From a virus (Duplodnaviria > Caudoviricetes): DNA of 60,452 nucleotides. The DNA lies in IMG/VR virus record IMGVR_UViG_3300042516_000861, positions 1 through 60,452 of that record; one strand, given 5' to 3'. This document shows, in pieces, positions 1 through 60,452 of the stretch. Both the position numbers and the translations under genes were made by a program. The stretch's first letter is position 1. The number at the start of each line of letters is the position of its first letter. The notes under the pieces are model-generated. The model was not told the origin of the DNA and made no database searches. It saw only the letters and a program-made list of their open reading frames with translations.

Positions 1-213
1 GATAAATGCTGTCCTCGCTGCGCCTTTTGCTTCTTTCCTTGGATAGATAGCCCAAAACAAATTGAACTCAGAATCCGAAGGATTCGCTATCTTTATATCT
101 TTATTGGGTATGGGTATGGGTATGGGATGGGTATGGGGCGGTTGAACTTCGCCCTCTGTTACGGTATCTGTTCGCCGTAACCCTCGGGACTTCGCCATCC
201 GCTCAGCGGCTAA
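1..213. repeat. Terminal direct repeat / circular overlap, left copy
   Basis: Bases 1-213 match 60234-60452 except that the right copy has one extra GGGTAT unit. Confidence 0.95.
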
Positions 214-504
214 TTTACGCTCAGTTTCCACCCTCTCCTTGGTAAATTGATACTCGGAGTAAGACAAAATAACTACATTGTCTGCCACGATTTCCCAGAG
301 GTTCGCATCAACTAGAGCAGAGATTCGAGACGACTTGGAGCGAGATTCGATGAAAGTTCGAACGATGTTCAACGGGATTACGCCGTCAGTTAGATAACGG
401 CTCGAATAACAAAGAGCCGTCATGTACAACCTGAACTCATCATCCTTCAATCCTTTAATCTTTGGATGGTCAGGAAACGAATCATCAATTTTTACCCAGG
501 TCAT
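1..504 (-). CDS. Replication initiator (actinophage RepA-like), 5' part; continues across the circular junction to 59982
   Basis: Not in the ORF track. ATG at 504 reads MTWVKIDDSFPDHPKIKGL..., the MxWxKxDDxFxxHPK start typical of actinophage initiators, and runs through the terminal repeat into the 59982-60437 ORF. Confidence 0.8.
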   Translation of the reverse strand, partial: MTWVKIDDSFPDHPKIKGLKDDEFRLYMTALCYSSRYLTDGVIPLNIVRTFIESRSKSSRISALVDANLWEIVADNVVILSYSEYQFTKERVETERKLAAERMAKSRGLRRTDTVTEGEVQPPHTHPIPIPIPNKDIKIANPSDSEFNLFWAIYPRKEAKGAARTAFI

Positions 505-520
505 TCTCTCTCCTCAAGAT

Positions 521-895
521 TTAGAAGTGATGCCCACAATTCGGACATGATTTCTTTTGTTGGCGTAATTCTATTTTTCGATTATCTACGAACTCAGGTA
601 ACACATAGACCTTGCAACGATTACGAGTTTCTTTCAATCTCGCTATTCGCTCGGTCAGATGGAGAACGGACAATACACCCGATGCTGACCCGTGGTGAAG
701 TCCAAGGGCATCAGCCAATTCTTTCCAAGTTGAACCATGTACGCCCCGATTGGCTAGGTAGGTAAGCGCCGCGATTTGGCGCTTACCTGTAGTCCCATCC
801 GCATCCTGAACTCTCGCTCGCTCCTCAGATGAATCTGAACCTGACCAACCCGATGTACCGTTATACGGCGCTTCAGGAAACGCTAACTGTGTCAT
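521..895 (-). CDS. Winged-helix DNA-binding protein with C-terminal CxxC
   Basis: TWKELADALGLHHGSASGVLSVL helix-turn-helix and CPNC; likely start MTQLAF at 895. Confidence 0.6.
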   Translation of the reverse strand: MTQLAFPEAPYNGTSGWSGSDSSEERARVQDADGTTGKRQIAALTYLANRGVHGSTWKELADALGLHHGSASGVLSVLHLTERIARLKETRNRCKVYVLPEFVDNRKIELRQQKKSCPNCGHHF

Positions 896-1547
896 CGCTT
901 GACTCCTTAGTGGTTGAAGTTTCAACTACTGGGGAAGTGCCAACACGGGTCTGAGCCTCCTTGAATGAAATTCGTAGAGTCTCAAGAATCGCTGGCTCAA
1001 TTGAATCTTTGTACTTTGTAATGTAGGCACCCAATTTTGCAAGGGTCTCCAACTCAGATGCTTCAGCAATAGCCTTGGCAAGCGCTGTCGTATCCACTAC
1101 GACCTTTTCGGAGCGCTCGTAACTCTGACTGTCTGGGTCAGGCTCGTCTGTCGGTAGAGATAGCGTTTGGAGGAGAGCGGTGCGAAATGCAACAGACATC
1201 GCCTTTGCGGTTGCCTTGTCTCCTGAGTCCATTGCCTCACCTACTACCGTGGCTTTAATTGCATCGCCACCAGCACCAATGAAAGTGTAGGTAACTTTGA
1301 CTTTTACATGTCCCATGACGGTGCGGTTCTTGCCGATTTCAACTGAGGCGTATTCATAATCCTCAACTGATGGCACAACAATCACGCCATACTTTTGAAG
1401 TGCAGGTGATACTGCATTTACAACTGCATCAATTCCACGGAAGTTAAATCCCTGGGATGCGTTGCGGTCATTCTTCTTAACTGCTCCAACTTGCTTCATC
1501 ACTTCATTGAGTGCTTGAGCAATGGTCAAGACTTTAGTTTCTGACAT
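873..1547 (-). CDS. ERF-family single-strand annealing protein
   Basis: YxFRGID-like FNFRGIDAV and GEAMDSGDKATAKAMSVAFRTAL...DPD motifs. Confidence 0.85.
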   Translation of the reverse strand: MSETKVLTIAQALNEVMKQVGAVKKNDRNASQGFNFRGIDAVVNAVSPALQKYGVIVVPSVEDYEYASVEIGKNRTVMGHVKVKVTYTFIGAGGDAIKATVVGEAMDSGDKATAKAMSVAFRTALLQTLSLPTDEPDPDSQSYERSEKVVVDTTALAKAIAEASELETLAKLGAYITKYKDSIEPAILETLRISFKEAQTRVGTSPVVETSTTKESSDDTVSVS

Positions 1548-1559
1548 TTGATTCTCTCT

Positions 1560-2102
1560 CTACTCGGTTATGAACTTGACTGATGTTTGTCCAGGTACAA
1601 CTTCAACATCAGGGATAATTTCACCCTGGGTTGATATTAGTACACCTTCCTCGGAAATCAAAACCTTTAACGCAGATTTGTCTACATCAGTTTTGATTCG
1701 TAGGAGTGCTGGGTCATTTACCTTTGCCCATTCAATGAATTTAGATTCATCTTTGAACTCAATGCGTGACTGACCAGCGGTGGTCTTGAGTGTGCCGTGG
1801 GGCAAAGTTACCGTTTTGCGACCTTCAGAGCGCTGTAGCAGCGCGTATGGGGTCAGAACTGCCTCAAAGTACAGGGCATCTCGGTCTAGGGCTGTATTGA
1901 CCGTTGAGAGCCATTCTGTGATGCGGATAATCTCTGCATCGTAGATGGCTTTATTCTCGGCTTGCTTACGGCGAATGACGGCTAATTTGCGAATTGCCCA
2001 ATCAGCCTTTTGGTCATTATCAACGACAAAGCCCTCATTTTCCGCTGAGATTGAAGATACAGCGGGATTATCGAACTCATTTATATCTGGTTGTGTTGTC
2101 AT
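1560..2102 (-). CDS. Mu Gam-like host nuclease inhibitor
   Basis: ADWAIRKL coiled coil and KTVTLPHGTL...VDKSALK; likely start MTTQPD at 2102 after a GAGAGGAG RBS. Confidence 0.75.
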   Translation of the reverse strand: MTTQPDINEFDNPAVSSISAENEGFVVDNDQKADWAIRKLAVIRRKQAENKAIYDAEIIRITEWLSTVNTALDRDALYFEAVLTPYALLQRSEGRKTVTLPHGTLKTTAGQSRIEFKDESKFIEWAKVNDPALLRIKTDVDKSALKVLISEEGVLISTQGEIIPDVEVVPGQTSVKFITE

Positions 2103-2122
2103 GTTGCTCCTCTCATAGCGAG

Positions 2123-2152
2123 AGGATACACACCCCCAGTTGGGTATGTCAA
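2123..2152 (-). promoter_or_regulatory. Sigma70/SigA-like promoter with AACTGGGGG box
   Basis: TTGACA-18-TATCCT upstream of the gam-like gene; spacer carries the recurrent phage box. Confidence 0.6.
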
Positions 2153-2155
2153 GTC

Positions 2156-2434
2156 CTACAAGCCGATGATTTGCCCAACATATATGGAGCCACCGACAAT
2201 GGCAGCAATAATCAAAGCCCCAACAGTACGAACTACCCACTCGGAGCGTGATTCCATCTTTGCAACTCTGTCGGTGATGGTTTCCATCGCCTGTTGAAAG
2301 CGAGCAGAATCAGATGAGTAGACATCGCGGCGAACATAAGTCTCACCGATATTTGTATTGATTTGTTTGACTTCCGTGGTTAGGTCATCAAGTCTACGCA
2401 TAATTTCCCCGAGGGTTACTTCGTGTTCCGCCAT
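2156..2434 (-). CDS. Lysis-cassette membrane protein (coiled coil plus C-terminal TM)
   Basis: Directly downstream of the endolysin; hydrophobic C-terminus VVRTVGALIIAAIVGG. Confidence 0.6.
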   Translation of the reverse strand: MAEHEVTLGEIMRRLDDLTTEVKQINTNIGETYVRRDVYSSDSARFQQAMETITDRVAKMESRSEWVVRTVGALIIAAIVGGSIYVGQIIGL

Positions 2435-2436
2435 GA

Positions 2437-2943
2437 TTATCCTTTGAACTTAGGGCGACCAAAGCCGACAACTGCAAGAGGTAATCCTTTTTTAGCGCTC
2501 TTTTTGTAAGCGCGAACCTTCTTGGCAACTTGTCCACCGTTTCGCTGGTCACCTTTCTTGTCGGGGCTGGTATTTCCTTCGATACAGGTAACTGTTCCGT
2601 CACCGTTATCTTTCAAAACAATTCCTACATGAGAAATCCGATTGACCCCATCCATCGGGAAATCAAAATAGGCAATATCTCCAGGCTGAGGAGTTGCTGT
2701 TTCTGCATCCTCCCAGGCGTTAGCCTTCTTGTACGCGGTAGCGCCAGCCAAAGTTGAGACTGTATTTACAATCTTTACTCCTGCTTCGTTTCCGCACCAC
2801 ATTACGAAACTTCCGCACCATGGTAAGAAGTTAGCCTTTGTGTAAGCGCCGTATTTTGTCTCATTATCTTTTGGACCTTCAATGGTCCCCAACTCTGCTC
2901 GGGCTACCGAGAGGAAAAGTTCGACTGAGCCTTTTTCTGCCAT
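2437..2943 (-). CDS. Endolysin, CHAP-domain amidase/peptidase
   Basis: PWCGSFV catalytic Cys, PQPGDIAYF, SHVGIV, IEGNT motifs. Confidence 0.85.
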   Translation of the reverse strand: MAEKGSVELFLSVARAELGTIEGPKDNETKYGAYTKANFLPWCGSFVMWCGNEAGVKIVNTVSTLAGATAYKKANAWEDAETATPQPGDIAYFDFPMDGVNRISHVGIVLKDNGDGTVTCIEGNTSPDKKGDQRNGGQVAKKVRAYKKSAKKGLPLAVVGFGRPKFKG

Positions 2944-3233
2944 TACTTTGCCGACTTCTTTGATACTGCTTTCTTCGCAGGTGCCTTCTTAGTAAGTTTC
3001 TTCAGACCTTCATTTGCCACCACTTCAGCAATTCTGCCGAACATTGGGTCTTGCTTATTGATGTAGCGAAGTGCTACTGGAAGGACTGCCGCGATACCTG
3101 AAGCCAAAATTGCCTTGGCTGTATCTGCATCAAGAGCGAACAGGTCTCCCCCTGTTGCCATGAAAGTTGCTGTGACTGCCGCTAAGAATGAGCGACCATA
3201 AGATGCGAGCATTGCTTTTTGCTGTGCGTTCAT
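2943..3233 (-). CDS. Holin-like membrane protein
   Basis: Two hydrophobic segments, basic C-terminus, adjacent to the endolysin. Confidence 0.65.
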   Translation of the reverse strand: MNAQQKAMLASYGRSFLAAVTATFMATGGDLFALDADTAKAILASGIAAVLPVALRYINKQDPMFGRIAEVVANEGLKKLTKKAPAKKAVSKKSAK

Positions 3234-3275
3234 TGTGAACTCCTCTACTAGATGTGTAAATAATAACCTATCAGT

Positions 3276-3959
3276 TTATGAACCAAGGTAGGTTAAGGAT
3301 AGAGCATTGAAATAACCTGTATGGTCTACTCCCCCGACACTCAGAATCAAATCATTGTCAGGGTTATGGTCATGATGAACTCCCATACGAATGAAGTCTC
3401 CCTTAGTAAAAGTGATAGGTATTGAACTAACCGCCATGTGGTATCCATGTTCTTTTGTTGTTAATACACCATCTTGTCTAGCGATTTCCTGTGTGCCTTT
3501 TTCAATAAATACAGAGCAATAGCCGCTATTTTGCCCTTCCCATAAAACTGATGCGGTGGCAATGTAACGACCAGTAACAGGGATTGTAAGTTTTGTAGGG
3601 TCGCTGACTGTCCAGCATCCCCACCCGTCTGAATTATCGGCTTGGAAAGAAACATAGGTGTTCGTATCTTTTGTAACTGTAAGGGCGCTAGTTCGGTAAG
3701 CAACTGGGGCAAGAGTTCTATCTGCGCCAGCAACCATTCCAATACCCAGCAAGTCAGCGCCATCGTTAAGGAGCCATACTTGGTCGGATGGCTTTGGAGC
3801 GTAATCGCTCAAGTATCGAACTGAAGGCAAGGTAAAACCATCCCCTGCTATCTGGACATCCATCGTGCGATTAGCATTGACAGTTATGACTGTGCCTTGG
3901 CGTAGCCTGAGTCCAGAGGGTGTTGCCTTAATCTGATTAACGAGGTAACTCAAGTCCAT
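3276..3959 (-). CDS. Minor tail protein
   Basis: Last gene of the tail module; OB-like N-terminus and beta-rich C-terminus. Confidence 0.6.
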   Translation of the reverse strand: MDLSYLVNQIKATPSGLRLRQGTVITVNANRTMDVQIAGDGFTLPSVRYLSDYAPKPSDQVWLLNDGADLLGIGMVAGADRTLAPVAYRTSALTVTKDTNTYVSFQADNSDGWGCWTVSDPTKLTIPVTGRYIATASVLWEGQNSGYCSVFIEKGTQEIARQDGVLTTKEHGYHMAVSSIPITFTKGDFIRMGVHHDHNPDNDLILSVGGVDHTGYFNALSLTYLGS

Positions 3960-5077
3960 TAGAATCTCCTACTTCTGCCAACGGCGTTCATCGTAGAGGT
4001 AGCCGCAAGTGGGATAGTAATTGCATCCAGCATCAAAGTCGCATCAACTCCAGATGGCGAGCGCACAATCTTTACCAAGTCATAAACATCGTGGGCTGGA
4101 TTCACAATTTGGTCCCATGTAATTTTTTCAGATGCTCCGATAACCTTTTTCAACTCAGCGCGAGCCGCTTCCACAGCCTCAGCGACAGTCAGGATGTTAG
4201 GAGATGATTTGAAAATAGGAACTGAGCCATAGGTCGTCACATAAGTAGGGCTAGATGGATTATCGTCAAAAGCCTCACCGATAACGCCGATAGTTAGGTT
4301 TGTTCCCTCGCCTGTATAAATTACATGGTTGTAGGACTCATCGCTTGAGAGATTACGACCTAATTGAGTAAGGACTGAATCTTCGCCATCTGTGTACTCA
4401 ACTAAAGCCTTACCTAAATCTGGGTCTGGGATTGGTCTCATGCGAGCCGTACCGTTTTCATCAAAGTACAAATCCATACCAGCCGACTCAGCAATTTTCA
4501 GACATTCTCGCCAGGGGTCAGAGGACTGGTCAAGAGATGGATAGATAATACTTGTGACTTGACCCGTGGCTGGAAAATCTGTTTTCACATTCGGGTATCG
4601 GTTTTTGAGGATTTGAGCAATCGCTGTTTCTTTTGGAGTGGCATCCTCAATGTAGAAACTATGGTTTGTGAATTTAGCCTTTGCTACCCGAAGGCTTCTA
4701 TCTGAACCCTGGACCGCAACCTTCACACCTTGCGGACTATCTGAAACCTCAACTGTTGTAAGTTGAAAAACACCCAGAGGAACTAATTCTTCGGTTCCGT
4801 CTTGATACTGAATTCCACGATAAATCTTTACTTCACGGTTATAGGGTAGGAGAACTGAGGAGCGGTTATTAGTTGGAACAAGCGTTCCATCTGCATCTAC
4901 GAACTCAAGGCTACATTGCCTACGAACAGAACGGCGACTATCAATCGTTACTTCTCCACCTATCGGGGATACCGTACTCAAAATGTTTCCGTTAGCAGTA
5001 TCGTAAATCTCTATCTTGATTTTAGAGATATGAGACTTTCGAACTGACGAAAGAAATGTGTCAGTTACGGGATACAT
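3959..5077 (-). CDS. Minor tail / baseplate hub protein (DUF5047-like)
   Basis: GGEVTID...VRRQCSL and ELVPLGVF motifs typical of actinophage minor tail proteins; position after the tape measure. Confidence 0.7.
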   Translation of the reverse strand: MYPVTDTFLSSVRKSHISKIKIEIYDTANGNILSTVSPIGGEVTIDSRRSVRRQCSLEFVDADGTLVPTNNRSSVLLPYNREVKIYRGIQYQDGTEELVPLGVFQLTTVEVSDSPQGVKVAVQGSDRSLRVAKAKFTNHSFYIEDATPKETAIAQILKNRYPNVKTDFPATGQVTSIIYPSLDQSSDPWRECLKIAESAGMDLYFDENGTARMRPIPDPDLGKALVEYTDGEDSVLTQLGRNLSSDESYNHVIYTGEGTNLTIGVIGEAFDDNPSSPTYVTTYGSVPIFKSSPNILTVAEAVEAARAELKKVIGASEKITWDQIVNPAHDVYDLVKIVRSPSGVDATLMLDAITIPLAATSTMNAVGRSRRF

Positions 5078-5502
5078 TATGGAGCGCCTACCTCAAAGTA
5101 ATTAACCTTGGCGTTGCGGATAAGGTTTCCAATTGGTCCAATTTCTGTCCAAGTTCTATCTACAAAGCGAACATACTTTTGGCGACCTAGCGGGTCATGC
5201 ACATGGAGAATTCCCTGATATGTCAGAACTGGGTAGAGGTTATCCCACTCGGCTTCACCCTGAGTGGTGAACTCATAGGAGCCATCAATTCCATAGATGC
5301 TCGTAGCAATAACAATTGTCTTTGATGCACCAAGGGGCTTAAATTGTCCGTAAGATTCCACAATCTGCGAATTCAAAGGTTGTTGAACTCTAAGTGAACG
5401 CACCGCAATTGTTGGATTTTGAATAGCAGTAAAAGACCAAATCTTAGGATTTGTAATCTGAATTGGCTCTGTTGATACATAGCCTGATGAGAGAATAGCC
5501 AT
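5077..5502 (-). CDS. Minor tail protein
   Basis: Synteny and coupled start/stop codons in the tail operon. Confidence 0.55.
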   Translation of the reverse strand: MAILSSGYVSTEPIQITNPKIWSFTAIQNPTIAVRSLRVQQPLNSQIVESYGQFKPLGASKTIVIATSIYGIDGSYEFTTQGEAEWDNLYPVLTYQGILHVHDPLGRQKYVRFVDRTWTEIGPIGNLIRNAKVNYFEVGAP

Positions 5503-7091
5503 TAGATTTCAGCCCTCGCCTTCGCACGATAAATTACGGTTGTATCAAGAGGAACTTCATAATCATCCAAGGTAGCAATTTGTGATGCCGATGCCGTTAC
5601 TGGACTGTTTCGAACTGTTTCGAATGTTGTTCCAGCATTTTCTGAGCGCTCAACAACAAATGAGAATGTAGTAAACCCGCCGCGTGTCCAGACTGGATTA
5701 TCACCCGCGTGGAAAGCAATCTTGTCTACGAAATGAGTCTCGCCCGAACCAGCACTTGCAATCTTTACGATTACTTGAGCATGGGTCGCTGTTGCTGGCG
5801 CTGTACCAGAAACATTGCACTCATTCCATGCACTAGATGAATCGTTCTCTGCTGTTCCAAAAACTGTAGAGATTGCGGTTCCACTTGTATTGAGCCAGAT
5901 GATTCCAACAGAGCAAGCGCGAGCGGTGGTTCCAGCCCTGAACTCAGCGGTAGCCGAGAACTTATTGTTAGCCGTTACTGCGAACTTAGTAGCCGTGGTA
6001 GTTGATGCCGTCATATCTCCAGCCGAACCCGAGAGAACTGCGAGGGAAGCAGCCCCGCTTGAATACTGGTCTGTACTGCGAGAGATAGAGCAATTCGTGA
6101 CAGCCGCCCACCCAGTTGTATTTGTTTCAATGGATGCTTGATTAGCAGAAAGAGCGTTTGTGCGACCAAAAATTGTTACTGTAACTGCCCCCGAATTTGA
6201 ATCATAGAAAGCCGATACGGTTGGAGTTGCTGGAGAATCAATGGCAAGAGCAAATTGTGAAAATGCCCAGGCACTAAAGTAATTCACGCCATTGATAAGA
6301 GAAGCAACTCGAACATAGGCTCGGTAGGTAGTGCTGTTGGCAAGGTCACCTTCAAGAGTTTGACCGTTATTTGTGGATGTGATGATTCCAGTACCAATAA
6401 TCGGTGTGGATGTATCTGGACTAAAAGTTGCCCCACCATAAGTAGCCGCATCAAAGATTTTAATTTCATAGGCAGACTGAGGGCTACCGTCAGAAAATAC
6501 TGGAGTCCATGTGACTGAAGGGAAAGATGTATCTGTGACAGTTCCAGATGGTGCCGTAACGCTTACGGTAGGGCGTGGAGCAGTCTCTACATCAATATAA
6601 AGCGCGTAAAGAGTTGTTCGGTTGGTTGGGTCTGGTGGCAGAACTGCTGAGCCTGTAGCGCCATCCGTGAACTTCACTACGAGATTATCAAGAAGTGTTT
6701 GTGTCCAAGTAGCACCATTTGGGGCGCTTGTTAATTTGATACCTAAGTCGAAAGTTGTCGCTGTAACTATGCCCTGCTTTGAGACTGGGATGCCATAAGT
6801 AACGGTGCGACCATTACGGTCTGTAATGACACCGATGCTGAACTGAGCAAGTGAATCTGCCGCTACAGCCGAAATACGAGCGCGAAGATTGATTGAGGTA
6901 ATGGTTTCATCGGCTGACAAAGTGGTGGTTGCGAACTCGGTCTCGTATGAGGCGGGTACGGTTGTGCTGGTACGGAGCAGGAAAGTGCCATCGCTATCGT
7001 CTGCTAAAACTGCGTGGTCAGAGCCACCTGTACCTGTAAATAGTGTGTCGCCATTCCAGTTGGCATTAGGGCGAAGTGTGTACGAAGCCAT
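5502..7091 (-). CDS. Minor tail protein with Ig/Fn3-like and carbohydrate-binding-like domains
   Basis: Follows the tape measure; Thr/Ser beta-rich; SIETNTTGW...FVDKIAF CBM-like segment. Confidence 0.6.
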   Translation of the reverse strand: MASYTLRPNANWNGDTLFTGTGGSDHAVLADDSDGTFLLRTSTTVPASYETEFATTTLSADETITSINLRARISAVAADSLAQFSIGVITDRNGRTVTYGIPVSKQGIVTATTFDLGIKLTSAPNGATWTQTLLDNLVVKFTDGATGSAVLPPDPTNRTTLYALYIDVETAPRPTVSVTAPSGTVTDTSFPSVTWTPVFSDGSPQSAYEIKIFDAATYGGATFSPDTSTPIIGTGIITSTNNGQTLEGDLANSTTYRAYVRVASLINGVNYFSAWAFSQFALAIDSPATPTVSAFYDSNSGAVTVTIFGRTNALSANQASIETNTTGWAAVTNCSISRSTDQYSSGAASLAVLSGSAGDMTASTTTATKFAVTANNKFSATAEFRAGTTARACSVGIIWLNTSGTAISTVFGTAENDSSSAWNECNVSGTAPATATHAQVIVKIASAGSGETHFVDKIAFHAGDNPVWTRGGFTTFSFVVERSENAGTTFETVRNSPVTASASQIATLDDYEVPLDTTVIYRAKARAEI

Positions 7092-10000
7092 TATTTAGCC
7101 GCCAATTCCTTAGCCAAGATTGCAAATGTCTGTTCAATCTTATCGGTAATCATCTTGATTTCTTCTTCAGTATTTGCCGCACCGCGAGTATTGACGACAA
7201 CTTGGAAAGCGCCTTGCTGAATGAACTGATTGTTGCCTGATGTGCGTGTAGCAAGTTCAGCCTCGGTTAGACGGTTGAGTTGAGCCTGGGCATTACCAAT
7301 CAATCCACCAAAAGCCGCATCCGCACCGTACTGACCAATTGCTGCACCAGAGAATGAGATAGCCTTTTGTAGCGAGTTAATCTGTTGGATAGCCTCTGCA
7401 CCGCCACCAAGAATTGATGCCGCAAGTTGAGCGCCCTTGACTGGTCCAGATTCAATAATGTCTTTAAGAGCGCCTGAATCCAAGCCCATCGCCTGAAGCG
7501 TGGCAATCTGCTGAGCGAACTGATTGCTCTTATCAAGGCGCTGGCGCATATTCTCAATAAGAGATTTAGCCTTTGGAACAAATCCATCTGGCAACTCAAT
7601 GCTCTTTAGACCAGCAAATCCTAGGATTGTGTCTTTAAGGCTATCAGCAAAATCAGCCGATGCGTTACGAAGGTCATCCAGGACATTTTTAATTGAGTCA
7701 ATACCTGCTTGCATTGCTTCACGGATAGCCTTCATACGGTCAGCCGCTTTGAGTGCATCTTCAACCGCCGAGGTGTCATCTGCTATGTCGGAGGCTTCGT
7801 TGTATTTTTTCTTTTCTTCTTCCAAGATATTGCCAAAACCTAAACCTTCTTTTAGGCTATCTTTAATCTTATTGATAAAGTTACTAATTCCATTTCCTAC
7901 CGCGGCTGAAAAATCTGTGTTGTCTGCGAACTCCATCATGGTTGCAGAAAGACCAATAAGGAACTGACCTGCCTGTTCTGATTTGGCTGCAATACCATCA
8001 ATAAATGAGCCGACTGTTCTTGCAAAATCAAAGTCTTTTACATCTTGAATCGCATCAATCATGGTGTCTATTGCTGAAGAAGCCATTTTTGCGCCAGAAA
8101 CCATAACTTCAAGAATCTTTGCGCCGTTATCCTTGCCGCCAAATTGTTCTACTTTAACGGCAAAATCGGTCAGAACTTTTTCTGTTGCTCTTAATCCTTT
8201 TTCAACTCCTGCACCAATTCCGCCAATTTTATTTACAGCAGTTTCTACTCCAGTTACAATTCCATCAAAGGCTTTTTTACCAAATCCAACTAAGGTTCCA
8301 GCAAAACCTGTAACTAATGTTCTACCAGCATCTAAACCGCTACGAATACTGGCGGCAATTTCAGGACCAATTTTAGGCAATTTTTCAATAAGGTCAGCAA
8401 GTTTTCTAATAAATACTGTCATCTTGTCGTAAACAAAACCGAGGAACTCACCAATGTTTGAGGCAATGTTTTCTAAAACATTAAAAATTCCACCAGCAAC
8501 ATTACTTATCACATTTAAGATTGATAAAAATGCTTTTTTGCCTCCCAAAAATAGGTCATTGAAGGCTCCTACAAGGTCAGCAATTGTTCCCACAATAAAT
8601 GCAAGAACTCTAATTATTCCTTCAACAACCAAAGAAATAATTTTGATAATTCCGTTAAAGATAGTTTTAACAACATCATATAAAGTTCCTTGGCTCTCCA
8701 TAAGGTTGATAAAGGCGTTAATAATAGATTGAATAACAACAAGTTGGAATTGATAATAAGTTAAAACTATATCCATAATGAACTCAAATACCTTGGCTAC
8801 AACTTCTGCTACGAAACCAAGAACTTTGATATAAGAAGATAAACCTATAAGAACATTTCCAATAGCCTTTACGATAAAGGCAAAAACTTTTACTGTAATT
8901 TTCATTACGAAGTTAAACACCTTACCCACGACCCTAGCAAAATCTTCATTTGTAGCCATGAGATAACCGAAGGCGGCAAGAAGGGCAACAATAAGACCGA
9001 TATAAACCCCAATTGGGTTCATAGCCATAATCATATTAAGTTTTCCTTGTTGGATTGCTAAGAATCCAGTAACGGTTGCTTGAGCAGTCATCAGCGCTGT
9101 CTGAATTTTCGTATAGGCATTTAATATGAAAACTTGGGCTAAGTAAGCGCCAACTCCAATAGCCAAAATACCGAAAACTACGGCAACTGTTTTGAAAACG
9201 CCAGCGTATGTTTTTACAAAATTTATACTTGTGCGGACTATTGTTGCGAGAGCGTTAATAGCCTTGGCTAGAACGGCAACTGCTACTACCGAGAGAGCGC
9301 TCATGGCTTTTGCAATAGCAGTAAATACTGGAAGTAATGGTTTGAAGGCATTAACGAGATTTATCATTGCGGTTCTTACCTGTGTAGAGGTAGCCGCAAG
9401 TACAACTAAAGCAACTGGCAAAGGAGACAATTTAGCCAATATCTGACCGAAAATTGGTATAGCGCTAAACAACTGTTTTCCAGCCATTACAGCAAATGCT
9501 GAACCAACTGAAGCAAGAACAGGAAGTAACATTTCAAATTTTTCAGCCATAGAAACTATGGTTGTTTGAGAACTTTTTAATACTCCATCTAATTGCTCAA
9601 CTGGTGCCTTAGCCTCAGTAAACTTCTTTATCATGTCGCCAATGTAAGTTAAAAAGGCTGTTATGGGAGCGGTAAGTTTTACAATTACCATTTCCAATGC
9701 TTTCATTACATTTTTGAAAGTTTCACTATTCGTAAGTGCTTTAGATATGTTTTTGTAAACATCATAAAAAGCCTTAATCATTGGACCTAAGCCTTTTAGA
9801 AGAACTCCACCAATTGCTACTTGAATTTCATTAGTTATACGCTTAAAAGAACGGAGGACTTTTCCTGGGCTATCCATAGCCGCCTCGTAAACTCCAGCAA
9901 CTTTAGCCGCTTCTGCGAGCGCACCCGTGGCAACTGCGGTCTGTTTTTCTTGATATGTTAAAGCATTGGCTGACTTTCCAATACTTCTAGCAAATGTTTC

Positions 10001-10534
10001 GTACATCTGCCCAGCAGATTTTTGAATACCAACTGATTTGAGAACTTCGCTTCGACCTGTAATAACGGCGTGTGTGAGCATATTAAATGTCTCGGTTGAG
10101 TTCTTACCAGATACAACTGCGAGGTCCTGAGCCGCTCTAGCCAACTGAGAGGCATAGGCTAAATCTAAATTGTTCTGGGCGAACTTAATGGCTGATTGCT
10201 GGGCAATCTCCATTTCAATACCCATGTCTTTTGTGGCTATCGCCGCATCTCTAATTGCTTGATAGCCCATACCCGTTGCTTTTCCAACGGCGTTCATGGA
10301 AACATCCAACTCGTCTACGCGAGCCGCTGCCATAAATGCCTGAGTACCAAAAGCAATCATCGTTGCGGTTGCAGCACCCGCCGCAATTCCGATACCCAAG
10401 ACCGCACCGCGAAGGCGTGAACTGCCTTCAGAGAAAGAATTCATGGACTGGGTAGCCTGTTGCATACCCTTGGTGAACTGTGCTGTTTCAGCGGTTAGCC
10501 GAGCGCGAACTTCCATGGTTGGAGTTTCTGCCAT
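7091..10534 (-). CDS. Tape measure protein
   Basis: 1147 aa, Ala/Ile-rich helical with hydrophobic repeats, after the tail tube and chaperone genes. Confidence 0.9.
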   Translation of the reverse strand: MAETPTMEVRARLTAETAQFTKGMQQATQSMNSFSEGSSRLRGAVLGIGIAAGAATATMIAFGTQAFMAAARVDELDVSMNAVGKATGMGYQAIRDAAIATKDMGIEMEIAQQSAIKFAQNNLDLAYASQLARAAQDLAVVSGKNSTETFNMLTHAVITGRSEVLKSVGIQKSAGQMYETFARSIGKSANALTYQEKQTAVATGALAEAAKVAGVYEAAMDSPGKVLRSFKRITNEIQVAIGGVLLKGLGPMIKAFYDVYKNISKALTNSETFKNVMKALEMVIVKLTAPITAFLTYIGDMIKKFTEAKAPVEQLDGVLKSSQTTIVSMAEKFEMLLPVLASVGSAFAVMAGKQLFSAIPIFGQILAKLSPLPVALVVLAATSTQVRTAMINLVNAFKPLLPVFTAIAKAMSALSVVAVAVLAKAINALATIVRTSINFVKTYAGVFKTVAVVFGILAIGVGAYLAQVFILNAYTKIQTALMTAQATVTGFLAIQQGKLNMIMAMNPIGVYIGLIVALLAAFGYLMATNEDFARVVGKVFNFVMKITVKVFAFIVKAIGNVLIGLSSYIKVLGFVAEVVAKVFEFIMDIVLTYYQFQLVVIQSIINAFINLMESQGTLYDVVKTIFNGIIKIISLVVEGIIRVLAFIVGTIADLVGAFNDLFLGGKKAFLSILNVISNVAGGIFNVLENIASNIGEFLGFVYDKMTVFIRKLADLIEKLPKIGPEIAASIRSGLDAGRTLVTGFAGTLVGFGKKAFDGIVTGVETAVNKIGGIGAGVEKGLRATEKVLTDFAVKVEQFGGKDNGAKILEVMVSGAKMASSAIDTMIDAIQDVKDFDFARTVGSFIDGIAAKSEQAGQFLIGLSATMMEFADNTDFSAAVGNGISNFINKIKDSLKEGLGFGNILEEEKKKYNEASDIADDTSAVEDALKAADRMKAIREAMQAGIDSIKNVLDDLRNASADFADSLKDTILGFAGLKSIELPDGFVPKAKSLIENMRQRLDKSNQFAQQIATLQAMGLDSGALKDIIESGPVKGAQLAASILGGGAEAIQQINSLQKAISFSGAAIGQYGADAAFGGLIGNAQAQLNRLTEAELATRTSGNNQFIQQGAFQVVVNTRGAANTEEEIKMITDKIEQTFAILAKELAAK

Positions 10535-10746
10535 TATCGCCTCGCTTTCGCTCTACGCTCTGCCTTCTCTTGCTCTTTTGCCTTGAGAGTCCAAAGCGCA
10601 GTCCACTCAGTTAATTCCATACTTGTAAGGGGGCGGTGTGCTGGACTCCCGTAAAGAAGTTCAGCCACCGACCTACCCAACTTTTCTGCTAATTCGAAAA
10701 GAAATCTACGCTCAGGATTCTTTAGGAAATCGTGCCTGTGCTTCGT
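10534..10746 (-). CDS. Frameshift extension of the tail assembly chaperone (gpGT-like), in the +1 frame
   Basis: Open frame ...NPERRFLFELAEKLGRSVAELL...MELTEWTALW...RR* overlaps the end of the chaperone gene; its TAA overlaps the tape measure ATG. Confidence 0.7.
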   Translation of the reverse strand, partial: TKHRHDFLKNPERRFLFELAEKLGRSVAELLYGSPAHRPLTSMELTEWTALWTLKAKEQEKAERRAKARR

Positions 10747-11071
10747 CTACCGCCTCCGCTGTAAGACCAGATGAGCCAAGTGCCTTTGTAGCAAGGCGCT
10801 CAACTACTGCGCCATTCTTAGAAAGGATGGACTCTTTATCTTGGTCAGTAAAGACTGGTAAACCTGTTGCTGGGTCATAGACAGTTGCGATAACTGTCAT
10901 GGCGTACATAAGACCGACATCTGTTTTGTCGCCCTTAGATGCGCCCTCACCCAACTTGGCGCGTTCCGCCGCTGTCATGGAGCGAATTTCTACTGTCACT
11001 CCCCACTCTGGAACTTCTACAAGTTCCTTTGTGATGTCATTGGCACTAAAGATTGTTTCTTTGAGACTCAT
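10712..11071 (-). CDS. Tail assembly chaperone
   Basis: VEVPEWGVTVEIRSMTAAER motif; lies between the tail tube and tape measure genes. Confidence 0.8.
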   Translation of the reverse strand: MSLKETIFSANDITKELVEVPEWGVTVEIRSMTAAERAKLGEGASKGDKTDVGLMYAMTVIATVYDPATGLPVFTDQDKESILSKNGAVVERLATKALGSSGLTAEAVDEAQARFPKES

Positions 11072-11128
11072 TTATTTCTCCTTGGACACTAGGTTGGTCA
11101 CGACTTATTAAGTTGTACTGCTATTGAA

Positions 11129-11548
11129 TTATGCTCCGAATGTACCGCGGGTTACCGCGCCTGTTACTTGGAATTCTGCTGAGTATGTCACGACATCGCC
11201 AACAGCGCCAGACTTCTCGTAAGAAGTCATAATGCACTCACCTGTGTACTTGACCTGACCGTTTGTTGTACCTTCTGGACCGTACTCAAATGAAAGTGTT
11301 GCCGCTTGTCCTAAGACAGCCGCTAGGTGAGTATCAACTGTTGCATCAAAGTTTCCTGATACTGAAACGGTTGAATCTGACAGACCGACAATGTAGGTCT
11401 TTGCGCTTGAACCGAATGAAGTTGTTTCAGCGGTCTCAACTGTCTGAGGGAATGAAACATCTGTAAGTGTGTCTGAAATGTTGGTAAGTGTGCCAGCCGC
11501 ATTGTCTACCTTGAATGAGGTGGACTTACCATGACGAAATGTAGGCAT
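11129..11548 (-). CDS. Major tail (tube) protein
   Basis: ETTSFG...YIVGL and GDVVTYSAEFQVTG tube motifs. Confidence 0.8.
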   Translation of the reverse strand: MPTFRHGKSTSFKVDNAAGTLTNISDTLTDVSFPQTVETAETTSFGSSAKTYIVGLSDSTVSVSGNFDATVDTHLAAVLGQAATLSFEYGPEGTTNGQVKYTGECIMTSYEKSGAVGDVVTYSAEFQVTGAVTRGTFGA

Positions 11549-11551
11549 TTA

Positions 11552-12283
11552 TTATCTCCTTGAAAAAGCCACGATTGGGGTGGCGCTACCTGTGGAACCT
11601 GCAACCGTGTAGTTCACGCGCAGGTATCTTGCTACTGATGTTCCAGCCGCAACTTCAACTCGGTAAGAAATCTTCTGAGTTGATGTGACTGCGGTGAATG
11701 TCACCAAGTCTGCAAAAGTTGAGTTGTCGGCTGACTGCTGAACTTTTACTGTGATATTTCCATTTCGAGTATTAGTCGGAACGGAAAGATATGCAACTCC
11801 ACCATTGGCTGATGAAGCGCCATTGTCCACGCCTGTTCCGTTTCCAGTCGCAGTAACGGCTGAACCAGAGGACAAGATGACCCCGTGTTCTACACCATTA
11901 GATGACTGGAACTCAGCACTTGCCTGAACAACATCTGCGATTGCTCCTGATACCTCGTATGAAGTGGCATCGGACTCAAGCATCACGGCGCGAGCGCCGT
12001 TAGCATGACCTTCGGTTGCAACAATTACTTTTTCCTTTGTTGCTCCACCAAGAACTGTTGCAAAATAATCATCGGTACCTGTATCTTCAGTTCCTTCGAA
12101 CATACCTGAAAGCGATACGGTTCCATCTTTTAGACCTGAAATGTACTCCTTGGCGCTTGAGCCAAAGGTACTTGTCTCGGCTGTCTCAACTGTTGTTGAT
12201 GCGCTTACATCATTGAAATAAGACGAGAAATCGAACTCATCTACAAAAACTTGTACATTTTTACCGTGACGGAAAGTAGGCAT
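11552..12283 (-). CDS. Second tail-tube paralogue with C-terminal extension domain
   Basis: Same MPTFRHGK start and ETAETSTFGSSAK motif as 11129-11548, plus about 100 extra residues. Confidence 0.7.
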   Translation of the reverse strand: MPTFRHGKNVQVFVDEFDFSSYFNDVSASTTVETAETSTFGSSAKEYISGLKDGTVSLSGMFEGTEDTGTDDYFATVLGGATKEKVIVATEGHANGARAVMLESDATSYEVSGAIADVVQASAEFQSSNGVEHGVILSSGSAVTATGNGTGVDNGASSANGGVAYLSVPTNTRNGNITVKVQQSADNSTFADLVTFTAVTSTQKISYRVEVAAGTSVARYLRVNYTVAGSTGSATPIVAFSRR

Positions 12284-12594
12284 TATTTCTCCTCAACTGG
12301 GCGCTGGTGAATTGTTCCATCTTGAAGAAAACCATCTCCATCGCCATCTGTGGCATCTGGGTCAAATCCATCTTCTTCTTTGACAGCCTCAACTGGAGCC
12401 TCGACTACTGGCTCAACAATTGGTTCAGTCTTTTTTTCTTCAACTTTGATTGCTGGCTTAGAGGAATCCTCAATAGCGCCAGACTCAAGTAGCCACTTGA
12501 TTGATGTGGCTGGCAAATCTTCTACGACATCGCCAATTTCGGCGCGTTTGTTCGGTGGGTAATCAATCCCCTGAAGTACACGGTACTTAGCCAT
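12283..12594 (-). CDS. Small virion-associated protein with DGDGDG motif
   Basis: GGAGG RBS; ends FDPDATDGDGDGFLQDGTIHQRP. Confidence 0.6.
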   Translation of the reverse strand: MAKYRVLQGIDYPPNKRAEIGDVVEDLPATSIKWLLESGAIEDSSKPAIKVEEKKTEPIVEPVVEAPVEAVKEEDGFDPDATDGDGDGFLQDGTIHQRPVEEK

Positions 12595-12716
12595 CTATTC
12601 CTCCTTGACGGCGCATGGGTAGCCCAAGTACACCGTCTAAGGTCACACGGACACGAAAGGTAAGACGACTAACTGGGGCGACTAGCGCACATTAAGGAAA
12701 GTGTATCAGGCTTGAA

Positions 12717-13133
12717 TTATGAGACTTTAGCCTCAACATATTCTGAACTCACAAAGACTTTTTCGCCTGATTCAATCACGATTCCAACACGCTTCAAGAT
12801 TTCTTCACCGTTCCAGGTTTCGTAGCCAAGCCAGAAGATTTCGCCTTCTGTACCTTTCGCTACTTTGCGACCCTTAACGACCACAACTTTTTGACCTCTA
12901 ACGATTTGACCTTCGGCTAACTGGCGCTTAAGGGTTTCTTGATACTTGACAATTTCTTTTTCGTCACATTCGTGAACTGGGTAGATAGCCTTGCCTCTGG
13001 CTGAGTAGTCAGCATATTGGCTGGAGACAATCTCAATACTTGCAATGTAGAACTTGCCGCTCTTTGACTCGCACTTAACGACTGAGCGCCCGCACTTGAA
13101 GCAAGGCTTTGAACTCTCGACAGGTCTTGCCAT
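12717..13133 (-). CDS. Hypothetical protein (CxxC N-terminus, SH3/KOW-like C-terminus) with its own promoter
   Basis: ORF with AAGGGG RBS; VVKGRKVAKGTEGEIFW. Confidence 0.6.
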   Translation of the reverse strand: MARPVESSKPCFKCGRSVVKCESKSGKFYIASIEIVSSQYADYSARGKAIYPVHECDEKEIVKYQETLKRQLAEGQIVRGQKVVVVKGRKVAKGTEGEIFWLGYETWNGEEILKRVGIVIESGEKVFVSSEYVEAKVS

Positions 13134-13158
13134 TTCTATCCCCTTTCGTTACAGCACT

Positions 13159-13186
13159 ATTATATCATACCCCAGTTAATAATCAA
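13159..13186 (-). promoter_or_regulatory. Promoter with AACTGGGG box
   Basis: TTGATT-16-TATAAT. Confidence 0.6.
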
Positions 13187-13566
13187 TGGTTTTTGTGATA
13201 TTTGCACTTCCACTTTTTTCCCTGCTCGGGAAGTTGCTCCTCGATTTGAGCAAAGATTTTGTGGGCTGCTTTGTGGGCGTAGGCATCTACATCCTCGCTG
13301 CTGTCTTGATATTCAAGGCTATTAAATTCTGCTCTATAAATTGCCTCACCTCTTAAAAGCAAAGCCTCTTTTTCTGAAAGTTCGAGTTGAATCGAAAATC
13401 CAATCTTTCCACTTTTCTTTCGTGGAGCCTTCTCGATTTTTTCGATGAGGCTAATGAACTCATGTTCCTCGACACCATTGACGGCACCTTGATAAAGGTC
13501 CTCTGAAGCAGGTGACCAGTCCTCGATAAACTTACCGCTGACTTTGACGGAGACGATTTTTCCCAT
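13183..13566 (-). CDS. Hypothetical protein with its own promoter
   Basis: Likely start MGKIVS at 13566 after GAGAGGGGGG. Confidence 0.6.
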   Translation of the reverse strand: MGKIVSVKVSGKFIEDWSPASEDLYQGAVNGVEEHEFISLIEKIEKAPRKKSGKIGFSIQLELSEKEALLLRGEAIYRAEFNSLEYQDSSEDVDAYAHKAAHKIFAQIEEQLPEQGKKWKCKYHKNH

Positions 13567-13587
13567 TTCTCCCCCCTCTCTAAATCT

Positions 13588-13616
13588 ATTATACCACACG
13601 GGGGTTAATAATGCAA
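13588..13616 (-). promoter_or_regulatory. Promoter with AACCCCCGT box
   Basis: TTGCAT-17-TATAAT. Confidence 0.7.
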
Positions 13617-13621
13617 GCATG

Positions 13622-13657
13622 AAAAAGCCCCTCGGTTCTTCCCCGTCACCGAGAGGC
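13622..13657 (-). terminator. Intrinsic terminator
   Basis: GCCTCTCGGT/ACCGAGGGGC stem followed by TTTTT on the minus strand. Confidence 0.7.
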
Positions 13658-13676
13658 TATTTCAAAACAAAACTTA

Positions 13677-13961
13677 TCACAGACCTTCTCGGCGAGCGCG
13701 TTCCTCCCGAATCATGGCGAGTGTCAAAAAGTAACCGATGCCGTCTACAACTGTGTCGGGCTTTGTAATGTGGGCTTCTCTGGCAATCTTAACTCCGACC
13801 ATGCAAAGACTTACCTGCTCGGCTGTGACCTCTATGCCCAGGATTGCAGACCATATCTGCGCCGCCCTAGTGAAGTTATCTAAAGGATGCCCATAAGCCT
13901 CCTGGCGGTCTCCAGAGACGAGTTCAGCCGCATACATGGCTATGTCTCTAGGGTCATTCAT
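13677..13961 (-). CDS. DUF6378-like (nucleotide hydrolase-associated) protein
   Basis: [22 protein letters not shown]...MVGVKIARE...DGIGY; likely start MNDPRD at 13961. Confidence 0.7.
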
Positions 13962-15157
13962 TGAAGTAGTTGGAGGTCTGTTATCCCCCGCTCCGACACA
14001 ACAAATGTCAGAACTCCCACATCCGCAGTTTCCCCCGTTGATTGACTCCACCATACGCTTCCCCCATCTAGTGCTGGAGCCTGGAGCCATTTAACTCCGC
14101 CCCAATCTGCCATCTTGAGCGAATGATAGTGACCAGTCACTAAAATATCGCAGTCACCAATTTTATTGCGCCCGAGTGTCTGGTCAGCAATCCAACGGCG
14201 TAACTTGGCTTCAACTCCAGCCCCAGCGCGAGCCAGATGTCCGTGAGTAATCCCGATGATTTTTGTTCCCGCTTCAACTGTCAGCGATAGGGCATCTGTT
14301 GGAATGGCGAACTTGATATGCCCGTAGGCTTCAGGGTTGGCTTGGAAGATTTCAGCAACGGACTCAACTAAGGCTACATCGTCATTATCGTTAAGAGTGG
14401 TAAAGGCTTTTCCGTTCTTGCGGTTCTCGCCATGGTTTCCGCCAATCGCCGCGACTGTGATTTCAGGAGCGAACTTAGACCAGCGGATTAGGGCATCTCG
14501 AAGTAGACGGCGAGCAATCTTTACTTGGTCTCGTCTATCAACTTCCACCGTAAAAGTCTGGATGTCATAATGTCCATCACAACCTTCAACTAAATCACCG
14601 AGGCAAAGGACAGTTATGGATTCGATAGGTCTGCCCATCTTTTTCAATTCTTTGTATCGCGCTTCAACATCGTCAATGGCTTGGAGCCAGCGACCAACTA
14701 AACCTTTAAGTCCGTCTCCATCTTTCTTTCCGACCTGCCAATCTGCGGCAACTACAACTAAACTAGCGCTACCTTCAATGAGTGGCTTTCTTTCTCTGGG
14801 CTTATGCTTTCGTATCTCCTGAATCAAATGGTCTATATCGGCGCGTTCTTTAGCCCCTTTACGAACGACTCTGCCTTTCCATTGGCGGTTGAGCGCACCT
14901 TCGGCGTTCCCCCACACATTAAAGAGAACAGGCTCGACAACAGCGAAGTTATCGGGGTCGAGACCCCAGATACGAAGAACTCCTGACCAATCTGGGTGAG
15001 TATCACCTTCCATTGCTTCGGTAGTTACTACGCCTTCATTGCCATCCCACGAAACCCCAGGAGTCCATTCAGCGCTTCTTTTGCGCGACTCCATAGGCTG
15101 AGTCGTATTGTTCTCTGTAGTCTTTAAGAGATTTGTTAAAGCATCATCTAAATTCAT
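13958..15157 (-). CDS. Calcineurin-like metallophosphoesterase
   Basis: ADWQVG, LGDLVE, GNHGE, THGH and GHYH motifs. Confidence 0.85.
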
Positions 15158-15534
15158 TTTTCACACTTGCATCCGTCTAAGCCTTGCAATCTACGGCGGT
15201 GGCGGCGAACTACATTCGAACTCATCTCGAACCCAAAGTCAGCGAGAACCTTTGTTATTGCGGTTCCTTCAACTGAGGTATTCATAAGAGTTTCCATTAG
15301 TTTTGATGAGAAGGATTCAGGCAACTCTCTCATCAATTTACCCATCGCGCACTCATGCCCAGGCAAGGTCTTTTTTCCATTGAGCGAGTCTAACTTAGAG
15401 GCAAAATCATCCAGACTTATTTTTTGACTTACATCTTGGACATCGGATACTCCACGGGCGCGTTGCCGACTCAAAGAGGAGTCTGTCGCATTTCCAGCAC
15501 CTTTGGAACTCGTCTGTCGTTGCGTTTCTGCCAT
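15154..15534 (-). CDS. Hypothetical protein (start uncertain)
   Basis: C-terminal VRRHRR...CKC; coupled to the phosphoesterase gene. Confidence 0.5.
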   Translation of the reverse strand: MAETQRQTSSKGAGNATDSSLSRQRARGVSDVQDVSQKISLDDFASKLDSLNGKKTLPGHECAMGKLMRELPESFSSKLMETLMNTSVEGTAITKVLADFGFEMSSNVVRRHRRRLQGLDGCKCEK

Positions 15535-15595
15535 ACGGGTCTACCACTCTCTCCTGGGGAGCCAATGGCTCCGTGGTTATTTCCTCACTAGACAT
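15407..15595 (-). CDS. Mu Com-like zinc-ribbon protein
   Basis: RCWKCDRLL...IRCPRCKSKN. Confidence 0.65.
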   Translation of the reverse strand: MSSEEITTEPLAPQERVVDPYGRNATTDEFQRCWKCDRLLFESATRPWSIRCPRCKSKNKSG

Positions 15596-16002
15596 CGAAA
15601 ATTCGCCGATAATAGTGGTCTTTGCTTTGGGTCTATCCCCAATGGATTAACACTACCCATTGGCTCTATACGCAAAACATGGACACCTGAAATTGTGACA
15701 CCAGTTATTGAAGCAAGCAAGTTTCGAATATCTTCAATTTTGTCTCTGGCTGTTGGATAATCTTCTTTCCCTGCGCGAGAAATAATCTGGAGCATCGGGT
15801 AATCAATAACGATGCCTCCGCTTCCCATCGTGAAGGCTGGTGGGGTGCCAGAGTTTTCGTAGATGGCTGTGCAGACATCGGGAGACTCAGGAAGGGTGGC
15901 TAAAAATAGGCTAGTTCCAAGGGTGCCTTGAGAAGCGTGTGCGCCAAAAGCGCTTGCTGTGTTCTGCAAGTAATCGCCTATGGACTCAAGAATTGTTGCC
16001 AT
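15577..16002 (-). CDS. Tail terminator / tail completion protein
   Basis: Synteny after the neck genes; LGIDPKQRPLLSANF. Confidence 0.7.
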   Translation of the reverse strand: MATILESIGDYLQNTASAFGAHASQGTLGTSLFLATLPESPDVCTAIYENSGTPPAFTMGSGGIVIDYPMLQIISRAGKEDYPTARDKIEDIRNLLASITGVTISGVHVLRIEPMGSVNPLGIDPKQRPLLSANFRCLVRK

Positions 16003-16409
16003 TACACCGCTCCATTCTTTCTCATTAAGTCAATGATACGCCTAACCATATTTTGCTGAATTTCTGGCAATCTCTCCATGAAAGGTTGCTCCAGATATTT
16101 AGCCTGAGTTGGCGGGTTGTGGTAATTGCCTAGAATCTCATGGACATACATAGCGTATGGGGCGGCTGGTCCACCAAAGAAAATATCAACTCCGATGCCT
16201 TGAGGAGTGTTCATTGGAGCCGAGACTCCGCCAGAGCCGCGCAGAGCGCCTGTATCAATAGGGGTCAAAATCATCGCTCTGGCAAAAATCATATTGGCTT
16301 CTTCAAGGATTACTTGACCAACAATCTTGCCAGCATCCTTGCCAGAGAACTCCAGCATATTGCGTAACTCTTGAGCGCCTTCTAATTCAAATGTAAAGGT
16401 TTGCGCCAT
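16002..16409 (-). CDS. HK97 gp10-like neck protein
   Basis: TPIDTGALRGS, APYAMYVHE, AKYLEQP motifs. Confidence 0.8.
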   Translation of the reverse strand: MAQTFTFELEGAQELRNMLEFSGKDAGKIVGQVILEEANMIFARAMILTPIDTGALRGSGGVSAPMNTPQGIGVDIFFGGPAAPYAMYVHEILGNYHNPPTQAKYLEQPFMERLPEIQQNMVRRIIDLMRKNGAV

Positions 16410-16411
16410 GG

Positions 16412-16750
16412 TTATCTACCAAAGCGTATGACGGTGTGATGCGCTCCGTTTTCGTCTGCGATGTTATCAACTGCATTGATAGTAAATGTGTCGTTTCCGA
16501 CAACCATTCTGTGTGCCACGGTAATTGAAGTCTGCGGACCCTTAGTTATGAAGCGACCAATATCGGTAACTTCAACTCCTTGAACATCGCGGCTTCGAAC
16601 TGTGTCATAGATAAGGCGACCAGTAGCCGAGATATTTGTTTGAGCATTACCAAAAGTGGTTTTATTGTATTTATCAACTGATGCCTTGGGAGTAAAGACC
16701 ACGGTATCGCTCATAAACTCAGCGACTTTGTTGTAGATAGCATCTGCCAT
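16412..16750 (-). CDS. Head closure protein
   Basis: Size, synteny and beta-rich composition. Confidence 0.65.
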   Translation of the reverse strand: MADAIYNKVAEFMSDTVVFTPKASVDKYNKTTFGNAQTNISATGRLIYDTVRSRDVQGVEVTDIGRFITKGPQTSITVAHRMVVGNDTFTINAVDNIADENGAHHTVIRFGR

Positions 16751-16760
16751 GGCTACACCC

Positions 16761-17207
16761 CTACTCTACGATGCGTGTTTCGTAGAAAGAGTTTGGGTTA
16801 TCCATCTGACCGACTACAAAATCTGTATTGTAATCGGTAGTTGTCTTGTCATCTGTGGACTTCAAAGCATCTGCCTTAGCCCATGGGCGAGGAGGAGATT
16901 TACGCATTTTGCGCTGGAATAGGCTGTGAGCCAACTCTTTATAGTGCGTTACCTTTGAACTGTAAGACTCGGAGACCGAAATATCGCCAACGCTCTTTGA
17001 AGTGCTATCGGCTAGACGAGCAAAGCGAGCGATAAGGATTTCAGCCAACTCACGCGCTGCCTCATAGGAATCATTTGACCATTCGGTAAGGACATAGGAA
17101 ATTTCTTCATCTGAAAAAAGGGCATCAGTAGAATCTGTATCGTTAAGAAGAAAACGAACATAGTTTCTAGCAGATGTACTCGGGTCTCCTGAATAGGTGA
17201 ATGTCAT
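16761..17207 (-). CDS. Head-tail adaptor protein
   Basis: VRFLLNDTD...LFSDEEI and KSVGDISVS motifs. Confidence 0.75.
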   Translation of the reverse strand: MTFTYSGDPSTSARNYVRFLLNDTDSTDALFSDEEISYVLTEWSNDSYEAARELAEILIARFARLADSTSKSVGDISVSESYSSKVTHYKELAHSLFQRKMRKSPPRPWAKADALKSTDDKTTTDYNTDFVVGQMDNPNSFYETRIVE

Positions 17208-17740
17208 TACATACCGCCGAGAAATAACATAGAAGTGCGGACAAAATTCTGGGTTGCAAGAATGTCAGTCTCGTTAGGTAGGGTGACCGTTACATCCTCT
17301 GTTGGCTCACCCGCTGAAAGGGTAAGTTCAAAGGCGTTGGCTGTAGTTCCCTCAAAAACAATGTTCTGAGAGAAAGCCAACTCAAGTCCTGATTGCTGAC
17401 CCGTAAAGGTTGCATTGCTGATGGTTGGTGAGGTCAAAGCCGTAATGTCTGTAAGGTTTCCAGTCGTAATGACTGTTCCGCTGACATTTGGCAATGTTGC
17501 AATTCGGTCTGCTGTTGGGTCTACAACTGTGAGAGTTGTTTCAAAGCCATTCGCCGTTGCACCTTCAAAGACCAACTCAGTTGGAATCTGGATATTGCCA
17601 GTAAAGGTTGCTCCAGCAAGAAGGGCGTAATCGTTTAACTCTGTATCTACATCTGTAGCAAGATTTTGAATATCGGTATGGATGGCAGGGTTATCTCCCG
17701 CTGTTGGGTAGCGTAAACCCTTAGTAGTTGTACCTGCCAT
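17207..17740 (-). CDS. Virion fibre-associated protein with EGxTxxxFExTL...PTxD repeats
   Basis: Two internal repeats shared with 22229-22840. Confidence 0.55.
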   Translation of the reverse strand: MAGTTTKGLRYPTAGDNPAIHTDIQNLATDVDTELNDYALLAGATFTGNIQIPTELVFEGATANGFETTLTVVDPTADRIATLPNVSGTVITTGNLTDITALTSPTISNATFTGQQSGLELAFSQNIVFEGTTANAFELTLSAGEPTEDVTVTLPNETDILATQNFVRTSMLFLGGM

Positions 17741-17751
17741 TTTTTATCCCC

Positions 17752-19587
17752 TTATGCAATCGTGTATCTAATAATAACAAGACCTGAACCACCTGAACCG
17801 CCTGCTCTATTTGTTGAGCCACCATTACTTCCTGATGAAGAACCGCCACCACTTCCTGTATTTACAGTTGCACTAAATCCAGGAAGGGCAGGAACTGTAT
17901 TTACCTGCGAACCAGCACCACCGCCACCTGAACCACCTGCGCCTGCGGATTGACCAGAACCAGCGCCAGCACCACCGCCACCTGCGTAATAACCACTAAC
18001 ACCAGTACCAGTTGCGCTTGCCCAAGATGACCAAGTATTTAATCCTGCGCCACCAGCACCTGCTTGGCTACCAGCACCCGTTTGACCAGCCGCGCCAGCA
18101 CCACCGCCACCGCCAGCATTGTTTTGAGTTGCACCACCGCCAGCATTACCGTATCCAGTTCCGCCAGTTCCAGTTTGCGTTGTTGCGCCACCTGAAGCAG
18201 TTTGCATATCATACGCGTTATTTGCTCCACCACCGCAACCGCCAGCGACACCGTTTCTACTAGCACTACCATTAGAAGCACCACCACCGCCACCTTTAGC
18301 AAGAGTTAAAGAACCAAATTGTGAATCACCACCACTTGCCCCTGAAACTGCTTCATTATCGCTTCCAGCACCACCAGCGCCGACTGTAATTGTGTACCCA
18401 GTTGCCGTAAGTGATTGAGATGTTGCGTAGAAAATACCACCAGCACCGCCACCACCTGCTTGACGGACACCACCTCCTGCACCACCAGCAATTACTAATG
18501 TATCTGCGCTAAGTGATTGAGTTGGAGTAAATGTTCCCGAACCTGTAAATGTGTGATACCAATAAGTACCATCGTTAGTTACTGTTCCGCCGATTGCCTT
18601 AGCAAGATAAGAAGAAGTTGTATTAAATACACCCGATGAAGTAAATGTGTGAATCCAATAACCGCCAGAATTTACAACTGTATTACCGCCAGATGCTTTC
18701 TGCGTAGCAGATAAGTAACGAGCAATCACAATTCCTGAACCACCGTTACCAGCAAGACCAAGTGTTGCTAACTGCCCTGTGTAAGAGCCACCTCCACCGC
18801 CGCCACCTGTTCCCAAAGTTCCATTGCCACCGTTAATAGTTCCAGTACCGCTTGAACCTATCCCAGTTCCGCCAGCGCCACCACCACCATTACCTCCCGC
18901 GCCTGCTGACTGAGTGCCATAGTTGAAAGAACCGTAACCACCACCACCACCGCCTGCATAAAAAGTTGATGTTCCTGAAATAGAGTTTGCAAGTCCTACT
19001 CCGCCAGCACCGCAAATACCGTTGTTGCTTCCACCTGAACCGCCTGCACCGCCAGCACCGCCGCCACCGCCTGTAGATTCGCCGTAGCCTGAACCTGGAC
19101 CGCCTACACCGCCAGCGTTACCCTGTCCAGCGGGAGAAGCAGAGCCAGCAGTATTACTACCCCAACCACCACCACCTGAACCACCAGCAGCACCTTGATA
19201 CATCTCAGCGGTAACTGCTGTGCCATTGTTATATCCGCCGCCGCCGCCGCCGCCTGTTGATGTGGTGGAATTGAAACTTGAATTGTTGCCGTTACTTGCT
19301 GAAGGGTTTACAGCGTTAAGTTGCCCCCCGCCGCCAGCACCTACTATTACTGTGAAAGAAGTATCAAGTGCAAAAGATGCAGCACTTACTGTTCTATAAC
19401 CACCAGCACCGCCACCTGCTCCTGAAGCACGACCACCTCCACCGCCGCCTGCAACTACAAGGTAATCAACTGAGATTGATGAATCAAAACTTTGTTTCGC
19501 ACCAGTCAGCGTGATATTTCCAGTCGTCAAAGCAGATACCTGTGAGCCAGGAATCATTATGCGCTGTAAGCCGAGGTGTGGTGTCAT
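17752..19587 (-). CDS. Glycine-rich fibre protein
   Basis: Two units each running from YLVVAGGG-like to GGSGxVI(A/I)RY, with HTFTxSG motifs. Confidence 0.7.
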   Translation of the reverse strand: MTPHLGLQRIMIPGSQVSALTTGNITLTGAKQSFDSSISVDYLVVAGGGGGGRASGAGGGAGGYRTVSAASFALDTSFTVIVGAGGGGQLNAVNPSASNGNNSSFNSTTSTGGGGGGGYNNGTAVTAEMYQGAAGGSGGGGWGSNTAGSASPAGQGNAGGVGGPGSGYGESTGGGGGAGGAGGSGGSNNGICGAGGVGLANSISGTSTFYAGGGGGGYGSFNYGTQSAGAGGNGGGGAGGTGIGSSGTGTINGGNGTLGTGGGGGGGSYTGQLATLGLAGNGGSGIVIARYLSATQKASGGNTVVNSGGYWIHTFTSSGVFNTTSSYLAKAIGGTVTNDGTYWYHTFTGSGTFTPTQSLSADTLVIAGGAGGGVRQAGGGGAGGIFYATSQSLTATGYTITVGAGGAGSDNEAVSGASGGDSQFGSLTLAKGGGGGASNGSASRNGVAGGCGGGANNAYDMQTASGGATTQTGTGGTGYGNAGGGATQNNAGGGGGAGAAGQTGAGSQAGAGGAGLNTWSSWASATGTGVSGYYAGGGGAGAGSGQSAGAGGSGGGGAGSQVNTVPALPGFSATVNTGSGGGSSSGSNGGSTNRAGGSGGSGLVIIRYTIA

Positions 19588-19601
19588 GGTTTTCTATATC
19601 C

Positions 19602-19970
19602 TTATTCGGTAATTAAATCCCAAGAGGTTGTTTCTTCGTTCCATGTGTAACGACCTTCAGTTGGCATTGCAACTGGAGCCTCGTATACACAAGATTCTTC
19701 ATTAAGAACCCATGATGGATATGGTTTTGGAGCGATGAAAGCATCTAGGGCTTCATCGTATGAATATCCAATTCCAGCGTAATTCTTACGAAATGGTGTT
19801 CCGCCATTAGCGTGAACTCCCGCGTATGTGTTGTATGAAGTCTTTAGCCATGTTCCGCCAAGACCTAGTGTGTTCGCTAAAAAGTTCTGTCCGTCTGATT
19901 CATTCGAATCATCCACAACAAGAACGCGAAGAACGATGTTGTTCTCATCTACTTCTGCGAAGTGTGCCAT
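19602..19970 (-). CDS. Conserved phage protein accompanying glycine-rich fibres
   Basis: MAHFAE...RKNYAGIGYSYD...DAFIAPKPYPSW. Confidence 0.65.
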   Translation of the reverse strand: MAHFAEVDENNIVLRVLVVDDSNESDGQNFLANTLGLGGTWLKTSYNTYAGVHANGGTPFRKNYAGIGYSYDEALDAFIAPKPYPSWVLNEESCVYEAPVAMPTEGRYTWNEETTSWDLITE

Positions 19971-19994
19971 TTGTTTCTCCTTTGTTTTTGTTAT

Positions 19995-21845
19995 TTAGAT
20001 TGCGTATCGAACGATAACAATACCTGAACCACCGTTGCCTCCAGGATAATCAACACCACGGTTTGAAGCGCCACCGCCACCACCGCCTGTGTTTGCGGTA
20101 CCGCTTGTAGGTCTAGTGGGAAGATTGCTGTTCAAATTGTTTGTACCACCGTTACCGCCACCACCTGCACCACCAGTTCCACCAGTAGGCGGAGTGCTAT
20201 TTAATTCATTTCCACCAAATCCGCCACCACCGCCTGCATAAGTAACAGTAGAGCCAGTAATTGTATTTGTTCTACCAGCACCGCCAGCACCGCCAACAGG
20301 CGCACCTGAACTTGTACCATTACTACCTACTGCGCCAGCACCGCCACCGCCACCGCCTGTGTATTGAGAGCCATCTTGACCATAAGATGCACCAATTCCA
20401 CCAGCAAAACCTTGATTTGTTGTGCCACTACCGCCAGAACCTACAGTTGGAGCGCCGCCGCCTGAACCGCCAGTACCACCACTTGCAACACCATCACCAC
20501 CAAGACCACCACCGACTGTTGAAATAGTTGTAAATGCTGTTCCTGCGATTGAAGATGCTCCACCCTGCGTAGCATTGGTACTGGCATTAGTAGCACCAGC
20601 GCCTCCAGCGCCCACAGTAATTGTGTAGGTAGTACCCGAGTTCATTGACACTCTTGATTCTGCGGTTCCAGGATTACCACCCGATAAACTTCCAACAGTA
20701 GAAGAACGAAGTCCTCCAGCGCCACCGCCGCCGCCAAAGTCGCCGCCTCCGCCGCCGCCGCCTGCGACTACTAAATACTCGACATTTGTAAGATTTGTTG
20801 TTGGAGTAAATGTTCCTGAAGAATCAAATATATGAATGTAATTAGTTCCATCAGAAAAAATAACACCGCCACTTGCTTTTGGACTAGATGGGGAACCGAT
20901 ACCTACGGCAAAAATTCCCGAAGATGTAAATGTATGAATATAAGTTGAACTTGTTCCGCTACCTGAAATAGTAACTGTTCCTCCAATAGCAAGTTGAAAT
21001 GGAGAGTTGTATCGGGCTATGACTATGCCTGAACCGCCTGCACCGCCTGTGGCTACTCCGCCTTGCCAACCACCGCCACCGCCTGAGCCTGTGTTAATAG
21101 TTGCAGCAGTTCCAGAGGCAGCAGGATTTGTAGTACCAAAACCACCAGTACCACCAATACCTGAACCACCTGCACCGCCCGCAGTTCCAGCAGCAGCACC
21201 ACCACCACCGCCTGCGTAGGTTACAGATGAACCAGAAATCGAGGTTGCTCTACCTGCACCACCCGCGCCACCAGCGTTAGCGCCAACACCCGCTGCACCA
21301 ACAGCAGCAGCACCGCCGCCACCACCCGCCGCATTAACGCCAGAGCCAGCACCGCCAGCAAAACCTTGACCTGATGGAGAAGCCGCGCCGCCTGTAGAAA
21401 CTGTTGTTGCTCCTTGAGCGCCGCCACCAGAACCGCCCGCCTGACCCGCCGTTGGTCCAGAGAAAAGTCCGCCTCCGCCGCCGCCTGTTGATGTAATTGT
21501 TGCAAAAACAGAATTGCTACCACTTGCTCCAACAGTATTTACAGGAGTTGCCGCACCACCAGCACCAACCGTAACTGTATAGTTAGTATTTGTTGTAAGT
21601 GATAATGCAGATTCTAATGCGCCACTACCACCTGTTGCAGTAACAGTAGAGCGCATACCACCAGCACCACCACCACCGCCTGCGCCAGCACCTCCAGCAC
21701 CGCCGCCTGCAACTACCAAATAATCAACTGAGGCAAGCCCAGTAAAAAAATTACTTTTAGCGCCTTGGGTCGTCAAAGCCCCAGTAAGCACAGATGAAAC
21801 TTGCGCTCCTGGGTTCGCTCCTAAAAGTCTGGTCGCTAAGGACAC
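19995..21845 (-). CDS. Glycine-rich fibre protein (paralogue of 17752-19587)
   Basis: Same two-unit architecture. Confidence 0.7.
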   Translation of the reverse strand: MSLATRLLGANPGAQVSSVLTGALTTQGAKSNFFTGLASVDYLVVAGGGAGGAGAGGGGGAGGMRSTVTATGGSGALESALSLTTNTNYTVTVGAGGAATPVNTVGASGSNSVFATITSTGGGGGGLFSGPTAGQAGGSGGGAQGATTVSTGGAASPSGQGFAGGAGSGVNAAGGGGGAAAVGAAGVGANAGGAGGAGRATSISGSSVTYAGGGGGAAAGTAGGAGGSGIGGTGGFGTTNPAASGTAATINTGSGGGGGWQGGVATGGAGGSGIVIARYNSPFQLAIGGTVTISGSGTSSTYIHTFTSSGIFAVGIGSPSSPKASGGVIFSDGTNYIHIFDSSGTFTPTTNLTNVEYLVVAGGGGGGGDFGGGGGAGGLRSSTVGSLSGGNPGTAESRVSMNSGTTYTITVGAGGAGATNASTNATQGGASSIAGTAFTTISTVGGGLGGDGVASGGTGGSGGGAPTVGSGGSGTTNQGFAGGIGASYGQDGSQYTGGGGGGAGAVGSNGTSSGAPVGGAGGAGRTNTITGSTVTYAGGGGGFGGNELNSTPPTGGTGGAGGGGNGGTNNLNSNLPTRPTSGTANTGGGGGGASNRGVDYPGGNGGSGIVIVRYAI

Positions 21846-21857
21846 GGCAACTCCCTA

Positions 21858-22217
21858 TTAAGCAGTAGTTACGCGGTTAGCGAATCCGTGGATTGTTACT
21901 ACATCTGCTGTTCCAGCGTATGCCTTTACAACGAGAGAGTTACGAAGAACTAGGTCTGGAAGAACAAGAGTTAGACCTGATGTTGCGGGAATAGACAACT
22001 TGATGTCGTCATCAACTGATGTTGTTCCGCCCCATTGAATTGTTAGGTTTACTGCTGAGGCTGATGAGTTATACGCATACATCGTAATAACATCGCAGTC
22101 AGTAGTAGATGAAGTCGCTGTGTGAATTGTTGTTCCAGCGCTTGATGTCGCCGCAACCTTAACTCCACGACCATGAGTAGAACCTGATAGCGGGATACGC
22201 GATACTGTTGTTGCCAT
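21858..22217 (-). CDS. Small virion structural protein
   Basis: Thr/Ser beta-rich, in the structural operon. Confidence 0.55.
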   Translation of the reverse strand: MATTVSRIPLSGSTHGRGVKVAATSSAGTTIHTATSSTTDCDVITMYAYNSSASAVNLTIQWGGTTSVDDDIKLSIPATSGLTLVLPDLVLRNSLVVKAYAGTADVVTIHGFANRVTTA

Positions 22218-22228
22218 TTATTTTCTCC

Positions 22229-22840
22229 TTATGCGAATACCTGCACCGCGAAGGCGAAGGCTTGGTCGTTGGCGGTTGTACCTGCCGCTGGAGTTGCCCA
22301 TTCAGGAACTCCACCAGCGGATACAGTTAAAGTTTGTCCTGCTGTACCGATAGCAAGGCGAGCAGGTGTATTTGCGCTTGATGCGTAAATTGTGTCGCCA
22401 GTTGTTGTTGTAAGGCTGTTGTTGATTACTCCTGAAGTCAGAGCAACTGTACCTGTTGAATCAGGGAATGTGATTGTTCGGTCTGCTGTTGGGTCTGTGA
22501 CTGCAAGAGTTGTTTCAAAAGCATCTGCTGTTGCACCTTCAAAAAGGATGCTAGAGACAAAAGTTAAATCGCTGATATTTCCAGTTGTGATAACTGTTCC
22601 TGTTACATCTGGGAGAGTAACTGTACGGTCAGCAGTTGGGTCTCCGCCTGAGAGAGTCATCTCAAAAGCGTTATCAGTTGTTCCCTCAAGAACAATGTTG
22701 TTACCGAACTTAATCTCAAGACCAGCCTGAGCGCCTGTAAAAGTTGCATCGCTAATGACTGGAGCAGTTAAAGTTTTATTTGTTAATGTGGCTACTGCAT
22801 CTGCTGTGATACCAGCGCCACCATTGGTGGTGATTGCCAT
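22229..22840 (-). CDS. Fibre protein with EGxTxxAFE...DPTADRT repeats
   Basis: Two repeats plus GDTIYAS...RLAIG fibre motif. Confidence 0.6.
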   Translation of the reverse strand: MAITTNGGAGITADAVATLTNKTLTAPVISDATFTGAQAGLEIKFGNNIVLEGTTDNAFEMTLSGGDPTADRTVTLPDVTGTVITTGNISDLTFVSSILFEGATADAFETTLAVTDPTADRTITFPDSTGTVALTSGVINNSLTTTTGDTIYASSANTPARLAIGTAGQTLTVSAGGVPEWATPAAGTTANDQAFAFAVQVFA

Positions 22841-22841
22841 A

Positions 22842-23171
22842 TTATGCTATCTCGCTTCCGAACGCGCTGAATGAGAAACTTGTAGATGATGCGTAGACTG
22901 TAACAACATCTGAAGCATCAATTGTAAGCCCTAGGGTATAAGCCGTGGTTGTATTTGCTTGAATTGTTGCATCATAAACGACATAATGTTCAGTTGCCAG
23001 AGTCGCTCCATTTGGGCGAACTGCGATTCGATATGTGCCACTTGTGCCAGCCTGATTACAGATGGTGATGGTTGAGATAACCGTCTGAGTTGATGCAGGG
23101 CAGGTGTAAAGCGTTGTGGCAGTAGTGGCTGATGGGTTTGATTGCCCAAGAACCTTGTAAGTAGTTGCCAT
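22842..23171 (-). CDS. Small virion structural protein
   Basis: MATTYKVLGQ...FSAFGSEI; structural operon. Confidence 0.55.
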   Translation of the reverse strand: MATTYKVLGQSNPSATTATTLYTCPASTQTVISTITICNQAGTSGTYRIAVRPNGATLATEHYVVYDATIQANTTTAYTLGLTIDASDVVTVYASSTSFSFSAFGSEIA

Positions 23172-23175
23172 GCGG

Positions 23176-23853
23176 TTATCCTCCGATGAGTAATAATGGA
23201 CTAATGGTACCAGCCGAGTTATTTTGGGCTGTTGTAGCGCTTGATGATGCCGAAGCCGCGTAACCTTGCGCCGAGGTTACGAATGATGTGATGTCCTCAC
23301 CTGAGATGTTATATGTCGCCGCGGTGAGAGCGGAGTATGTAGCAAAGGCTGTATCTAGCGCTGTGTATGTTGAATAGGCAGAATCAATGTACCAATACTG
23401 ACCAGAGGCAGGGAACTTATCTACCGATTGGTCAATCAAAGCATCTAAAGCAGTAATGTTGGACTCAAGGGTATTCCAAGAAGTTAGGTCTACAGCCGCT
23501 ACATAACTTTCAGATAGGGCTGGGTCTGGACTAATATCTGCTAAATCTAGCGACCCTGTAGTGGTGTAAGGGATGCTGATTTCATAAGAGCGCCCGTTAG
23601 GAAATGACTCCTCAACGCTGTAAACAAAAGGGTTTGGAACTACATCTGGGTCATTGGTTGCAGGGATAGAAACCGAGAAAGAGCCTGAACTCAAAGGCAC
23701 GACAACGCTAGATGGAGCAACCATCTGGTCATCTGTACCGTTACGCAGAACCTCAGAAATGCTGAATCGAATCTGACCCTCAATCGGATTGCCTTCAAAA
23801 TCTACATAACTACCTGTAATTGTAACCGTGGTTAAATTCGGACCAAGAGCCAT
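23176..23853 (-). CDS. Virion structural protein (paralogue of 24052-24597)
   Basis: Shared MAL..L.TVT..G.YVD..GNP..G N-terminal domain. Confidence 0.55.
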   Translation of the reverse strand: MALGPNLTTVTITGSYVDFEGNPIEGQIRFSISEVLRNGTDDQMVAPSSVVVPLSSGSFSVSIPATNDPDVVPNPFVYSVEESFPNGRSYEISIPYTTTGSLDLADISPDPALSESYVAAVDLTSWNTLESNITALDALIDQSVDKFPASGQYWYIDSAYSTYTALDTAFATYSALTAATYNISGEDITSFVTSAQGYAASASSSATTAQNNSAGTISPLLLIGG

Positions 23854-24050
23854 CAGGCACCTACCAAAAAGAACAAATCAAATTTTTCAGCCACATAGGA
23901 ATTTGCTGTATTCCTTGAAGTCAGGGCAGCGGCAGTAGCCGTTGAAAGGGCGGTTGCATTAGTCGCGGCTGCATCTGTAGCCACTTCCAACTCAGTCAAA
24001 AGGGCGTTTGAAGCGGTGTATTCGGCTATGGGTACATACGGTTCAGCCAT
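23853..24050 (-). CDS. Small Ala-rich structural protein
   Basis: Coupled ORF in the structural operon. Confidence 0.5.
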   Translation of the reverse strand: MAEPYVPIAEYTASNALLTELEVATDAAATNATALSTATAAALTSRNTANSYVAEKFDLFFLVGA

Positions 24051-24051
24051 C

Positions 24052-24597
24052 TTAAACTCCCATCATCATCAACTGATTAGTCGTGAAATTGGCAACTGCG
24101 CTTGCTGAGTTTGAAGCCTCTGTTGCGTAGGCAAGGGCGTTGCCCTCGTATGTAGAAGCATTTACCACAATCTCTCTCCTGCCGCTTGCATTGTTGTAGC
24201 GGGTCAATAGACCCTGGTAAGCATCCACGGATACATAAGAGGTGGCATCTGCTTCGGAAAGGGCTGTAAGCAGGTCTGCGAGGTTCTGAGTGGTACCTGC
24301 AACTGAGAGAGGTAGAGCAATCTGGAATGTACGACCAGAGGTAAAGTTCTCAACTATGGTGTAAATAAAAGGTTGAGGCATTACATCAGTATCGCTAGTA
24401 ACTGGCAAAGTGGTTGTAAAGGAGCCAGTTGCATCTAAAGTCTTGACGATGTGAACTGGCATGATGTGGACATTCAAGGTCTTTTCTTTCAAGATAGTCT
24501 GAGGTTCAATAGTGATTGAGCCTCGAACTGGGTTGCCTAGTAAATCCACATAGGTACCAGCAACCGTTACGGTTGAAAGAGATGCTGGTAGTGCCAT
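24052..24597 (-). CDS. Virion structural protein
   Basis: Paralogous to 23176-23853. Confidence 0.55.
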   Translation of the reverse strand: MALPASLSTVTVAGTYVDLLGNPVRGSITIEPQTILKEKTLNVHIMPVHIVKTLDATGSFTTTLPVTSDTDVMPQPFIYTIVENFTSGRTFQIALPLSVAGTTQNLADLLTALSEADATSYVSVDAYQGLLTRYNNASGRREIVVNASTYEGNALAYATEASNSASAVANFTTNQLMMMGV

Positions 24598-24600
24598 GAT

Positions 24601-24873
24601 TTAAGCGCCTTGACGAAGTACATTTACGGTCTGTGTGCTTGAAGCAACCACGCCGTAAAGTTTTTCACCATCTTGCATTTCAACTGCCATGTCGGTTCCG
24701 CCAGTAAGAGCGAATCCGTAAGATGTTGTTGTTACGCCTTCTCCACCAATGTAGACGGTAGCGCCCGCTGCTGGGACTTGAACTGAAACTGTCTGACCAT
24801 CTTTACCAGCATAGTTAGACGAAATTTGTGTGGCTGTTGTGCCTACTGATATGCGTTCGTGTGTAATTGCCAT
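24601..24873 (-). CDS. Small virion structural protein
   Basis: TVYIGGEGVTTTSYG; AAGGGAG RBS. Confidence 0.55.
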   Translation of the reverse strand: MAITHERISVGTTATQISSNYAGKDGQTVSVQVPAAGATVYIGGEGVTTTSYGFALTGGTDMAVEMQDGEKLYGVVASSTQTVNVLRQGA

Positions 24874-24886
24874 GATGCTCCCTTAG

Positions 24887-24927
24887 AAAAAAAGAGGGTG
24901 ACTCATTTTACTGAATCACCCCCTTTT
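24887..24927 (-). terminator. Intrinsic terminator
   Basis: GGGGGTGATTCA/TGAGTCACCCTC stem followed by a T7 run on the minus strand. Confidence 0.7.
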
Positions 24928-24930
24928 GAA

Positions 24931-25152
24931 TTACTTGGAGGCGACTTCTTTCTTCGCCTTTGGTTTTTCAACTGCTTCAACCTCTGGCTCGGCTTTTGGC
25001 TCTACCTTTGGCTTTACCGCTTCATCAAGAATCTTGATGTAACGGCTGCGGTTGAGAGCCTTTGCGTGTTTCCATCCCTTGACATCAATGATGTCTCCAG
25101 ATTTCAACAGGCGACCATCAACCACCATAGTCTTAAGAATTTCTGCTTTCAT
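24931..25152 (-). CDS. Small head-associated protein
   Basis: Downstream of the capsid gene; Lys/Glu/Pro-rich tail. Confidence 0.55.
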   Translation of the reverse strand: MKAEILKTMVVDGRLLKSGDIIDVKGWKHAKALNRSRYIKILDEAVKPKVEPKAEPEVEAVEKPKAKKEVASK

Positions 25153-25496
25153 TACGCAGTCATATCAATCCACACATACGAGAATGTACGCGCTGTGTCG
25201 TTGATTGCTGAAGCAGTTGGATTGTAAAGATAAATTGAAACTGTGTCTGCCGCTGTTACAGCCGCTCCACAGAAAATCAAATCATCATTTAGGTCTGCTG
25301 GTGGATTTACAATAATGATGTCAGTTGTCTTGGCACCTGTAAGAGTGAAAGTAACTGAACCGCGAGTTGTCGCGTTGATTGAAGCAGGGTCTACTGATGC
25401 TGTACCAAAATCTAGTCCATACACCATGTCGCCAGTTGAGCCTTGAATAGCACCAACTGAAACTTCACCGCGAGAAATACGATTTACTTGAGGCAT
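25152..25496 (-). CDS. Putative capsid decoration protein
   Basis: Follows the major capsid gene; beta-rich. Confidence 0.55.
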   Translation of the reverse strand: MPQVNRISRGEVSVGAIQGSTGDMVYGLDFGTASVDPASINATTRGSVTFTLTGAKTTDIIIVNPPADLNDDLIFCGAAVTAADTVSIYLYNPTASAINDTARTFSYVWIDMTA

Positions 25497-25511
25497 TTAT
25501 TTTCCTTTTCT

Positions 25512-25549
25512 AAGAAAGAAGGGGAGAGCCTTTTCAGACCCTCCCCTTC
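25512..25549 (-). terminator. Terminator/attenuator after the major capsid gene
   Basis: GAAGGGGAGGGTC/GGCTCTCCCCTTC stem followed by TTTCTT. Confidence 0.65.
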
Positions 25550-25560
25550 ACTCAACTTAA

Positions 25561-26538
25561 TTAAGCAACGATTGTGTTCCAGAAGTAACCGAGGTCTGCT
25601 CCGATTACCTTGTTATCAAATGCCATTTCCGCTTCAATGCGGTCTGACTTGATTGACTCCATGCGGAACTGTGAAGTTCCAACAGTCTGTCCGAGACCAC
25701 CTGAAACACCTGTCCAAGCGAATGTGTAACCCGCTGATGGTGTAAGAAGTCCTGGATTTGGAGCAACATGTGTAAGGAGTGCGCCCTTGCCAAAAGCAAA
25801 GCCGTAAGCCTCAGATGCGCCTTCGTTGTTAGTAGCCTTAACAGCCTTTGCAACCATAACGCGTGGAATGTCGAACATTGCCGCGAGCATATCGGTTGTG
25901 ATTGTCTGTGAAGATGTGTACTTGATACGGTCTACAAGGTCTGGGTGATTCTTAAGAGCCTTGAATACATCGTATCCGAGAACGAGTGTGTTTGCTTCCA
26001 TTCCTGTGTTTCCAAGAATTTCTGCCTTTCCTGCTTCAAGGTCAGCAATTGGGTCTGATGATGCGTAATCTGACCAATGCTTTGTCTCACCTGATGATGG
26101 AGAGCCAGCAACACCTGTTACATCGTCAGCCCATACGCCTGTTGTGAAGAAGTCAGAAACGAACTGAAGTTCACGGCGAAGCATTAGACGGCGTGTAACG
26201 AACTCTGTTGCCTCACGGAGAGGGTTCAAAGGTGAGTCTGCGTTAGCAAGTGTCTGGTCATCTACATCTTTGTGGAACGCCCAGACATCTGCTGAGTATG
26301 TTCCAGTTGAGAGGTTGTAACCGCCACCAGCAGATTCAGTTCCAGGTGCGCGGCGCTGAGCCTCGTCACGGAACCAATCGTTCTTGGTGTAAGTGAAATA
26401 CTTGTCTGACTTCTTATCAACAGGGATTACTGGGAATACCTTGTCGGCAATGAAGTTGTCTTGGTTCTGAAGATAAGCAACCGAGATGTTTGTGAGAATT
26501 GCGTCAATGTGAACGCTATTGATATGTGGCTGTGGCAT
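25561..26538 (-). CDS. Major capsid protein
   Basis: HIDAILTNISVAY..FIADKVFPVIPV start typical of this capsid class; 325 aa; follows scaffold and cement genes. Confidence 0.9.
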   Translation of the reverse strand: MPQPHINSVHIDAILTNISVAYLQNQDNFIADKVFPVIPVDKKSDKYFTYTKNDWFRDEAQRRAPGTESAGGGYNLSTGTYSADVWAFHKDVDDQTLANADSPLNPLREATEFVTRRLMLRRELQFVSDFFTTGVWADDVTGVAGSPSSGETKHWSDYASSDPIADLEAGKAEILGNTGMEANTLVLGYDVFKALKNHPDLVDRIKYTSSQTITTDMLAAMFDIPRVMVAKAVKATNNEGASEAYGFAFGKGALLTHVAPNPGLLTPSAGYTFAWTGVSGGLGQTVGTSQFRMESIKSDRIEAEMAFDNKVIGADLGYFWNTIVA

Positions 26539-26553
26539 TTTTAGTTATCCCCC

Positions 26554-26949
26554 TTAAGCCGCTCTGCCTGGATTAGCGCAGTTTACGACTGCTGTGACGA
26601 TGTTTCCATCTGCCGCAGATTCAGTTAGTAGTGTTCCGACAACATACTTTGTTGTATCTGTTCCAGCGACAAGAGCAACTGCCTTGCCTGTTGAACTTGT
26701 TCCAACAAGTGCGCCTTCGCCGATAGCGGCTCCAGCGACAATCTTTGTTCCTCCGACAATAAGCACTTCTGCTTCCTGTCCTGAAGTTGGAGCGTTCTGA
26801 AGGACTCCAACAGGAATATCAGTTGCGGCTGCTGCCGCTACTGCCTGTCCTGAAGAATCTAACTTCACGAATGTGTACTGCTTTGTGGAAAGGTCGGCAC
26901 CTGCAACGAGGGTGACCTTTACCGAGTAATTACTAATTTCGTATGCCAT
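26554..26949 (-). CDS. Capsid cement/decoration protein (DUF2190-like)
   Basis: GVLQNAP...AGAAIGEGALV motif; lies between scaffold and capsid. Confidence 0.75.
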   Translation of the reverse strand: MAYEISNYSVKVTLVAGADLSTKQYTFVKLDSSGQAVAAAAATDIPVGVLQNAPTSGQEAEVLIVGGTKIVAGAAIGEGALVGTSSTGKAVALVAGTDTTKYVVGTLLTESAADGNIVTAVVNCANPGRAA

Positions 26950-26951
26950 GG

Positions 26952-27731
26952 TTATGCACCCTTTTCATTACGGTATTGGACATAAAGTTCAGGATTGGAA
27001 GATGCGGCACTAGCGAACGCTTGTTCGAAAGATTTTGCATTTCCTTCCTCAACTGCCGACTTTGCCAAAGCAGTTAGTCTGCTGTAAGCATCGCCTGTAG
27101 TGAAGTCTGCTGATTTCCCGATTTCAGCAAAAATGTTTGCTGATTCAGCCTGAGCATTTACAGATGTGAGAATTTCCTCTACTGACTTTGCTAGGTCTGC
27201 ATCAACTGTGGACAAGCGGCGTAGCGCTGGTCCGACCTTCTCTGCATCAAGATTCAAGTTTGAGAATCCCTTTGCTTTTTCAATTGCTTCAGCATCAGCC
27301 TTAGCCTCGCGCTCCTTACGGAGTTCTTCGGTTGCTGTCTCTGCTTGCTTTTTGAAATCTTCAATCATTTTGACGACTGACTCAGGAGCGGACTTCATGT
27401 ATTCCATTTCATCCTCGGTCTTATCTGATTCTGACTTATCTTCCTCTTTAGACATTTCCATTTCTGAAAGTTTGCCTTCGAGTTCAGCGATTTTCTTCAT
27501 CGCATCTTCAAGTGTCATTTCAGCCTTTTCGACCTGTGCATCAGTAGCCGCGGTTGTTGTTTCCTCCATGATGGAGTCCTCCTCGGTGAGCGTTTCGTCT
27601 AAGACTCTCTGAACTTCAGATTCATCGGCTGATTTCATAACCAACCAACCCTCATGTAAGTGTGCAGGATGGTCTACTCCAGATGTTTCCTCAATGACTA
27701 AATTTGCCATTTTGCGGGTTCGAGCCAACAT
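26952..27731 (-). CDS. Capsid scaffolding protein
   Basis: Acidic coiled coil, ETSGVDHPA N-terminus, NPELY C-terminus, many hydrophobic-x-K-S/A sites. Confidence 0.75.
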   Translation of the reverse strand: MLARTRKMANLVIEETSGVDHPAHLHEGWLVMKSADESEVQRVLDETLTEEDSIMEETTTAATDAQVEKAEMTLEDAMKKIAELEGKLSEMEMSKEEDKSESDKTEDEMEYMKSAPESVVKMIEDFKKQAETATEELRKEREAKADAEAIEKAKGFSNLNLDAEKVGPALRRLSTVDADLAKSVEEILTSVNAQAESANIFAEIGKSADFTTGDAYSRLTALAKSAVEEGNAKSFEQAFASAASSNPELYVQYRNEKGA

Positions 27732-27831
27732 TCACTCCTAACGAAAAGTGCCTACCTAATCCAGTATGGACTGGTAGATAAACACGGGTCTTGACAAGCA
27801 TAAGAATAACACAGGTGTAATTTCACCCCTT

Positions 27832-28098
27832 TTAAGAAGAAATCAAAATCCTTAAATTGACCATGGCGGCGATTAAATCTTCATAGGCGACCATTGAAAA
27901 GGGTTGTTCGTTCTGCCAGAATCGGGCAACTCTGAAATGGTAATCGCCCTCGGTCATCTTGCTCCAGACAAAAAAAGCCTGAGAATCGTGGGGTAATTGA
28001 ACTGCTAATCCAGCGAATCCTGGAGTGGTTGCAACCGTGGCAACCTCAAAGCCCATTGACTTAATGATGCTTAAAGTGTCGTCAATAACGGTGGTCAT
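27832..28098 (-). CDS. Hypothetical protein
   Basis: ATG overlaps the TGA of the frameshifted ORF (ATGA). Confidence 0.6.
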   Translation of the reverse strand: MTTVIDDTLSIIKSMGFEVATVATTPGFAGLAVQLPHDSQAFFVWSKMTEGDYHFRVARFWQNEQPFSMVAYEDLIAAMVNLRILISS

Positions 28099-28340
28099 TT
28101 GCGCTTTGGAGGTCTTAGGATGTCCATGTCATCCATCCACTTTGGGTCATCGGCATCCAATTCTTCGTATTCTTCTTCTGAGTCATCATTGTGGGAATGA
28201 AGTTTCTTTGGACTCTTTGGGTTCTTTGGCTCGGAGGAATCTTCACCTTCGGAGTCATCAGGGCTGTACTTTCCGTTCGCCCACGCACCATGGGAGCCTT
28301 GGTCGTGGCTACCGTGCTTAGATACTCCTACTTTTTTTTT
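28095..28340 (-). CDS. -1 frame extension of 28328-28732 carrying tag copy 10 and an acidic peptide
   Basis: Not in the ORF track. KKKVGVSKHGSHDQGSHGAWANGKYSPDD...RPPKRK*; no own start codon; begins at an A9G run. Confidence 0.7.
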   Translation of the reverse strand, partial: KKKVGVSKHGSHDQGSHGAWANGKYSPDDSEGEDSSEPKNPKSPKKLHSHNDDSEEEYEELDADDPKWMDDMDILRPPKRK

Positions 28341-28732
28341 AGTGTTGAGACTTTGTGACCAACCTTTGTTTCAGTTGGCTTTCCATCTCGGTACAACTGA
28401 ATCAGAGCGGCTGGGTCATCTTCGCTTCCCTCAATAGAAAAACTTGAATCAGGAACATTGATTTTGCCATCGCGCACGATACGCACAATCTTGCCTGTAG
28501 CCGTACCGCCTGATGAATTCCAAGAAACCATGTCGCCTCTGGATACAGAGACAGCCTTTTTCATTTCGTAAGCCATGTCGCGCATAGCCTTTTCAATCAT
28601 AGACTTTGCGTAACCCTTGAGACCAGCGATTCCCTTTTCATCAACTTCTTTTTCAATCATCGCGTATTCATCGTCCTTCATGCTTTTCATGGGACCATTG
28701 CGAAGTTCCTTGAGAATCTTTTTGTCTTTCAT
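28328..28732 (-). CDS. Head-region protein with C-terminal Hva1/DUF2945-like Tudor domain
   Basis: GDMVSWNSSGG...GSEDDPA...HKVSTL pattern. Confidence 0.6.
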   Translation of the reverse strand: MKDKKILKELRNGPMKSMKDDEYAMIEKEVDEKGIAGLKGYAKSMIEKAMRDMAYEMKKAVSVSRGDMVSWNSSGGTATGKIVRIVRDGKINVPDSSFSIEGSEDDPAALIQLYRDGKPTETKVGHKVSTLKKK

Positions 28733-29430
28733 GTGGTTTCCTTCGGCTTCTTTTTCTTTGGGTTCATAATTGTATCAACATGGACACTATTGACTCCTGG
28801 ACCATCTTCCTTCTCAACTTCTTCCATATCAACATAAAGGCGCTCTGCCTTACCGCCGATTGAATAGCCAAGAATCTTTCCAGACTTTACCAAGTCCCAT
28901 GCCCAAGGCTCCCAGATAACACCGAGAAATACTGTGTTTGGTGGGTATGTATGGTTTACATCAATCCCGCTTATTGTTTTAATTGGAACTGTTAATTCGT
29001 ATGGGAACGCCATAACTTCTACCCATTCTCCAGCAACCACATCGCGGTCATGCTGTAGACGGATACGGCGGTCATTAGTCTTTACATAATCCCAGACTGC
29101 TCGTTGCAACTCATCGGCATCTGTCCATTCACCATGGGCATCAATACGGTCTGGAATATACATAGCCCCTAGCGTGTAACGCTTAGCATCTTCAGCCTTT
29201 GAAACTTCATAGGCTCCAATGCTCTTAGGCGCTGCGAAAGCATCTGGGAATGAACTCATTGCAAGGGCTTCAGTAATCTCCTCATAGTCACCTTCGCCCA
29301 TAACTAGATAGGCTGAAATAAGGCGAGTCGGTGTCCATCCCTGTGTTGGGTACCAGCGCTCCTCATCAATGATGTTGAAGCGATAGAGGTTATGGGGTAA
29401 ACCTCTGCTCATCTTTACGAAATATCTCAT
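28729..29430 (-). CDS. XkdF-like prohead serine protease with an extra N-terminal domain of about 65 aa
   Basis: YIPDRIDAHGEW, LQHD, VKSGKILGYSIGG motifs of the XkdF/Peptidase_S78_2 type. Confidence 0.8.
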   Translation of the reverse strand: MRYFVKMSRGLPHNLYRFNIIDEERWYPTQGWTPTRLISAYLVMGEGDYEEITEALAMSSFPDAFAAPKSIGAYEVSKAEDAKRYTLGAMYIPDRIDAHGEWTDADELQRAVWDYVKTNDRRIRLQHDRDVVAGEWVEVMAFPYELTVPIKTISGIDVNHTYPPNTVFLGVIWEPWAWDLVKSGKILGYSIGGKAERLYVDMEEVEKEDGPGVNSVHVDTIMNPKKKKPKETT

Positions 29431-32144
29431 TTGACCACTTCTCTCTTAAAGGTAAGTTTATCAACCAGGGTTGATTTAATCAAGCCAGCCTCTTGAGCCG
29501 TCTGGAACTGCTGAAGAACAAGTGTTCCCGTAGCGATAATTGCTCCGTAGTTTGCTGGACGAACAACGCCTTTGGCAATGTCAATCATCTGATTCCACAT
29601 ACTTTCTCGGGTCGAATCATTCAACTCAACCTGATATTTCTTGTAGATAGGGTGCGTTCCGCCTTCGCCTTCTTTATGAGCAAATGAACTCGGCGTGTGT
29701 AATTGAATCTCTACCTCAATGCCGTCTTTCCTTGCTTTGATATTAACTCCATCGTAAGGGTCGCCAGATTGCCAGAAATTCTTAACTCGTAATGTGAAGC
29801 CAGATGCCTCAAGAGCCTTTATTGTTGAATCAAGGGATTGAGCGTAATTCTCATCGCCAACTTTGAGCGTATAGCGAACTGCATCCGAGACAGCATCAGC
29901 CGCTCTTGACCTATCGCCATCAAATTCTGTAACTGCATCGCCATCAATTTTGCGAGCCAAAGAATCTGTTGATTTTACTCTTTGTTCCAATTGGACAAAT
30001 TCTCCGCCAGCATTTTCCTGGATGACTTTCATCAACTCTGTAACTTTTGGTTCAACCGCAAGCGCTCTTTCTCGGATACGCTTTGCTTCGGCAACTGCCT
30101 CTGCTGACCATTGTGGTCTAGCCATAACATCTGGGGCTAATGGTGGGACATCACCAGTCACATTCATAGCCCATGAGCCGTGTTTCTTTTGGTCATGCTC
30201 ACCATGCTTTGCGACATCTGACCAAGCCTTGCCGTCTCCAGAAAGAACATCAGAGTGTTGAAGGTTTTGCTCAGGAAACATATCTCTGTGGAACTGAAGC
30301 ATTGCTGAAGCCAAGCCTCGGCGTTGATGTGCAGGTTTCACAATCGCTTCATAGATTGTTGCAAAATTATCGTTTTTTGCGGATGTTCGCGCAACACTTC
30401 CAGCACCAGGCGGAAGAACCTCTATTTTTCCTACTATCAATTTGGCTATTTTCTGTCCCCATCCATCAATGGTTGTCCCATCGGTAGGTTTTTTAAGGGC
30501 AAAAATTTCACTCCCTTTTCCACCTTGGAGAAAAAGCACATAATCTGTTGGTTGTTTTCCTTCAGGCTGATAACGAACTACTCGCGTATTCTCATTGAAG
30601 AATTCATTAACGCCATCGTTCTTGCCAATGATGGTTAATTTCGGTGAACCTGAAGCAGCCCAAGAACCGTGTGTGGATTGGTCGTGTTCCTCATGTTTTG
30701 TAAGAGGTTTCCACGCAAAAGATTTCTTTGCGGGTGCATCAATAGCCTGTGCTTCAAATCCGTTGGCTGTAGACCATTCAAGAGAAATATCTAGCGCTTC
30801 TTGTGCTGTTACTGATAAACGATAAACAGGTAATTTAGTGCCAGGATTATCAAAGGCAAAAGCAACTGAAGCGCCCCATGTATGGTGACCGTCAATTACG
30901 AAACCATCGCTGGAAATAAGGATTCTTTCTTTTTCTGGAATTCCACCATCCTCACGGAATTTATTGTAAATCGCTCCAGAACGAGCAGCAGAAATTTCTT
31001 TCTGAACTGGTTTTAATGTGGTTGGGTCAATTTCTTCAGCCGTTGATGTAATGCCGTCAGACTTTTCAATTTCAGCAAGGAAGCGACCTCGTTCTTTTCC
31101 AGGAATCTGCGGCATATCTTTGCGAGCAATTCCCATACCTTCATCGCCATATAACAATGTTCCTTCAACACTTAATTCAGTAAGGTCTGGGTGGTCATCT
31201 CGTTTCGCCGCCGACATGAGAAAGGCTGAGACATTTTCTTTCTCAACTGTTGGGTGACCGCCATCCAAAATTGCTTGAGCAATATCGTCAGCCCATGAGC
31301 CGTGAGTCTTTTGGTCGTGCTGTCCCTGATTATGTTTTGCGACTTCTTTTTCAGCCCGAGCAATCATGGTTTTAGCCCAAGTAAATCCTGCATCGCCGCC
31401 CCAGGCATCCCAGGCAACTCGACCCGCTGAAGGGAATCCCTTTTCGCCTTGGCTAAAACCGATAGCCTCTTTGTCTACTTCGTGGCGAGCCAAAAATGAT
31501 TTCATTCGCTTCAGGGTTGCAAGCGAAACACCTTCTCCAGATGCCAACTGACCAGCGCGAGAGCGACCAATACCAGTAAAGCCGTCTCCAGCCTTGCCCT
31601 CAGAAATCCAATCAAGCGCTCTGCGGGCTGCGGTGCGGACAGCCATCGGAGGTATGTAACTATCTGACTTCTTAAATTCGTGCATCTGCGCTAAGCGCTT
31701 ATCAGCCTCAGCCTTTGTGTTATATGTGCCGAACTTTCTTTTGCCTTCCTCGTCATAAACTGTGTACTTGCCATCCTCACGGCGAATCATTTTGTTTAAT
31801 TCTTCAAATGGCTCTAAGCGCATTTCATAACCAGTAGTGGTCAAAAATAACTGGACATCGGCAATCGCTGAACCTGTAGATTTAATAACATCGGCAATCA
31901 TGTCGGCTGGGAGTGAGCCAGCAAGGGCTTTGAGATTGGCGTTTTTCATTGTGTCTACGAGGATTTCGAACTCATCCCAGACATCGTTCTCAGGCGCTTC
32001 TAGCCCACGGCGCAACATCTCATTGACGGCAAGGTGATGGACTTCTAATACTTCTGGGGTTGCCTCTGACTTATGTAGGCGTTCATGCAAGGCGCGTAGT
32101 TTATCTGCGCTTAACTGGATTAGTTTTGGTGCAATATCAGCCAT
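29427..32144 (-). CDS. Multidomain polyprotein: head-associated modules, tag-ParB/Srx-like, tag-GNAT, tag-RelA/SpoT-like synthetase
   Basis: Three tags; ILISSDGFVIDGHHTW (ParB); HQRRGLASAML (GNAT motif A); RVKSTDSLARK, DAVRY, YDGVN, EIQLHT (RelA/SpoT Syn motifs). Confidence 0.8.
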   Translation of the reverse strand: MADIAPKLIQLSADKLRALHERLHKSEATPEVLEVHHLAVNEMLRRGLEAPENDVWDEFEILVDTMKNANLKALAGSLPADMIADVIKSTGSAIADVQLFLTTTGYEMRLEPFEELNKMIRREDGKYTVYDEEGKRKFGTYNTKAEADKRLAQMHEFKKSDSYIPPMAVRTAARRALDWISEGKAGDGFTGIGRSRAGQLASGEGVSLATLKRMKSFLARHEVDKEAIGFSQGEKGFPSAGRVAWDAWGGDAGFTWAKTMIARAEKEVAKHNQGQHDQKTHGSWADDIAQAILDGGHPTVEKENVSAFLMSAAKRDDHPDLTELSVEGTLLYGDEGMGIARKDMPQIPGKERGRFLAEIEKSDGITSTAEEIDPTTLKPVQKEISAARSGAIYNKFREDGGIPEKERILISSDGFVIDGHHTWGASVAFAFDNPGTKLPVYRLSVTAQEALDISLEWSTANGFEAQAIDAPAKKSFAWKPLTKHEEHDQSTHGSWAASGSPKLTIIGKNDGVNEFFNENTRVVRYQPEGKQPTDYVLFLQGGKGSEIFALKKPTDGTTIDGWGQKIAKLIVGKIEVLPPGAGSVARTSAKNDNFATIYEAIVKPAHQRRGLASAMLQFHRDMFPEQNLQHSDVLSGDGKAWSDVAKHGEHDQKKHGSWAMNVTGDVPPLAPDVMARPQWSAEAVAEAKRIRERALAVEPKVTELMKVIQENAGGEFVQLEQRVKSTDSLARKIDGDAVTEFDGDRSRAADAVSDAVRYTLKVGDENYAQSLDSTIKALEASGFTLRVKNFWQSGDPYDGVNIKARKDGIEVEIQLHTPSSFAHKEGEGGTHPIYKKYQVELNDSTRESMWNQMIDIAKGVVRPANYGAIIATGTLVLQQFQTAQEAGLIKSTLVDKLTFKREVVK

Positions 32145-32175
32145 GGCTACATAGTAGCGGATTGAATTACAACCG

Positions 32176-32322
32176 TTATTTAGTTTCCTCTACCTGGATT
32201 AGATTCATCTCTATCATCTTATCCAGAATAGCAATTTCTCTTTCATCTGGAGGACCAGAAATATCTGAGGGCATAGAGGCATTAACCTTGGCTATCGCCT
32301 TGAGTCTTTCTTGTCTTTTCAT
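32176..32322 (-). CDS. 48-aa ORF, candidate immunity protein for the upstream GNAT
   Basis: Not in the ORF track. MKRQERLKAIAKVNASMPSDISGPPDEREIAILDKMIEMNLIQVEETK*; starts 1 nt after the upstream stop. Confidence 0.6.
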   Translation of the reverse strand: MKRQERLKAIAKVNASMPSDISGPPDEREIAILDKMIEMNLIQVEETK

Positions 32323-32323
32323 A

Positions 32324-34240
32324 CTATGATTTTACCGCACTTGCTGGCTTTTCTCTAGCGGTGCCGTCATAGACCAAGCCATCGCCATCTCTATCAACTG
32401 GACCTTCAAAGAGATTTCTGCCTTCAGGGGTAAGAATCTTCACATAATTAAGATTGAGGCTATCGAAAAGCCTCTCGCCAGCCCAAGTTACCGCCTTCTT
32501 TGTATCGCCAGTAACAGGGTGTTCGTAATCTGATGTAGTTCTGTCTTTGTAACCAATCATCACGAAATCGCTAGGCAAAGGAAAGTCATCGTTCTTTAGG
32601 TCTTTTATAGAATCCCAACGCGCTCCGTTTTCATCAGATACATAACCATTAGTAGCCCTACGCATAAGGGAATCAAATTCTTCTCTGGCTGGCTGACCAA
32701 AATCAAGTTCATCAGCACTATTCATATTAGTGATTCTGTTTACAACTATATGTTTAAAATCAGAGTCAATTTCTTCTGGTTGCCAGTCAAAACCGTCACG
32801 CGCCCACACGCGAGCGCCGTCCCAGCCAGTTCCAACTGTAATAGCGCCAAAACCTCTCTGGGTATACCAATCTTCGGAGCGGTCAATAAATTCTTTACCG
32901 AACCCTAAACCTTTATAGTCATCGTCAAGTTTTAATAACTTATGTTCTACTATCCAGACCCCATCTTCTTTATAGAATACTCGCTCGAACTCACCAGCAT
33001 AGTTTCCATTGGAATCTTCAATGTTGCCTTTTACGCTAATGCCCGCATCACCTGTAGGTGTATCGCTAGTCAAGTCCACATATTGAATCTCGGAACTCAG
33101 CGTAGTAACAGCATCGCCAACAGCATTTACTACGGTGTGGTCTGTATTGAAGATTTCTTCGAAATATGGAGTTACATTGGTGAGCATTTGCTCGGTACTT
33201 TCACCTCCGTTTTGGTCCATCCATAGCCCTGCAAGTTCTCCAGGCTCGCTGTATTCAATAAGTTCATCAATCATTTCCGCTTGGACATCTTCATAAATAG
33301 TAGATTTTTCTTGCTCTGTGTACTCATGGTTTGGGAATTCTTCTTGGAGTCTTTCCAGTCGCGCACTCACTCGACCATCAATTCCCTCGGTGGCTTGTGA
33401 ATATAAACCAGGGTCGTTCTCGACAAGCATTTTTAAGTCATCATAACCTGGTCCTTCTCCGCTGCCTTCCAGGATTGCATCTAAATCTTCTAGCGCTGGT
33501 CCTAGAGTGGACATTGCCTCCATGCGACCAATTTCTTCATCGGTGTATCCAGTAGCCCAAGAACCATGTGTTTTTTGGTCATGCTCGCCGTGTTTCAAGA
33601 CAGGGATTAACCCAGCCTCAAAACGAATTACTTTGTAGGCTTTGCCAACTTCTCCCAGATTTTTTGGGCGTAGGCTTCGATTTCCGAATCGCTCATATCC
33701 GCGATGTTGGCTGGCAGTTCTACCGCTTCCAGTTTTTTCGACATTACCTGTTCCTCCTGTTTCGATTTCAGCGAAGTTAGTTACATCCCAAATAGAAATT
33801 TGGTCTTGCTTTTGCCCTGCTGAGATTGCTCTCTCTCTATCTTGGATGTTTTCCGATACATCAAGATAAACCTGTCCATCGTCCTTATTATGCCATAACC
33901 CCAGGTAGTTTTTACCACCGCCGAGTTCTGCCTTATGTTTCTTCATGTAATCAGCAAGAATCTTTGGACCCTTGATTGGGTCATAGAAATCATCGGCAGA
34001 TACGACAGAGCCGTATTTAGCGCCCTTAGCGACCATGTACCCGCTAGTAGGTTCTGAGCCATCCACCATGTTTACGGAAAGACCGCCGTTCTCACGAACT
34101 CGGCTTAGGATTGAATCGGCAACTCCAGCGCCCATGCCACCAGTAGCCCAGTTTCCGTGGGTCTTTTGGTCGTGGGTGCCGTGTTTCTCCATAACAAGGG
34201 TTAGCCCCTTGCTTGAGTCATAACCAAAATTTTCAATCAT
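32324..34240 (-). CDS. Polyprotein: leader, tag-unknown domain, tag-acidic region plus GNAT, C-terminal DGDG motif
   Basis: Two tags; YKGLGFGKEF...GARVWARDGFDW GNAT; DRDGDGLVYDGT. Confidence 0.75.
   Translation of the reverse strand: MIENFGYDSSKGLTLVMEKHGTHDQKTHGNWATGGMGAGVADSILSRVRENGGLSVNMVDGSEPTSGYMVAKGAKYGSVVSADDFYDPIKGPKILADYMKKHKAELGGGKNYLGLWHNKDDGQVYLDVSENIQDRERAISAGQKQDQISIWDVTNFAEIETGGTGNVEKTGSGRTASQHRGYERFGNRSLRPKNLGEVGKAYKVIRFEAGLIPVLKHGEHDQKTHGSWATGYTDEEIGRMEAMSTLGPALEDLDAILEGSGEGPGYDDLKMLVENDPGLYSQATEGIDGRVSARLERLQEEFPNHEYTEQEKSTIYEDVQAEMIDELIEYSEPGELAGLWMDQNGGESTEQMLTNVTPYFEEIFNTDHTVVNAVGDAVTTLSSEIQYVDLTSDTPTGDAGISVKGNIEDSNGNYAGEFERVFYKEDGVWIVEHKLLKLDDDYKGLGFGKEFIDRSEDWYTQRGFGAITVGTGWDGARVWARDGFDWQPEEIDSDFKHIVVNRITNMNSADELDFGQPAREEFDSLMRRATNGYVSDENGARWDSIKDLKNDDFPLPSDFVMIGYKDRTTSDYEHPVTGDTKKAVTWAGERLFDSLNLNYVKILTPEGRNLFEGPVDRDGDGLVYDGTAREKPASAVKS
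33628..33744 (-). CDS. 38-aa gene nested out of frame inside the 32324-34240 polyprotein
   Basis: AGGAGG RBS 8 nt before ATG; MSKKLEAVELPANIADMSDSEIEAYAQKIWEKLAKPTK*. Confidence 0.65.
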   Translation of the reverse strand: MSKKLEAVELPANIADMSDSEIEAYAQKIWEKLAKPTK

Positions 34241-35012
34241 TTACTAACTCCACATCCCAGACTTTACCTTCATTATTGAGGATTTTGAACTTACTATCCC
34301 GAGGTAGAAGGAACTCTGCCTCTCTTGAGAATTGAGATTCTATGCCTGTAACGCTCGCGGGGAAAACCCCTTGCGTACCAGCGGGTAACTTCATGCGGAG
34401 AACGATGCCCTGATACATTCCACTTTCAGCGTTTGCGAACTTTGCACCCATCGCAGGGTCAAGGCTAGTAGAAGAAAATCCTTTGTCGGAATAAACATCC
34501 CCAACTTTTAACGCCTCGAAAAAATCTAATCCATTGCCTTTTACTCCACGGTACACAGTTATAGGGCTATCCAGAGGTGGGGCATACTCGATTGCTCCAT
34601 CTAAAAGAGCGATTGTGGTCGCAACACCATCTGTGCTAATAACTGGGTCACGGAGCGCTTCGTTTATTGTGTATCCGAGCATACTTTGGTAGGTATCAAC
34701 AGCGCGTGTGAACATACTGCCAACTACCCTGTGTCTAAGAATTGTGTCCATAAAAGATAATTCTCTGTCTGTATCAGAACCTAATTTAGCAATTTCAGAG
34801 TCACGCCATGCAACCAAGTCTGTAACAACCTCGCTACCAGTAGCCCAGTTTCCATGAGTCTTTTGGTCATGTTCGCCGTGCTTAGCAACTGGATTAACAA
34901 TCCATTTAAGGACTGCTCCGTTGGTTTGAGCCATGTAACTATTGAACTGGGCTTGAGTAAGGCTTTTGCGCTTGCCAGTAACAGGGCTATCAATAACAAT
35001 TTCACTTATCAT
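34233..35012 (-). CDS. Tagged VIP2-like (R-S-E) ADP-ribosyltransferase
   Basis: VYRG, GFSSTS, EAEFLLPRDSKF motifs after the tag. Confidence 0.85.
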   Translation of the reverse strand: MISEIVIDSPVTGKRKSLTQAQFNSYMAQTNGAVLKWIVNPVAKHGEHDQKTHGNWATGSEVVTDLVAWRDSEIAKLGSDTDRELSFMDTILRHRVVGSMFTRAVDTYQSMLGYTINEALRDPVISTDGVATTIALLDGAIEYAPPLDSPITVYRGVKGNGLDFFEALKVGDVYSDKGFSSTSLDPAMGAKFANAESGMYQGIVLRMKLPAGTQGVFPASVTGIESQFSREAEFLLPRDSKFKILNNEGKVWDVELVND

Positions 35013-35925
35013 CCCTAGTCACCTCAATCCCTGCTTTCTCAAGAAGTGCAATCGTATCCTCACCAACAATAGAAAATCTCTGTAATCGTACAGATTTAAT
35101 ATCACTCAACCTCACCCCTCCATGAATCTGCGCTTCAAAATAGTCAATATCTCTAATTGTTCTTACAGACCTAATTGGTCGTGATACTGTAGTCATATTT
35201 CTTTGAAAGTGACGGCTTCGGTAGGCTGAATCTACTTGCTCAAGACTTAAATTACCTTTTCGAGCATCTGTTACTAAAACTGGTGTTAAGCCGTGATTAG
35301 CCGAATCTCCAGGAGAAATCGTTGTTCTACCAGCAACCTTATCTTTCAAGATTATTTTTACATCACCGTATGAAAGTGTTTCATTTTCGACTGATGGTTG
35401 AAGTGGGGTGTCGAAATATCCGTAAATTGGACTATTTGCATTTGTAGGCTGACCCCATAAACCTTTTTCCAAGTCGTAGCGACCCTCGTTGTATTCAATT
35501 TCAAATCCTAGTGTTGGTTCAGGCAATTCTGTAAGACTCTTAAAACCACCATGCTCAACTATTTTTCTTAGTTCTAAATCTCCTGACGAAACTCTTATAG
35601 CGATAGGAGCCTCGGCTACTTGTTGCAACTGACTTCTACCCAAGTTTAATTCTTCGGAACTTAACTCTCTAGCCGTTAGTCTTTCTTGTTCTTTGAACTC
35701 AGGCTTCCACTCATAAGGCATAGCATCAAGACCAGACTCGCTAGAGCCTTCAGCCCAATTACCGTGGGTAGATTGGTCATGTTCTTGGTGCTTTTCCATC
35801 TTGTCAAAGAAATCTTCGACTCTGCCGCCTTCTAAAAGATGGGCATAGTAAGCGTTAAAATCTTCTTTGTTGAGGTTATTGGCTAGGTAAGCGTATCGCC
35901 TTGATTGTGCAGGAGTAGTCATCAT
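35002..35925 (-). CDS. Tagged DUF3626-like (ART-fold) protein
   Basis: PIYGY, YGDVKIILK, RTTISPGDS, YFEAQIHGG motifs. Confidence 0.7.
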   Translation of the reverse strand: MMTTPAQSRRYAYLANNLNKEDFNAYYAHLLEGGRVEDFFDKMEKHQEHDQSTHGNWAEGSSESGLDAMPYEWKPEFKEQERLTARELSSEELNLGRSQLQQVAEAPIAIRVSSGDLELRKIVEHGGFKSLTELPEPTLGFEIEYNEGRYDLEKGLWGQPTNANSPIYGYFDTPLQPSVENETLSYGDVKIILKDKVAGRTTISPGDSANHGLTPVLVTDARKGNLSLEQVDSAYRSRHFQRNMTTVSRPIRSVRTIRDIDYFEAQIHGGVRLSDIKSVRLQRFSIVGEDTIALLEKAGIEVTRDDK

Positions 35926-37424
35926 TCACCAACCGCCTTTTCTGCAACTGTAAGCATTGACCTATCTAAAACTACATAAATGCCGCGCTTGTCATCTTGG
36001 ACATGACCAGCATCGTAATACTGATAGCCCATAGCGGCAAGCCTTCTACCGACATTATTACGGTGAGACTTTTCCCCGCCCCAGACCATTTCCTTCATAA
36101 CTGTTTTTACAACTTCGGCTGTTGGCGCTTTGGCTGTATCAGGAATCATCATTGCCATCACTTTTCCGTTACCCAATTTATTGTTATCGGGGTCTACATC
36201 GTCAGCATAACTTTGAGCAGAATCAAGAAATGATGTTGTGTATGTTCCATTACCAAAGGCTCCCCAGCCTCCAAAATACTCGCCCTCTCTAAAATCGGTG
36301 AGGGCTTGCTCTGCCGTATAGGTCACTTCGCTATCTCCAGTAGATGAATAATCAGCGATGCCTCGAAAAACTATAAATCCACCTCCCTGCTCGGCTGATA
36401 ACTTTGCTAAATTCTCTAAATCCTCAAGTGTTTCTACAGTTTTTGGTTTCTCAGTAAAGCCTTGGCGCTCGGCAATAATCTTGAGCGCATTATCACCGTA
36501 TGCTTTGCCAGCGGTGGTTTCTGCAAAATCCATATTCTCGATTAAATCTAAAGTCTCAACATTATTACCAGCGGCTCTAACGGCTGCTTCGATGGCTATT
36601 CCAGGGGTATTTTGAGTCAGCGAACTATTGATGATGTTTAATTTTTCTTTGAAAAAGACCTCATCGAGCGCTTCAGTAATATCAACTCCAGCGCCACCGC
36701 CGCCTGCCCATGAGCCGTGTGTGCGTTGGTCATGTAATCCTTGGAGGTGCTTTTGGACTGCCGTTCCAATATCTGTCTTATTAACCGTTAATTTATCGGC
36801 ATTGAATAAAACAACCTCAGCCCTACCTGTTTTGTAAATTGAATAACCGTCATAACCTTTTGCCGCCCAGTAGATATTGGCAATGTCAGAATCAGAGAAA
36901 TTGTCCATCTTTCCAGAAGTAATTCTTTCTATAATCTTCGGCATATCTAAAGATGTTTCTTTATCAAAAAGACTATACGCTTTACTCCAAGCAATTTCGC
37001 CTTCAACCAACTTAACGCTTTTATCTAATTTCAAGCCTATAAGGTCTCCATACGCAGCCGCATATTCTGGTTCAGATGAGATATAAATTCCTTGACCCCA
37101 AGTTTGAAATGGAGTGAAACGAATTTCTCCATTTAATAAACTTTGAGCCTGTATATTTACATCTGTAACCCCACGGAAAAAGTTAATTTCTTCTTCTGAC
37201 AAATCTTCAAGTTTAGGCTTCATGCTCTTGCCTAAGCGCTCGGCAACCTTTTTATACATCTCATTAACTGTGGTAGAGCCAGAGATAATATCTTTGATTT
37301 CATCATCGGATAATTCGCTGGATGAGCCTTGGGAACCTTCAGCCCAATTACCATGAGATGACTGGTCATGTTCCTGATGTTTGAAAACTGGGATAAGCCC
37401 AGGCGCGAACTTGATTACCTTCAT
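35922..37424 (-). CDS. Polyprotein with two tagged ADP-ribosyltransferase-like domains
   Basis: Likely start MKVIKF at 37424 (ATGA overlap with the MuF stop); FFRG..GQGIY..AAAY..GYDG..EVVLF and VFRG..FGNGTY..AQSY..GYQ..YVVLDR. Confidence 0.7.
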   Translation of the reverse strand: MKVIKFAPGLIPVFKHQEHDQSSHGNWAEGSQGSSSELSDDEIKDIISGSTTVNEMYKKVAERLGKSMKPKLEDLSEEEINFFRGVTDVNIQAQSLLNGEIRFTPFQTWGQGIYISSEPEYAAAYGDLIGLKLDKSVKLVEGEIAWSKAYSLFDKETSLDMPKIIERITSGKMDNFSDSDIANIYWAAKGYDGYSIYKTGRAEVVLFNADKLTVNKTDIGTAVQKHLQGLHDQRTHGSWAGGGGAGVDITEALDEVFFKEKLNIINSSLTQNTPGIAIEAAVRAAGNNVETLDLIENMDFAETTAGKAYGDNALKIIAERQGFTEKPKTVETLEDLENLAKLSAEQGGGFIVFRGIADYSSTGDSEVTYTAEQALTDFREGEYFGGWGAFGNGTYTTSFLDSAQSYADDVDPDNNKLGNGKVMAMMIPDTAKAPTAEVVKTVMKEMVWGGEKSHRNNVGRRLAAMGYQYYDAGHVQDDKRGIYVVLDRSMLTVAEKAVGE

Positions 37425-38431
37425 CGGGTTCCTCGGTCTGGAGGGATGATAACGAAGGTACAGCGGCAATTAGGGTGGACTATGGGCTTCTCCAGCCCGA
37501 TAGAGAACAGACCAATCCAAGGGACGACTTCTCCATTCAAAGGCGCACAAATGTCGCAGGTGCGCTCGTCTGGGGCTGTAATCCACATCTTCATAGTTGC
37601 AGGGTCTATGTATCCCGCTTCATCGGCTTGGCGATAGCCTTCCATTCGCCCTTCATTCTGGGCTATCTGAATCTCTGTGCGAGCAATCATGCGAGCGCGA
37701 GCGCCCTTGAGCCTGTCTGCGTAGGCTGTTGCAGATTTCTGAGCGCGTTGGATTGCTGTAGCCTCTTTGATACCAGCCGCGATGAGACGGTCTAGTTCTC
37801 GAATCTCGAACTTTCGAACGGCATCTGCCCACTTAGGGTGGAGACCAATAATGTTTTTAATTCGAACTGCCGTGCGGCGCACATCAATCTGCTCATTGAA
37901 TGAATCAATAATTATCTTACGGATTGCCTGACGGGTAAGGTCGTCAATACTTGTCACCAACTGCCCAGCCCTGCGAGCAGCAAAGGCTAGTGAATTAGGG
38001 TTTGTTTTATTAAAAGAAAGACTGAAGGCAACTGGTTCTGGATTAACTCTTGCCCAATTCGGAATCTTCGTAAAGTCCATATTTGCCATGGATTCAGGAT
38101 TTGCAATTCGAACTTGGGTAGGCGTAAATGCTGGCAGCGCCAAAACTGGAGCAATCTTTTTCAATCCTTGGATTGCTTCAACTCCACCGATGTCAATGAT
38201 GCCGAGCAACTCGGCTTCAATCTTAGGAGCATCACCATTGACAGAGATTGCTCTAAGCAAGCGGTCTAAGGTATCTGCATCTAAGCGACCAAGAATCTTT
38301 GCCAACTCATCCACTTTGATTTTGTCGGTTGCATTACGAATCGCATTAACGAGAACGCGAGCCATCGCCGCTTCTTCGGCGGTTAGAGGATTTCTGGAGC
38401 CATCTGAGCCAGAGCCAAAACTAATTGCCAT
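37421..38431 (-). CDS. MuF / SPP1 gp7-like head morphogenesis protein
   Basis: RARMIARTE, W..APDERTCDICAPLNG, HPNCRC. Confidence 0.9.
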   Translation of the reverse strand: MAISFGSGSDGSRNPLTAEEAAMARVLVNAIRNATDKIKVDELAKILGRLDADTLDRLLRAISVNGDAPKIEAELLGIIDIGGVEAIQGLKKIAPVLALPAFTPTQVRIANPESMANMDFTKIPNWARVNPEPVAFSLSFNKTNPNSLAFAARRAGQLVTSIDDLTRQAIRKIIIDSFNEQIDVRRTAVRIKNIIGLHPKWADAVRKFEIRELDRLIAAGIKEATAIQRAQKSATAYADRLKGARARMIARTEIQIAQNEGRMEGYRQADEAGYIDPATMKMWITAPDERTCDICAPLNGEVVPWIGLFSIGLEKPIVHPNCRCTFVIIPPDRGTR

Positions 38432-38434
38432 GCT

Positions 38435-39862
38435 CTACTCCAAATCGCCGTCTAGCGGTTCCTGTCCTTCTGGAATTTCAAGTTCTTCTTCCAGAGATGG
38501 CGGTGCATCAAATCCTTGAGCAGCAGCCCCTTCAGCGCCAGGCATTGCTGGAGCGCCGTAGGCTTCTTGTCCGTCATGTTCGGCAGGTGGTAATCCAGCC
38601 AAATCGCGTAAGTAATCTTCCAACTTAGGGTCTGGCATAAGAACGCCAGCGGTAGCCAACTTGGAAATGTAATCTGCAACCTCGGTCAAATCAATATGGC
38701 TTACTTCTCCGTATGTGAGGAATGGGGCGCGTGAGACATCCATTCCGTTTAGTTTCATAAGGCGAGGAATTGCATATTGATTAAATACTTCAGCAATGTT
38801 CTTGGCGATTGCATCAACTGACATTGACCATAAATCCATCTTTGATGAACCTAGGGCGTATGAACCTACGCGGTCTGAGCCTAGAAGAATAAAGTCTGAA
38901 AGGATTGACATAGACATGCGCTGGTCGTAGCGCTGAACAATTTTGTCTGTATCAAATTGGCGTGAGCCGCCTGATGATAGGAGAACTAAGTCGAACTGCT
39001 TATGTCCTGCATCATCATAAAGTGTTGGAAATACAACACCCTCTTGCTCATTGCGCTTGATAGATGTAACGATGTTTTGAACTGTCGAAAGAACATTTGC
39101 TTGCTCGGCTGTAGCCGCACTTGATAAATACTCAGGCGGTACATAGGCAACTGGCAATCCTGCTAGGTCGCGTTCAATACCGACTGCTTCGATTTCTTCG
39201 ATACGGCGCTTGAAGAACCAAGGGCGGTATGCGTTACGAAGGATTGAGCGACCCTCTGGGTTATTTTTAGCCGTAGTTGTACGGAATAGCAGAGCCTTCT
39301 CGATAGGGATGATGTGAGTGCCGCCCGATGATGGGTCGGTCTGCTCCATCGCTTGAATTCCACCGCGCTCGTCAATCTGCCAACGGAATAAAGTTTCTTG
39401 GGAACGGATAGGCAATTTACGCCATCCGATTTTATTATCTGTGTGCTTAGAACGCTTAGATGGGTCTTTTGCCTCTGGACCTGTACGGACTTTGTAAACA
39501 ATTTCGTTGTAGGAATATCCGTAAACGAGCATTGAGAGAATTTGAGAAAGTGTCTGGTCCCATGAATCCGACATATCGTGTAAGCAAGAATCTATGAACG
39601 CTGCTACTTCTTCATCTTCAGGCTTTACTTCACCATCTACTGAATTATCGGAATATGGGTCTACGCGCCATTCAAGGCGTGTAATAACTTTCTCAATCGC
39701 ATAAAGCATTGAGCCGATTGTTGGGTCATTGTCAGCCATCTCACGATAAACGCGAGCGCCACGAAGTCCACGAAGATTAACAAGGAATTCTTCATAAACC
39801 GTTCCACCAGAACGGCGTAAACCCGTAGAGCCGAGTTCTTGTAAATCTGGCTTTTCTGCCAT
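38435..39862 (-). CDS. Portal protein (Mu gp29/DUF935-like)
   Basis: YGYSYNEIVY, NPEGRSILR, GSYALG motifs; upstream of MuF. Confidence 0.88.
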   Translation of the reverse strand: MAEKPDLQELGSTGLRRSGGTVYEEFLVNLRGLRGARVYREMADNDPTIGSMLYAIEKVITRLEWRVDPYSDNSVDGEVKPEDEEVAAFIDSCLHDMSDSWDQTLSQILSMLVYGYSYNEIVYKVRTGPEAKDPSKRSKHTDNKIGWRKLPIRSQETLFRWQIDERGGIQAMEQTDPSSGGTHIIPIEKALLFRTTTAKNNPEGRSILRNAYRPWFFKRRIEEIEAVGIERDLAGLPVAYVPPEYLSSAATAEQANVLSTVQNIVTSIKRNEQEGVVFPTLYDDAGHKQFDLVLLSSGGSRQFDTDKIVQRYDQRMSMSILSDFILLGSDRVGSYALGSSKMDLWSMSVDAIAKNIAEVFNQYAIPRLMKLNGMDVSRAPFLTYGEVSHIDLTEVADYISKLATAGVLMPDPKLEDYLRDLAGLPPAEHDGQEAYGAPAMPGAEGAAAQGFDAPPSLEEELEIPEGQEPLDGDLE

Positions 39863-39871
39863 TGTATCCCT

Positions 39872-40030
39872 CTACTCTTTAGATGCTAGTCCGACAAGAA
39901 TTTTAATAGCCTGTTCTTCATTGAACCCTGCACTTTGCAACTCCGTGAATAATTCATGGGTTTGCACCGCGAAGGCTCCGAGAACGGACATGACCCCACC
40001 GCCATTTAGGTCGGAGTAATCATCTTTCAC
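39872..40030 (-). CDS. 52-aa hypothetical protein
   Basis: Not in the ORF track; GTG start, ...HELFTELQSAGFNEEQAIKIL. Confidence 0.55.
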   Translation of the reverse strand: MKDDYSDLNGGGVMSVLGAFAVQTHELFTELQSAGFNEEQAIKILVGLASKE

Positions 40031-40062
40031 CCAATGATTTTAGCATTAAGTGAATTTTGTAC

Positions 40063-40362
40063 TTATTCTCCGTCTAGGACAAATTCCTTGCAATTCATAC
40101 GCAGAGTAGTAATTTCTTTTGCGAAGATGCGAGCCATGTCTTTTGTACCCGCTTGAGCGTACATACGGTGTTCTGTCTGTTCGCCAAGTGAATTAAATGA
40201 ACGGAACGAAATCTTGAAAGGCAACTCATTGGCTGTCTCGGTCAATTCGATTTCTACATAATCGCCCACATCAATCTTATGCGATACGAACGGTCTGCCA
40301 GATTCGGTTACAACAACTTTAGCCCCAGGAATAGCGCTAACGAAGTAATCAGTCCAAGCCAC
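40063..40362 (-). CDS. Hypothetical protein
   Basis: AAGGGG RBS; AACCCC box and -10-like element at 40391-40403. Confidence 0.6.
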   Translation of the reverse strand: MAWTDYFVSAIPGAKVVVTESGRPFVSHKIDVGDYVEIELTETANELPFKISFRSFNSLGEQTEHRMYAQAGTKDMARIFAKEITTLRMNCKEFVLDGE

Positions 40363-40414
40363 GATTTTCCCCTTTCGTAAGGAAATTATTAACCCCTAGC
40401 ATACTATACGCTGG

Positions 40415-40846
40415 TTAAAAAGGCGCAACATCCGCTCCGAATGGAGCGCTCCAAGGGTCAGGCGTGGATGGATTAAATGAGGCATCTGTGCGCTGGACAA
40501 CGCTCGCGCTCGTTACATGGCGCTTGAGGTCAATGCCTACATTCCATGCGGTGACGGCAATCTTTGAGCGCTTAGCCCCCGTTGCCTTGTCATCCCAATT
40601 CTCTTGAACTGCGGTTCCGACCACAATCACGGACATTCCCTTTTGAACTGAATCGGCTACATTCTCTGCGGTCTTACCCCAACACTTAATATCCCAAAAT
40701 GTTGTATCGGTATTTTCCCATGAGCCATCGGCTTGCTTAACTGATTTTGATGATACGACTGTGAAGGTTGCGATTGCTTTTCCATTAGGGATTACACGCA
40801 ACTCTGGGTCTGCTACTACATTTCCCGTGATAGTTAATTGAGTCAT
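40415..40846 (-). CDS. ssb: Single-stranded DNA-binding protein
   Basis: ITGNVVADPELR, WGKTAENV, C-terminal DVAPF; start MTQLTI at 40846. Confidence 0.9.
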   Translation of the reverse strand: MTQLTITGNVVADPELRVIPNGKAIATFTVVSSKSVKQADGSWENTDTTFWDIKCWGKTAENVADSVQKGMSVIVVGTAVQENWDDKATGAKRSKIAVTAWNVGIDLKRHVTSASVVQRTDASFNPSTPDPWSAPFGADVAPF

Positions 40847-41139
40847 TTGATTTTTCCTTCGGTTATAGGTATCGGGATGATATTTAGTTTTGTTCTTATG
40901 CCTTGTCTTTCTCTGGTAGAGGTCCCTCCCCAGATTCCAACTACTGAATAATGTAATGCGTAGGTCAGACATTCTCGCTTCCATCGGCATCCATTACACA
41001 TCGCTTTTACTTTTTTATTCTCCTCTGTGACTTTGTTCTGGTCTGGAAAATAAAACTCCGTATCAATCTGTGAGCAAATCGCTCCTTCGAACTGCCAAGG
41101 TTTCAACACTAATAAATACTTCTTTCTCCTCATTGACAA
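40843..41139 (-). CDS. whiB: WhiB-family transcription factor
   Basis: Four Cys (C..D...F, CxxC, C) and GIWGG..RER; true start probably about 41109. Confidence 0.9.
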   Translation of the reverse strand: MSMRRKKYLLVLKPWQFEGAICSQIDTEFYFPDQNKVTEENKKVKAMCNGCRWKRECLTYALHYSVVGIWGGTSTRERQGIRTKLNIIPIPITEGKIK

Positions 41140-41383
41140 TCAACGGATGCGGGGAATTAGGAGATAACCTAGCCAATAAGTTGCCATTGCGCCATACCTT
41201 GCCACCAGCAATTCCATCGTAACTATTAGTGTCAGGCTTTACTAGAGATTCACAGTCATTCCAGAATTTACAGTTTCGGCAATACTGCAATCCTGGCTGC
41301 GCTAAATCTAATTGGTATTGGTCAAAGAGCCACGGGTCTGAATTGCGACACGGGGCATTATCCAAAAACTCTAATAAACTCAT
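41063..41383 (-). CDS. whiB: Second, divergent WhiB-like protein
   Basis: APCRNSDPWLF, CRNC....DC, GIAGG. Confidence 0.75.
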   Translation of the reverse strand: MSLLEFLDNAPCRNSDPWLFDQYQLDLAQPGLQYCRNCKFWNDCESLVKPDTNSYDGIAGGKVWRNGNLLARLSPNSPHPLIVNEEKEVFISVETLAVRRSDLLTD

Positions 41384-41460
41384 GGTGTAAATACTAGAGT
41401 TAGTTATTCAAATTATCTGTGATTTGACTCTCTTGGCGTGTCGCTAAATCGCCGAATCTT

Positions 41461-41751
41461 TCAACTAGAAGTTTCTGGAGAAGTTCCAGTCTCTCCTTCT
41501 CCGTCATCGTCATCGTCATACAGGTTGTCCTCTCCCCATGTATCTATTGCGTGATGAAGTAATCCCTTTTGTCGCCAATCGGGTTGCTGGTCATCTGCAA
41601 AAGTTGTTGTCCAATAACCGTCTGCCTTCCCATCTGTCCATTCTGCGACCAGAACCCAGCCAGTACAAATGGCTGGGTCTGGAAATGCAATCCTCGCTAT
41701 TTCTGCAAGGGCATTATCTATCGCGGAAGGCTTTTTTTGTTCTTCATCCAT
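41461..41751 (-). CDS. Hypothetical protein
   Basis: TGWVLVAEW...GLLHHA; acidic tail. Confidence 0.6.
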   Translation of the reverse strand: MDEEQKKPSAIDNALAEIARIAFPDPAICTGWVLVAEWTDGKADGYWTTTFADDQQPDWRQKGLLHHAIDTWGEDNLYDDDDDGEGETGTSPETSS

Positions 41752-41760
41752 GCGCCAACT

Positions 41761-42225
41761 CTAGTACCAGAAATTCCGATGCCAGAAGGAATCAGCGTTG
41801 CATGGCGTGTCGTAGCGCGATTCAATATAGAGAAATCCTCTTTCAATCTGTCGCTCAACCGTAGTCTTTGGGTCAAGTCCTAGAATCTGGGGAATTCCAC
41901 CTGCATGAAGGCGCTCGCCACCTTGGTAGACGGGCTGTTTATTGTAGGCATCTGGTCGCCAATTTGATTCGCCAGTCCACAAATCCAAAAGGCAAGCCCA
42001 TTGTTTCGGTGTATCCCAGCCGAATTTATCTAGTTGGGTTTTGGCGTATGCCTTAGCCGCCTCTGGTGTTCTTTCAACCAAGACAGGCTTAGGTGGTTCT
42101 ACAACTATTTCAACTGCATTTGCCGATGGGTCTTTTGGCATCTGAAGTGGATTAGTTGTAATCAGTAATGCGCTGATTAGCGCGATATGGATAGGTTTTA
42201 ATTTAACGGTTTCATAGAATCGCAT
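41761..42225 (-). CDS. Secreted lytic transglycosylase (SLT-like)
   Basis: Signal-like N-terminus; CLLDLWTGESNW, GIPQ, YIESRY..PC...WY. Confidence 0.8.
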   Translation of the reverse strand: MRFYETVKLKPIHIALISALLITTNPLQMPKDPSANAVEIVVEPPKPVLVERTPEAAKAYAKTQLDKFGWDTPKQWACLLDLWTGESNWRPDAYNKQPVYQGGERLHAGGIPQILGLDPKTTVERQIERGFLYIESRYDTPCNADSFWHRNFWY

Positions 42226-42393
42226 AATCCTCCATAGTTCGGAGCGAACGATTCATCGTTACTGGATGTAACGGTTCCTTGTTGTCAGTATCGGACTGAC
42301 CTCGCTTTTGAGGTGTAGGTGTTTTGCGAACCTGCATTAAAGGTAGCAGACAAAAGTGAATATAGTAAACAAGTGGGGTAATAAATAAAAGGC

Positions 42394-42546
42394 GTTCGGT
42401 GGGGGAGCCAACACAATGCGAGTCTATGAGAGAGGACAGACAGCATCGGGCAATCTACCCCACCGAACTTGGGTACCCGATAAATAGGGTACACCAATCG
42501 GGTATAGAACACCCGCCAAGAGCGTATATGGCACTCCTGACGGGTG
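42394..42546. ncRNA. Candidate structured RNA (three hairpins)
   Basis: Perfect 11-bp stem 42394-42404/42458-42468, 6-bp stems 42473-42478/42487-42492 and 42510-42515/42541-42546 in an intergenic gap. Confidence 0.4.
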
Positions 42547-42554
42547 AACTCTAT

Positions 42555-42968
42555 TTAGTCTATTCGTGAATCAACATAAGCGGTGATTCCGTAACTTTGG
42601 AGAACTTCTACCGCTCCCTTAGCAGCAGCGAACGCTCTCTCGTAACTTTGGTCGCGGCGAATACTTGGTGCGAACTCCCAGGAACTAACAGCGTAACCGC
42701 CGTAGTAGTGGGCTGAACCAATTCCGCGCTTCTTCAATTCAGCAACGAATTTTCCTCGCGCTGGCTTGATTACTACCGAAGCGAAACCGCATACTCCACC
42801 TTCAATGAAATATGTTGGCTTTGTTTCGTCAATTTCATTTCCGAAGAAAGTTGTTGGAGTACCGACAACCATTGGTGTTGGTCGGCAAGCGCGAACTGCC
42901 GCTTCTGCCGCCTCTGATGCTTCGACAAGAATCTCGTATCCGCTCTTAACTTTTTCTACTGTAGCCAT
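42555..42968 (-). CDS. Hypothetical protein
   Basis: Start MATVEK at 42968 after a GAGAGAGG RBS; GVCGFA motif. Confidence 0.7.
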   Translation of the reverse strand: MATVEKVKSGYEILVEASEAAEAAVRACRPTPMVVGTPTTFFGNEIDETKPTYFIEGGVCGFASVVIKPARGKFVAELKKRGIGSAHYYGGYAVSSWEFAPSIRRDQSYERAFAAAKGAVEVLQSYGITAYVDSRID

Positions 42969-42997
42969 TTTGTATCCTCTCTCTTGGTTACAACATA

Positions 42998-43026
42998 AGT
43001 ATATCTTACTGGGGTTGATTATGCAA
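42998..43026 (-). promoter_or_regulatory. Promoter with AACCCCAGT box
   Basis: TTGCAT-17-TATACT. Confidence 0.7.
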
Positions 43027-43154
43027 CTTCTGAGCATTACGCTCATCGGCGATTTGCTGTAAAGCCTTCTCAGCCTCCTCGCGCCTGATACGGCGTAGGG
43101 AGGCTTCAGAGACCCGTAGAGGCTCTTTGAACTTAGTCCAGGATGGAATTAACA

Positions 43155-43301
43155 TCAGAACCACTTCTCGCTCTCTATGGACCCCACAATGCCGAACACG
43201 GCGAATATGAGCAGGAATAGCCCCAGAGCATCCAGCCATTCTGAGACCTTGTAGCCACGCGCTGTAACGCGCCCTTGCTTTTCTAGGTATCTAGCCAACA
43301 T
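43155..43301 (-). CDS. 48-aa membrane protein
   Basis: Not in the ORF track; one TM segment; stop overlaps the next ATG at 43155. Confidence 0.5.
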   Translation of the reverse strand: MLARYLEKQGRVTARGYKVSEWLDALGLFLLIFAVFGIVGSIESEKWF

Positions 43302-43430
43302 GGTTTTTCTCTCCCTTGATTAGTGTGATGATTCCGTGTGCAACGAGTGAGGCATCTACCTCGCATCGAAAGCAATACGGCTTGCCATTGACGAAAGTGA
43401 TTCGGAACTCCGAACCGCATGTATAACATT

Positions 43431-44084
43431 TCATTTCTTTACCTCGCATATCACTTCAGATTCTCCGCGACCCGTTAAGACCGCAACGATGTCTGACTTT
43501 GGAATTTCTCTCTCTAAGATAATTCCGTCCTTGCTAAATCTGTTAGCAAAGAATTCTGCCTTGGCTTTGTCTAGTGTCCATGAAAGTCCATCTTCATTGA
43601 GACCCTTAACGCATCCACGGTAGATAGTAACCAACTCAGGTAGTGAATTCAATAACTCAATCTCCGTGTCGTTCATCAAGTAATGACGATTTGAACGCTT
43701 TGATGAGAGCAACTCTTTCCATTGCTCAAGGTTCTGCCATTGATTTTCTGTATCTGTCCAGATGCTAGAAAGAAGTGACCAGTATTTTGAATCTGGTAAA
43801 TCTTTTGCAATCGAGATAAATGCCTGGAGGCGATATGGGCGCTCATGCAGATAGATAATCTGACTGAACTTTCTGTGCAGAACCGCATCAATCAAATCCT
43901 CTTTCTTCTGGAGGTAGTAAGCGTTGGCTCTACCATTCGAAAAGAACGGAACTTGATAGACAAGCGGGTGACGAAGTTGAGGACCGAGCGCCCCATCTTT
44001 CTCAAAATATGGAACGAGGTCAGGGTGAAGTGGCTCATTGGTTTCTGCCAACAAGCGCTGCAAAGTTTCTTCTATCTGACTCAT
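43431..44084 (-). CDS. Hypothetical protein with ART-like motif order
   Basis: IYRG...GLSWT...RGESEVI. Confidence 0.55.
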   Translation of the reverse strand: MSQIEETLQRLLAETNEPLHPDLVPYFEKDGALGPQLRHPLVYQVPFFSNGRANAYYLQKKEDLIDAVLHRKFSQIIYLHERPYRLQAFISIAKDLPDSKYWSLLSSIWTDTENQWQNLEQWKELLSSKRSNRHYLMNDTEIELLNSLPELVTIYRGCVKGLNEDGLSWTLDKAKAEFFANRFSKDGIILEREIPKSDIVAVLTGRGESEVICEVKK

Positions 44085-44929
44085 TAGTAGCCTCTCTTTC
44101 CGAATTTCTTGATGAGGATTGCCTCTTGCTCCTCATAAGTGATGCCATGCTTTTCAGCCAAGTTGAAGCAAATCAACTGAGCAATCTCTCCAGCGAAAGC
44201 CCTACGGTTCTTTTGCTCCTGGATGCTTTCCTCTGTGTGTGGCTTGCCATCGTAATACTCTGTAACGATTTCGCGTTGAGAATCTGCGTACTGGCTGTAC
44301 CACTCTGTAATTGCTGAGCGCTCTGTCTTGATTACTCTTGTCCACTTGCCCTCTTTGTAAGTCAAAGGCTGACCTGATGCTGTTGGAGCGTTAGCCTTTT
44401 CTTTAGCGATTCGTGCAGCCTTCTTTGCTTCACGCTCTGCTTTGGCTTGAGCCTTAGCAATCTTGTCGGCTGTGACGATTCGGGATGGACGGTTCAAGAC
44501 CTCGGCTGGAGCAGATGGATAACATACTGTGCAAGCATCCTGACCAGCATCCTCAACGATTATCTTCTCATCGTCATTGCTGTACTGAACCAACCATTGA
44601 AAACGAGTTGTATCAAAGCAAGTTGAGCAATCCTGTGATTTGTGAACATGCCCATTGCTGTTGATTACTAAGAAAGCGCGTGTCCATGGGTCGCGGTCAT
44701 AAATCTCATTGAGGTCAAGAATCTGGGAACCTACTTCGAAAATCTTTTTTCTTGCAGATTCAATCTTGCCTTGTTGTTTTGCAATTTCTTCAATGCGGGT
44801 TGGGTAATGCTTTTCGTAGAACTCTTTTGTATCAATCGCACTTTCTAAGTCGAACAATAAATTGAAACGCTTGAAATGCAATTCAGATAGTTCTGTATCA
44901 ATCTTGACTGCGAACTCTTTGGTAACCAT
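44084..44929 (-). CDS. Cys/His-motif actinophage protein
   Basis: GHVHKSQDCSTC and ACTVCYPSAP. Confidence 0.65.
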   Translation of the reverse strand: MVTKEFAVKIDTELSELHFKRFNLLFDLESAIDTKEFYEKHYPTRIEEIAKQQGKIESARKKIFEVGSQILDLNEIYDRDPWTRAFLVINSNGHVHKSQDCSTCFDTTRFQWLVQYSNDDEKIIVEDAGQDACTVCYPSAPAEVLNRPSRIVTADKIAKAQAKAEREAKKAARIAKEKANAPTASGQPLTYKEGKWTRVIKTERSAITEWYSQYADSQREIVTEYYDGKPHTEESIQEQKNRRAFAGEIAQLICFNLAEKHGITYEEQEAILIKKFGKRGY

Positions 44930-44955
44930 CTTTGTCCTCTCTCTTGAACAACTCC

Positions 44956-44984
44956 AGTTTACACTATGGGGGTTAGATATGCAA
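44956..44984 (-). promoter_or_regulatory. Promoter with AACCCCC box (leftward of a divergent pair)
   Basis: TTGCAT-17-TAAACT. Confidence 0.65.
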
Positions 44985-45049
44985 CCTCATTCCATTACCC
45001 GATTCTCGGCGTGTCTGGGCTTATATCAGCCCGAGCCTGGACTCTCGAT

Positions 45050-45078
45050 TTCCTTTTCTAACCCCAGTAGTGTATAAT
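45050..45078 (+). promoter_or_regulatory. Promoter with AACCCCAGT box (rightward of a divergent pair)
   Basis: Box followed by TG-TATAAT and a GAGAGGGGG RBS. Confidence 0.65.
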
Positions 45079-45099
45079 GGAAGATGAGAGGGGGCAGAT

Positions 45100-45225
45100 A
45101 TGAGAATCGTCATCTGTTCTGAATGTGGCAAGGAATGGCAACTCCGTGGCGGAATGGCTTTTGAAAGCCTTTGGCGACACTTCAAGAGAGAACACAAAGA
45201 GCAACCAGTCGCGCAAGCGGCTTAA
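45100..45225 (+). CDS. 41-aa C2H2-type zinc-finger-like peptide
   Basis: Not in the ORF track; MRIVICSECGKEW...WRHFKREH. Confidence 0.55.
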   Translation: MRIVICSECGKEWQLRGGMAFESLWRHFKREHKEQPVAQAA

Positions 45226-45239
45226 CAAGGGAGACTGAT

Positions 45240-45935
45240 TTGGAGAGAGACAACCAAAAAAGCCGCCACTATGCGGCTGAGCGTTTTCTGTACGACACAG
45301 GAAAGACCGTCATAAAGACTGGTAGCAAAAACTTTCCCGAGATTAAATTTAATCTTACAAAACAAAGTTCAATCCATGATTGTCAAAGTTACCTGGATGT
45401 TATCTGCCACCAGTTTTGGTTTAGGCAACGATTCGGGGAACGCAAGATTTACATTGAATCAGGTCGTGGCGGTGGTCAGGCATTTGGCACCCGAAAAATT
45501 AAACTTGGTACCTGGGCTAGAAATGAAGCCGTCATCCTTCACGAACTGGCTCATTGCCTAACACCTAATGCAAAACACGGCGCAGAATTCTCTGGCGTTT
45601 TCCTATTCCTGGTCAAGAACGCCTTTGGTGCGGATGTTGCTAAGCAACTTCGAGAGTCATACAAAACTCATCGGGTGAAGTACAACAATAAAGCAATACC
45701 TCCGATTGATAAATCTTGCTTGACTCAACTTCAAAAGTCGAGGCTTATTCGAAAGAATAATCGAGCCGAGATACAGCGCAAAAAAGAACTTTCCGTAAAA
45801 CCCTTACTTTCTGAGGAGAAGGAGCATCTAATTAGATTGCTCACTCGCGCCATCAACTCGGGTCAATTCGGAGAGCCGAAAAGCAAGACCCGAGCCAGCG
45901 CTCAGAAAGTTATTCGAGAAGTAAAAAAGGTTTAA
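45240..45935 (+). CDS. HEXXH metallopeptidase-like protein
   Basis: VILHELAH...HGAEF; probable TTG start at 45240. Confidence 0.7.
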   Translation: MERDNQKSRHYAAERFLYDTGKTVIKTGSKNFPEIKFNLTKQSSIHDCQSYLDVICHQFWFRQRFGERKIYIESGRGGGQAFGTRKIKLGTWARNEAVILHELAHCLTPNAKHGAEFSGVFLFLVKNAFGADVAKQLRESYKTHRVKYNNKAIPPIDKSCLTQLQKSRLIRKNNRAEIQRKKELSVKPLLSEEKEHLIRLLTRAINSGQFGEPKSKTRASAQKVIREVKKV

Positions 45936-46171
45936 GGCTTCTTCTTATCTACCTTTGAGAAGGCTTCATTGATTTCAGTTGTAGTCAGTTTTCCGTCATC
46001 CAGGAAAGAGCGAGCCAGGGATTCAACCACGGTTGCAACTCCGAGCAAGCCAGCCATAAGCGCGGCGGTCAATGGCTCAAGCCCAAAGAGGGAGCCAGCG
46101 CCGATGACTGATAGACCAGATGCAGCGAACACCGAGAGGATTCGCATTACTACATTGTTTATATTTTTCAT
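45932..46171 (-). CDS. Small membrane protein
   Basis: Two hydrophobic segments; DDGKLTTTEINEAF. Confidence 0.6.
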   Translation of the reverse strand: MKNINNVVMRILSVFAASGLSVIGAGSLFGLEPLTAALMAGLLGVATVVESLARSFLDDGKLTTTEINEAFSKVDKKKP

Positions 46172-46341
46172 TCTTCATCCTTATTTCTGCGTAGTGGGTA
46201 AGTGAGAATCCAAATTACGAGGCACCATAAAGTCGCATAGGCAACTGCCGATTTAGCAGACCCGTCAATGGTTACCCAGGCAATAAAAAATCCCAGCATG
46301 GTGAATAACTGACCTATTAAGTCATTGAAGAAGTTCTTCAT
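46168..46341 (-). CDS. 57-aa two-TM membrane protein
   Basis: Not in the ORF track; coupled to both neighbours. Confidence 0.6.
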   Translation of the reverse strand: MKNFFNDLIGQLFTMLGFFIAWVTIDGSAKSAVAYATLWCLVIWILTYPLRRNKDEE

Positions 46342-48456
46342 TTACATTCTCCTTATTGATAGTGATGCGATTGCTCCCACGATGACGGAGGCAACAACAA
46401 CTGTTTGTGATTCTTCGCGTTCTGTTGTGGACATATCTGCTCCGATGTTTCCTAACGCCATAAGTGCCTTTCCTGGGTCAGTAAAAATTGCCCCTACTAA
46501 TTCGGCTGGGTTTTCTACCAACTCAAGGGCATCTGCAACCTCGGCTGTGATAACGATTGGTTCTCCGCTTTCATCAACGCGGGTTTCAACTGGTGTCTCT
46601 GGAGGTAAATCTTCGTAATCAATTCCAGCCTCAGCGATTGCTGCTGCTGTTACTGGCTCGCCCTCGAACTGAGCAATAATCGCCTCAGCGACAAGACCCT
46701 TTTCTGCCTCAGTAAATTTTCCGTCCCCAGAGAGAGTTTCTGAAAGATTGTTTACTTCGTCTTGAGTAATCTCACCATCGGCTGAAAGCGCATCAATAAT
46801 TAAATCTTCTTCGGCTGCACTTAAAGCGCCACCATCGGAAAGAGTTTCAATCAACTCAGTCGCTTCGGCTTCGGTAACTTCTCCATCTTCCATCAATGAA
46901 TCAACTACCGCTTCAGCATCAGCGGGTGTAATCTGTCCATCTGCTAAAACATCGTCAATAACTTCGGAGGTTTCTAATGGTTCAGGAGACGGTTCTTCTA
47001 TTGGCGGTGGTGGCTCTGTTGGCTCTGGCTCTGGCTCGGGCGTTGGTTCTGGCGTTTCAACTGGCTCGGGCTGAGGCTCGGCTTCGGGTTCTGGAGCAGG
47101 AGTTGGTTCAGGCTCGCTCGGCAATGGTTCTGGCTCAGGCTCGGGAATGGGAGTTTCATCGGGAGTCGGGGAAGGCTCGGGAGATGGAATAGGCTCGGAC
47201 TCTGGCTCGGGTGTAGGTTCAGGTTCAACGGCAGGAGGAATAGGCGATGGCAAAGGTGTGGGTTCAGGTATGGACGGCGAAGGTTCCTGGGGCTGTTGAG
47301 GTTGAGGAGTCGGACTTGCGACAGGTTCAGGGGTTGGAGTCGCTGAAGAAGATGGTTCCGATGTTGGTGAAGGAGACGGCTCACTCGGAGTGGGCGATGG
47401 TTGCGGATTGGTCGCGGTCTCCGTTGGTGTCGGTTGAGGAGATGGTTGAGGTTCTTGAGCCGAAGGACTTGGAGACGGTTCAGGAGATGGAGAAGGAGAA
47501 GTCATATCGGGAGAAGGCGTTGGCGAAGGGCTGGGGCTGGGTTCTGGGGCTTGAGGGTCATCAGTATAAGCAAGACTGACCGCTAAAGATTTGTAAGTAC
47601 CACCGCAAGGGTCACCGAAAACATCGTTAATTGCCATGATTGTCGCAATTGCTTTACCAAAAAATACTTCGAGAACTTTCTCAACTGAATTAGGTGCATG
47701 ACATTCACCGATTGAATATCCATCTGGTGTTCCGTAACTTGCAAATATAACTGAGGTAAATATCTTTCCAATTGGAGCAGAAAGAGTTAGACCGTCTCCT
47801 TCATTCGCACTACCATTTACGCTATTAACTTGAGGGATAGGTGTTGGTGATGGAGTTTGTGATGGTTCTGGTGTTGGCGATGGGCTTGGCTCTGGGCTGG
47901 ATGTTGGGTCTGGACTCGGGGAAAAAGTCGGTTCGGGAGTCGGAGAAGGCGTACTGGTTTCGGATGGTGAAGGACTTGGAATTGGAGTTACGGTTGGAGA
48001 AGGCGAAGGTGAAGGCTCGGGCGTTGGTGCAGGAGCAGGAGAACTCACCGAGACCGTAAAGATTGGTCCGTACCATCCACCCCAAAATCCAGCATCTATG
48101 CCTGAAACAGAAATTGTTGCTTGACCCGATACCACAGCGCTGACCGTTGCAACTTCGATTGTGTTGCCACTAAAACTTTGACCATTTATTGAAACTGTCC
48201 AGTTATCAGGTATTGGCGTACAGGAACCGATGCAGTTTGCGATTGTGTTATCAATGGTGACGGTGACGGTTGAGCCATCTAAGACGGATGTTATGTAGGA
48301 GGCGCTACCGCCTCGATAATCAAATTGGATTGAACTGCCCGAGACATTGCCGTTTACCACGGATTCCCATGCGTTATCAGCCCCAGCATCATCCATGGGT
48401 AAAAGGGCTAGGAGGATGATGATGAGGAAGGCTATTCCTAAGCGCAAATACCTCAT
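46342..48456 (-). CDS. Secreted, membrane-anchored Pro-rich protein with a SUEL/Gal_lectin-like domain
   Basis: Signal peptide, PTPEPS linkers, FASYGTP...C....S...FGDPC.GTYKSL lectin signature, acidic repeats, C-terminal hydrophobic anchor. Confidence 0.7.
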
Positions 48457-48545
48457 CTGACCCCCTTATTCGGGGTCACTAGGACACGATATGTATGCCA
48501 AGTGTAGCAATGGAATAATTTATGCTATACTGGGGTTGTAAATGA

Positions 48546-48920
48546 ATGAGAGAGAGGAATCAAATGTCACAGGTCAAAATCACATGGAAGGCTTTTGGTG
48601 ATAAGCCAGAAATCGGGCGCTTCATTAGTTCTGTTGAATTCGAGACTGAATTCAAGGTTGAAGAAGCCGATGTAAACAAGTTCTTAGAGGTTGTTTACCA
48701 CAATACAAATACATACTCAGGAAACTTATGGCAGATAATCGAGCCAAAGTTATCTGCAACTCGCACTCACACATCTATCTCAGTCGGTGACGAAATCGAG
48801 ATTGACGGTCAGGTTTACATCTGCGCTGATTTTGGATTCGAGAAGATTGAGGATGTCGAAATCAAGTATTTCGGAGATTCGGTTTTTCGCGTGTCGAAGA
48901 AAGATAAGGTTAATAACTAA
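48546..48920 (+). CDS. Hypothetical early protein
   Basis: GAGAGAGG RBS; HTSISVGD motif; ACTGGGGTT box at 48529-48537. Confidence 0.65.
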   Translation: MRERNQMSQVKITWKAFGDKPEIGRFISSVEFETEFKVEEADVNKFLEVVYHNTNTYSGNLWQIIEPKLSATRTHTSISVGDEIEIDGQVYICADFGFEKIEDVEIKYFGDSVFRVSKKDKVNN

Positions 48921-48938
48921 CCCCAGTTATGATATAAT
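48910..48938 (+). promoter_or_regulatory. Promoter with AACCCCAGT box
   Basis: AACCCCAGTTATGA-TATAAT. Confidence 0.65.
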
Positions 48939-49092
48939 CAGGTTGTAACCAAGAGAGAGGATACAAAATGGCTAAGAACTGCGAGAACTGCGGCGCGACT
49001 GCTGAAGTGTACGCGATGGGTCCTTACGCTGGAGATTGGGGCGGATATTACTGCGAGCCTCACATTCCAACTGGATTCAATGTAACCGACAG

Positions 49093-49308
49093 ATTCAAGA
49101 GAGAGGAAAAATAATGTCTGAATCAAAAGTCTATGACCAAGTAGGAGCAATCATCGCCTACGAAACAGGCGAACTCAACGATGAAGGAACCATTGAACTT
49201 TTCCAGCATCTTGTTAATACTGGTCTAGCGTGGCAACTTCAAGGTCACTATGGTCGCACAGCCGCAGCGCTTATTGAGGCAGGGCTTGTTACGAAAGGCG
49301 AGAAATAA
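49093..49308 (+). CDS. Hypothetical protein
   Basis: [21 protein letters not shown]; start near MSESKV. Confidence 0.6.
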
Positions 49309-49465
49309 TGAATCTTATTGAAGCCAAGAAAATCGTTGGCAATCAGCCAACATGGGCGCTCAAGAATATGGTCAAGGCGCTCAAGATGCTCCCAGCGCTT
49401 AACACCGCTGAAGATGAAGTAAGACTAGAAGCCGCAAAAGTTGTACTTAGAGAAAGGAACAAAAA

Positions 49466-49957
49466 GTGAACATTCTTATACTCACACCAGATACAGAAAA
49501 GTCATCCTTTGGAGAGCGTTATTGCGTGACGGTAGATTTTAGCGACCCTCGCATTAAGGGAACTCTCACCATTGGAGCAATGGCTTCACCTACACACATT
49601 CGTTACCAGGGAGCCGTAATTATCAATGGCGTTCCATATACAGTCAGTAATAACTGCGCTGTAGATGAGCCAAAGGTTCCGCATTACGCACTTTCAAAGA
49701 GCGGAACTTGGTCAGATTACGCCAGCGCGAGCGCTACGGAGACATTCCGAAAGGCTCTTGTTGAAATTATTGCCGAGGTCCTCAAGGATACGAATTTCGT
49801 AAAAGAGCAGATTGCGACAGAATCACAATACATCGGCTATGACATTGAGCGCCTCCAGGCAAATCGTGATGCTCTTACTGCCCAGATTAAAGAAGTAGAC
49901 GATGAGATTGCTCAAAAGAAGGCTAAGCAATTGGTAAATAAAGCCCTTTTAGTGTAA
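49466..49957 (+). CDS. Hypothetical protein with C-terminal coiled coil
   Basis: ORF track; in the early operon. Confidence 0.55.
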
Positions 49958-50145
49958 ACTGGGGTTAATAATAGAGAGGAAAGTTATGGACATCAACGAA
50001 GTGGAAACAAAAGAAGATTTACAAAAGTGGATTATTCAGTTTTTCCCTGATGCTGTTGTCCAACTTTCTGACAAAGGTGTAATTATCGAAACTGGAACGG
50101 ATGTCGCAATGGGCGGCTATCTTTATCCGATTAAGGAGAGAGAAG

Positions 50146-51060
50146 ATGCCTAACATGGAAGATGCAATCATTGTTCATTCACCAGAATATGCGAACTGGG
50201 TCTTTGACCATACGCACCCTACCCAGGGTCGTAGGTTTCAACTCGGGCGCAATCAGGTAATCCTTCAGGGGCAAGACCGTCATCTCAACATTGACGAATT
50301 TCTCCCAGAGGTACCTCACACCGATGACCTATTGCTATGCCACGACCCGATTTATGTCCACGATGTAACCGTCAAAGGTTTATCGGACGAATGGGAAGGC
50401 GCTCGCCATGACCTCGGTGACCTTGCAAAGTTATTCGTAGGCGGAACTCTTACGGCTCTTGATGCGCTACTAGAAGAAAAGACAAAGTTAGCCATTCACC
50501 TTCCAGGGGCTAAGCACCATGCGATGCGCGATTACTCAAGCGGTTTCTGCATCTTTGGTGATTTCGCTATCGCTGCTACCAAGGCAACTCAATTAGGTAA
50601 GCGTGTCGCTATCTTTGATTGCGATGCTCACCACGGTGACGGTACTGAGGCGCTCACAAAATCTAATCCGAATATCTTGACATTCTCTGTCCACCAATGG
50701 GGAATCTTTCCAGGCACGGGGCTTGTCTCGGACTGGGAGCGAAAGGCTTTGAACTTTCCTCTTGTTGCTGGCACTAATGATGAAGGCTTAACCGATGCGG
50801 TTCAATCCTTCTTGGATGTCTGCTTTGACTTTGAGCCAGACTTAATCTTCATCGCTTGCGGGGCTGATGGCTTAGCCGATGACCCTCTCTCGGAATTGAA
50901 TTACACCGCGGGTGGTTATGAACTCGCCATGCGTAGCATCCGAATGGCTTACCCAGACACGCCTATCCTTTTTGGGGGCGCTGGAGGCTATCTGCCAGAC
51001 GACCAGACTCCTAACCTATGGGGCAAGGCATCCCTGGCGCTGGTGGCTCCAAGGGGCTGA
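50146..51060 (+). CDS. Histone-deacetylase-family (AcuC-like) Zn hydrolase
   Basis: GAKHHA, GFC, DCDAHHGDGT, FPGTG, GADGLADDPL, GGY motifs. Confidence 0.9.
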   Translation: MPNMEDAIIVHSPEYANWVFDHTHPTQGRRFQLGRNQVILQGQDRHLNIDEFLPEVPHTDDLLLCHDPIYVHDVTVKGLSDEWEGARHDLGDLAKLFVGGTLTALDALLEEKTKLAIHLPGAKHHAMRDYSSGFCIFGDFAIAATKATQLGKRVAIFDCDAHHGDGTEALTKSNPNILTFSVHQWGIFPGTGLVSDWERKALNFPLVAGTNDEGLTDAVQSFLDVCFDFEPDLIFIACGADGLADDPLSELNYTAGGYELAMRSIRMAYPDTPILFGGAGGYLPDDQTPNLWGKASLALVAPRG

Positions 51061-51075
51061 CGGTACGCTTGAGCC

Positions 51076-51633
51076 ATGACAACAATCGTGGCTATCCAGC
51101 AAAAGGATAAAGTTATTTTTGGGGCGGACTCACAGACAACTTCCTCCAATGGTCGAACATCTAATCATCCAAAAATGGTGAAGATAACTGAGCGCGGAGA
51201 TTTCCTTATTGCTGGTTCTGGCGAATGTGCGCCTTGCGATATTGCCCAACATATCTGGATTCCACCGAAGCCAACTGCAAAAGACTTTTTAGATGTCTAC
51301 CATTTTATGATTTCTAAAGTTGTTCCTTCGCTGAAGGCTTGTTTCAAAGAGCAAGAATACAAATGGAATGAATCCGATGATGGTGAAACTAAATTTGCTT
51401 TCTTGATTGCTGTAGGTGGCGAGGTATTTGAACTCGCTGAGGATATGAGCATCTCGCTTGATGGCAAAGGTTTCTATGGCGTTGGCTCTGGCTCCAGTTA
51501 TGCCATCGGTGCGCTATCTGCTGGGGCTACGATTGAAAAGGCTTTAGAGATTTCAGCCGATAACGATGCCTACACATCTGCGCCATTCATCTATAAAACG
51601 CAGAATAAGAAAGTTGCAACTAAATCTAAATAA
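51076..51633 (+). CDS. HslV / proteasome-beta-like Ntn protease
   Basis: MTTIVA N-terminal Thr, ADSQ, GSGSSYAIGAL, D.YT. Confidence 0.8.
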   Translation: MTTIVAIQQKDKVIFGADSQTTSSNGRTSNHPKMVKITERGDFLIAGSGECAPCDIAQHIWIPPKPTAKDFLDVYHFMISKVVPSLKACFKEQEYKWNESDDGETKFAFLIAVGGEVFELAEDMSISLDGKGFYGVGSGSSYAIGALSAGATIEKALEISADNDAYTSAPFIYKTQNKKVATKSK

Positions 51634-51678
51634 GTGTATTCTAACCTCTGTTAGTTAATCTATGAGAGGAAGTACCAA

Positions 51679-51870
51679 GTGGACACAAATGAAGTAAATA
51701 AGAAATTCGAAGAAATCGTGAAGCCAAAGTCAAAGGCTGTAAAGCGCAAGCCAAAGAGAGAGCCAGCAAAGTTTCCTGAACTGCGTTACCTCTGGGGCGT
51801 TGCATTGCTGGGTAGTTTTGTTTTAACTGTTGTCGTATCACTAATCACGACAATTTTAGAATCGGTGTAA
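51679..51870 (+). CDS. Small membrane protein
   Basis: C-terminal TM; TTGCAA-17-TATTCT promoter-like element upstream. Confidence 0.55.
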   Translation: MDTNEVNKKFEEIVKPKSKAVKRKPKREPAKFPELRYLWGVALLGSFVLTVVVSLITTILESV

Positions 51871-52050
51871 GACCAGCATATTCTCGACTTCTTCGTTCTC
51901 TACCTCAACGGAAAACGATGATTGTTTTACATCGTACTGTCGGGCATGGTGAACGCAGAAATATAAATCGCCTGATAGAAAACTTGCTCGGACTTTCGCT
52001 TGCGCCCCGCACCTATCGCATCTATCGCGGGGCGTGAGTGAGGTTCGCAT
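51856..52050 (-). CDS. Small zinc-binding protein
   Basis: DRCDRCGAQA...LYFCVHH. Confidence 0.65.
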   Translation of the reverse strand: MRTSLTPRDRCDRCGAQAKVRASFLSGDLYFCVHHARQYDVKQSSFSVEVENEEVENMLVLHRF

Positions 52051-52497
52051 TTATTTCTTCTTGCTCTTATCGGTGACTGGACCGCCGACAATCCACGCTC
52101 TGCAAGTGCGAGCGCTGGCACACTTAAAATCGAAAGCCTCGCAATATCCCAACTCACCCGCATCGGTTACATCCCAGGCGTTTTCAGACGAATCGCCCTG
52201 GGCTAATCCACCCTTAATACATTCGAGCATTGCGGCTGTCTGGATGAAAGCGGCGCAGTTTCCGCATCGTTGTTTCTTAGCCTCGGCAACTGGGACATCC
52301 CACTCAGAGGCGATTTCAGACCAGAAATCCTCATTAGGCTCCGAAGGGTTTAGAGGACCGTAGTTAGCCTTCTCAATGGCTTTCTCGCGGTTCTCAAGGT
52401 TGGCTCCTACATCCTGGGTCGCTGTTGGGCATGAAGCCTTCAAGAGTGTGACGAACGCTGGCGTAAGAGACATAACCAAAGAATAGCATCCGAACAT
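52051..52497 (-). CDS. Cys-rich conserved phage protein
   Basis: CP.AT, YGPLNP, CGNCAAF, GYC...FKC...RTC.AW..GGP. Confidence 0.65.
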   Translation of the reverse strand: MFGCYSLVMSLTPAFVTLLKASCPTATQDVGANLENREKAIEKANYGPLNPSEPNEDFWSEIASEWDVPVAEAKKQRCGNCAAFIQTAAMLECIKGGLAQGDSSENAWDVTDAGELGYCEAFDFKCASARTCRAWIVGGPVTDKSKKK

Positions 52498-52514
52498 TTG
52501 TTCGAACTCATAAC

Positions 52515-52543
52515 TTGAATAACTAACCCCCGTGTGTTATACT
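52515..52543 (+). promoter_or_regulatory. Promoter with AACCCCCGT box
   Basis: TTGAAT-17-TATACT, GAGAGAGG RBS downstream. Confidence 0.7.
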
Positions 52544-52699
52544 GGATATGTAAGAGAGAGGAGTGACCATGGAAAAGTGCGTTGAGTGCGGTGTCCAGGT
52601 TGGGAAGTTTGAAGTGTTCCCAAAGGGCGTGTGCGTGAAGTGCTACGGAATCCAGTTCCAGAAAGAATGGGAAACCATCATCAAGGTCGGGAGGTTTAA

Positions 52700-53014
52700 G
52701 TGAGCGCCGTTTACAAAGACTTCGAGTGGAAAACTCAAATATCCGCTGATGAGGGAACTGTAGATAACTACCTTTTCAGAGGCGATGTAAAGCCTGTTGC
52801 GCCATCTAAGGGAGACCTTTGGAGAGCGCTTGAGTGGTTGGCTCTATACGATGCTGGAGACGATTTAGAGGTCGCCCAGAGTTTTGCCAATGTGGTTGCT
52901 TTCCTAGATAGCGCCGCGAACTCGAAAGAAAAGCGCGAGATTCTTGCTGAGGCTAAGAAGGAATATGCCAAGGCTCATGGAATAAAAGTTTCCCAAGTTA
53001 GGTTAAAGAAGTAG
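52700..53014 (+). CDS. Hypothetical protein
   Basis: ORF track; GGAGG RBS. Confidence 0.6.
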   Translation: MSAVYKDFEWKTQISADEGTVDNYLFRGDVKPVAPSKGDLWRALEWLALYDAGDDLEVAQSFANVVAFLDSAANSKEKREILAEAKKEYAKAHGIKVSQVRLKK

Positions 53015-53040
53015 GATTATCAACCCCCGTATGATATACT
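53012..53040 (+). promoter_or_regulatory. Promoter with AACCCCCGT box
   Basis: AACCCCCGTATGA-TATACT. Confidence 0.65.
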
Positions 53041-53072
53041 TATCCTGTAAGACCGAGAGAGAGGAAATACAA

Positions 53073-53480
53073 ATGTCATCAGTAATCGAGAAGGTCAAGG
53101 TCCAGCCGAAGGTGGGCGACATTCTTTACTCATCATGGGGCTACGACCAGACCAACATTGAGTTTTTCAAGGTCGTCAAGGTCAGCGAGTTTTCAGTCTG
53201 GATTCAAGAGGTTGGCTCAAAGATTGTTGAGGTAACTGGGTGGGCGCACGAAAAGGTTGTGCCATCTGATTCCTCTGAATACCAGGTAAGAAACTGGGAC
53301 GATGTTCCAGATGTCTTTGGAAATGTAAACACTTACATCACCAAGACTCACCCAATCAATCGCCACAAAGTTAAGTATTTCAGTTGGGATGGAGAAGAAA
53401 GTTACTATGTTTCTCTCAACTCTTTCTCACATGCAAAATTGTGGGATGGCAAGCCAAAAGAAGCAAGTCACACACACTAA
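53073..53480 (+). CDS. Hypothetical protein
   Basis: VGDILYSSWGYDQTNIEFF motif; start at 53073. Confidence 0.65.
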   Translation: MSSVIEKVKVQPKVGDILYSSWGYDQTNIEFFKVVKVSEFSVWIQEVGSKIVEVTGWAHEKVVPSDSSEYQVRNWDDVPDVFGNVNTYITKTHPINRHKVKYFSWDGEESYYVSLNSFSHAKLWDGKPKEASHTH

Positions 53481-53657
53481 GGAGGGGAAATGACGGTCAT
53501 CGCAGCCTGGATTGACGGATATTCTAACGCTGGCTACAAAATTAAAACCGAATCAATCAAGAACGAACTCGCATCATTGCAAAAGCGTTATCCAGAAAAA
53601 AATTACCAACTGCTCCGCCGTGGCGGTAAGTGGTTCATCGTGGAAGGGGAAAAGTAA

Positions 53658-54071
53658 ATGGGTTACACACATTATTGGACAATCAAGGACGAACTCACCC
53701 GAGAGAAATTCATCACCTGGGCTGAGGGCGTGAAGGTTATTGTCGAAACTGCGATTGAGGCGGGAATCCCGCTTGGTAACGGAATCGGCGAAGATGCTCC
53801 AGAACTTTCAGACAATGTTGTTGCCTTCAACGGTGCAGGAAACCTCGGTGTCGAGACATTCGGACTCACCATTGACGATGAGGGCTTTGACTGCTGCAAA
53901 ACTGGCGGAGCGCCTTACGATGCAGCGGTGACCGCCAGCCTCATCCATGCCAAGAAAATCTTTGGCGATGCCATTGAAATCAAATCAGATGGCAAGTGGG
54001 ATGACTGGGAAGGTGGGCGTTTGCTTTACGAAACCGTTTTCGACATCCAGCCAGAGTCGGTCCTCGCATGA
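53658..54071 (+). CDS. Hypothetical protein
   Basis: MGYTHYW...CKT...PYD...SDG pattern common in phage early regions. Confidence 0.7.
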   Translation: MGYTHYWTIKDELTREKFITWAEGVKVIVETAIEAGIPLGNGIGEDAPELSDNVVAFNGAGNLGVETFGLTIDDEGFDCCKTGGAPYDAAVTASLIHAKKIFGDAIEIKSDGKWDDWEGGRLLYETVFDIQPESVLA

Positions 54072-54289
54072 GCATTCTGGAGAAAATGCGTAAAGAGCGC
54101 CATGAGCGCTGGCTTCGTGATTGGTCAGACGGTCTTGCCTGTTGTTACTATTGCGACAAGGAATACACGGATGCCCAGGTAGTCGTGGTCAATGAGGAAA
54201 AGTCTTGCCCTCATTGCAAGAATCCAGAAAGAAAGACTTACTACTATTGCAAAGAGCATGGTAGTTCTAATGACGATTGCGAGAGATAA
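54068..54289 (+). CDS. Small Cys-rich protein
   Basis: CYYC, CPHC, CKEH. Confidence 0.55.
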   Translation: MSILEKMRKERHERWLRDWSDGLACCYYCDKEYTDAQVVVVNEEKSCPHCKNPERKTYYYCKEHGSSNDDCER

Positions 54290-54499
54290 ATGGCTGAAAA
54301 GAAGAAAGATACAAAAACAAATCTGGACACGAAAGTTTATTCCATTGAGATTAAATTAACGGTACAGGTTCTCGCTGAGAATGAGAAGGATGCCCTAGAC
54401 CGCCTGGATGCTAATGGTGGCTATGTAACAAAGCGCGAGGTAGAAATAACTAATGCTACCCCACTTAATTCATCAACTACTCTGATTTCCGTCCAATAA
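54290..54499 (+). CDS. Hypothetical protein
   Basis: ORF track; coupled to the upstream gene. Confidence 0.5.
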   Translation: MAEKKKDTKTNLDTKVYSIEIKLTVQVLAENEKDALDRLDANGGYVTKREVEITNATPLNSSTTLISVQ

Positions 54500-54871
54500 A
54501 TAAGTCCGTGTAGATTCCATCAAATTATCAACTGTGACTAAATATCCTCTTGATTGGTTTGGTGGAATCTCGCAATTTATCTGTCTGCCAAATTTAATAC
54601 AGGCATCTTTCAGAACTACCGTAGGGACGATGAGAACTGTTCCTTCTAGGTTAAACGCCCAATGCGATGCCTGGGTAGACGATAAGCCCGATGGATACCA
54701 GCCCTCGGTATTATTCGACCAGCAATAAATCTCAATGTATAAATTGCCTGTTTCTTTCCAGCGCCTATCGGTTTTTACTTCAACTGTTTCAATGAGATGA
54801 GCGACCATCTGCTCACCCGCTTGACCAAAACGAAAGTCTAAATCCCAATCGGAGTTTTTCATAATGTCCAC
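54473..54871 (-). CDS. PD-(D/E)XK nuclease-like protein
   Basis: GQAGE...VEVKTD...TGNLYIE...PSGL. Confidence 0.65.
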   Translation of the reverse strand: MDIMKNSDWDLDFRFGQAGEQMVAHLIETVEVKTDRRWKETGNLYIEIYCWSNNTEGWYPSGLSSTQASHWAFNLEGTVLIVPTVVLKDACIKFGRQINCEIPPNQSRGYLVTVDNLMESTRTYLLDGNQSS

Positions 54872-56457
54872 GGATTTGACTGAGTGAATGAAAGAGGCGA
54901 GATAGGTGCGTGTACAGTTTTATTCTCGTATAGCGCCAAAAGAATCGCTTCAGCGCGGTCTGGAGAATGAACTCCGCGCTTCTTCATGTCCACCTTTGAT
55001 TCAATCAAGATGCGACCAGAAGAATCCGATTTGAATGTAGGTCCAGCCAACTGAGCCAGGACGGGTCTATCCACATCCAGGCGAATTTCTTGCTTATCGT
55101 CTTTAGGTTGCAGCATTGAGCGGGTATTCCACCACATCTCGGCGCGTTGATTCTTAAACTTGGCTTGGTCTTTAGGTCTCTCTGCCACATTGACACCAAC
55201 CACGATTGCCCGTAGCCCTCGCTCTTTAACCCAGCGGTCTAGCAAAGAGACAACTCCCCAGCCAACGCCAATTGTGTCAATCTTGACTCGTACCATATCT
55301 GGTACGCCTCTGGTTTTATGTTCGGCAACTGCTCTCTCAATCTCAGCGATTACCACGCCAGCGACATCAACTGCGTTCGCATTAGCCTTGCCAGATGAGC
55401 GGTGAACTAATGAGACTTTGTAACCGTCTGCTTTTGCGATTACGAATTCATCTCCGCCATCAGATGCAATATCCACCCCGAGCCGAATAACTGCCGATTC
55501 AAGGTAATCTTCATTGTTGGTAGCCAATTCCGCCCAATGGTAGGGAATGACCTTTCCTGTTCCCGTTTGTGGGAATCGGGCATTGACACGGGCTTCAACG
55601 AATGGAGAATCTTCTCCGAATTCGCTGATTACATCATCCACCCAACTCTGGTCTACCAGGTGCGTAGCGACTGTGTGAGCCTCTACATGCTGTGGGCAAC
55701 TGCGGCATTGTCCAGTTTCCTCACCCGTAAAGTTAGGGGTGTCGTAAGCCCCGATAGGGATGGACTCATAAATAGGCGAATTGCAGATACGCTCGAACCA
55801 GGTTTGCTCCTGGTCTGTCGGCGGGTTACCCAATACCAGGAGCCGCGTGTGTCCACCCGTCATAAGGGCTTCTAAGGCGCTGCCAATCTTGTCCGATAAA
55901 CCTCCAGCCTCATCCACTACTACGAGCAGGTGAGGCGCGTGGATACCTTGAACTGCCGCTTCATTGTTATCGGCTGGACGGAAACCGTAGGCAACTACCG
56001 TGTCATCCATTTTCCATTCAGTCGTGAGGATTTCTCCTGGCAGATTGTGAGCCATGTGAACTCGGCGAATCTGCGCCCACATAATGTTTCGCACCTGCTT
56101 AAAAGTTGTCGCTGTGGTGATAGCGATAGCGGTACCAGGCGGGTGAACTGCTATCCACCATGCAACGGCTCTAGCGGCTAAGTGAGATTTACCTGGGGCG
56201 TGGCAAGCGGGAACTGTGGTTCTCTTATTGTCTCGGATTGAATTTAGAATCTCGCGCTGTTTAGACCAGAGTGTTTCGCCCAAGCCTTCCTCAACAAAGC
56301 CAACTGGGTCGTGTTCGTATCTAGCCCAAGGGTTAGTTATCTCAGCATCAAGGATGACCGATAGCGCATACTTCTCATCATCGTTAAGCGAGAGATAAAT
56401 CTTTGCGCGTTCTTCGGGCGTGGCATTGAGAACGAGGTCTACGAGCCGTTCACCCAT
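54859..56457 (-). CDS. terL: Terminase large subunit
   Basis: HAPGKS Walker A, VVVDEA Walker B, LGNP, GVDIA nuclease, SPDRAEA. Confidence 0.93.
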   Translation of the reverse strand: MGERLVDLVLNATPEERAKIYLSLNDDEKYALSVILDAEITNPWARYEHDPVGFVEEGLGETLWSKQREILNSIRDNKRTTVPACHAPGKSHLAARAVAWWIAVHPPGTAIAITTATTFKQVRNIMWAQIRRVHMAHNLPGEILTTEWKMDDTVVAYGFRPADNNEAAVQGIHAPHLLVVVDEAGGLSDKIGSALEALMTGGHTRLLVLGNPPTDQEQTWFERICNSPIYESIPIGAYDTPNFTGEETGQCRSCPQHVEAHTVATHLVDQSWVDDVISEFGEDSPFVEARVNARFPQTGTGKVIPYHWAELATNNEDYLESAVIRLGVDIASDGGDEFVIAKADGYKVSLVHRSSGKANANAVDVAGVVIAEIERAVAEHKTRGVPDMVRVKIDTIGVGWGVVSLLDRWVKERGLRAIVVGVNVAERPKDQAKFKNQRAEMWWNTRSMLQPKDDKQEIRLDVDRPVLAQLAGPTFKSDSSGRILIESKVDMKKRGVHSPDRAEAILLALYENKTVHAPISPLSFTQSNPWTL

Positions 56458-56460
56458 GGT

Positions 56461-56967
56461 TTACTTCTTTCGTATCGCTAAGACTTTCGCAATCTTGTTT
56501 TCAAGGTCGCCTATTTCAACCTGTATCTTAATCGGTTCCCCATTGGTTCCACCAATCTCGACCCTATCGGTCTTTCCGAACTCCTCTGGCATCTGGCGTT
56601 CTAACCACCATGCAGCCGCTCTCCAATCTCCATCGTTACCGCTCTTTGCTATGACGGCAACCTTTTTGGTTATCGCTTCGGCTTTTGCCCGTTCGACAGA
56701 CTCAAGAAATTTAAGAAATATAACCTCGGATGGATTGTTTTTCGCATCCTTAATCATCTTCATTCTCTCTCGCTCTGCCACTCCGCGGTTTATCCATGAA
56801 TAAAAAGTCTGCTCTGATACTCCTGCCGATGTAACGGCAATTCGAACAGGTGTTCCAATTCGAATGTAATCCAGGATAGTTTGCTCTAAGTCAGGTTGAA
56901 GTAGCGCTGTCTTGCGCCCAGCCGTTTTTGCTGGCTTGGCTGGCTCTTTCTTTGCAACTGCGCTCAT
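56461..56967 (-). CDS. terS: Terminase small subunit
   Basis: HTH (AGVSEQTFYSW) and DWRAAAWWLER; directly upstream of terL. Confidence 0.8.
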   Translation of the reverse strand: MSAVAKKEPAKPAKTAGRKTALLQPDLEQTILDYIRIGTPVRIAVTSAGVSEQTFYSWINRGVAERERMKMIKDAKNNPSEVIFLKFLESVERAKAEAITKKVAVIAKSGNDGDWRAAAWWLERQMPEEFGKTDRVEIGGTNGEPIKIQVEIGDLENKIAKVLAIRKK

Positions 56968-56971
56968 AAGA

Positions 56972-58162
56972 TTATTCTACCTCCGTTGTACATGCTTCCA
57001 ATGGTATCTGTAACAATTCAGCAATGTCGGTCCAGCCGTATATGGTGTTAGCCCATGTGTTCAAATCCTCGGTGTGAACTCGCATCGAATGATTGCCCAC
57101 CCTGATATTGGTGCGACCAATCGGATTATGTCCAGGTTTAGTCTTTCCCCCCGAAAGAATCTCGGCTACTTCTTCCCTGGAGAATCCCGTTCCCTTTGTA
57201 CTCGTACTGGTCAGTAACTTATTAAGGTCGCCTGAATCATAAGTGGCAAGGTCTGAGGTGCGATTGTCCACGATAAGAATTTTGATTTCTTCAATGTCAT
57301 CCACCTCAATCCAATGGACGGCTATCTTCTCCCAGCCTAATTGAACTGCTGCCTGAAGTGTGTGGTTTCCCGATACGCAATGCTTCGTAGGGCGATTGAC
57401 CACGATTGGTCGGTATTGCCCCATGGTTGAAAGGGACTCAATGATTGCCCCAATGTCACCTTCACGCGGATTTAGCGGGTGAGTAAGAATCTCGTTCACG
57501 GGAACCGTTTCTACATCCTCGGGTGAACTCTCCGAGCGCTCCTCAATCCGTTCTGGCTTCTCCGCAATTCGCTCTGGGAATCCTAGGCGCTCTTTAATCC
57601 CAGCGTTGGCTTTGCTCTTAGTCTTGCCGAACTCATCGTAAAGTTGCTCTTTCCACGCATCGTAGGCTTCTTGTTCAATGCTGAACTTCCACGCGGCTAT
57701 CTTTACCTCGGGGTCATCTTTAAGGTTCCCAGAGGTTCCTAAAGGTTCCTTTTGGTCACCTGATATGAGGCGGTCTAAAGTCTCAACCTCAGATGCAGTA
57801 AATCCTGTGCCATCCAACTCAGGGAGGGCTTGCAGGAGGCTTTTGAGAAGTGGCTCGTTATATCCAGCCAGGTCGGTTAAACGGTTATCGGCTAGAACAA
57901 TCTTTTTGGCTGTGTCATCGTCTACTTCAACGAGAACTGCTTTTATCTTTTTCCAACCAAGTTTCTTAGCCGCTTTGAGAGTGTGATTACCTGCGAGAAC
58001 AAATTTGGTACTCGCTTGCACCACGATAGGGCGATATTGACCATGAGCAGTAAGCGATGATGCAATGGCATCTATGTCTCCTCGTCTGGGATTAGTCGGA
58101 TATGCAGTCAGCGAACTGATTGCGACACTTTGAATGTTTCCCGTCTGGATATTGGCTTTCAC
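56972..58162 (-). CDS. Protein with two ParB/Srx-like domains
   Basis: NPR.GD...I..SL...GQYRPIVV...GNHTL...LGW..I occurs twice. Confidence 0.8.
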   Translation of the reverse strand: MKANIQTGNIQSVAISSLTAYPTNPRRGDIDAIASSLTAHGQYRPIVVQASTKFVLAGNHTLKAAKKLGWKKIKAVLVEVDDDTAKKIVLADNRLTDLAGYNEPLLKSLLQALPELDGTGFTASEVETLDRLISGDQKEPLGTSGNLKDDPEVKIAAWKFSIEQEAYDAWKEQLYDEFGKTKSKANAGIKERLGFPERIAEKPERIEERSESSPEDVETVPVNEILTHPLNPREGDIGAIIESLSTMGQYRPIVVNRPTKHCVSGNHTLQAAVQLGWEKIAVHWIEVDDIEEIKILIVDNRTSDLATYDSGDLNKLLTSTSTKGTGFSREEVAEILSGGKTKPGHNPIGRTNIRVGNHSMRVHTEDLNTWANTIYGWTDIAELLQIPLEACTTEVE

Positions 58163-58206
58163 TAATCCCCCTCATAAGTAAAGGCTAAGAACTCTTAGGT
58201 AAAGGA

Positions 58207-58506
58207 TTAGATAACAGGCTTGGCTGGACGACCACGGCGGCGGATTACTTTGCCATCGCTATCGTACTCAGGGGTGCGGTCAATATCGTTGCGGATGATT
58301 TTGTAAATCAACTGCTCGGATACTCCCATAGCCTTTGCAATCTCTTTGTAGGTAATTCGCTGCTTACGAAGGCGGAGAATCAACTGCTTACGGCGCTTGC
58401 CAAGGTCAGAAATCTGATTTTGATGTTCACGCATCGCATCTGTAATCATGCGAACTTCTTGAAGCCCACGACCATCTAATTCTTCAGCCGTCTGTGTGTC
58501 GCTCAT
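58207..58506 (-). CDS. HTH DNA-binding protein
   Basis: TYKEIAKAMGVSEQLIYKII; AT-hook-like RRGRP. Confidence 0.75.
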   Translation of the reverse strand: MSDTQTAEELDGRGLQEVRMITDAMREHQNQISDLGKRRKQLILRLRKQRITYKEIAKAMGVSEQLIYKIIRNDIDRTPEYDSDGKVIRRRGRPAKPVI

Positions 58507-58706
58507 TTTGTCTCTCCTTCGAAGATTTGTGTCCAGTCAATATCGTCATCTTTTTTGTTAAATAACTTCTTATGTTTTTCTATTGCTTCCATCTCTGCGG
58601 TCATTCTTGCTTTTTGATAAGCAAGTGCGTAACCGATAAAGATAGGTGCGAATAATACAAGAGTAGTAAATAATCCTACTACAGTCAAAATTAAGTCCCA
58701 GTTCAT
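58503..58706 (-). CDS. Small membrane protein
   Basis: N-terminal TM segment. Confidence 0.55.
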   Translation of the reverse strand: MNWDLILTVVGLFTTLVLFAPIFIGYALAYQKARMTAEMEAIEKHKKLFNKKDDDIDWTQIFEGETK

Positions 58707-59110
58707 CTTTTCCCCTCTTTCCTTGCCCCTCGTATGTAAAGCACTAATGAATTTCTATCGTTCTGCGGTGTCAAAAAAATCAAAGACTTCATGTACTGAG
58801 GTGAGTCATCTGGCAAAACACCCGCATCCACAATTCCATCTATCGCCGCTTTTACTGCTGGGTTACACGCTCCGACATCCTGTAGGCGACCCCCTTTTTG
58901 ATGAGGCTCGACTGTGACTGAAATCCATTCCATCTCTGGCATCTTTTCTGATTTTGCCAAGACATGAAATGCTGAGCGCCAGGTCTTGACCAACTCAGCC
59001 CTCTGCCACCTATTGCCAGCGCGTTCACCATTGGTCGTCCAAGGGCGTTGAGCCAACTCAAGTCTGTAGACAAGTTGTTCGTGTTCGTCAATCCTGCAAA
59101 GGCAATCCAT
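58703..59110 (-). CDS. RusA-like Holliday junction resolvase
   Basis: QDVGAC..AVKAAIDGIVDAGVLPDD. Confidence 0.75.
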   Translation of the reverse strand: MDCLCRIDEHEQLVYRLELAQRPWTTNGERAGNRWQRAELVKTWRSAFHVLAKSEKMPEMEWISVTVEPHQKGGRLQDVGACNPAVKAAIDGIVDAGVLPDDSPQYMKSLIFLTPQNDRNSLVLYIRGARKEGKR

Positions 59111-59113
59111 GGC

Positions 59114-59500
59114 TTAAAGATAAGGGTCACCTGAACTCCTGTCGAATTCCCATTTTTCCCCATCGTTGAAGATTTTCCACGCTTTGCCGTTGTCGTCAAT
59201 GAATGGAATCTCCTCAGCGGACTCAACCTTGGTAAGCAAGAATCCTCGCTCCCTAGCCTTGTCTCGGTTAGATTCGACCCAGCCGTGACATCCAGTAATC
59301 CCAGAGCCACAAAGAAGAATCAAGTTAGCGGCAAGATGCAACTGCTCATTACGAGAGCCGCCCATGCCCCGTGGAACTCTATGATGAACTGACCAGCCAA
59401 AAGTGTCTGGACCGCCATCACATTTCTCACATCGGTAATTGGCTCGATAGAAAACGGTGAAGCGAACTTCATCGCCTACTTTGAGTTTAGGTTTTGCCAT
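59114..59500 (-). CDS. HNH endonuclease
   Basis: CEKC, HHRVPRGMGG, NLILLC..GCHGWVE. Confidence 0.8.
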   Translation of the reverse strand: MAKPKLKVGDEVRFTVFYRANYRCEKCDGGPDTFGWSVHHRVPRGMGGSRNEQLHLAANLILLCGSGITGCHGWVESNRDKARERGFLLTKVESAEEIPFIDDNGKAWKIFNDGEKWEFDRSSGDPYL

Positions 59501-59599
59501 TGGACTCTCGCAGTCTGTAAAGATTCTGTGCAACCAGAGCAGATTGATTCATCCGTCTGTATCGCCGTGACCGTAGCCAATCTGCAAATCGGAATATCC

Positions 59600-59995
59600 T
59601 CATAGGTCAGGTGCCACCTCTCCTGTATTTGTTTCCATATCAGCATCGGAATTACCTTTCGACAAGACTGCTCGTATTTGACTCATGTAGAAATTCACCT
59701 GCTCTGGAGTTGCGGCTTTACTTTTCCCCTCTGCCATCTCCAGCATGTACTCCTGAGTTCTTCTTTCTTCTCTCTTGCGCTCTACATGTCTCAGCCATTC
59801 TTTATTGAAATAGACTGGTGCTATCAGCCTATCTTCATTCATGTAATGCCTTGAAACAAATTCCTTGGCGAACTCAAATGTCATGTCAGGATAAAGAGCA
59901 GAATCCCAAGCCAGGATTCTCCCCTCATCAGCCTGGAGCCGAGTATCAAAGAGACAACAATAAGCGAAAAGTTGAGCGACCTCAGAACGGTTCAT
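59600..59995 (-). CDS. Helicase loader/inhibitor-like protein
   Basis: Directly downstream of the initiator; D.R...AW..AL pattern; start MNRSEV at 59995. Confidence 0.55.
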   Translation of the reverse strand: MNRSEVAQLFAYCCLFDTRLQADEGRILAWDSALYPDMTFEFAKEFVSRHYMNEDRLIAPVYFNKEWLRHVERKREERRTQEYMLEMAEGKSKAATPEQVNFYMSQIRAVLSKGNSDADMETNTGEVAPDL

Positions 59996-60452
59996 TATCA
60001 ATCGCCCTTCCTTCTTCGACACTAAACCTTTCGGCAATCTCTAGCGCTCGCATTACCGATGTCTCGGTGCGAGTCATGTTTCCCCCGCGTGATGGGAGTG
60101 CATCATCGGTCCAACGCTCTTGGTTGAGCCATGTGGAGGCGTGAGCCGTGAACTCAGGCTGGCGATTCGGGTCTGAAGCAAATCTCTTTGCTCCTTCAAT
60201 AATGGCATCAACTGAAGCCTTTTTGCAGGCTTTGATAAATGCTGTCCTCGCTGCGCCTTTTGCTTCTTTCCTTGGATAGATAGCCCAAAACAAATTGAAC
60301 TCAGAATCCGAAGGATTCGCTATCTTTATATCTTTATTGGGTATGGGTATGGGTATGGGTATGGGATGGGTATGGGGCGGTTGAACTTCGCCCTCTGTTA
60401 CGGTATCTGTTCGCCGTAACCCTCGGGACTTCGCCATCCGCTCAGCGGCTAA
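59982..60452 (-). CDS. Replication initiator, 3' part
   Basis: FWAIYPRKEAKGAA..AF and HASTWLNQERW motifs; joins 1-504 across the junction. Confidence 0.8.
   Translation of the reverse strand, partial: LAAERMAKSRGLRRTDTVTEGEVQPPHTHPIPIPIPIPNKDIKIANPSDSEFNLFWAIYPRKEAKGAARTAFIKACKKASVDAIIEGAKRFASDPNRQPEFTAHASTWLNQERWTDDALPSRGGNMTRTETSVMRALEIAERFSVEEGRAIDNEPF
60234..60452. repeat. Terminal direct repeat / circular overlap, right copy
   Basis: Matches 1-213 with one extra GGGTAT. Confidence 0.95.

Follow-up and report, generated by a model that had tools for sequence, protein, structure and literature searches.

The head operon analysed here carries a string of effector-type modules divided by one and the same peptide, K-H-x(2-4)-H-D-Q-x-x-H-G-[NSA]-W-A (hereafter the tag), which is histidine-rich, 14 residues long and nearly invariant, with 8 residues fully so. 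The window (the whole 60,452-base stretch of DNA that was analysed) is best explained as a freshwater (lake-water) actinophage with virion-carried effector enzymes arrayed in its head operon, and the tag as a linear motif, predicted to be disordered, that marks every module boundary. With about even confidence, we propose that the prohead protease recognises the tag, which would act as a processing and address motif, and that the proteins bearing it would be polyvalent effectors packaged in the capsid, cleaved and ejected. Many host-modifying enzymes are strung together in this operon, and the peptide at their boundaries resembles a portable signal for addressing or cutting capsid-borne proteins.

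A six-frame regular-expression search of the window returned exactly ten tags, all on the minus strand at 28278-37382 and confined to 9.1 kb out of 60.4 kb. These are the same ten that a first-pass annotation of the sequence had located, and the looser pattern HDQ..H had no match beyond them in any of the six frames of the 60,452 bases. The back-translated DNA pattern, CAYGAYCARNNNNNNCAYGGNNNNTGG, matched 10 times, against a mean of 0.00 and a largest count of 0 in 100 dinucleotide-preserving shuffles. The annotation was also right that the peptide is conserved while its codons vary: the eight window tags whose spacer has two residues show a mean pairwise identity of 0.71 for nucleotides (42 nt) and 0.78 for amino acids; in them, lysine is encoded by AAA (4) or AAG (4), glycine by GGT (5), GGA (2) or GGC (1), and histidine by a mixture of CAT and CAC. 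The tags are set in linkers rich in G/S/D/E. In AF2 models, pLDDT falls below 50 at both gene D tags and at the second gene A tag, amid confident domains (gene D, pLDDT 71, tag regions 1-35 and 166-230 below 50; tag 2 with A2, pLDDT 79, tag region below 50), and such low AlphaFold confidence is what disordered linkers are expected to show.

Table 1. Features of the head operon, listed from its upstream end
Feature	Position	Strand	Remarks
Portal gene	38435-39862	minus	Named from position and phrog portal matches of the adjoining MuF; upstream end of operon
MuF-like head protein, 336 aa	37421-38431	minus	No toxin domain or tag; PF04233 4.3e-14; phrog_3517 5e-56
Gene A, 500 aa	35922-37424	minus	14-aa leader, tag 1, A1, tag 2, A2
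Tag 1	37341-37382	minus	Gene A
Tag 2	36705-36752	minus	Gene A
Gene B, 307 aa	35002-35925	minus	43-aa leader, tag 3, module B1
Tag 3	35752-35793	minus	Gene B
Gene C, 259 aa	34233-35012	minus	43-aa leader, tag 4, ADP-ribosyltransferase module
Tag 4	34842-34883	minus	Gene C
Gene D, 638 aa	32324-34240	minus	18-aa leader, tag 5, D1, tag 6, D2
Tag 5	34145-34186	minus	Gene D
Tag 6	33554-33595	minus	Gene D
Gene E, 905 aa	29427-32144	minus	E0, tag 7, E1, tag 8, E2, tag 9, E3
Tag 7	31290-31337	minus	Gene E
Tag 8	30657-30698	minus	Gene E
Tag 9	30168-30209	minus	Gene E
XkdF-type (Peptidase_S78_2) prohead protease, 233 aa	28729-29430	minus	No tag; PF14550 6.1e-12
Gene F, 134 aa	28328-28732	minus	Helical N-terminal part and Hva1_TUDOR domain; PF11160 3.7e-9
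Slippery site, A9 run + G	28331-28340	minus	Heptamer A_AAA_AAG at 28331-28337, zero frame; stop TAG at 28328-28330 directly after
-1 frame extension of gene F	28095-28336	minus	KKKVGVS, tag 10, acidic 60-aa tail ending MDILRPPKRK
Tag 10	28278-28319	minus	-1 frame extension
88-aa gene	27832-28098	minus	No tag; adjoins F; conserved in 37 loci
Scaffold-like protein, 259 aa	26952-27731	minus	No tag; phrog_13547 3.1e-84
Major capsid protein	25561-26538	minus	55-59% identity to annotated Arthrobacter phage major capsid proteins (tblastn)

Two tags lie in gene A, one each in B and C, two in D, three in E and one in the sixth gene. ATGA overlaps join MuF to A, A to B, C to D, E to the protease and the protease to F; genes B and C share 11 nt (ATGATAAGTGA), and a further ATGA overlap joins the end of the -1 frame to the 88-aa gene. 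The array genes are translationally coupled to MuF and the protease. The ATG start of gene A at 37424 agrees with the leader of relatives, MKVIKFAPGLIPVF, and gene E, which matches phrog_2859 (8e-299), begins with a carrier-like domain, E0, that has no tag in front. Portal homologues are 49-97% identical in 60 related loci, and the XkdF-type protease has 456 relatives at E<=1e-5. A nearly invariant EETSGVDHPAHLHEGW stands at the N-terminus of the scaffold-like protein in the relatives compared, and also in the tag-less Arthrobacter phage Kovu.

The nine modules of at least 70 aa belong to nine families (7, 9, 12, 0, 1, 2, 6, 11 and 3), while the tenth cargo, 60 aa long, is an acidic tail with 19 D/E; each tag stands in front of a different cargo, as first annotated. 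The names given earlier were borne out for C1, an ADP-ribosyltransferase (ART; PF03496, E 7e-18; also phrog_3895 and the Alt-like phrog_802), for the RelA/SpoT-like E3, with alarmone synthetase matches to PDB 8vx3 'SaSAS' (9.8e-24) and the NCBIfam XopAD C-terminal region (1.5e-24), and for D2, a helical region followed by a GNAT fold. The 38 Foldseek PDB matches of D2 listed from ranks 1-49, with extra chains of one entry omitted, are mostly GNAT acetyltransferases at probabilities near 1.00, and three are M. tuberculosis isocitrate lyase 2 (probabilities 0.47-0.72); their E values range from 3.2e-3 to 3.0e-2 and never get as low as 1e-3. Other names held only in part. E2 matches GNAT families of Pfam, but weakly so (E 0.002, short of the cut-off), and the DUF3626-like label of B1 agrees with weak matches to PF12294 (E 0.016, short of the cut-off) and PDB 7dn8 (E 0.0011). 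A1 and A2, which are mutual paralogues with a weakly ART-like fold, have ARTs as their top Foldseek PDB matches at a weak E of 0.06, and the BFVD matches of A2 include proteins named PARP, PolyVal ADP-ribosyltransferase and 'large polyvalent protein associated domain'. E1 has an invariant DGHH motif and is 34% identical to virion proteins of Pseudomonas phages; it looks ParB-like by eye, as first labelled, but no family model matched it. D1 is an alpha/beta domain that matches phrog_17808.

Polyvalent proteins borne in virions, and MuF toxins, have this same set of modules (ART-PolyVal-like, ParB-like, GNAT, alarmone synthetase), as far as the available text of two papers describes them (PMC5512222, PMC5576092), and this bears on whether the array proteins are packaged at all. 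They might instead be late cytoplasmic or released toxins, with a tag of unrelated purpose. ART genes of freshwater phages, some with hosts predicted to be Actinobacteria, are interpreted as anti-eukaryote toxins in the available text of Kavagutti et al. 2019 (PMC6802176), a 'Trojan horse' reading in which VIP2-like ARTs act against grazers. The shared repertoire, the position of the array between MuF and prohead protease with translational coupling to both, and the fusion of modules to MuF or protease in relatives make unpackaged toxins very unlikely here.

Beyond the window, IMG/VR holds at least 427 exact tag cores in at least 119 loci, and the tag is present in 934 protein clusters among 1.84 billion. 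A scan of 185,579 prokaryote genomes gave only 3 matches, all of them phage head loci in Actinomycetota MAGs. The eight tag-bearing genomes that are at least 90% complete carry 53 tags, every one on one strand and in a single cluster around the head genes. The tag is confined to head-morphogenesis clusters (53/53 tags in 8 genomes, 3/3 matches in the cellular collections) and stands before variable enzyme modules (97 families among 500 modules), which supports the first-pass reading on both points. A tag-to-tag module has a median length of 193.5 aa (n=156); a single ORF has at most 8 tags among the loci listed, and P0244, a 7059-aa protein, has 20. The arrays of relatives combine families 0, 5, 7, 9, 10-13, 15 and 16 in many orders, and this variable part lies upstream of a conserved core, 1-2-4-(6)-3. 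The tag was found in none of 60 portal ORFs and 23 major capsid protein ORFs of relatives, nor in any of 37 scaffolds. Arthrobacter phages Kovu and Ottawa, whose capsid protein is 55-59% identical, are the closest relatives in culture; they share the head genes but lack the tag, so the head module works without it. No cultured tag-bearing phage was found, and we found the motif in no published paper.

Two unrelated head modules carry the tag: the first has MuF and an XkdF protease, and in the second the protease is of the HK97-type S78 kind. Their shells differ (a lambda-E-like capsid protein and a scaffold of its own in the one, a PF05065 capsid protein extended at its N-terminus in the other), yet the tag core is identical in both. 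Because the same motif and two cargo families (0 and 7) are common to these head systems, which have no detectable sequence similarity, the tag is portable, as originally proposed. Its flavour follows the head lineage, P-V-x-KH-G-[ED]-HDQ-[SK]-[ST] in the first and [KR]-[SA]-x-KH-[GA]-D-HDQ-S-[DE] in the second, which points to a phage-encoded partner.

Cargo families that cross head lineages, and arrays that are strongly combinatorial ahead of a conserved core, would also suit a demarcation motif with a post-assembly role, whether in cassette exchange, in metal-dependent association, or in release, refolding or host-factor binding after injection. Conserved toxin junctions are known, such as VENN in CdiA and DPxGL in Rhs toxins, and the three histidines and the aspartate of the tag could bind metal. 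The synonymous differences between the window tags, however, make them poor recombination substrates, and 16 of the 20 tag stretches of P0244 have glycine for the middle histidine (KHG[TSI]GDQSPHGNWA), which argues against an obligatory three-His metal site and weakens the earlier suggestion of metal binding. A lineage-specific flavour likewise speaks against a universal host partner, and we consider such a role distinctly unlikely.

The first-pass annotation favoured a pure capsid-loading or ejection signal, by which the tag would bind a component of the procapsid interior and stay uncut, its copies in polyproteins being redundant. Encapsulin cargo-loading peptides and the T4 capsid-targeting sequence are signals of this sort. 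In genes B and C an N-terminal leader and tag stand where a targeting peptide would be, and the length and strong conservation of the motif, resembling a binding epitope, its linker flanks with their predicted disorder and its lineage-specific flavour are all in line with loading. Against this, the core is identical despite very different shell and scaffold systems, one chain holds up to 20 copies, and tags are retained at the junctions of MuF and protease, which are themselves head-internal; loading without cleavage therefore appears unlikely.

Under the processing and address reading that we prefer, the array would be a set of 'polyvalent' proteins divided among several translationally coupled genes. 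Pre-proteins would enter the procapsid fused to or riding with MuF, the E0 domain or the protease; the S78-family prohead protease would recognise the tag and cut there, removing leaders and separating modules; and the enzymes, ~150-400 aa each (ADP-ribosyltransferases, GNATs, an alarmone synthetase and others), would be ejected with the DNA. Each junction has one tag, even in single polypeptides with 8-20 tags, and so many copies would be superfluous for targeting but are expected for polyprotein processing. In some relatives the tag abuts head proteins: it follows an S78 domain within about 15 residues (L111), begins at residue 96 after an XkdF domain that ends at residue 89 (L130), precedes the protease in a 634-aa E0-tag-X-XkdF ORF (L027, L064), or comes directly after MuF in MuF-tag-cargo fusions (L056, L118). 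The statement that MuF is bare and its cargo separate is correct for this window only. One tag per junction and tags abutting MuF or protease fit a processing site at least as well as a loading signal. An S78-clan protease is encoded in all eight tag-bearing genomes at least 90% complete (PF14550 in six, PF04586 in two), which is weak evidence since such proteases are common in tailed phages. Single-module genes have leaders of 12-45 aa that end exactly at K-H, the layout also of propeptides on the internal proteins of T4 and giant phages. Two observations speak against cleavage: the usual protease substrates (scaffolds, capsid proteins and portals) lack the tag, and its 14 conserved residues far exceed the needs of known prohead-protease sites, such as LxE in T4 and S/A/G-x-E in phiKZ. 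A pure cleavage site is further disfavoured because separate single-module genes still need a route into the capsid, and the tag may combine docking and cleavage sites.

Among known systems, the polyvalent proteins of phages and conjugative elements are close to the array (Iyer, Burroughs, Anand, de Souza and Aravind 2017, PMC5512222). According to the available text, they have two to many effector-type domains per polypeptide, genes beside virion packaging genes and a repertoire with ART, ParB-like, RelA/SpoT and MuF fusions, and packaging, injection and proteolytic release are proposed, the release being ascribed to embedded zincin-like metallopeptidases; that text mentions no conserved inter-domain peptide and has no instance of 'linker'. 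The A2 fold, with its matches to PolyVal-named proteins in BFVD, adds to the likeness. The array differs in having the same 14-residue motif at every junction, in being split over six coupled genes and in showing no protease other than the S78-type enzyme of the prohead. MuF polymorphic toxins (Jamet et al. 2017, PMC5576092), reported almost only from temperate Firmicutes phages, carry toxin domains, frequently ART and RelA-like, on MuF beside portal and terminase, with head loading and delivery with the DNA hypothesised; the available text describes no junction motif, and 'linker' and 'cleav' occur 0 times in it. They have one C-terminal toxin on MuF, whereas the window has a toxin-free MuF and ten modules in separate genes. 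E3 is 32-36% identical to the domain at the C-terminus of head-morphogenesis proteins from pneumococcal phages, and the fusions in L056 and L118 are true MuF-tag-cargo proteins.

The internal proteins and Alt of T4 and the ejection proteins of phiKZ and SPN3US have short N-terminal leaders; they are loaded into the head, cleaved there by its prohead protease and later ejected, and they include an ADP-ribosyltransferase. The array proteins have similar leaders and an ADP-ribosyltransferase, and may likewise be packaged and cleaved. The signals of those phages are short, weakly conserved and N-terminal only, with cleavage motifs of three residues, whereas the tag has 14 residues, 8 invariant, and is also internal and repeated; the protease is gp21 in T4 and of the S78/XkdF type at the array. 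Encapsulin cargo-loading peptides and the C-terminal targeting tail of the HK97 protease are short portable peptides on flexible linkers that bring unrelated cargo into an HK97-fold shell. The tag is similarly a short portable peptide on a linker with unrelated cargo, and its binding to the shell is putative. Those targeting peptides are terminal, one per cargo, not His-rich and not cleavage sites, unlike the tag, which is His-rich, also internal and can be present in several copies per chain.

The tenth tag had been assigned to an acidic peptide, and both tag and acidic tail are present, but they lie outside any ordinary ORF: the tag sits in the -1 frame right past the stop of the Tudor-domain gene F, and its frame has no start codon of its own. 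The gene ends in CTA AAA AAA AAG TAG, and 27 of 39 relatives retain a slippery A-run and have the tag in the -1 frame, the configuration being conserved while flanking synonymous sites vary. Judged from these sequences, tag 10 is predicted to be reached only through a conserved -1 frameshift at A_AAA_AAG, although transcriptional slippage on the A9 run may be an alternative route. Programmed -1 ribosomal frameshifting of the dnaX type occurs on A AAA AAG, and the tail chaperone genes G and GT also frameshift. The site in gene F has the same heptamer in the zero frame and would likewise give two products with a common N-terminus, the long one minor; it differs in terminating a Tudor-domain gene of a head operon and in having the zero-frame stop directly after the heptamer. 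In its minor long form, the Tudor-domain protein would gain one tag plus an acidic tail whose conserved end is basic and hydrophobic. The fold downstream of the slippery site, a putative stimulatory element, has a z of -1.75. Where contigs of three other lake metagenome runs span the A-run, they show no indels, and in six relatives (L024, L038, L046, L057, L062, L073) parts of gene F and the tag are fused in frame.

A six-frame regular-expression scan of the window for the 14-residue tag K-H-x(2-4)-H-D-Q-x-x-H-G-[NSA]-W-A returned exactly ten matches, all on the minus strand, which are the ten reported in the first-pass annotation; the looser pattern H-D-Q-x-x-H occurred nowhere else in the window in the same type of scan. 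The back-translated DNA pattern likewise gave 10 matches, with 0.00 expected from 100 shuffles. The annotation had also described the peptide as conserved and its codons as variable, and this was borne out by the eight tags in the same register, which have identities of 0.71 at the nucleotide and 0.78 at the amino-acid level and use mixed codons (AAA/AAG, CAT/CAC, GGT/GGA/GGC). Selection therefore acts on the tag peptide. The tagged genes are set among the head genes in the order given in the table, with ATGA overlaps at MuF/A, A/B, C/D, E/protease and protease/F and an 11-nt overlap at B/C. The stretch lacking a long open reading frame between D and E is the sole gap in this otherwise overlap-coupled array.

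Features of the tag array and related loci. Rows from portal to capsid protein follow the gene order on the minus strand of the window, with parts of genes placed below the gene concerned
Feature	Coordinates	Strand	Description
Ten tags	28278-37382	minus	
Portal		minus	
MuF		minus	PF04233
Gene A		minus	500 aa, 2 tags, 2 modules
Gene B		minus	307 aa, 1 tag
Gene C		minus	259 aa, 1 tag
Gene D		minus	638 aa, 2 tags, 2 modules
Gap between D and E	32145-32323		180 nt
Gene E		minus	905 aa, 3 tags, 4 modules (untagged start E0 included)
E0 part	31338-31694		gene E residues 151-269
Protease		minus	XkdF-type, PF14550
Protease C-terminus	28729-28770		HVDTIMNPKKKKPK
Gene F		minus	134 aa, Hva1_TUDOR
Gene F 3' end	28328-28340		A9 run, G and stop, within CTA AAA AAA AAG TAG
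Slippery heptamer	28331-28337		A_AAA_AAG, zero frame
Tag 10 frame	28095-28336	minus	-1 relative to F
Long F tail	28098-28140		WMDDMDILRPPKRK
88-aa gene		minus	
Scaffold	26952-27731	minus	EETSGVDHPAHLHEGW at residues about 14-30
131-aa gene		minus	
Capsid protein		minus	
SSB-like and two WhiB-like ORFs	40415-41383	minus	
Kovu gene 20	L128:8957-10090		annotated RNA ligase
Dps/ferritin-like gene	L111:8051-8593		PF00210, 1.2e-10

The modules behind the tags, named here after their genes (A1 to E3), could be assigned with differing strength. The labels proposed earlier held for C1, an ADP-ribosyltransferase (ART; PF03496, 7e-18), for the RelA/SpoT-like module E3, which is alarmone-synthetase-like (PDB 8vx3 'SaSAS', 9.8e-24; NCBIfam XopAD C-terminal region, 1.5e-24) and shares 32-36% identity with the C-terminal part of pneumococcal phage head-morphogenesis proteins, and for D2, which has a GNAT fold. 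Most Foldseek PDB rows for D2 were GNATs at a probability near 1.00 and E-values of 3.2e-3 to 3.0e-2, and three were of an isocitrate lyase. The labels GNAT for E2, DUF3626-like for B1 and ART for A2 found weak support. A1 and A2 are paralogues that both carry Y-R-G and G-x-G-x-Y-x-[ST]; the Glu of x-E-V-V-L-F-N is kept in A1 and absent from A2. The top of the PDB list for the A2 model (pLDDT 79) consisted of ARTs only, at a weak E of 0.06, and its matches in the viral library (BFVD) were proteins named PolyVal ADP-ribosyltransferase and PARP catalytic domain, together with a 'capsid maturation protease and MuF-like fusion protein'. The first full-length alignments of A and D (A9, A10) were left out of folding because paralogous modules were stacked in them. 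E1, earlier labelled ParB/Srx-like, matched no family model; it has an invariant DGHH and resembles large Pseudomonas phage virion proteins. Sequence-profile searches of the PDB with A1, A2, D1, E0 and E1 gave nothing below E 0.07. Within E0, residues 151-269 share 40-50% identity with portions of head-region genes in Roseobacter CRP phages, Synechococcus phages S-CBS1 and S-CBS3, Pseudomonas phage PaBG and Halorubrum tailed viruses. This region is a widespread head-associated domain.

Across 366 unique tags the logo reads V(-6)-x-K-H-G-[ED]-H-D-Q-[SK]-[ST]-H-G-[NS]-W-A-x-G, followed by sequence rich in G, S, D and E. An alignment of 130 rows shows no variation at K, H, H, D, Q, H, G and W, which is in part a consequence of the row selection. 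Of 437 tags, 115 are preceded by the pattern [FLIVY]-x-x-G-[LYF]-x-P, as in VIKFAPGLIPVF-KH. Leaders of separate genes belong to a few families of 12-45 aa that end exactly at K-H, and H-D-Q lies a median of 25 residues after the first ATG (n=237). From tag to tag, modules have a median length of 193.5 aa (n=156). AlphaFold2 pLDDT falls below 50 at the tag regions of D (1-35, 166-230) and at the second tag of A (1-36), beside confidently modelled domains, which is the behaviour of a linear motif within a linker. Self-cleavage, either Asn-dependent or Ni-dependent at S-x-H, was considered and dropped, because the residues that it would require are not constant (N in 51%, S in 37% and A in 11% at position 7).

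The distribution of the tag was followed by a pattern scan of IMG/VR, which gave at least 119 loci, each with between 1 and 10 exact H-D-Q-x-x-H-G-x-W cores and together with at least 427. When a profile was built from 130 tag windows, it found 582 proteins among 8,000 candidates scored from a set of 5.8 billion proteins, all metagenomic or unnamed. The same profile gave 934 representatives at E<=0.001 when 1.84 billion proteins were read exhaustively (314 at E<=1e-10 and 41 at E<=1e-30). Its top match, P0244, is a metagenomic protein of 7059 aa whose 20 tag stretches are spaced by 143-436 residues; most of them read KHG[TS]GDQSPHGNWA, with Gly instead of the middle His. No Pfam family covers the tag: when the 130 tag peptides were scanned, any one family matched at most 2 of the 130. 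In a search for cultured carriers of the tag, the phage collection gave no megablast match to the region, nor a tblastn match to a 32-aa tag peptide at E<=1; so short a query could not reach this threshold, and the tblastn result does not speak for absence. The match of phrog_2859 to gene E at 8e-299 means that deposited relatives must exist.

The context of the tag was always head morphogenesis. In eight genomes at least 90% complete, 53 of 53 pattern matches lay in one cluster and on one strand each, the reversed control pattern gave 0 matches, and a protease of the S78 clan was present in all eight (6 XkdF, 2 S78). Behind the tags, clustering at 70% mutual coverage gave 97 families among 500 modules; this criterion replaced single linkage at 50% coverage, under which five modules of the window had merged. 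Of the 119 loci listed, 102 have one or more head genes in common with the window, and eight loci have none of these head genes within the stored stretch. The remaining nine form a second head lineage with an HK97-type S78 protease and no BLAST similarity to the window head genes. Their order is TerL, PF04860 portal, S78 protease ORF, PF05065 capsid protein, adaptor, a Dps-like gene and tagged GNAT/ART genes, and the protease ORF (PF04586) continues as tag-module-tag-module-tag; this protein matches only the protease domain of Salinibacter phages. The Dps/ferritin-like gene of these loci, including L111, follows the head-tail adaptor and precedes the cargo genes with tags. That the tag is a demarcation motif, or has its role after injection, is quite unlikely in our judgement.

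Tag flavour differs between the two lineages at positions -7, -6, -1, +3 and +4. Arrays of the window type have a conserved distal core D1-D2-E0-(E1)-E3 preceding the protease and a hypervariable MuF-proximal part, with up to four copies of ART family 0 and with families 5, 7, 9, 10-13, 15 and 16 in various orders; families 0 and 7 are found in the second lineage too. In the listed loci, tags were absent from 60 portal, 37 scaffold, 23 capsid, 37 88-aa and 29 131-aa ORFs, and present in 2 of 47 protease ORFs (L027, L064) and 13 of 44 Tudor-gene ORFs. MuF was earlier described as bare, with its cargo encoded separately. This is so in the window, where MuF has 336 aa and the PF04233 match extends to residue 326, leaving no additional domain, but not in relatives L056 and L118, direct MuF-tag fusions among 72 MuF ORFs. 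Among cultured phages, the nearest relatives are Arthrobacter phages Kovu and Ottawa, which share the head genes and the scaffold N-terminus and whose loci carry no tag. In Kovu gene 20, a domain with two HxT motifs, 2H-like by eye, is fused directly to the XkdF protease domain, a case in which the prohead protease bears cargo with no tag between them. The scaffold N-terminal sequence EETSGVDHPAHLHEGW is near-invariant across 36 relatives, even where the remaining scaffold is only 50-65% identical, is identical in Kovu and resembles the last strand of the S78 protease (ELSLTPNPANPNA in L111). Its His-rich motif VDHPAHLHEGW was considered as a relative or partner of the tag and rejected, being equally present in tag-less Kovu.

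We give about an even chance to the tag being a site for processing and addressing that the prohead protease recognises. This reading is favoured by the presence of one tag per junction even in chains of 8-20 modules, by tags directly beside the protease and MuF, by the co-occurrence of S78-clan proteases in otherwise unrelated head modules and by the lineage-specific flavour of the tag. Against it, scaffold, capsid protein and portal are without tags, the motif is unusually long for a cleavage site, and separately encoded modules need some route into the capsid. This last need keeps alive, as an unlikely alternative, the loading signal proposed in the first-pass annotation, possibly combined with cleavage. 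Co-folding of the XkdF protease with the tag scored 0.00 in two runs without controls, which speaks neither for nor against binding. A more far-reaching version of the protease-read site, which we consider rather unlikely, would make the tag a transferable, self-sufficient 'plug-and-play' signal that is bound and cut by an S78-type prohead protease, so that whatever protein stands behind it would be packaged, set free as an enzyme of its own and injected. It would then be a phage counterpart of encapsulin cargo peptides, which bind the inner face of an HK97-fold shell protein, and would account for arrays with as many as 20 modules; the freshwater actinophage toxins described as 'Trojan horse' would be recast as injected anti-host effectors.

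The tenth tag, with its acidic tail, had been taken for an ordinary tagged peptide. It follows KKKVGVS, has no start codon of its own and is reached from gene F by the -1 frame. The 3' end of F contains, in the zero frame, a dnaX-type slippery heptamer, and the open -1 frame downstream has 79 codons; a heptamer of the form X XXY YYZ and an open -1 frame are features that the site shares with dnaX-type frameshifting. Among 39 complete ends of gene F (the window and 38 loci), the tag lies in the -1 frame behind a slippery A-run in 27 (AAA AAA AAG TAG/TAA in 19, AAA AAA AAT TAG in 4, AAA AAA GCC TAA in 4), is fused in frame to F in 6 and is missing from that place in 6. The A-run is kept while flanking synonymous sites vary (15 cases first inspected), and contigs from three further lake-metagenome runs of three other studies bridge the A9 run without an indel; a fourth run's contig, which stops 12 nt past it, was left out of the count. 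Among the 24 runs listed, no RNA run with the frameshift region was found, the evidence being from contigs only. The -1 frame stop overlaps the start of the 88-aa gene (ATGA). The extension carries an acidic 60-aa tail (19 D/E, 10 K/R) ending in MDILRPPKRK, an end conserved in relatives. Frameshifting of the dnaX type is stimulated by an SD-like sequence upstream and a structure downstream; here the 81 nt downstream fold at -27.6 kcal/mol (z -1.75), a value equalled by 9 of 200 shuffles. The extended protein, long F, is probably made, with indirect support from the in-frame fusions in six relatives and the stop/start overlap, and may arise by either ribosomal or transcriptional slippage. Under the plug-and-play signal, this Tudor-tag-acidic-tail protein would be an adaptor that sets the cargo load. 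The frameshift would be a new case of recoding in a head operon, beyond tail-chaperone genes. The C-termini of the protease and long F are alike, each with Pro and Lys/Arg after a stretch that is hydrophobic and acidic, and may represent a shared capsid-binding peptide. In L027, L064, L091, L102 and L109 a tag and an extra module lie between the helical N-terminal part of F and the Tudor domain, so that this domain acts like a further cassette.

Phages counter host defences and take over the cell largely by means of proteins that they inject, and to our knowledge the entry of unrelated enzymes into the capsid is understood in only a few model phages. The tag, as a boundary motif in 934 protein clusters, would be a sequence handle for virion-borne effectors in metagenomes, would supply a testable rule for the processing of polyvalent proteins and is a candidate for loading foreign proteins into phage capsids.

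The array belongs firmly among virion-associated polyvalent or MuF-toxin-like effectors. Polyvalent proteins combine at least two effector-type domains on one polypeptide and are encoded by phages or conjugative elements near virion packaging genes; A and D carry two modules each and E four, relatives reach 8-20 per chain, and the window array lies between MuF and the XkdF protease, flanked upstream by the portal and downstream by scaffold and capsid protein. Its repertoire of ART (PF03496), alarmone synthetase, GNAT fold and PolyVal-ART matches in BFVD agrees with theirs, which typically includes ART-PolyVal, ParB, RelA/SpoT and peptidase domains. Iyer et al. 2017 (PMC5512222) propose that embedded metallopeptidases release the polyvalent domains. 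Family scans of the window showed no zincin peptidase; SprT-like PF10263 and PF07737 are present in relatives, and PF18760 in the tag-bearing protein P0013. Jamet et al. 2017 (PMC5576092) describe single toxins carried on MuF, at its C-terminus, which the window MuF lacks and only L056 and L118 have; such toxins are further marked by a neighbouring immunity gene and a temperate phage. To the T4-type capsid-targeting sequence, an N-terminal peptide that incorporation requires and that the prohead protease cuts off, the likeness is one of layout only, a 12-45-aa leader followed by the tag. The tag motif was not found in the main-text literature searched, the consulted text of the papers cited here included, and could appear in the supplementary alignments of the 2017 papers of Iyer and Jamet; a search on XkdF brought up nothing relevant. 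Kavagutti et al. 2019 (PMC6802176) interpret freshwater phage ARTs as anti-grazer toxins, and Kavagutti et al. 2023 report two Planktophila phages with an 8-kb island of hypothetical proteins. The tag array has a bearing on freshwater ecology as well, since the lineage probably infects lake Actinomycetota and its ADP-ribosyltransferases have been taken as such toxins and not as injected effectors. That the array proteins are toxins that are not packaged is very unlikely.

The IMG/VR record (60,452 bases) is estimated to be 99% complete, and Arthrobacter phages have capsid proteins that share 55-59% identity with the one encoded here. A 2-kb stretch was present in 24 runs listed, 12 of which carry at least half of the sampled words, 11 of these 12 being lake-water metagenomes. 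Among 185,579 species genomes the tag pattern matched three times only, always in contigs of Actinomycetota MAGs, with the arrangements TerL-portal-(GNAT-MuF)-(XkdF end-tag-X), MuF-tagged ORF-XkdF and a four-tag ORF. The window is most likely a freshwater actinophage because of its capsid identity, the WhiB-like ORFs, the lake-water runs and the MAG matches. The SSB-like ORF and the two Cys-rich WhiB-like ORFs were judged by eye from their translations and are consistent with an actinobacterial host.

Follow-up and report, generated by a model that had tools for sequence, protein, structure and literature searches.

Introduction

Can a toxin carried in a phage head be kept in check by an immunity domain that forms part of the prohead protease? 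Phage head proteins that end in a toxin are common, and both the transport of such toxins in capsids and the protection of the producing cell have been described as an open question (PMC10083569). The head module of an uncultivated tailed phage, studied here in a stretch of 60,452 nucleotides (the window), raises this question in an unusual form. Two adjacent genes on the minus strand encode a 905-aa cargo protein with the motifs of a RelA/SpoT-type alarmone synthetase at its end, and a 233-aa protein in which a leader precedes the core of an XkdF-type prohead protease. The original prediction held that the synthetase is a toxin of the Apk2 type, that the leader is of the IapK type (the small immunity proteins of Apk2 toxins), and that an immunity domain has been fused to the protease.

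Gene organization at the cargo–protease junction

The features of the locus are collected in Table 1. The protease gene is placed between the cargo genes and the genes for the scaffold and major head proteins. Its product matches PF14550 (XkdF, Peptidase_S78_2) over residues 75–197 (E 6.1e-12; 46.1 bits, cut-off 24), and the segment ahead of it, predicted at about 65 aa, proved to be a domain in its own right, about 68 aa long and folded with confidence. Internal initiation of the protease was rejected because no Met is conserved between leader and core, and the leader was shown computationally to be obligatorily co-translated with the protease.

Table 1. Features of the head-cargo and protease region (window positions)
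Feature	Position	Strand	Remarks
MuF gene	37421..38431		separate gene, five genes upstream of the cargo gene
Cargo ORF, 905 aa	29427..32144	-	multi-domain "polyvalent" head protein
GNAT-like middle cargo domain, residues 497–644	30213..30656	-	weak GNAT matches below cut-off
Linker KHGEHDQKKHGSWA	30168..30209	-	precedes synthetase domain; motif scan
RelA/SpoT-type synthetase, toxSAS-like, residues 645–905	29430..30212	-	8vx3 match and motifs
ATGA overlap, 4 bases	29427..29430	-	toxin-gene stop and leader start
ORF of 233 aa	28729..29430	-	leader of about 68 aa and XkdF protease core
Leader, about 68 aa, proposed immunity domain	29224..29430	-	MRYF...GDYEEITEALA; autonomous alpha/beta domain
XkdF-type prohead protease core	28729..29223	-	lysine-rich tail; in frame with leader

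The overlap of the toxin gene with the leader suggests translational coupling. At 72 related junctions and in the present phage, the leader start, (M/L)RYF, lies at −22 to +7 nt from the toxin-gene stop. Programmed read-through or frameshifting that would join toxin and leader was rejected because the distance between toxin stop and leader start differs among loci and each leader retains an (M/L)RYF start. Megablast of the region against GenBank phages returned zero matches, and PADLOC models gave nothing relevant for the leader, the synthetase, the GNAT-like part or the Zeta locus of sister phages.

The cargo protein matches phrog_2859 over residues 1–499 (E 8e-299), and as a whole it matches no Pfam family at E <= 0.01. 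Its domains are set apart by three K-H-x-x-H-D-Q-x-x-H-G-S-W-A linkers, and a motif scan found 10 copies of HDQxxHGxW in the head module, the linker before the synthetase among them. The GNAT matches of the middle domain (PF00583, E 0.0024; PF13508, E 0.0022) are below the cut-off, and tblastn of residues 501–640 matched none of the 80 first-fetched related loci.

The synthetase domain

All four synthetase motifs predicted at the end of the cargo protein were confirmed: RVKSTDSLARK (residues 722–732), DAVRY (754–758), YDGVN (797–801) and EIQLHT (812–817), which we take to be basic motif 1, the Mg-binding Asp, the Y-x-G motif and the E-x-Q-x-H-T motif. The similarity of the domain to a solved alarmone synthetase is significant: the last 257 aa match SaEAS (PDB 8vx3, "SaSAS") at E 3.7e-10 as a single sequence, and a profile of 39 homologues matches the same entry at E 6.2e-23, the sole PDB match at E <= 0.01. 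In the alignment to 8vx3 the catalytic residues R722/K724, D754, Y797–G799 and E812/Q814/H816 are kept, and R72, K74, D104, R107, Y108, E162, Q164 and H166 (domain numbering) are invariant in the 39 homologues. In SaEAS, the position that aligns with the Asp in SDAVRYT is the one changed in the inactive D121A form that was crystallized (PMC12691689). The domain on its own matched no Pfam family, RelA_SpoT included, even at E <= 1.

In a tblastn search the last 255 aa matched 45 phage records, all at less than 60% identity, with E values of 3e-16 to 4e-4 for the best 40 of the 45. Among the matches listed, all annotated ones are MuF-type "head morphogenesis" or minor head proteins, and most are MuF C-termini from phages of Streptococcus (S. 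pneumoniae), Pasteurella and Mannheimia with 27–36% identity. Apk2 toxins have been characterized from phages of S. pneumoniae, Mannheimia and Pasteurella (PMC12226406). To the Apk2-type C-termini from phages of these hosts the identity is 31–36%. The toxin domain is assigned as homologous to that of Apk2. The most likely product of the putative enzyme is a pyrophosphorylated nucleotide, either (p)ppApp or a relative of it. The predicted Apk2 type holds as far as homology to MuF C-termini is concerned, but the Pfam search found no MuF domain (PF04233) in the same polypeptide; MuF is encoded separately (PF04233, E 4.3e-14).

The leader domain and its relatives

When folded alone with AF2, the leader gave a confident model (pLDDT 92.2, pTM 0.79) with the order b1–b4, a1, b5, a2, a3. 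Inside the model of the full-length 233-aa protein its pLDDT was about 90, and the linker that follows (residues 68–83) was below 50. The protease part of that model was poorly folded, the mean pLDDT of the whole model was 56.8, and Foldseek with the full-length model gave a best E of 0.15.

A profile of the leader recovered 203 cluster representatives at E <= 1e-3, 55 of them at E <= 1e-10. Most of the best 150 of the 203 are free-standing proteins of 66–90 aa that span the whole profile and carry no protease. The end point of the leader, right after an FPxAF motif, is also where 27 family members terminate, and a profile of the free-standing members matches the present leader (E 1.8e-20). 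Searches for the genomic context of free-standing members found zero relatives with two single proteins against viral contigs, with one protein against metagenome contigs and with a three-protein alignment against genome contigs. The only context recovered, that of member L151 in a second metagenome scan, has no synthetase in the 7 kb recovered, which extend only 810 nt upstream. On one related contig, L011, codon 27 of the leader is a TAA stop, and the synthetase is apparently intact; should the stop be real, this phage manages with no leader.

Tblastn of the leader against GenBank phages returned no match at E <= 0.01, leader profiles against PDB sequences returned chance matches only (cyclohexanone monooxygenase, E 1.3; W-rich lectin repeats), and Foldseek with the leader model found nothing (best E 2.0). 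With hhalign, free-standing leader relatives matched 25 IapK relatives at 83% probability (E 8.4e-6) over only 22 columns, and other leader–IapK pairings reached 79%, 51% and 44%, always in the identical register. The best-matching stretch, L..G.GD-Y/F-EE-I-T/S-E..A, overlaps residues 39–45 and 47–48, which are predicted contacts with the synthetase (see below). An IapK profile against the PDB gave nothing real.

Tis1 (6ox6_B), the immunity protein of a type VI secretion toxin, ranked seventh of 48,161 chains in VIA-align (Z 2.9, rmsd 3.6, 20% identity over 56 aligned residues), tied with unrelated rows and no higher than background. PF24154 (Tis1_ImmP) matched nothing in the window at E <= 10 and 0 of 44 leader-family members; the model is narrow, as it also matched 0 of 25 IapK relatives. 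In the ESM Atlas, a neighbor cluster (score 0.83) has PF24154 in 11% of its members.

The predicted IapK type of the leader is in line with its size and place, the short hhalign match and the predicted binding to the catalytic cleft, but the evidence from sequence and fold that would link it to IapK and Tis1 is weak.

Predicted complex of leader and synthetase

Structure prediction of the leader with the synthetase gave ipSAE values of 0.89, 0.89 and 0.88, against 0.00 for the best of 3 controls. Of 80 solved complexes 58 attain this ipSAE mark, as do 2 of 110 mismatched pairs, counts which are only a rough guide here because our own alignments were supplied. The runs share at least 61% of their contacts, and the pLDDT of the partners is at least 87. 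On the synthetase side the predicted contacts include D795-P796-Y797, N801, K803, Q814, H831 and Y834, which puts the predicted binding site of the leader in the acceptor-site cleft.

Co-occurrence and exchange of leader and cargo

Relatives of the 233-aa protein were found in 456 protein clusters and 283 IMG/VR stretches. A survey that drew on two sets of matching IMG/VR stretches, with 80 fetched out of 283 in one and 80 out of 289 in the other, yielded 94 distinct junctions. The MRYF leader was present in 77 of 77 synthetase junctions, and another leader, about 75 aa long, was present in all 11 junctions at which the cargo carries a Zeta_toxin domain (PF06414, E 1.1e-22). Another three junctions (8 fetched loci) have neither synthetase nor Zeta domain, and there the protease core is an in-frame C-terminal domain of the cargo; the remaining three are contig ends. 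Among close protease cores (90% identity), absence of the leader coincides exactly with absence of the synthetase. The original prediction tied the leader to the synthetase and would have failed if related XkdF proteases carried the leader in phages that lack the synthetase; among such synthetase-free cases the leader was seen at 0 of 14 distinct junctions and in 0 of 5 whole virus records.

On the tree of the protease core, the state of the cassette (cargo and leader together) switches 9–11 times, and at least 4–6 of these changes are forced by well-supported branches. The identity matrices of leader and synthetase are correlated (r 0.875; 0.765 with the protease core removed, a value that none of 2000 permutations reached). 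Mean identities are 0.50 for the leader, 0.59 for the synthetase and 0.82 for the core. Co-occurrence and co-divergence could arise from physical linkage alone.

The leader of the Zeta-type phages showed no similarity to epsilon or to any solved protein in a profile search of the PDB, and it had no usable match in the ESM Atlas. Its best PDB match, colicin E1 at E 0.055, is not credible.

Discussion

Homology of the toxin, an autonomous leader fold, strict co-occurrence and joint exchange were shown computationally. The central claim of the original prediction, that the partner of the toxin is fused to the prohead protease, is supported by the fold of the leader, its relatives, its predicted binding and its co-occurrence and joint exchange with the synthetase. 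These results suggest that an Apk2-like synthetase toxin and a cognate IapK/Tis1-like immunity domain borne by the protease probably form an exchangeable cassette in the cargo–protease gene. The last cargo domain would be an active synthetase toxin, and the first 68 or so residues of the protease would be its cognate immunity, plugging the catalytic cleft where the acceptor nucleotide binds. The cassette would sit inside what is otherwise a single cargo–protease gene, with the toxin closing the upstream gene and the immunity opening the downstream one. In the producing cell the leader would hold the synthetase silent, and the toxin–immunity complex may also keep the protease on the cargo protein. 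Prohead processing or self-digestion of the protease could then release the toxin, which would be ejected into the next host.

A more far-reaching form of this proposal is tentative and rather doubtful as a whole. It holds that the contact between toxin and immunity replaces the peptide bond lost when the cassette was inserted, that the immunity both silences the toxin and carries the protease into the prohead, and that self-digestion arms the toxin inside the sealed capsid. The Zeta cassette would behave alike, and the head protease would be a general carrier of swappable immunity.

Alternatively, the leader might be mainly a docking domain that brings the protease into the prohead with the cargo in place of a covalent link, any inhibition being incidental. 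The three junction types in which the protease is still the C-terminus of the cargo fit such a role, as do the cargo-specific protease leaders of the Zeta-cargo phages and the other XkdF families in PHROGs (phrog_14859 and phrog_1530), which are C-terminal parts of larger fusions. However, the predicted contacts fall on residues of the catalytic cleft and not on a neutral surface, most members of the leader family are free-standing proteins of about 70 aa with no protease, and the leader occupies the place of IapK in Apk2 phages. Docking as the main role is considered unlikely, and the docking and immunity readings are compatible with each other.

The synthetase might instead be a signaling enzyme for host takeover that is wanted active in the producing cell, with the leader as its activator or specificity factor. 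RelA/SpoT domains of phage polyvalent proteins have indeed been proposed to disturb host signaling (PMC5512222). The nearest characterized relatives are nevertheless strongly toxic in the cytoplasm, namely Apk2 (PMC12226406) and SaEAS without its signal peptide (PMC12691689), and blocking is favored over activation because the predicted contact covers the acceptor-site motifs. A signaling role appears improbable. Slightly less credible still is the view that this XkdF clade simply bears an N-terminal pro-region or regulatory extension, unrelated to the synthetase and associated with it by shared ancestry and linkage. N-terminal extensions are frequent on prohead proteases, and adjacent segments that are inherited together are expected to show some co-occurrence and correlated divergence. 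Such an extension is hard to reconcile with the absence of the leader from closely related cores just where the synthetase is missing, the repeated switches on the core tree, a leader family that exists mostly away from any protease, and a predicted complex that the controls did not reproduce.

Compared to known systems, the proposed immunity cassette is closest to the Apk2–IapK–Aph1 modules (PMC12226406, PMC10083569), in which a homologous toxin domain is likewise C-terminal in a head-module protein. Apk2 phages have an ORF of 68–72 aa directly after the toxin gene, and the present leader matches in size and place. Its predicted position would block access to the acceptor site, the mode of action reported for IapK. 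Unlike in Apk2, MuF is not part of the toxin polypeptide, and unlike IapK, which is a free gene, the putative immunity is the N-terminus of the prohead protease and its similarity to IapK is marginal. No Aph1-type hydrolase came to light when the entire window was searched by tblastn with four Aph1 proteins (best E 1.3); the downstream Aph1 gene is reported to be variable within the Apk2 family (PMC10083569). In the Tas1 (Apk1)–Tis1 pair of the Pseudomonas aeruginosa T6SS (6ox6), a (p)ppApp synthetase toxin is also neutralized by a small protein that blocks its active site, but delivery there is by the T6SS and here would be by the phage head.

The cargo protein also resembles the polyvalent proteins of Iyer et al. 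(2017; PMC5512222), large head-associated proteins that string together conflict domains such as ParB-like, GNAT, ADP-ribosyltransferase, RelA/SpoT and zeta-like kinase domains. Such proteins are believed to undergo processing and to be delivered along with the DNA. In the passages considered here, processing is assigned to zincin-like peptidase domains, and neither a prohead protease with an immunity domain nor the HDQxxHGxW linker is mentioned. The sister phages recall zeta–epsilon, as their cargo ends in a Zeta_toxin domain and their protease has its own leader, but that leader shows no detected similarity to epsilon.

The fusion is regarded as a variant of the Apk2–IapK toxin–immunity arrangement, and no published description of it was found in the literature searched. 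Immunity in one polypeptide with the prohead protease would place the toxin–immunity complex at the assembling head, and the fusion would offer a simple route to removal of the immunity at maturation. As this immunity would be made only late, the producing cell would be protected, but lysogens would not. Among uncultivated phages the arrangement is widespread, and its two or more exchangeable toxin–leader versions provide natural controls for experiments. In these phages, control of the toxin appears to be tied to capsid assembly.

Pairing of cargo and leader among related phages

No exception was found, among 94 distinct phage junctions including that of the window, to a pairing between the cargo that ends the upstream protein and the leader that precedes the XkdF prohead protease core. 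These junctions came from two IMG/VR scans that gave 144 loci (the 80 best of 283 confirmed stretches in one, the 80 best of 289 in the other), from which duplicates were removed, and they were sorted with HMMs for both leaders and the synthetase together with ORF reading. Synthetase cargo was followed by the MRYF leader of about 68 aa in 77 junctions, and three more carried this leader on a contig that ended before the cargo. In 11, a Zeta_toxin cargo (PF06414, E 1.1e-22) was followed by a different, mutually alignable leader of about 75 aa; in three there was neither toxin nor leader, and the protease core continued the cargo protein in frame. Neither the MRYF domain nor the synthetase occurs in the whole records of two Zeta phages or of three leaderless ones, which are 79%, 31%, and 88% complete; a search of this kind recovers the leader of the window at E 1.8e-20. 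An MRYF leader on an XkdF protease without the synthetase, an arrangement at odds with the immunity role put forward in the original prediction, was not found in the 14 distinct junctions without synthetase cargo or in these five whole records.

On the protease-core tree, the three cassette states require 9–11 changes, an exact number that is soft because the tree comes from a quick search on 152 columns; at least 4–6 of them are forced by well-supported branches, and a synthetase locus (L046) and a Zeta locus (L104) are sisters with 97% support. The leader and the synthetase diverge far faster (mean identity 0.50 and 0.59, with 0.82 for the protease core), and their divergences are correlated (r 0.875, or 0.765 with the core regressed out; none of 2000 permutations was as high).

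The Zeta-toxin sister phages (loci L081–L088, L091, L092, L094, and L104) carry their different leader on the same protease. Its consensus is M-x-A-D..N-K-x-F...F-E-E-T-G...N-E-W-V-G-D-E-Y-D-D. No relative of it could be detected in the PDB or the ESM Atlas, and this leader could be a zeta antitoxin that has so far escaped recognition.

The leader and its free-standing relatives

The ATG that opens the 233-aa ORF overlaps the stop of the toxin gene as ATGA, and PF14550 spans residues 75–197 of the 233-aa product. Modelled alone, leader residues 1–68 gave a confident fold (pLDDT 92.2, pTM 0.79) with a predicted topology of four strands, a helix, a strand, and two short helices, and residues 68–83 appear in the predicted model as a low-confidence linker to the protease. 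The leader begins (M/L)RYF, from −22 to +7 nt from the toxin stop, in all 73 junctions with both parts readable (72 loci and the window). The MRYF leaders include divergent types, such as that of L026 (about 40% identical). Because no Met is conserved between leader and core among the relatives, the protease is producible only with the leader attached. In one contig (L011, 6001–6210), a TAC-to-TAA change at codon 27 breaks the leader; the upstream synthetase is intact and keeps all motifs.

A search of 1.84 billion representative proteins with the leader profile gave 203 matches at E ≤ 1e-3. Among the 150 listed, most are 66–90 aa long and span the whole profile, and the 27 leader-family proteins examined stop just past FPxAF, the exact end point of the leader. 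As the matches are mostly stand-alone and share this end, the leader is, judged from sequence, a captured member of a free-standing small-protein family. In one match (P0159), synthetase, leader, and protease are continuous in a single ORF. In a giant protein of 4174 aa (P0136), the C-terminal half of the profile is matched 13 times, each time in part. The one free-standing member with recovered surroundings, a 68-aa protein on contig L151 (811–1017), has as neighbours a C5 cytosine methylase and a P-loop protein of 665 aa. The 7 kb examined there contain no synthetase, and the 68-aa protein could be the product of an orphan immunity gene within a defence-like locus.

Relation to Apk2 and IapK

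The synthetase motifs named in the original prediction lie in the last 260 or so residues of the 905-aa protein. Pfam did not recognise this domain. As a single sequence it matched the alarmone synthetase structure PDB 8vx3 with E 3.7e-10, and when 39 homologues were combined in a profile, 8vx3 was the only PDB match at E ≤ 0.01, with E 6.2e-23. According to PMC12691689, 8VX3 is SaEAS inactivated by D121A, and the synthetase of the window has Asp at the aligned position. A tblastn search of 50,697 GenBank phage records matched 45; sorted by the opening word of the organism name, these were Streptococcus (35), Pasteurella (3), Mannheimia (2), Haemophilus (2), Aggregatibacter (2), and Ralstonia (1). 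Among the 40 listed, identity was 27–36% and every annotated match lay C-terminally in a protein labelled as "head morphogenesis" or minor head protein. Assignment of the toxin to the Apk2 type therefore held for this homology but not for its MuF linkage, as the 905-aa protein contains no MuF domain; the domain is, on sequence grounds, an Apk2-like toxin domain on a different carrier.

In Apk2 phages, the toxin gene is followed by an ORF of 68–72 aa (IapK) and then usually by an HD hydrolase (Aph1). Profile–profile comparison of the leader family with IapK relatives gave an alignment of 22 columns with a probability of 83% (E 8.4e-6), and other pairings of the profiles gave 44–79% in an identical register. 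The predicted complex of leader and synthetase reached ipSAE 0.89, 0.89, and 0.88 (best of three controls, 0.00), with a predictor in whose calibration 58 of the 80 solved complexes reached the mark, as did 2 of the 110 mismatched pairs; for user alignments such as these, the counts hold only roughly. Partner pLDDT was at least 87 and contact agreement between runs at least 61%. Leader residues 39–45, in the helix at 37–45, and 47–48 are predicted to contact D795-P796-Y797, N801, K803, Q814, H831, and Y834 of the synthetase, in motifs that we take to be the acceptor-nucleotide side of RelA/SpoT enzymes. According to PMC12226406, IapK acts by occluding the acceptor-nucleotide site.

For the proposed IapK type of the leader, profile comparison and predicted binding speak in favour; other comparisons did not bear it out, and neither the interrupted leader of L011 nor the synthetase-free surroundings of the L151 protein favours an immunity role. 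Foldseek with the leader model gave no IapK-like or other match, PDB sequences gave none, and PF24154 (Tis1_ImmP) left the leader unmatched, as it did all 25 IapK relatives. VIA-align placed Tis1 (6ox6_B), the immunity protein of Tas1, at rank 7 with the top identity of its list (20%) at a background-level Z of 2.9, and PF24154 occurs in 11% of members of the ESM Atlas neighbour cluster of the leader (score 0.83), which is a lead only.

Head module of the window

The window, an IMG/VR virus record of 60,452 bp, is linear and complete or nearly so (estimated completeness 99%).

Head module features of the window, all on the minus strand, in module order, followed by smaller elements
Feature	Position	Strand	Remark
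Large terminase	54859..56457	minus	
Mu-type portal	38435..39862	minus	PF06074
MuF gene	37421..38431	minus	PF04233, E 4.3e-14
Four cargo genes	32324..37469	minus	
905-aa protein	29427..32144	minus	
233-aa protein	28729..29430	minus	
Small Tudor-like protein		minus	after the 233-aa gene
Scaffold-like proteins		minus	between Tudor-like and major head genes
Major head protein	25561..26538	minus	
Linker motif starts	37370, 36734, 35781, 34871, 34174, 33583, 31319, 30686, 30197, 28307	minus	
ADP-ribosyltransferase exoenzyme domain	34233-35012	minus	PF03496, E 7e-18
GNAT-like domain	30213-30656	minus	
Nine-A run	28331-28339	minus	
−1 frame	28095-28370	minus	open for about 80 codons, no start codon

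A linker, K-H-x-x-H-D-Q-x-x-H-G-x-W-A, is repeated through the cargo genes and the 905-aa protein (10 copies in the window, three of them in the 905-aa protein). The copies lie at domain boundaries of six head-module ORFs and in the −1 frame after the Tudor-like ORF, and they look like head-protease processing sites. In P0151, an unrelated protein of 629 aa found with the leader profile, the motif likewise comes after an MRYF domain. Another cargo gene carries the ADP-ribosyltransferase domain behind a linker. The GNAT-like domain of the 905-aa protein sits between two linkers and occurs in none of 80 related loci, not even in L001, where the protease is 100% identical; it looks like a recent cargo-domain insertion. 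The 134-aa Tudor-like ORF ends at the A-run, after which the −1 frame opens with the linker motif. The run is kept in related loci, where the ORF and the downstream part sometimes share one frame; the frame break could reflect programmed slippage or a homopolymer sequencing error.

Proposed mechanism and implications

The kind of toxin, the kind of immunity protein, and polyvalent head proteins have all been described (PMC12226406, PMC10083569, PMC5576092, and PMC5512222). The literature passages covered did not mention an immunity domain attached to a prohead protease, alternative leaders matched to the cargo, or a leaderless cargo–protease fusion as an empty state.

It is quite likely that the leader blocks the synthetase by binding to it; one late mRNA would encode both, with the synthetase translated immediately ahead of the leader. 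Alternatively, and less probably, the leader could mainly be a docking domain that carries the protease with the cargo into the prohead, any inhibition being incidental. The covalent joining of protease and cargo protein in the leaderless relatives suggests that the toxin–immunity contact would also hold the two together, a role that is not exclusive with blocking.

For the blocking leader, protection would rest on the leader alone, as no Aph1-type hydrolase was found in the window. Once cleavage is done, prohead proteases are generally removed. Removal of the protease would strip the immunity from the toxin and leave it active in a substrate-free capsid, ready for ejection.

Follow-up and report, generated by a model that had tools for sequence, protein, structure and literature searches.

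The window, by which we mean the whole 60,452-nt stretch of viral DNA analysed here, carries a MuF gene between the portal gene and a cargo array that begins at the MuF stop codon (Table 1). Four genes downstream of MuF overlap stop-to-start, the coordinates confirming the original prediction on this point. They are followed by a free 48-aa ORF, located as expected 3′ of the gene that had been labelled GNAT, and then by g5 and an ORF for a head protease. A conserved tag of ~16 aa stands at the head of every module, and g2, g3 and g4 start with a leader of 44, 43 and 18 aa, respectively, up to the KH of the tag, in agreement with the ~45, 44 and 19 aa given before. These leaders had been described as unrelated, a description that needs qualifying: those of g2 and g3 align (41% over 53 aa, E 1e-7), with the tag included in that stretch.

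Table 1 Features of the cargo array and its flanks (window coordinates).
Feature	Position	Strand	Description
MuF-like head protein	37421..38431	-	Pfam PF04233, 4.3e-14; phrog_3517, 5e-56
g1 ORF	35922-37469	-	likely start ATG 37424, an ATGA overlap with the MuF stop
g1	35922..37424	-	14-aa pre-tag (class A), tag, domain C10, tag, domain C12
g2	35002-35925	-	ATGA overlap with g1
Leader E of g2	35794..35925	-	44 aa (MMTTPAQSRRY..); always after C12
Tag core of g2	35755..35781	-	HDQSTHGNW; one of 10
Domain C11 of g2	35005..35751	-	DUF3626-like, sub-threshold Pfam E 0.016
g3	34233-35012	-	overlaps g2 by 11 nt
Leader G of g3	34884..35012	-	43 aa (MISEIVIDSP..); always after the G clade of C11
Domain C0 of g3	34236..34841	-	VIP2/exoenzyme-type ADP-ribosyltransferase, Pfam PF03496, about 3.3e-18 to 7e-18
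g4	32324-34240	-	overlaps g3 by 8 nt
Leader B of g4	34187..34240	-	18 aa (MIENFGYDSSKGLTLV..); always after the B clade of C0
Domain C2 of g4	32327..33553	-	GNAT-like lead
Free 48-aa ORF	32176-32322	-	1-nt gap 3′ of g4
g5	29427-32144	-	next after the free 48-aa ORF
Domain C5 of g5	29430..30167	-	RelA/SpoT-type alarmone-synthetase-like (Apk2tox-like), PDB 8vx3
Protease-ORF N-terminal domain	29227..29430	-	~68 aa; IapK position, fused to XkdF-type protease
XkdF-type head protease domain	28729..29226	-	Pfam PF14550, 6.1e-12, residues 75-197
Other tag cores	37344-37370, 36708-36734, 34845-34871, 34148-34174, 33557-33583, 31293-31319, 30660-30686, 30171-30197, 28281-28307	-

The tag follows the pattern hydrophobic-x-K-H-x-x-H-D-Q-x-x-H-G-x-W-A, and the hydrophobic residue two positions before KH is present in 95-99% of tags. 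In a six-frame translation of the window, its core H-D-Q-x-x-H-G-x-W occurs in 10 copies, far above chance; all are minus-strand and fall within 28281-37370. Comparison of the window with five relatives revealed the ends of homology blocks to coincide with tags: recombination between tags shuffles units composed of a tag, a domain and all that lies before the following tag. A tag moves together with its domain, the stop and the trailing peptide, just as had been proposed for the mobile unit. No mention of the tag was found in the literature searched.

The domain labels assigned earlier fared unevenly. The VIP2-like ADP-ribosyltransferase label of C0 holds (66.2 bits against PF03496, above the Pfam cut-off of 23.4); the DUF3626-like label of C11 is sub-threshold, and the ‘second ART’ (C12) and the GNAT are leads only. 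For C12 the lead, ART-PolyVal-like, comes from the Atlas alone (clusters of PF18760 at 0.88-0.89), and its AF2 model reached a pLDDT of 42. The GNAT lead for C2 is weak (PDB acetyltransferase, E 0.033; Atlas 0.92, with PF00583 on 20% of members). The motifs of C10 suggest a paralogue of C12, and one domain in the tagless phage L087 was matched by both. Counting tag-delimited segments per polypeptide gave two for g1, two for g4 and four for g5, in agreement with polyvalent proteins, which have two or more effector domains in one polypeptide among virion genes; the domain identities are mostly leads.

The co-occurrence of leaders with the upstream toxin family, put forward in the original prediction as a test, was assessed in 80 related loci; the junctions counted were 126, from 56 loci. 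Over these junctions, all 11 leader classes with n ≥ 2 followed a single upstream domain family, as opposed to only two of the 11 that preceded a single downstream family; mutual information with the leader was 2.07 bits for the upstream and 1.14 bits for the downstream family. The outcome is thus the predicted one. In trees of the upstream domains, leaders E, M, F, G, D, I, B and C each formed one clade (F/G 100/99, D/I 100/100), within which the downstream domain varies; class H needs two changes on a quick, unfinished C0 tree. Co-inheritance with the upstream domain is not decisive by itself, because homology blocks end at tags and anything between two tags therefore travels together; tag recombination would yield the same co-occurrence without any function.

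The leaders are real translated sequence under purifying selection, not extensions from ORF calling: pN/pS in their own frame was 0.19 (E), 0.26 (G) and 0.33 (B), compared with 0.95-5.76 in two control frames for these three, and across classes the range was 0.19-0.56, compared with 0.61-5.76 in shifted frames. Searched against Pfam, they matched no family, and PHROG returned weak matches only.

Independent evidence came from phages devoid of tags. Leader G follows C11 in 7/7 junctions (clade support 100/99), and C11 relatives form the C-terminus of MuF fusions in tagless phages. A survey of 78 loci with a C11-like domain, 68 of them evaluable, found the domain to end its ORF in 49; the next ORF belonged to family G in 18, to family F in 16 and to neither in 15. 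Among the 18 family G ORFs were ten fusions to HDQ-tagged cargo, three fusions to a GRF-type tag, three free-standing ORFs of 70-102 aa (in L126, L128 and L169) and two longer ones, while the 16 of family F comprised 12 free-standing ORFs (57-102 aa), two HDQ-tag fusions, one longer and one open-ended. F leaders and free F-like ORFs are clearly homologous (hhalign 98.9%, E 3e-17), and the domains upstream of the free ORFs are C11-like (E down to 3e-54). The G family, and F in relatives, is hence a separate small gene directly 3′ of the same toxin-like family in tagless phages; in the present lineage, the G-family gene has become joined, in frame, to the tag and cargo that follow it. Since F and G ORFs stand free in phages without tags, the fused-partner architecture is supported independently of co-travel between tags: that the trailing peptide is the fused form of a small gene free elsewhere is well supported for G and its sister class F.

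Leader E was found after C12 in 10/10 junctions, in combination with four different downstream families, and is better conserved than C12 itself (mean column identity 87% versus 72%). It has two free relatives, P0018 (67 aa) and P0019 (69 aa), both without genomic context, and the small ORF 3′ of C12-like domains in tagless phages showed no demonstrable likeness to E (hhalign 1.5%, E 0.033). When C12 was co-folded with leader E, the pair scored 0.34 (runs 0.00, 0.57 and 0.34), above the best of three controls (0.00), in a range, at or below 0.60, where the co-folding mark holds only 18 of the 157 solved complexes together with both mismatches that passed; overall, 116 of the 157 complexes and 2 of 215 mismatched pairs reached this mark. 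The runs agreed in at least 0% of contacts, with a partner pLDDT of at least 46. The co-folding check proposed earlier thus lends weak support.

The short leader B behaves in part like the others, following C0 in 30/30 junctions. None of 23 C0-clade relatives had it free-standing (it is tag-linked in 21, and the contig end cuts two), and no relative outside the tag system was found; it may simply be a pre-tag segment that carries the start codon. The daisy-chain idea of the original prediction, in which each leader belongs to the toxin before it, stands in its structural half, with trailing peptides tied to the upstream domain and F and G free elsewhere; for the 18-aa leader B such support is missing. 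The 48-aa ORF is kept at 48-59 aa in 31/31 related loci holding that junction, and it co-varies with the upstream C2 tail (Spearman 0.68), not with the next gene (0.20). With this ORF, a small ORF (<150 aa) lies directly 3′ of a toxin-like domain; elsewhere, the leader of the next gene takes that place. The long leaders E and G here, like F, D and I in relatives, are trailing peptides of the toxin-like domain before them; so are the free 48-aa ORF and the domain that opens the protease ORF.

The last of these lies next to C5. This domain of g5 matched SaSAS (PDB 8vx3, 3.4e-10) and, in tblastn, MuF C-termini of S. pneumoniae, Mannheimia and Pasteurella phages at 29-36% identity; by homology only, it would be a (p)ppApp-synthetase-like toxin domain. 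The Apk2 toxins of prophages from these same three groups are the subject of Paulet et al. 2025 (PMC12226406), the available part of which describes IapK as a binding immunity protein, an inhibitor, for Apk2. The protease ORF follows C5 with an ATGA overlap, and its N-terminal 68 aa are confidently folded (AF2 pLDDT 83). These 68 aa aligned with gp05 of Mannheimia phage vB_MhS_1152AP2, which occupies the iapK position (BLASTP 35% over 57 aa, E 1e-5), and with IapK-position ORFs (hhalign 33%, E 4.5e-4). In reciprocal searches, the three IapK-position ORFs came within the top 4 of 772 six-frame pieces, and the reverse search placed the protease-ORF domain at the top of 1087, these top ranks coming at E 0.3-1. 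There was no BLASTP alignment with the S. pneumoniae IapK-position ORF, nothing significant in the phage collection and no fold match in the PDB. The domain thus appears to resemble IapK-position ORFs weakly, and the head of the protease ORF weakly suggests a second case of partner-type fusion, inside the window itself. No aph1-type hydrolase is found beside C5, whose neighbours are the S78_2 protease and a Hva1_TUDOR protein. The domain also exists as free ORFs of 69-77 aa on contigs of 10-20 kb.

In phage T4, the internal proteins and Alt carry a capsid targeting sequence that is cut by the prohead protease. The array likewise places a short N-terminal piece before head-packaged enzymes, with a head protease gene nearby; it differs in that conservation lies in the tag, found internally as well, whereas the piece ahead of the tag varies and goes with the gene before. 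CDI and Rhs loci hold arrays of orphan toxin-immunity cassettes. Here as there, units of toxin and partner are exchanged through recombination at a common sequence ahead of the toxin, whereas those cassettes are not known to be translated as a series of overlapping genes or to have their immunity genes joined to the toxin that follows.

MuF polymorphic toxins (Jamet et al. 2017, PMC5576092, as far as the available part of that paper describes them) share the location of the array in the head module beside MuF, as well as a variable toxin-like C-terminal domain directly followed by a small coding unit. In the window, however, MuF is a separate gene with tagged toxin modules in series and no toxin domain fused to its C-terminus, and the small unit is not free, being fused to the N-terminus of the next gene. 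The exact layout of MuF toxin plus small ORF is found in the tagless relatives L087-L091, L110-L112, L126 and L164, with a toxin domain fused to the MuF C-terminus in L087-L090, L110, L126 and L164. With the Apk2/IapK/Aph1 system, so far as the consulted part of PMC12226406 goes, the array shares a RelA/SpoT-type synthetase-like domain that ends a head-module gene and, after a stop-start overlap, a ~65-70-aa domain weakly resembling iapK-position ORFs; unlike in that system, the IapK-like domain is fused to a head protease, with no adjoining Aph1-type hydrolase. Polyvalent proteins (Iyer et al. 2017, PMC5512222, available in part), for which packaging and injection are predicted, similarly combine ART, GNAT-like, ParB-like and RelA/SpoT-like effector regions in one polypeptide among head genes. 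Here, by contrast, the array is split into overlapping genes with a repeated tag per module, and neither this tag nor inter-module partner peptides are mentioned in the available part of that paper.

By analogy with toxin-immunity pairs, whose layout the array matches, immunity would be the likeliest function of the trailing peptides. We tentatively favour, at just under an even chance, a MuF-linked array of head-packaged effectors whose trailing peptides are putative immunity-type partners of the upstream domains. The trailing peptide would be the cognate binding partner of the toxin-like domain before it and would hold the newly synthesised toxin in check within the cell that makes it, in the way that IapK restrains Apk2. 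Stop-start coupling right after the toxin could fix the stoichiometry of the partner, and the XkdF-type head protease, a candidate for processing the tags, might cut at the tag and free the partner from the next cargo inside the capsid. A fully interlocked chain is unlikely. In such a chain, every immunity peptide would be made as an N-terminal pro-piece on the packaged protein that follows, ending with one on the head protease; that protease would cut at the tag in the procapsid, leaving toxins masked in the producing cell and arming them only once encapsidated, and the tags would also be the crossover points at which toxin-immunity units are exchanged as whole cassettes. Domains C10, C8, C13, C1, C6 and C7 are joined in frame and have no trailing peptide; a neutraliser can therefore not be a general need.

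Head-packaged effectors are the first strike of many phages at the host, and to our knowledge little is known about how they stay harmless during assembly. Should the leaders be immunity pieces joined to the following cargo, this would explain how a phage can carry several toxins in series. It would also tell where to look for the partners of uncharacterised toxin domains, namely at the start of the gene that comes after, and would single out the tag as a candidate signal for processing and recombination. Even without function, the tag-delimited cassettes are a clear case of modular evolution in injected proteins.

The strongest competing explanation, somewhat unlikely in our estimate, takes the leaders for passenger pro-pieces or linkers that supply a start codon beside the upstream stop and tag context for capsid targeting or cleavage, their co-travel arising from crossovers at tags. 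It accommodates the homology blocks that stop at tags, the fixed 3′ junction type of each domain family (in-frame linker or stop plus leader) and the short leaders, 14-25 aa, of most junctions (A, B, C, H, J and L). The 14-aa class A pre-tag likewise follows MuF, a non-toxin, in 74 loci, a class-A-like sequence recurs before the internal tag of g4, and the hydrophobic residue two before KH is common to leader tags and in-frame tags. Against it stand the free G and F ORFs after the same toxin-like family where no tag exists, the better conservation of leader E than of its adjoining domain, and strong purifying selection along the whole leader.

Improbable to a greater degree is a role of the trailing peptides as chaperones or docking pieces that bind the upstream domain without neutralising it and either rejoin separately translated cargo proteins into a chain, to be packaged together, or deliver the toxin to the procapsid. 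The weak co-folding of C12 with E would suit such a role, as would the position of the leaders exactly where a stop codon splits the polyprotein; in tagless phages (L087 and L090), moreover, the free peptides sometimes carry a shared C-terminal motif, TVTPKFS(I/V)..EDED, just before the protease/scaffold gene, suggesting an adaptor. Yet the free F and G peptides (57-83 aa, nothing attached) have nothing to tether, and IapK, the one validated relative by position, is an inhibitor (PMC12226406, available part).

Finally, it is hardly credible that the leaders are first-start-codon artefacts with true starts just before the tag (e.g. MEKH): a Met does stand three residues before KH in g2 and g4, and SD-like motifs upstream of leader starts are uncommon (e.g. 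E 2/9, B 2/16), but full-leader pN/pS is far below the ~1 of other frames, G has no Met near its tag, ATGA-type overlaps are conserved, and leader E is N-terminal in 19/20 library matches, the E-like sequence beginning at residue 1.

The head module of the window (60,452 bases; estimated completeness 99%) lies on the minus strand and runs from the portal and MuF genes through five cargo genes (g1–g5) to an XkdF-type protease ORF, an Hva1_TUDOR protein, a scaffold-like protein and the major head protein. The cargo genes overlap stop-to-start, as the original prediction described; the overlaps are ATGA, ATGA, 11 nt and 8 nt. Between g4 and g5 there is a 48-aa ORF, and N-terminal leaders of 44, 43 and 18 aa precede the tag. 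We refer to these as leaders E (on g2), G (g3) and B (g4), and to the domain families between tags by C numbers (C10 and C12 in g1, C11 in g2, C0 in g3, C2 in g4, C5 at the end of g5).

Coordinates of head-module features, the tail-region gene pair and small ORFs of tagless relatives
Feature	Location	Strand	Remark
Portal	38435-39862	minus	
MuF	37421-38431	minus	
Independent ~68-aa N-terminal domain of the head-protease ORF	29227-29430	minus	IapK position
XkdF-type protease ORF	28729-29430	minus	
Hva1_TUDOR protein	28328-28732	minus	
phrog_2295 matches	17752-19587 and 19995-21845		adjacent genes, 611 and 616 aa; 1.9e-93 and 5.6e-97, C-terminal halves
TVTPKFS(I/V)..EDED ORFs	L087 5929-6177, L088 2276-2479, L090 2602-2823, L091 4131-4310		tagless relatives

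The motif H-D-Q-x-x-H-G-x-W (HDQ tag) occurs in 10 copies in the window, all on the minus strand and within 28281–37370, and a tag heads every module, whether gene-internal or behind an N-terminal leader. It is preceded by K-H, with a hydrophobic residue two positions earlier in 99% of 134 leader tags and, at the same position, in 95% of 111 in-frame tags of related phages; in 80 related loci, all tags lie downstream of MuF and share its strand. The strings HDQKTHG, HDQSTHG and NPYHD had no occurrence in the literature searched, nor did we find there a description of the tag or of the fused leader layout. A second tag type, (K)-Y/F-N-P-x-H-D-x-x-G-R-F-x-x-G-G, occurs at the place of the HDQ tag in library proteins P0007 and P0020 and in loci L116, L127, L133 and L169; L116 carries an HDQ and a GRF-type tag in tandem behind a G leader, and both could be versions of a single signal. 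The nearby protease gene, together with the precedent of phage T4, suggests that cleavage may occur at the tags.

The leaders are translated, constrained sequence: pN/pS is 0.19–0.56 in their own frame versus 0.61–5.76 in shifted frames, and mean column identity reaches 87% for leader E as against 72% for the upstream domain C12. Mis-called starts were ruled out by codon analysis. Searching the leaders and the 48-aa ORF against Pfam and PHROGs returned nothing above noise, a megablast against the GenBank phage collection revealed no close relatives of the window, and tblastn matches were confined to domains, never covering a leader. A set of 5.8 billion proteins yielded no candidates for leader G as a free protein; its free forms came from the survey of C11-like domains described below.

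According to the original prediction, each leader may neutralise the toxin ending the previous gene, the mobile unit being tag-toxin-stop-immunity. We scanned with MuF, found 183 relatives and retained the 80 best loci (59–99% identity). Arrays were split at tags; blastp (E < 1e-5, coverage 0.6) served to cluster the domains and blastp-short the leaders. The predicted co-occurrence was borne out: across 126 leader-bearing junctions in 56 loci, many of them closely related and the counts hence not independent, 11 of 11 leader classes (n ≥ 2) followed one upstream family, and only 2 of 11 preceded one downstream family. C12 was followed by E or M, C11 by F or G, C4 by D or I, C0 by B, C or H, C20 by J and C25 by L. 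Maximum-likelihood trees built for C12, C11, C4 and C0 showed every leader class as one clade (F/G 100/99, D/I 100/100) except H, where the tree, quick and unfinished, called for two changes; the downstream domain varied inside leader clades. All 31 loci that contain the C2-to-g5 junction also have the 48-aa ORF. Its pairwise identity tracked that of the 150 C-terminal residues of C2 (Spearman 0.68) rather than that of the 150 residues that open the following gene (0.20). Like C2 tails (≥0.85) were never paired with unlike 48-aa-type ORFs (<0.5), and at least 10 pairs combined like next genes with unlike ORFs.

When the window was compared with five relatives by blastn, homology blocks ended at window-relative positions 213, 819, 1807, 3367, 6896 and 7341, coinciding with the 42-nt tags, which begin at 171, 807, 1760, 3367, 6855 and 7344. 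Since the block ends fall at tags, the tags are crossover points, and the sequence between them therefore travels as a unit, functional or not. Co-inheritance is thus not decisive, because anything between two tags travels together regardless of function. Each domain family has one fixed 3′ junction type: some continue in frame through a short linker, and the others end in a stop that a leader follows. A programmed frameshift fusing the array genes into one polyprotein was rejected, as frame offsets differ at the same junction type (0, −1 and −4 for class F).

With respect to the cargo, C0 is a VIP2/exoenzyme-type ADP-ribosyltransferase (Pfam PF03496, 3.3e-18) and C5 is alarmone-synthetase-like (PDB 8vx3, 3.4e-10), with MuF C-termini of S. 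pneumoniae, Mannheimia and Pasteurella phages matching C5. C11 gave a DUF3626 match below threshold (E 0.016), C2 weak GNAT leads, and C12 no match in Pfam or PDB, a poor AF2 model (pLDDT 42) and an Atlas lead to ART-PolyVal clusters (0.88–0.89) under the 0.9 line. Because of these identifications, C0 can securely be called a ‘toxin’, and so can C5 on grounds of homology; for the remaining cargo domains the label is plausible.

We surveyed 78 loci with a C11-like domain (23–82% identity), of which 10 ran off the contig, leaving 68. The domain ended its ORF in 49 of these. The next ORF belonged to family G in 18 of the 49 (10 HDQ-tag cargo fusions, three GRF-type-tag cargo fusions, three free ORFs of 70–102 aa and two longer ones), to family F in 16 (12 free, of 57–102 aa, two HDQ-fused, one longer and one open-ended) and to neither in 15, ten of which were free small ORFs; contexts in L126, L128, L169 and L164 were checked by eye. 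The MuF fusions of L088–L091 have a C11-like domain at the C-terminus (E down to 3e-54), and the small ORF behind them clearly belongs to leader family F (hhalign 98.9%, E 3e-17). As free G-family ORFs follow C11-like domains elsewhere, leader G of the window represents that small gene in fused form. For G, the mobile unit and an architecture that joins a small partner gene to the gene after it are well supported; for F, they are supported. Jamet et al. (PMC5576092) propose a layout of MuF toxin followed by immunity, which the free G ORF behind a C11-like domain in other phages matches.

Absent from the junctions of the original prediction was that of the protease ORF, whose start overlaps the g5 stop by ATGA; the last g5 domain is the Apk2tox-like C5. 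The protease domain spans residues 75–197 (Pfam), and residues 1–68 adopt a confident separate fold (pLDDT 83; four strands, helix, strand, helix); these residues are present in 20 of 20 related loci with the protease ORF after C5 (C46 in L072). PMC12226406 describes apk2 followed by iapK, conferring immunity by binding, and aph1. Records of Mannheimia, Pasteurella and S. pneumoniae phages show a 69–72-aa ORF and a phosphohydrolase after the MuF gene. The window domain aligned with the Mannheimia ORF at the IapK position (35% over 57 aa, E 1e-5) and gave no alignment with the pneumococcal one; profile–profile comparison with the IapK-position ORFs returned a probability of 33% (E 4.5e-4). The window-domain profile placed three IapK-position ORFs in the top four of 772 six-frame pieces, and the reverse profile ranked the window domain first among 1087 window pieces (E 0.3–1 each way). 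Foldseek detected no PDB fold match for the IapK-like domain, sequence searches no PDB relative of the IapK-position ORFs, and tblastn of the domain against phages nothing significant. Within IMG/VR it was protease-fused in 12 of 13 loci, an in-frame stop occurring in one, and free IapK-like forms of 69–77 aa were present on contigs of 10–20 kb. Judged by these comparisons, the 68-aa domain is probably homologous to IapK and would represent an immunity domain joined to the following gene with no tag between them; the mobile unit and fused-partner architecture probably extend to it. In L104 (2501–2581), a TAA stands in frame at codon 27 of the IapK-like domain, the frame being otherwise intact; it may reflect sequencing error, a pseudogene or stop-codon recoding.

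A leader E profile searched against 1.84 billion proteins returned 20 matches, 19 with E at residues 1–43; the remaining one, P0017, is a spurious repeat protein. P0018 (67 aa, on a 40-kb contig) and P0019 (69 aa) are E-like and tagless, and two further proteins carry E followed by a different tag, K-Y-N-P-x-H-x-x-x-G-R-F. Searches for the genomic surroundings of P0018 and P0019 did not recover them, and those with P0019 yielded only the tagless phages L087 and L088. In the tagless L087 and L110–L112, a MuF fusion bears a C12-like C-terminal domain (E 6e-10 to 1e-13), and its stop overlaps (ATGA) the start of a 76–83-aa ORF whose E-likeness was unsupported (hhalign 9% and 1.5%). A TVTPKFS(I/V)..EDED motif ends small ORFs before the protease/scaffold gene in tagless relatives, either in an ORF of its own or fused behind an E-like or F-like peptide. 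Co-folding of C12 with leader E scored 0.34 (runs 0.00, 0.57 and 0.34; best of three controls 0.00), with contact agreement between runs of at least 0% and partner pLDDT of at least 46. Of 157 solved complexes, 116 passed the mark, as did 2 of 215 mismatches; passing scores of up to 0.60 came from only 18 of the 157 complexes and from both of these mismatches. These models lend weak support to binding between C12 and leader E, raising its odds only a little. For E and the 48-aa ORF, the mobile unit and fused-partner architecture are plausible.

Neutralisation of the upstream toxin by the trailing peptide is the best reading, with about an even chance of being right. Several observations count against a general immunity chain. 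Among 23 relatives of the C0 clade of leader B (18 aa), the leader is tag-linked in 21, cut by the contig end in two and free in none, and the mobile unit and fused-partner architecture are unsupported for B. Modules joined in frame, including C10, which looks like a C12 paralogue, have no partner; class A stands pre-tag directly after MuF itself; and no leader falls into a known family. Sequence between tags would travel together also if the leaders were passive pro-pieces, a live rival that we consider less likely than neutralisation and that the free F- and G-family ORFs speak against; that the trailing peptides are non-inhibitory adaptors, the other live rival, appears slightly less likely again. 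We file the array as a variant of MuF toxin-immunity and polyvalent-protein systems.

The Hva1_TUDOR gene ends (window 28328–28342, minus strand; CTA AAA AAA AAG TAG) in a slippery run, A_AAA_AAG, followed by TAG. The −1 frame, which runs on to 28095, holds the tenth tag and a 60-aa acidic tail, with no start codon of their own. This arrangement is kept in L007, L019 and L085 (MuF 60–99% identical); the Tudor-tag fusion is in frame in L015, L022, L024, L035 and L069. The gene end is a candidate for programmed −1 frameshifting or transcriptional slippage giving two products. In L037 and L078, the g5-like gene stops after C7 and is directly followed by a gene in which a tag and then an inserted domain stand between the N-terminus of the Tudor protein and its Tudor domain, the usual place of the protease ORF being empty of it. 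Finally, the two phrog_2295-matching genes of the tail region look like a tandem paralogue pair.
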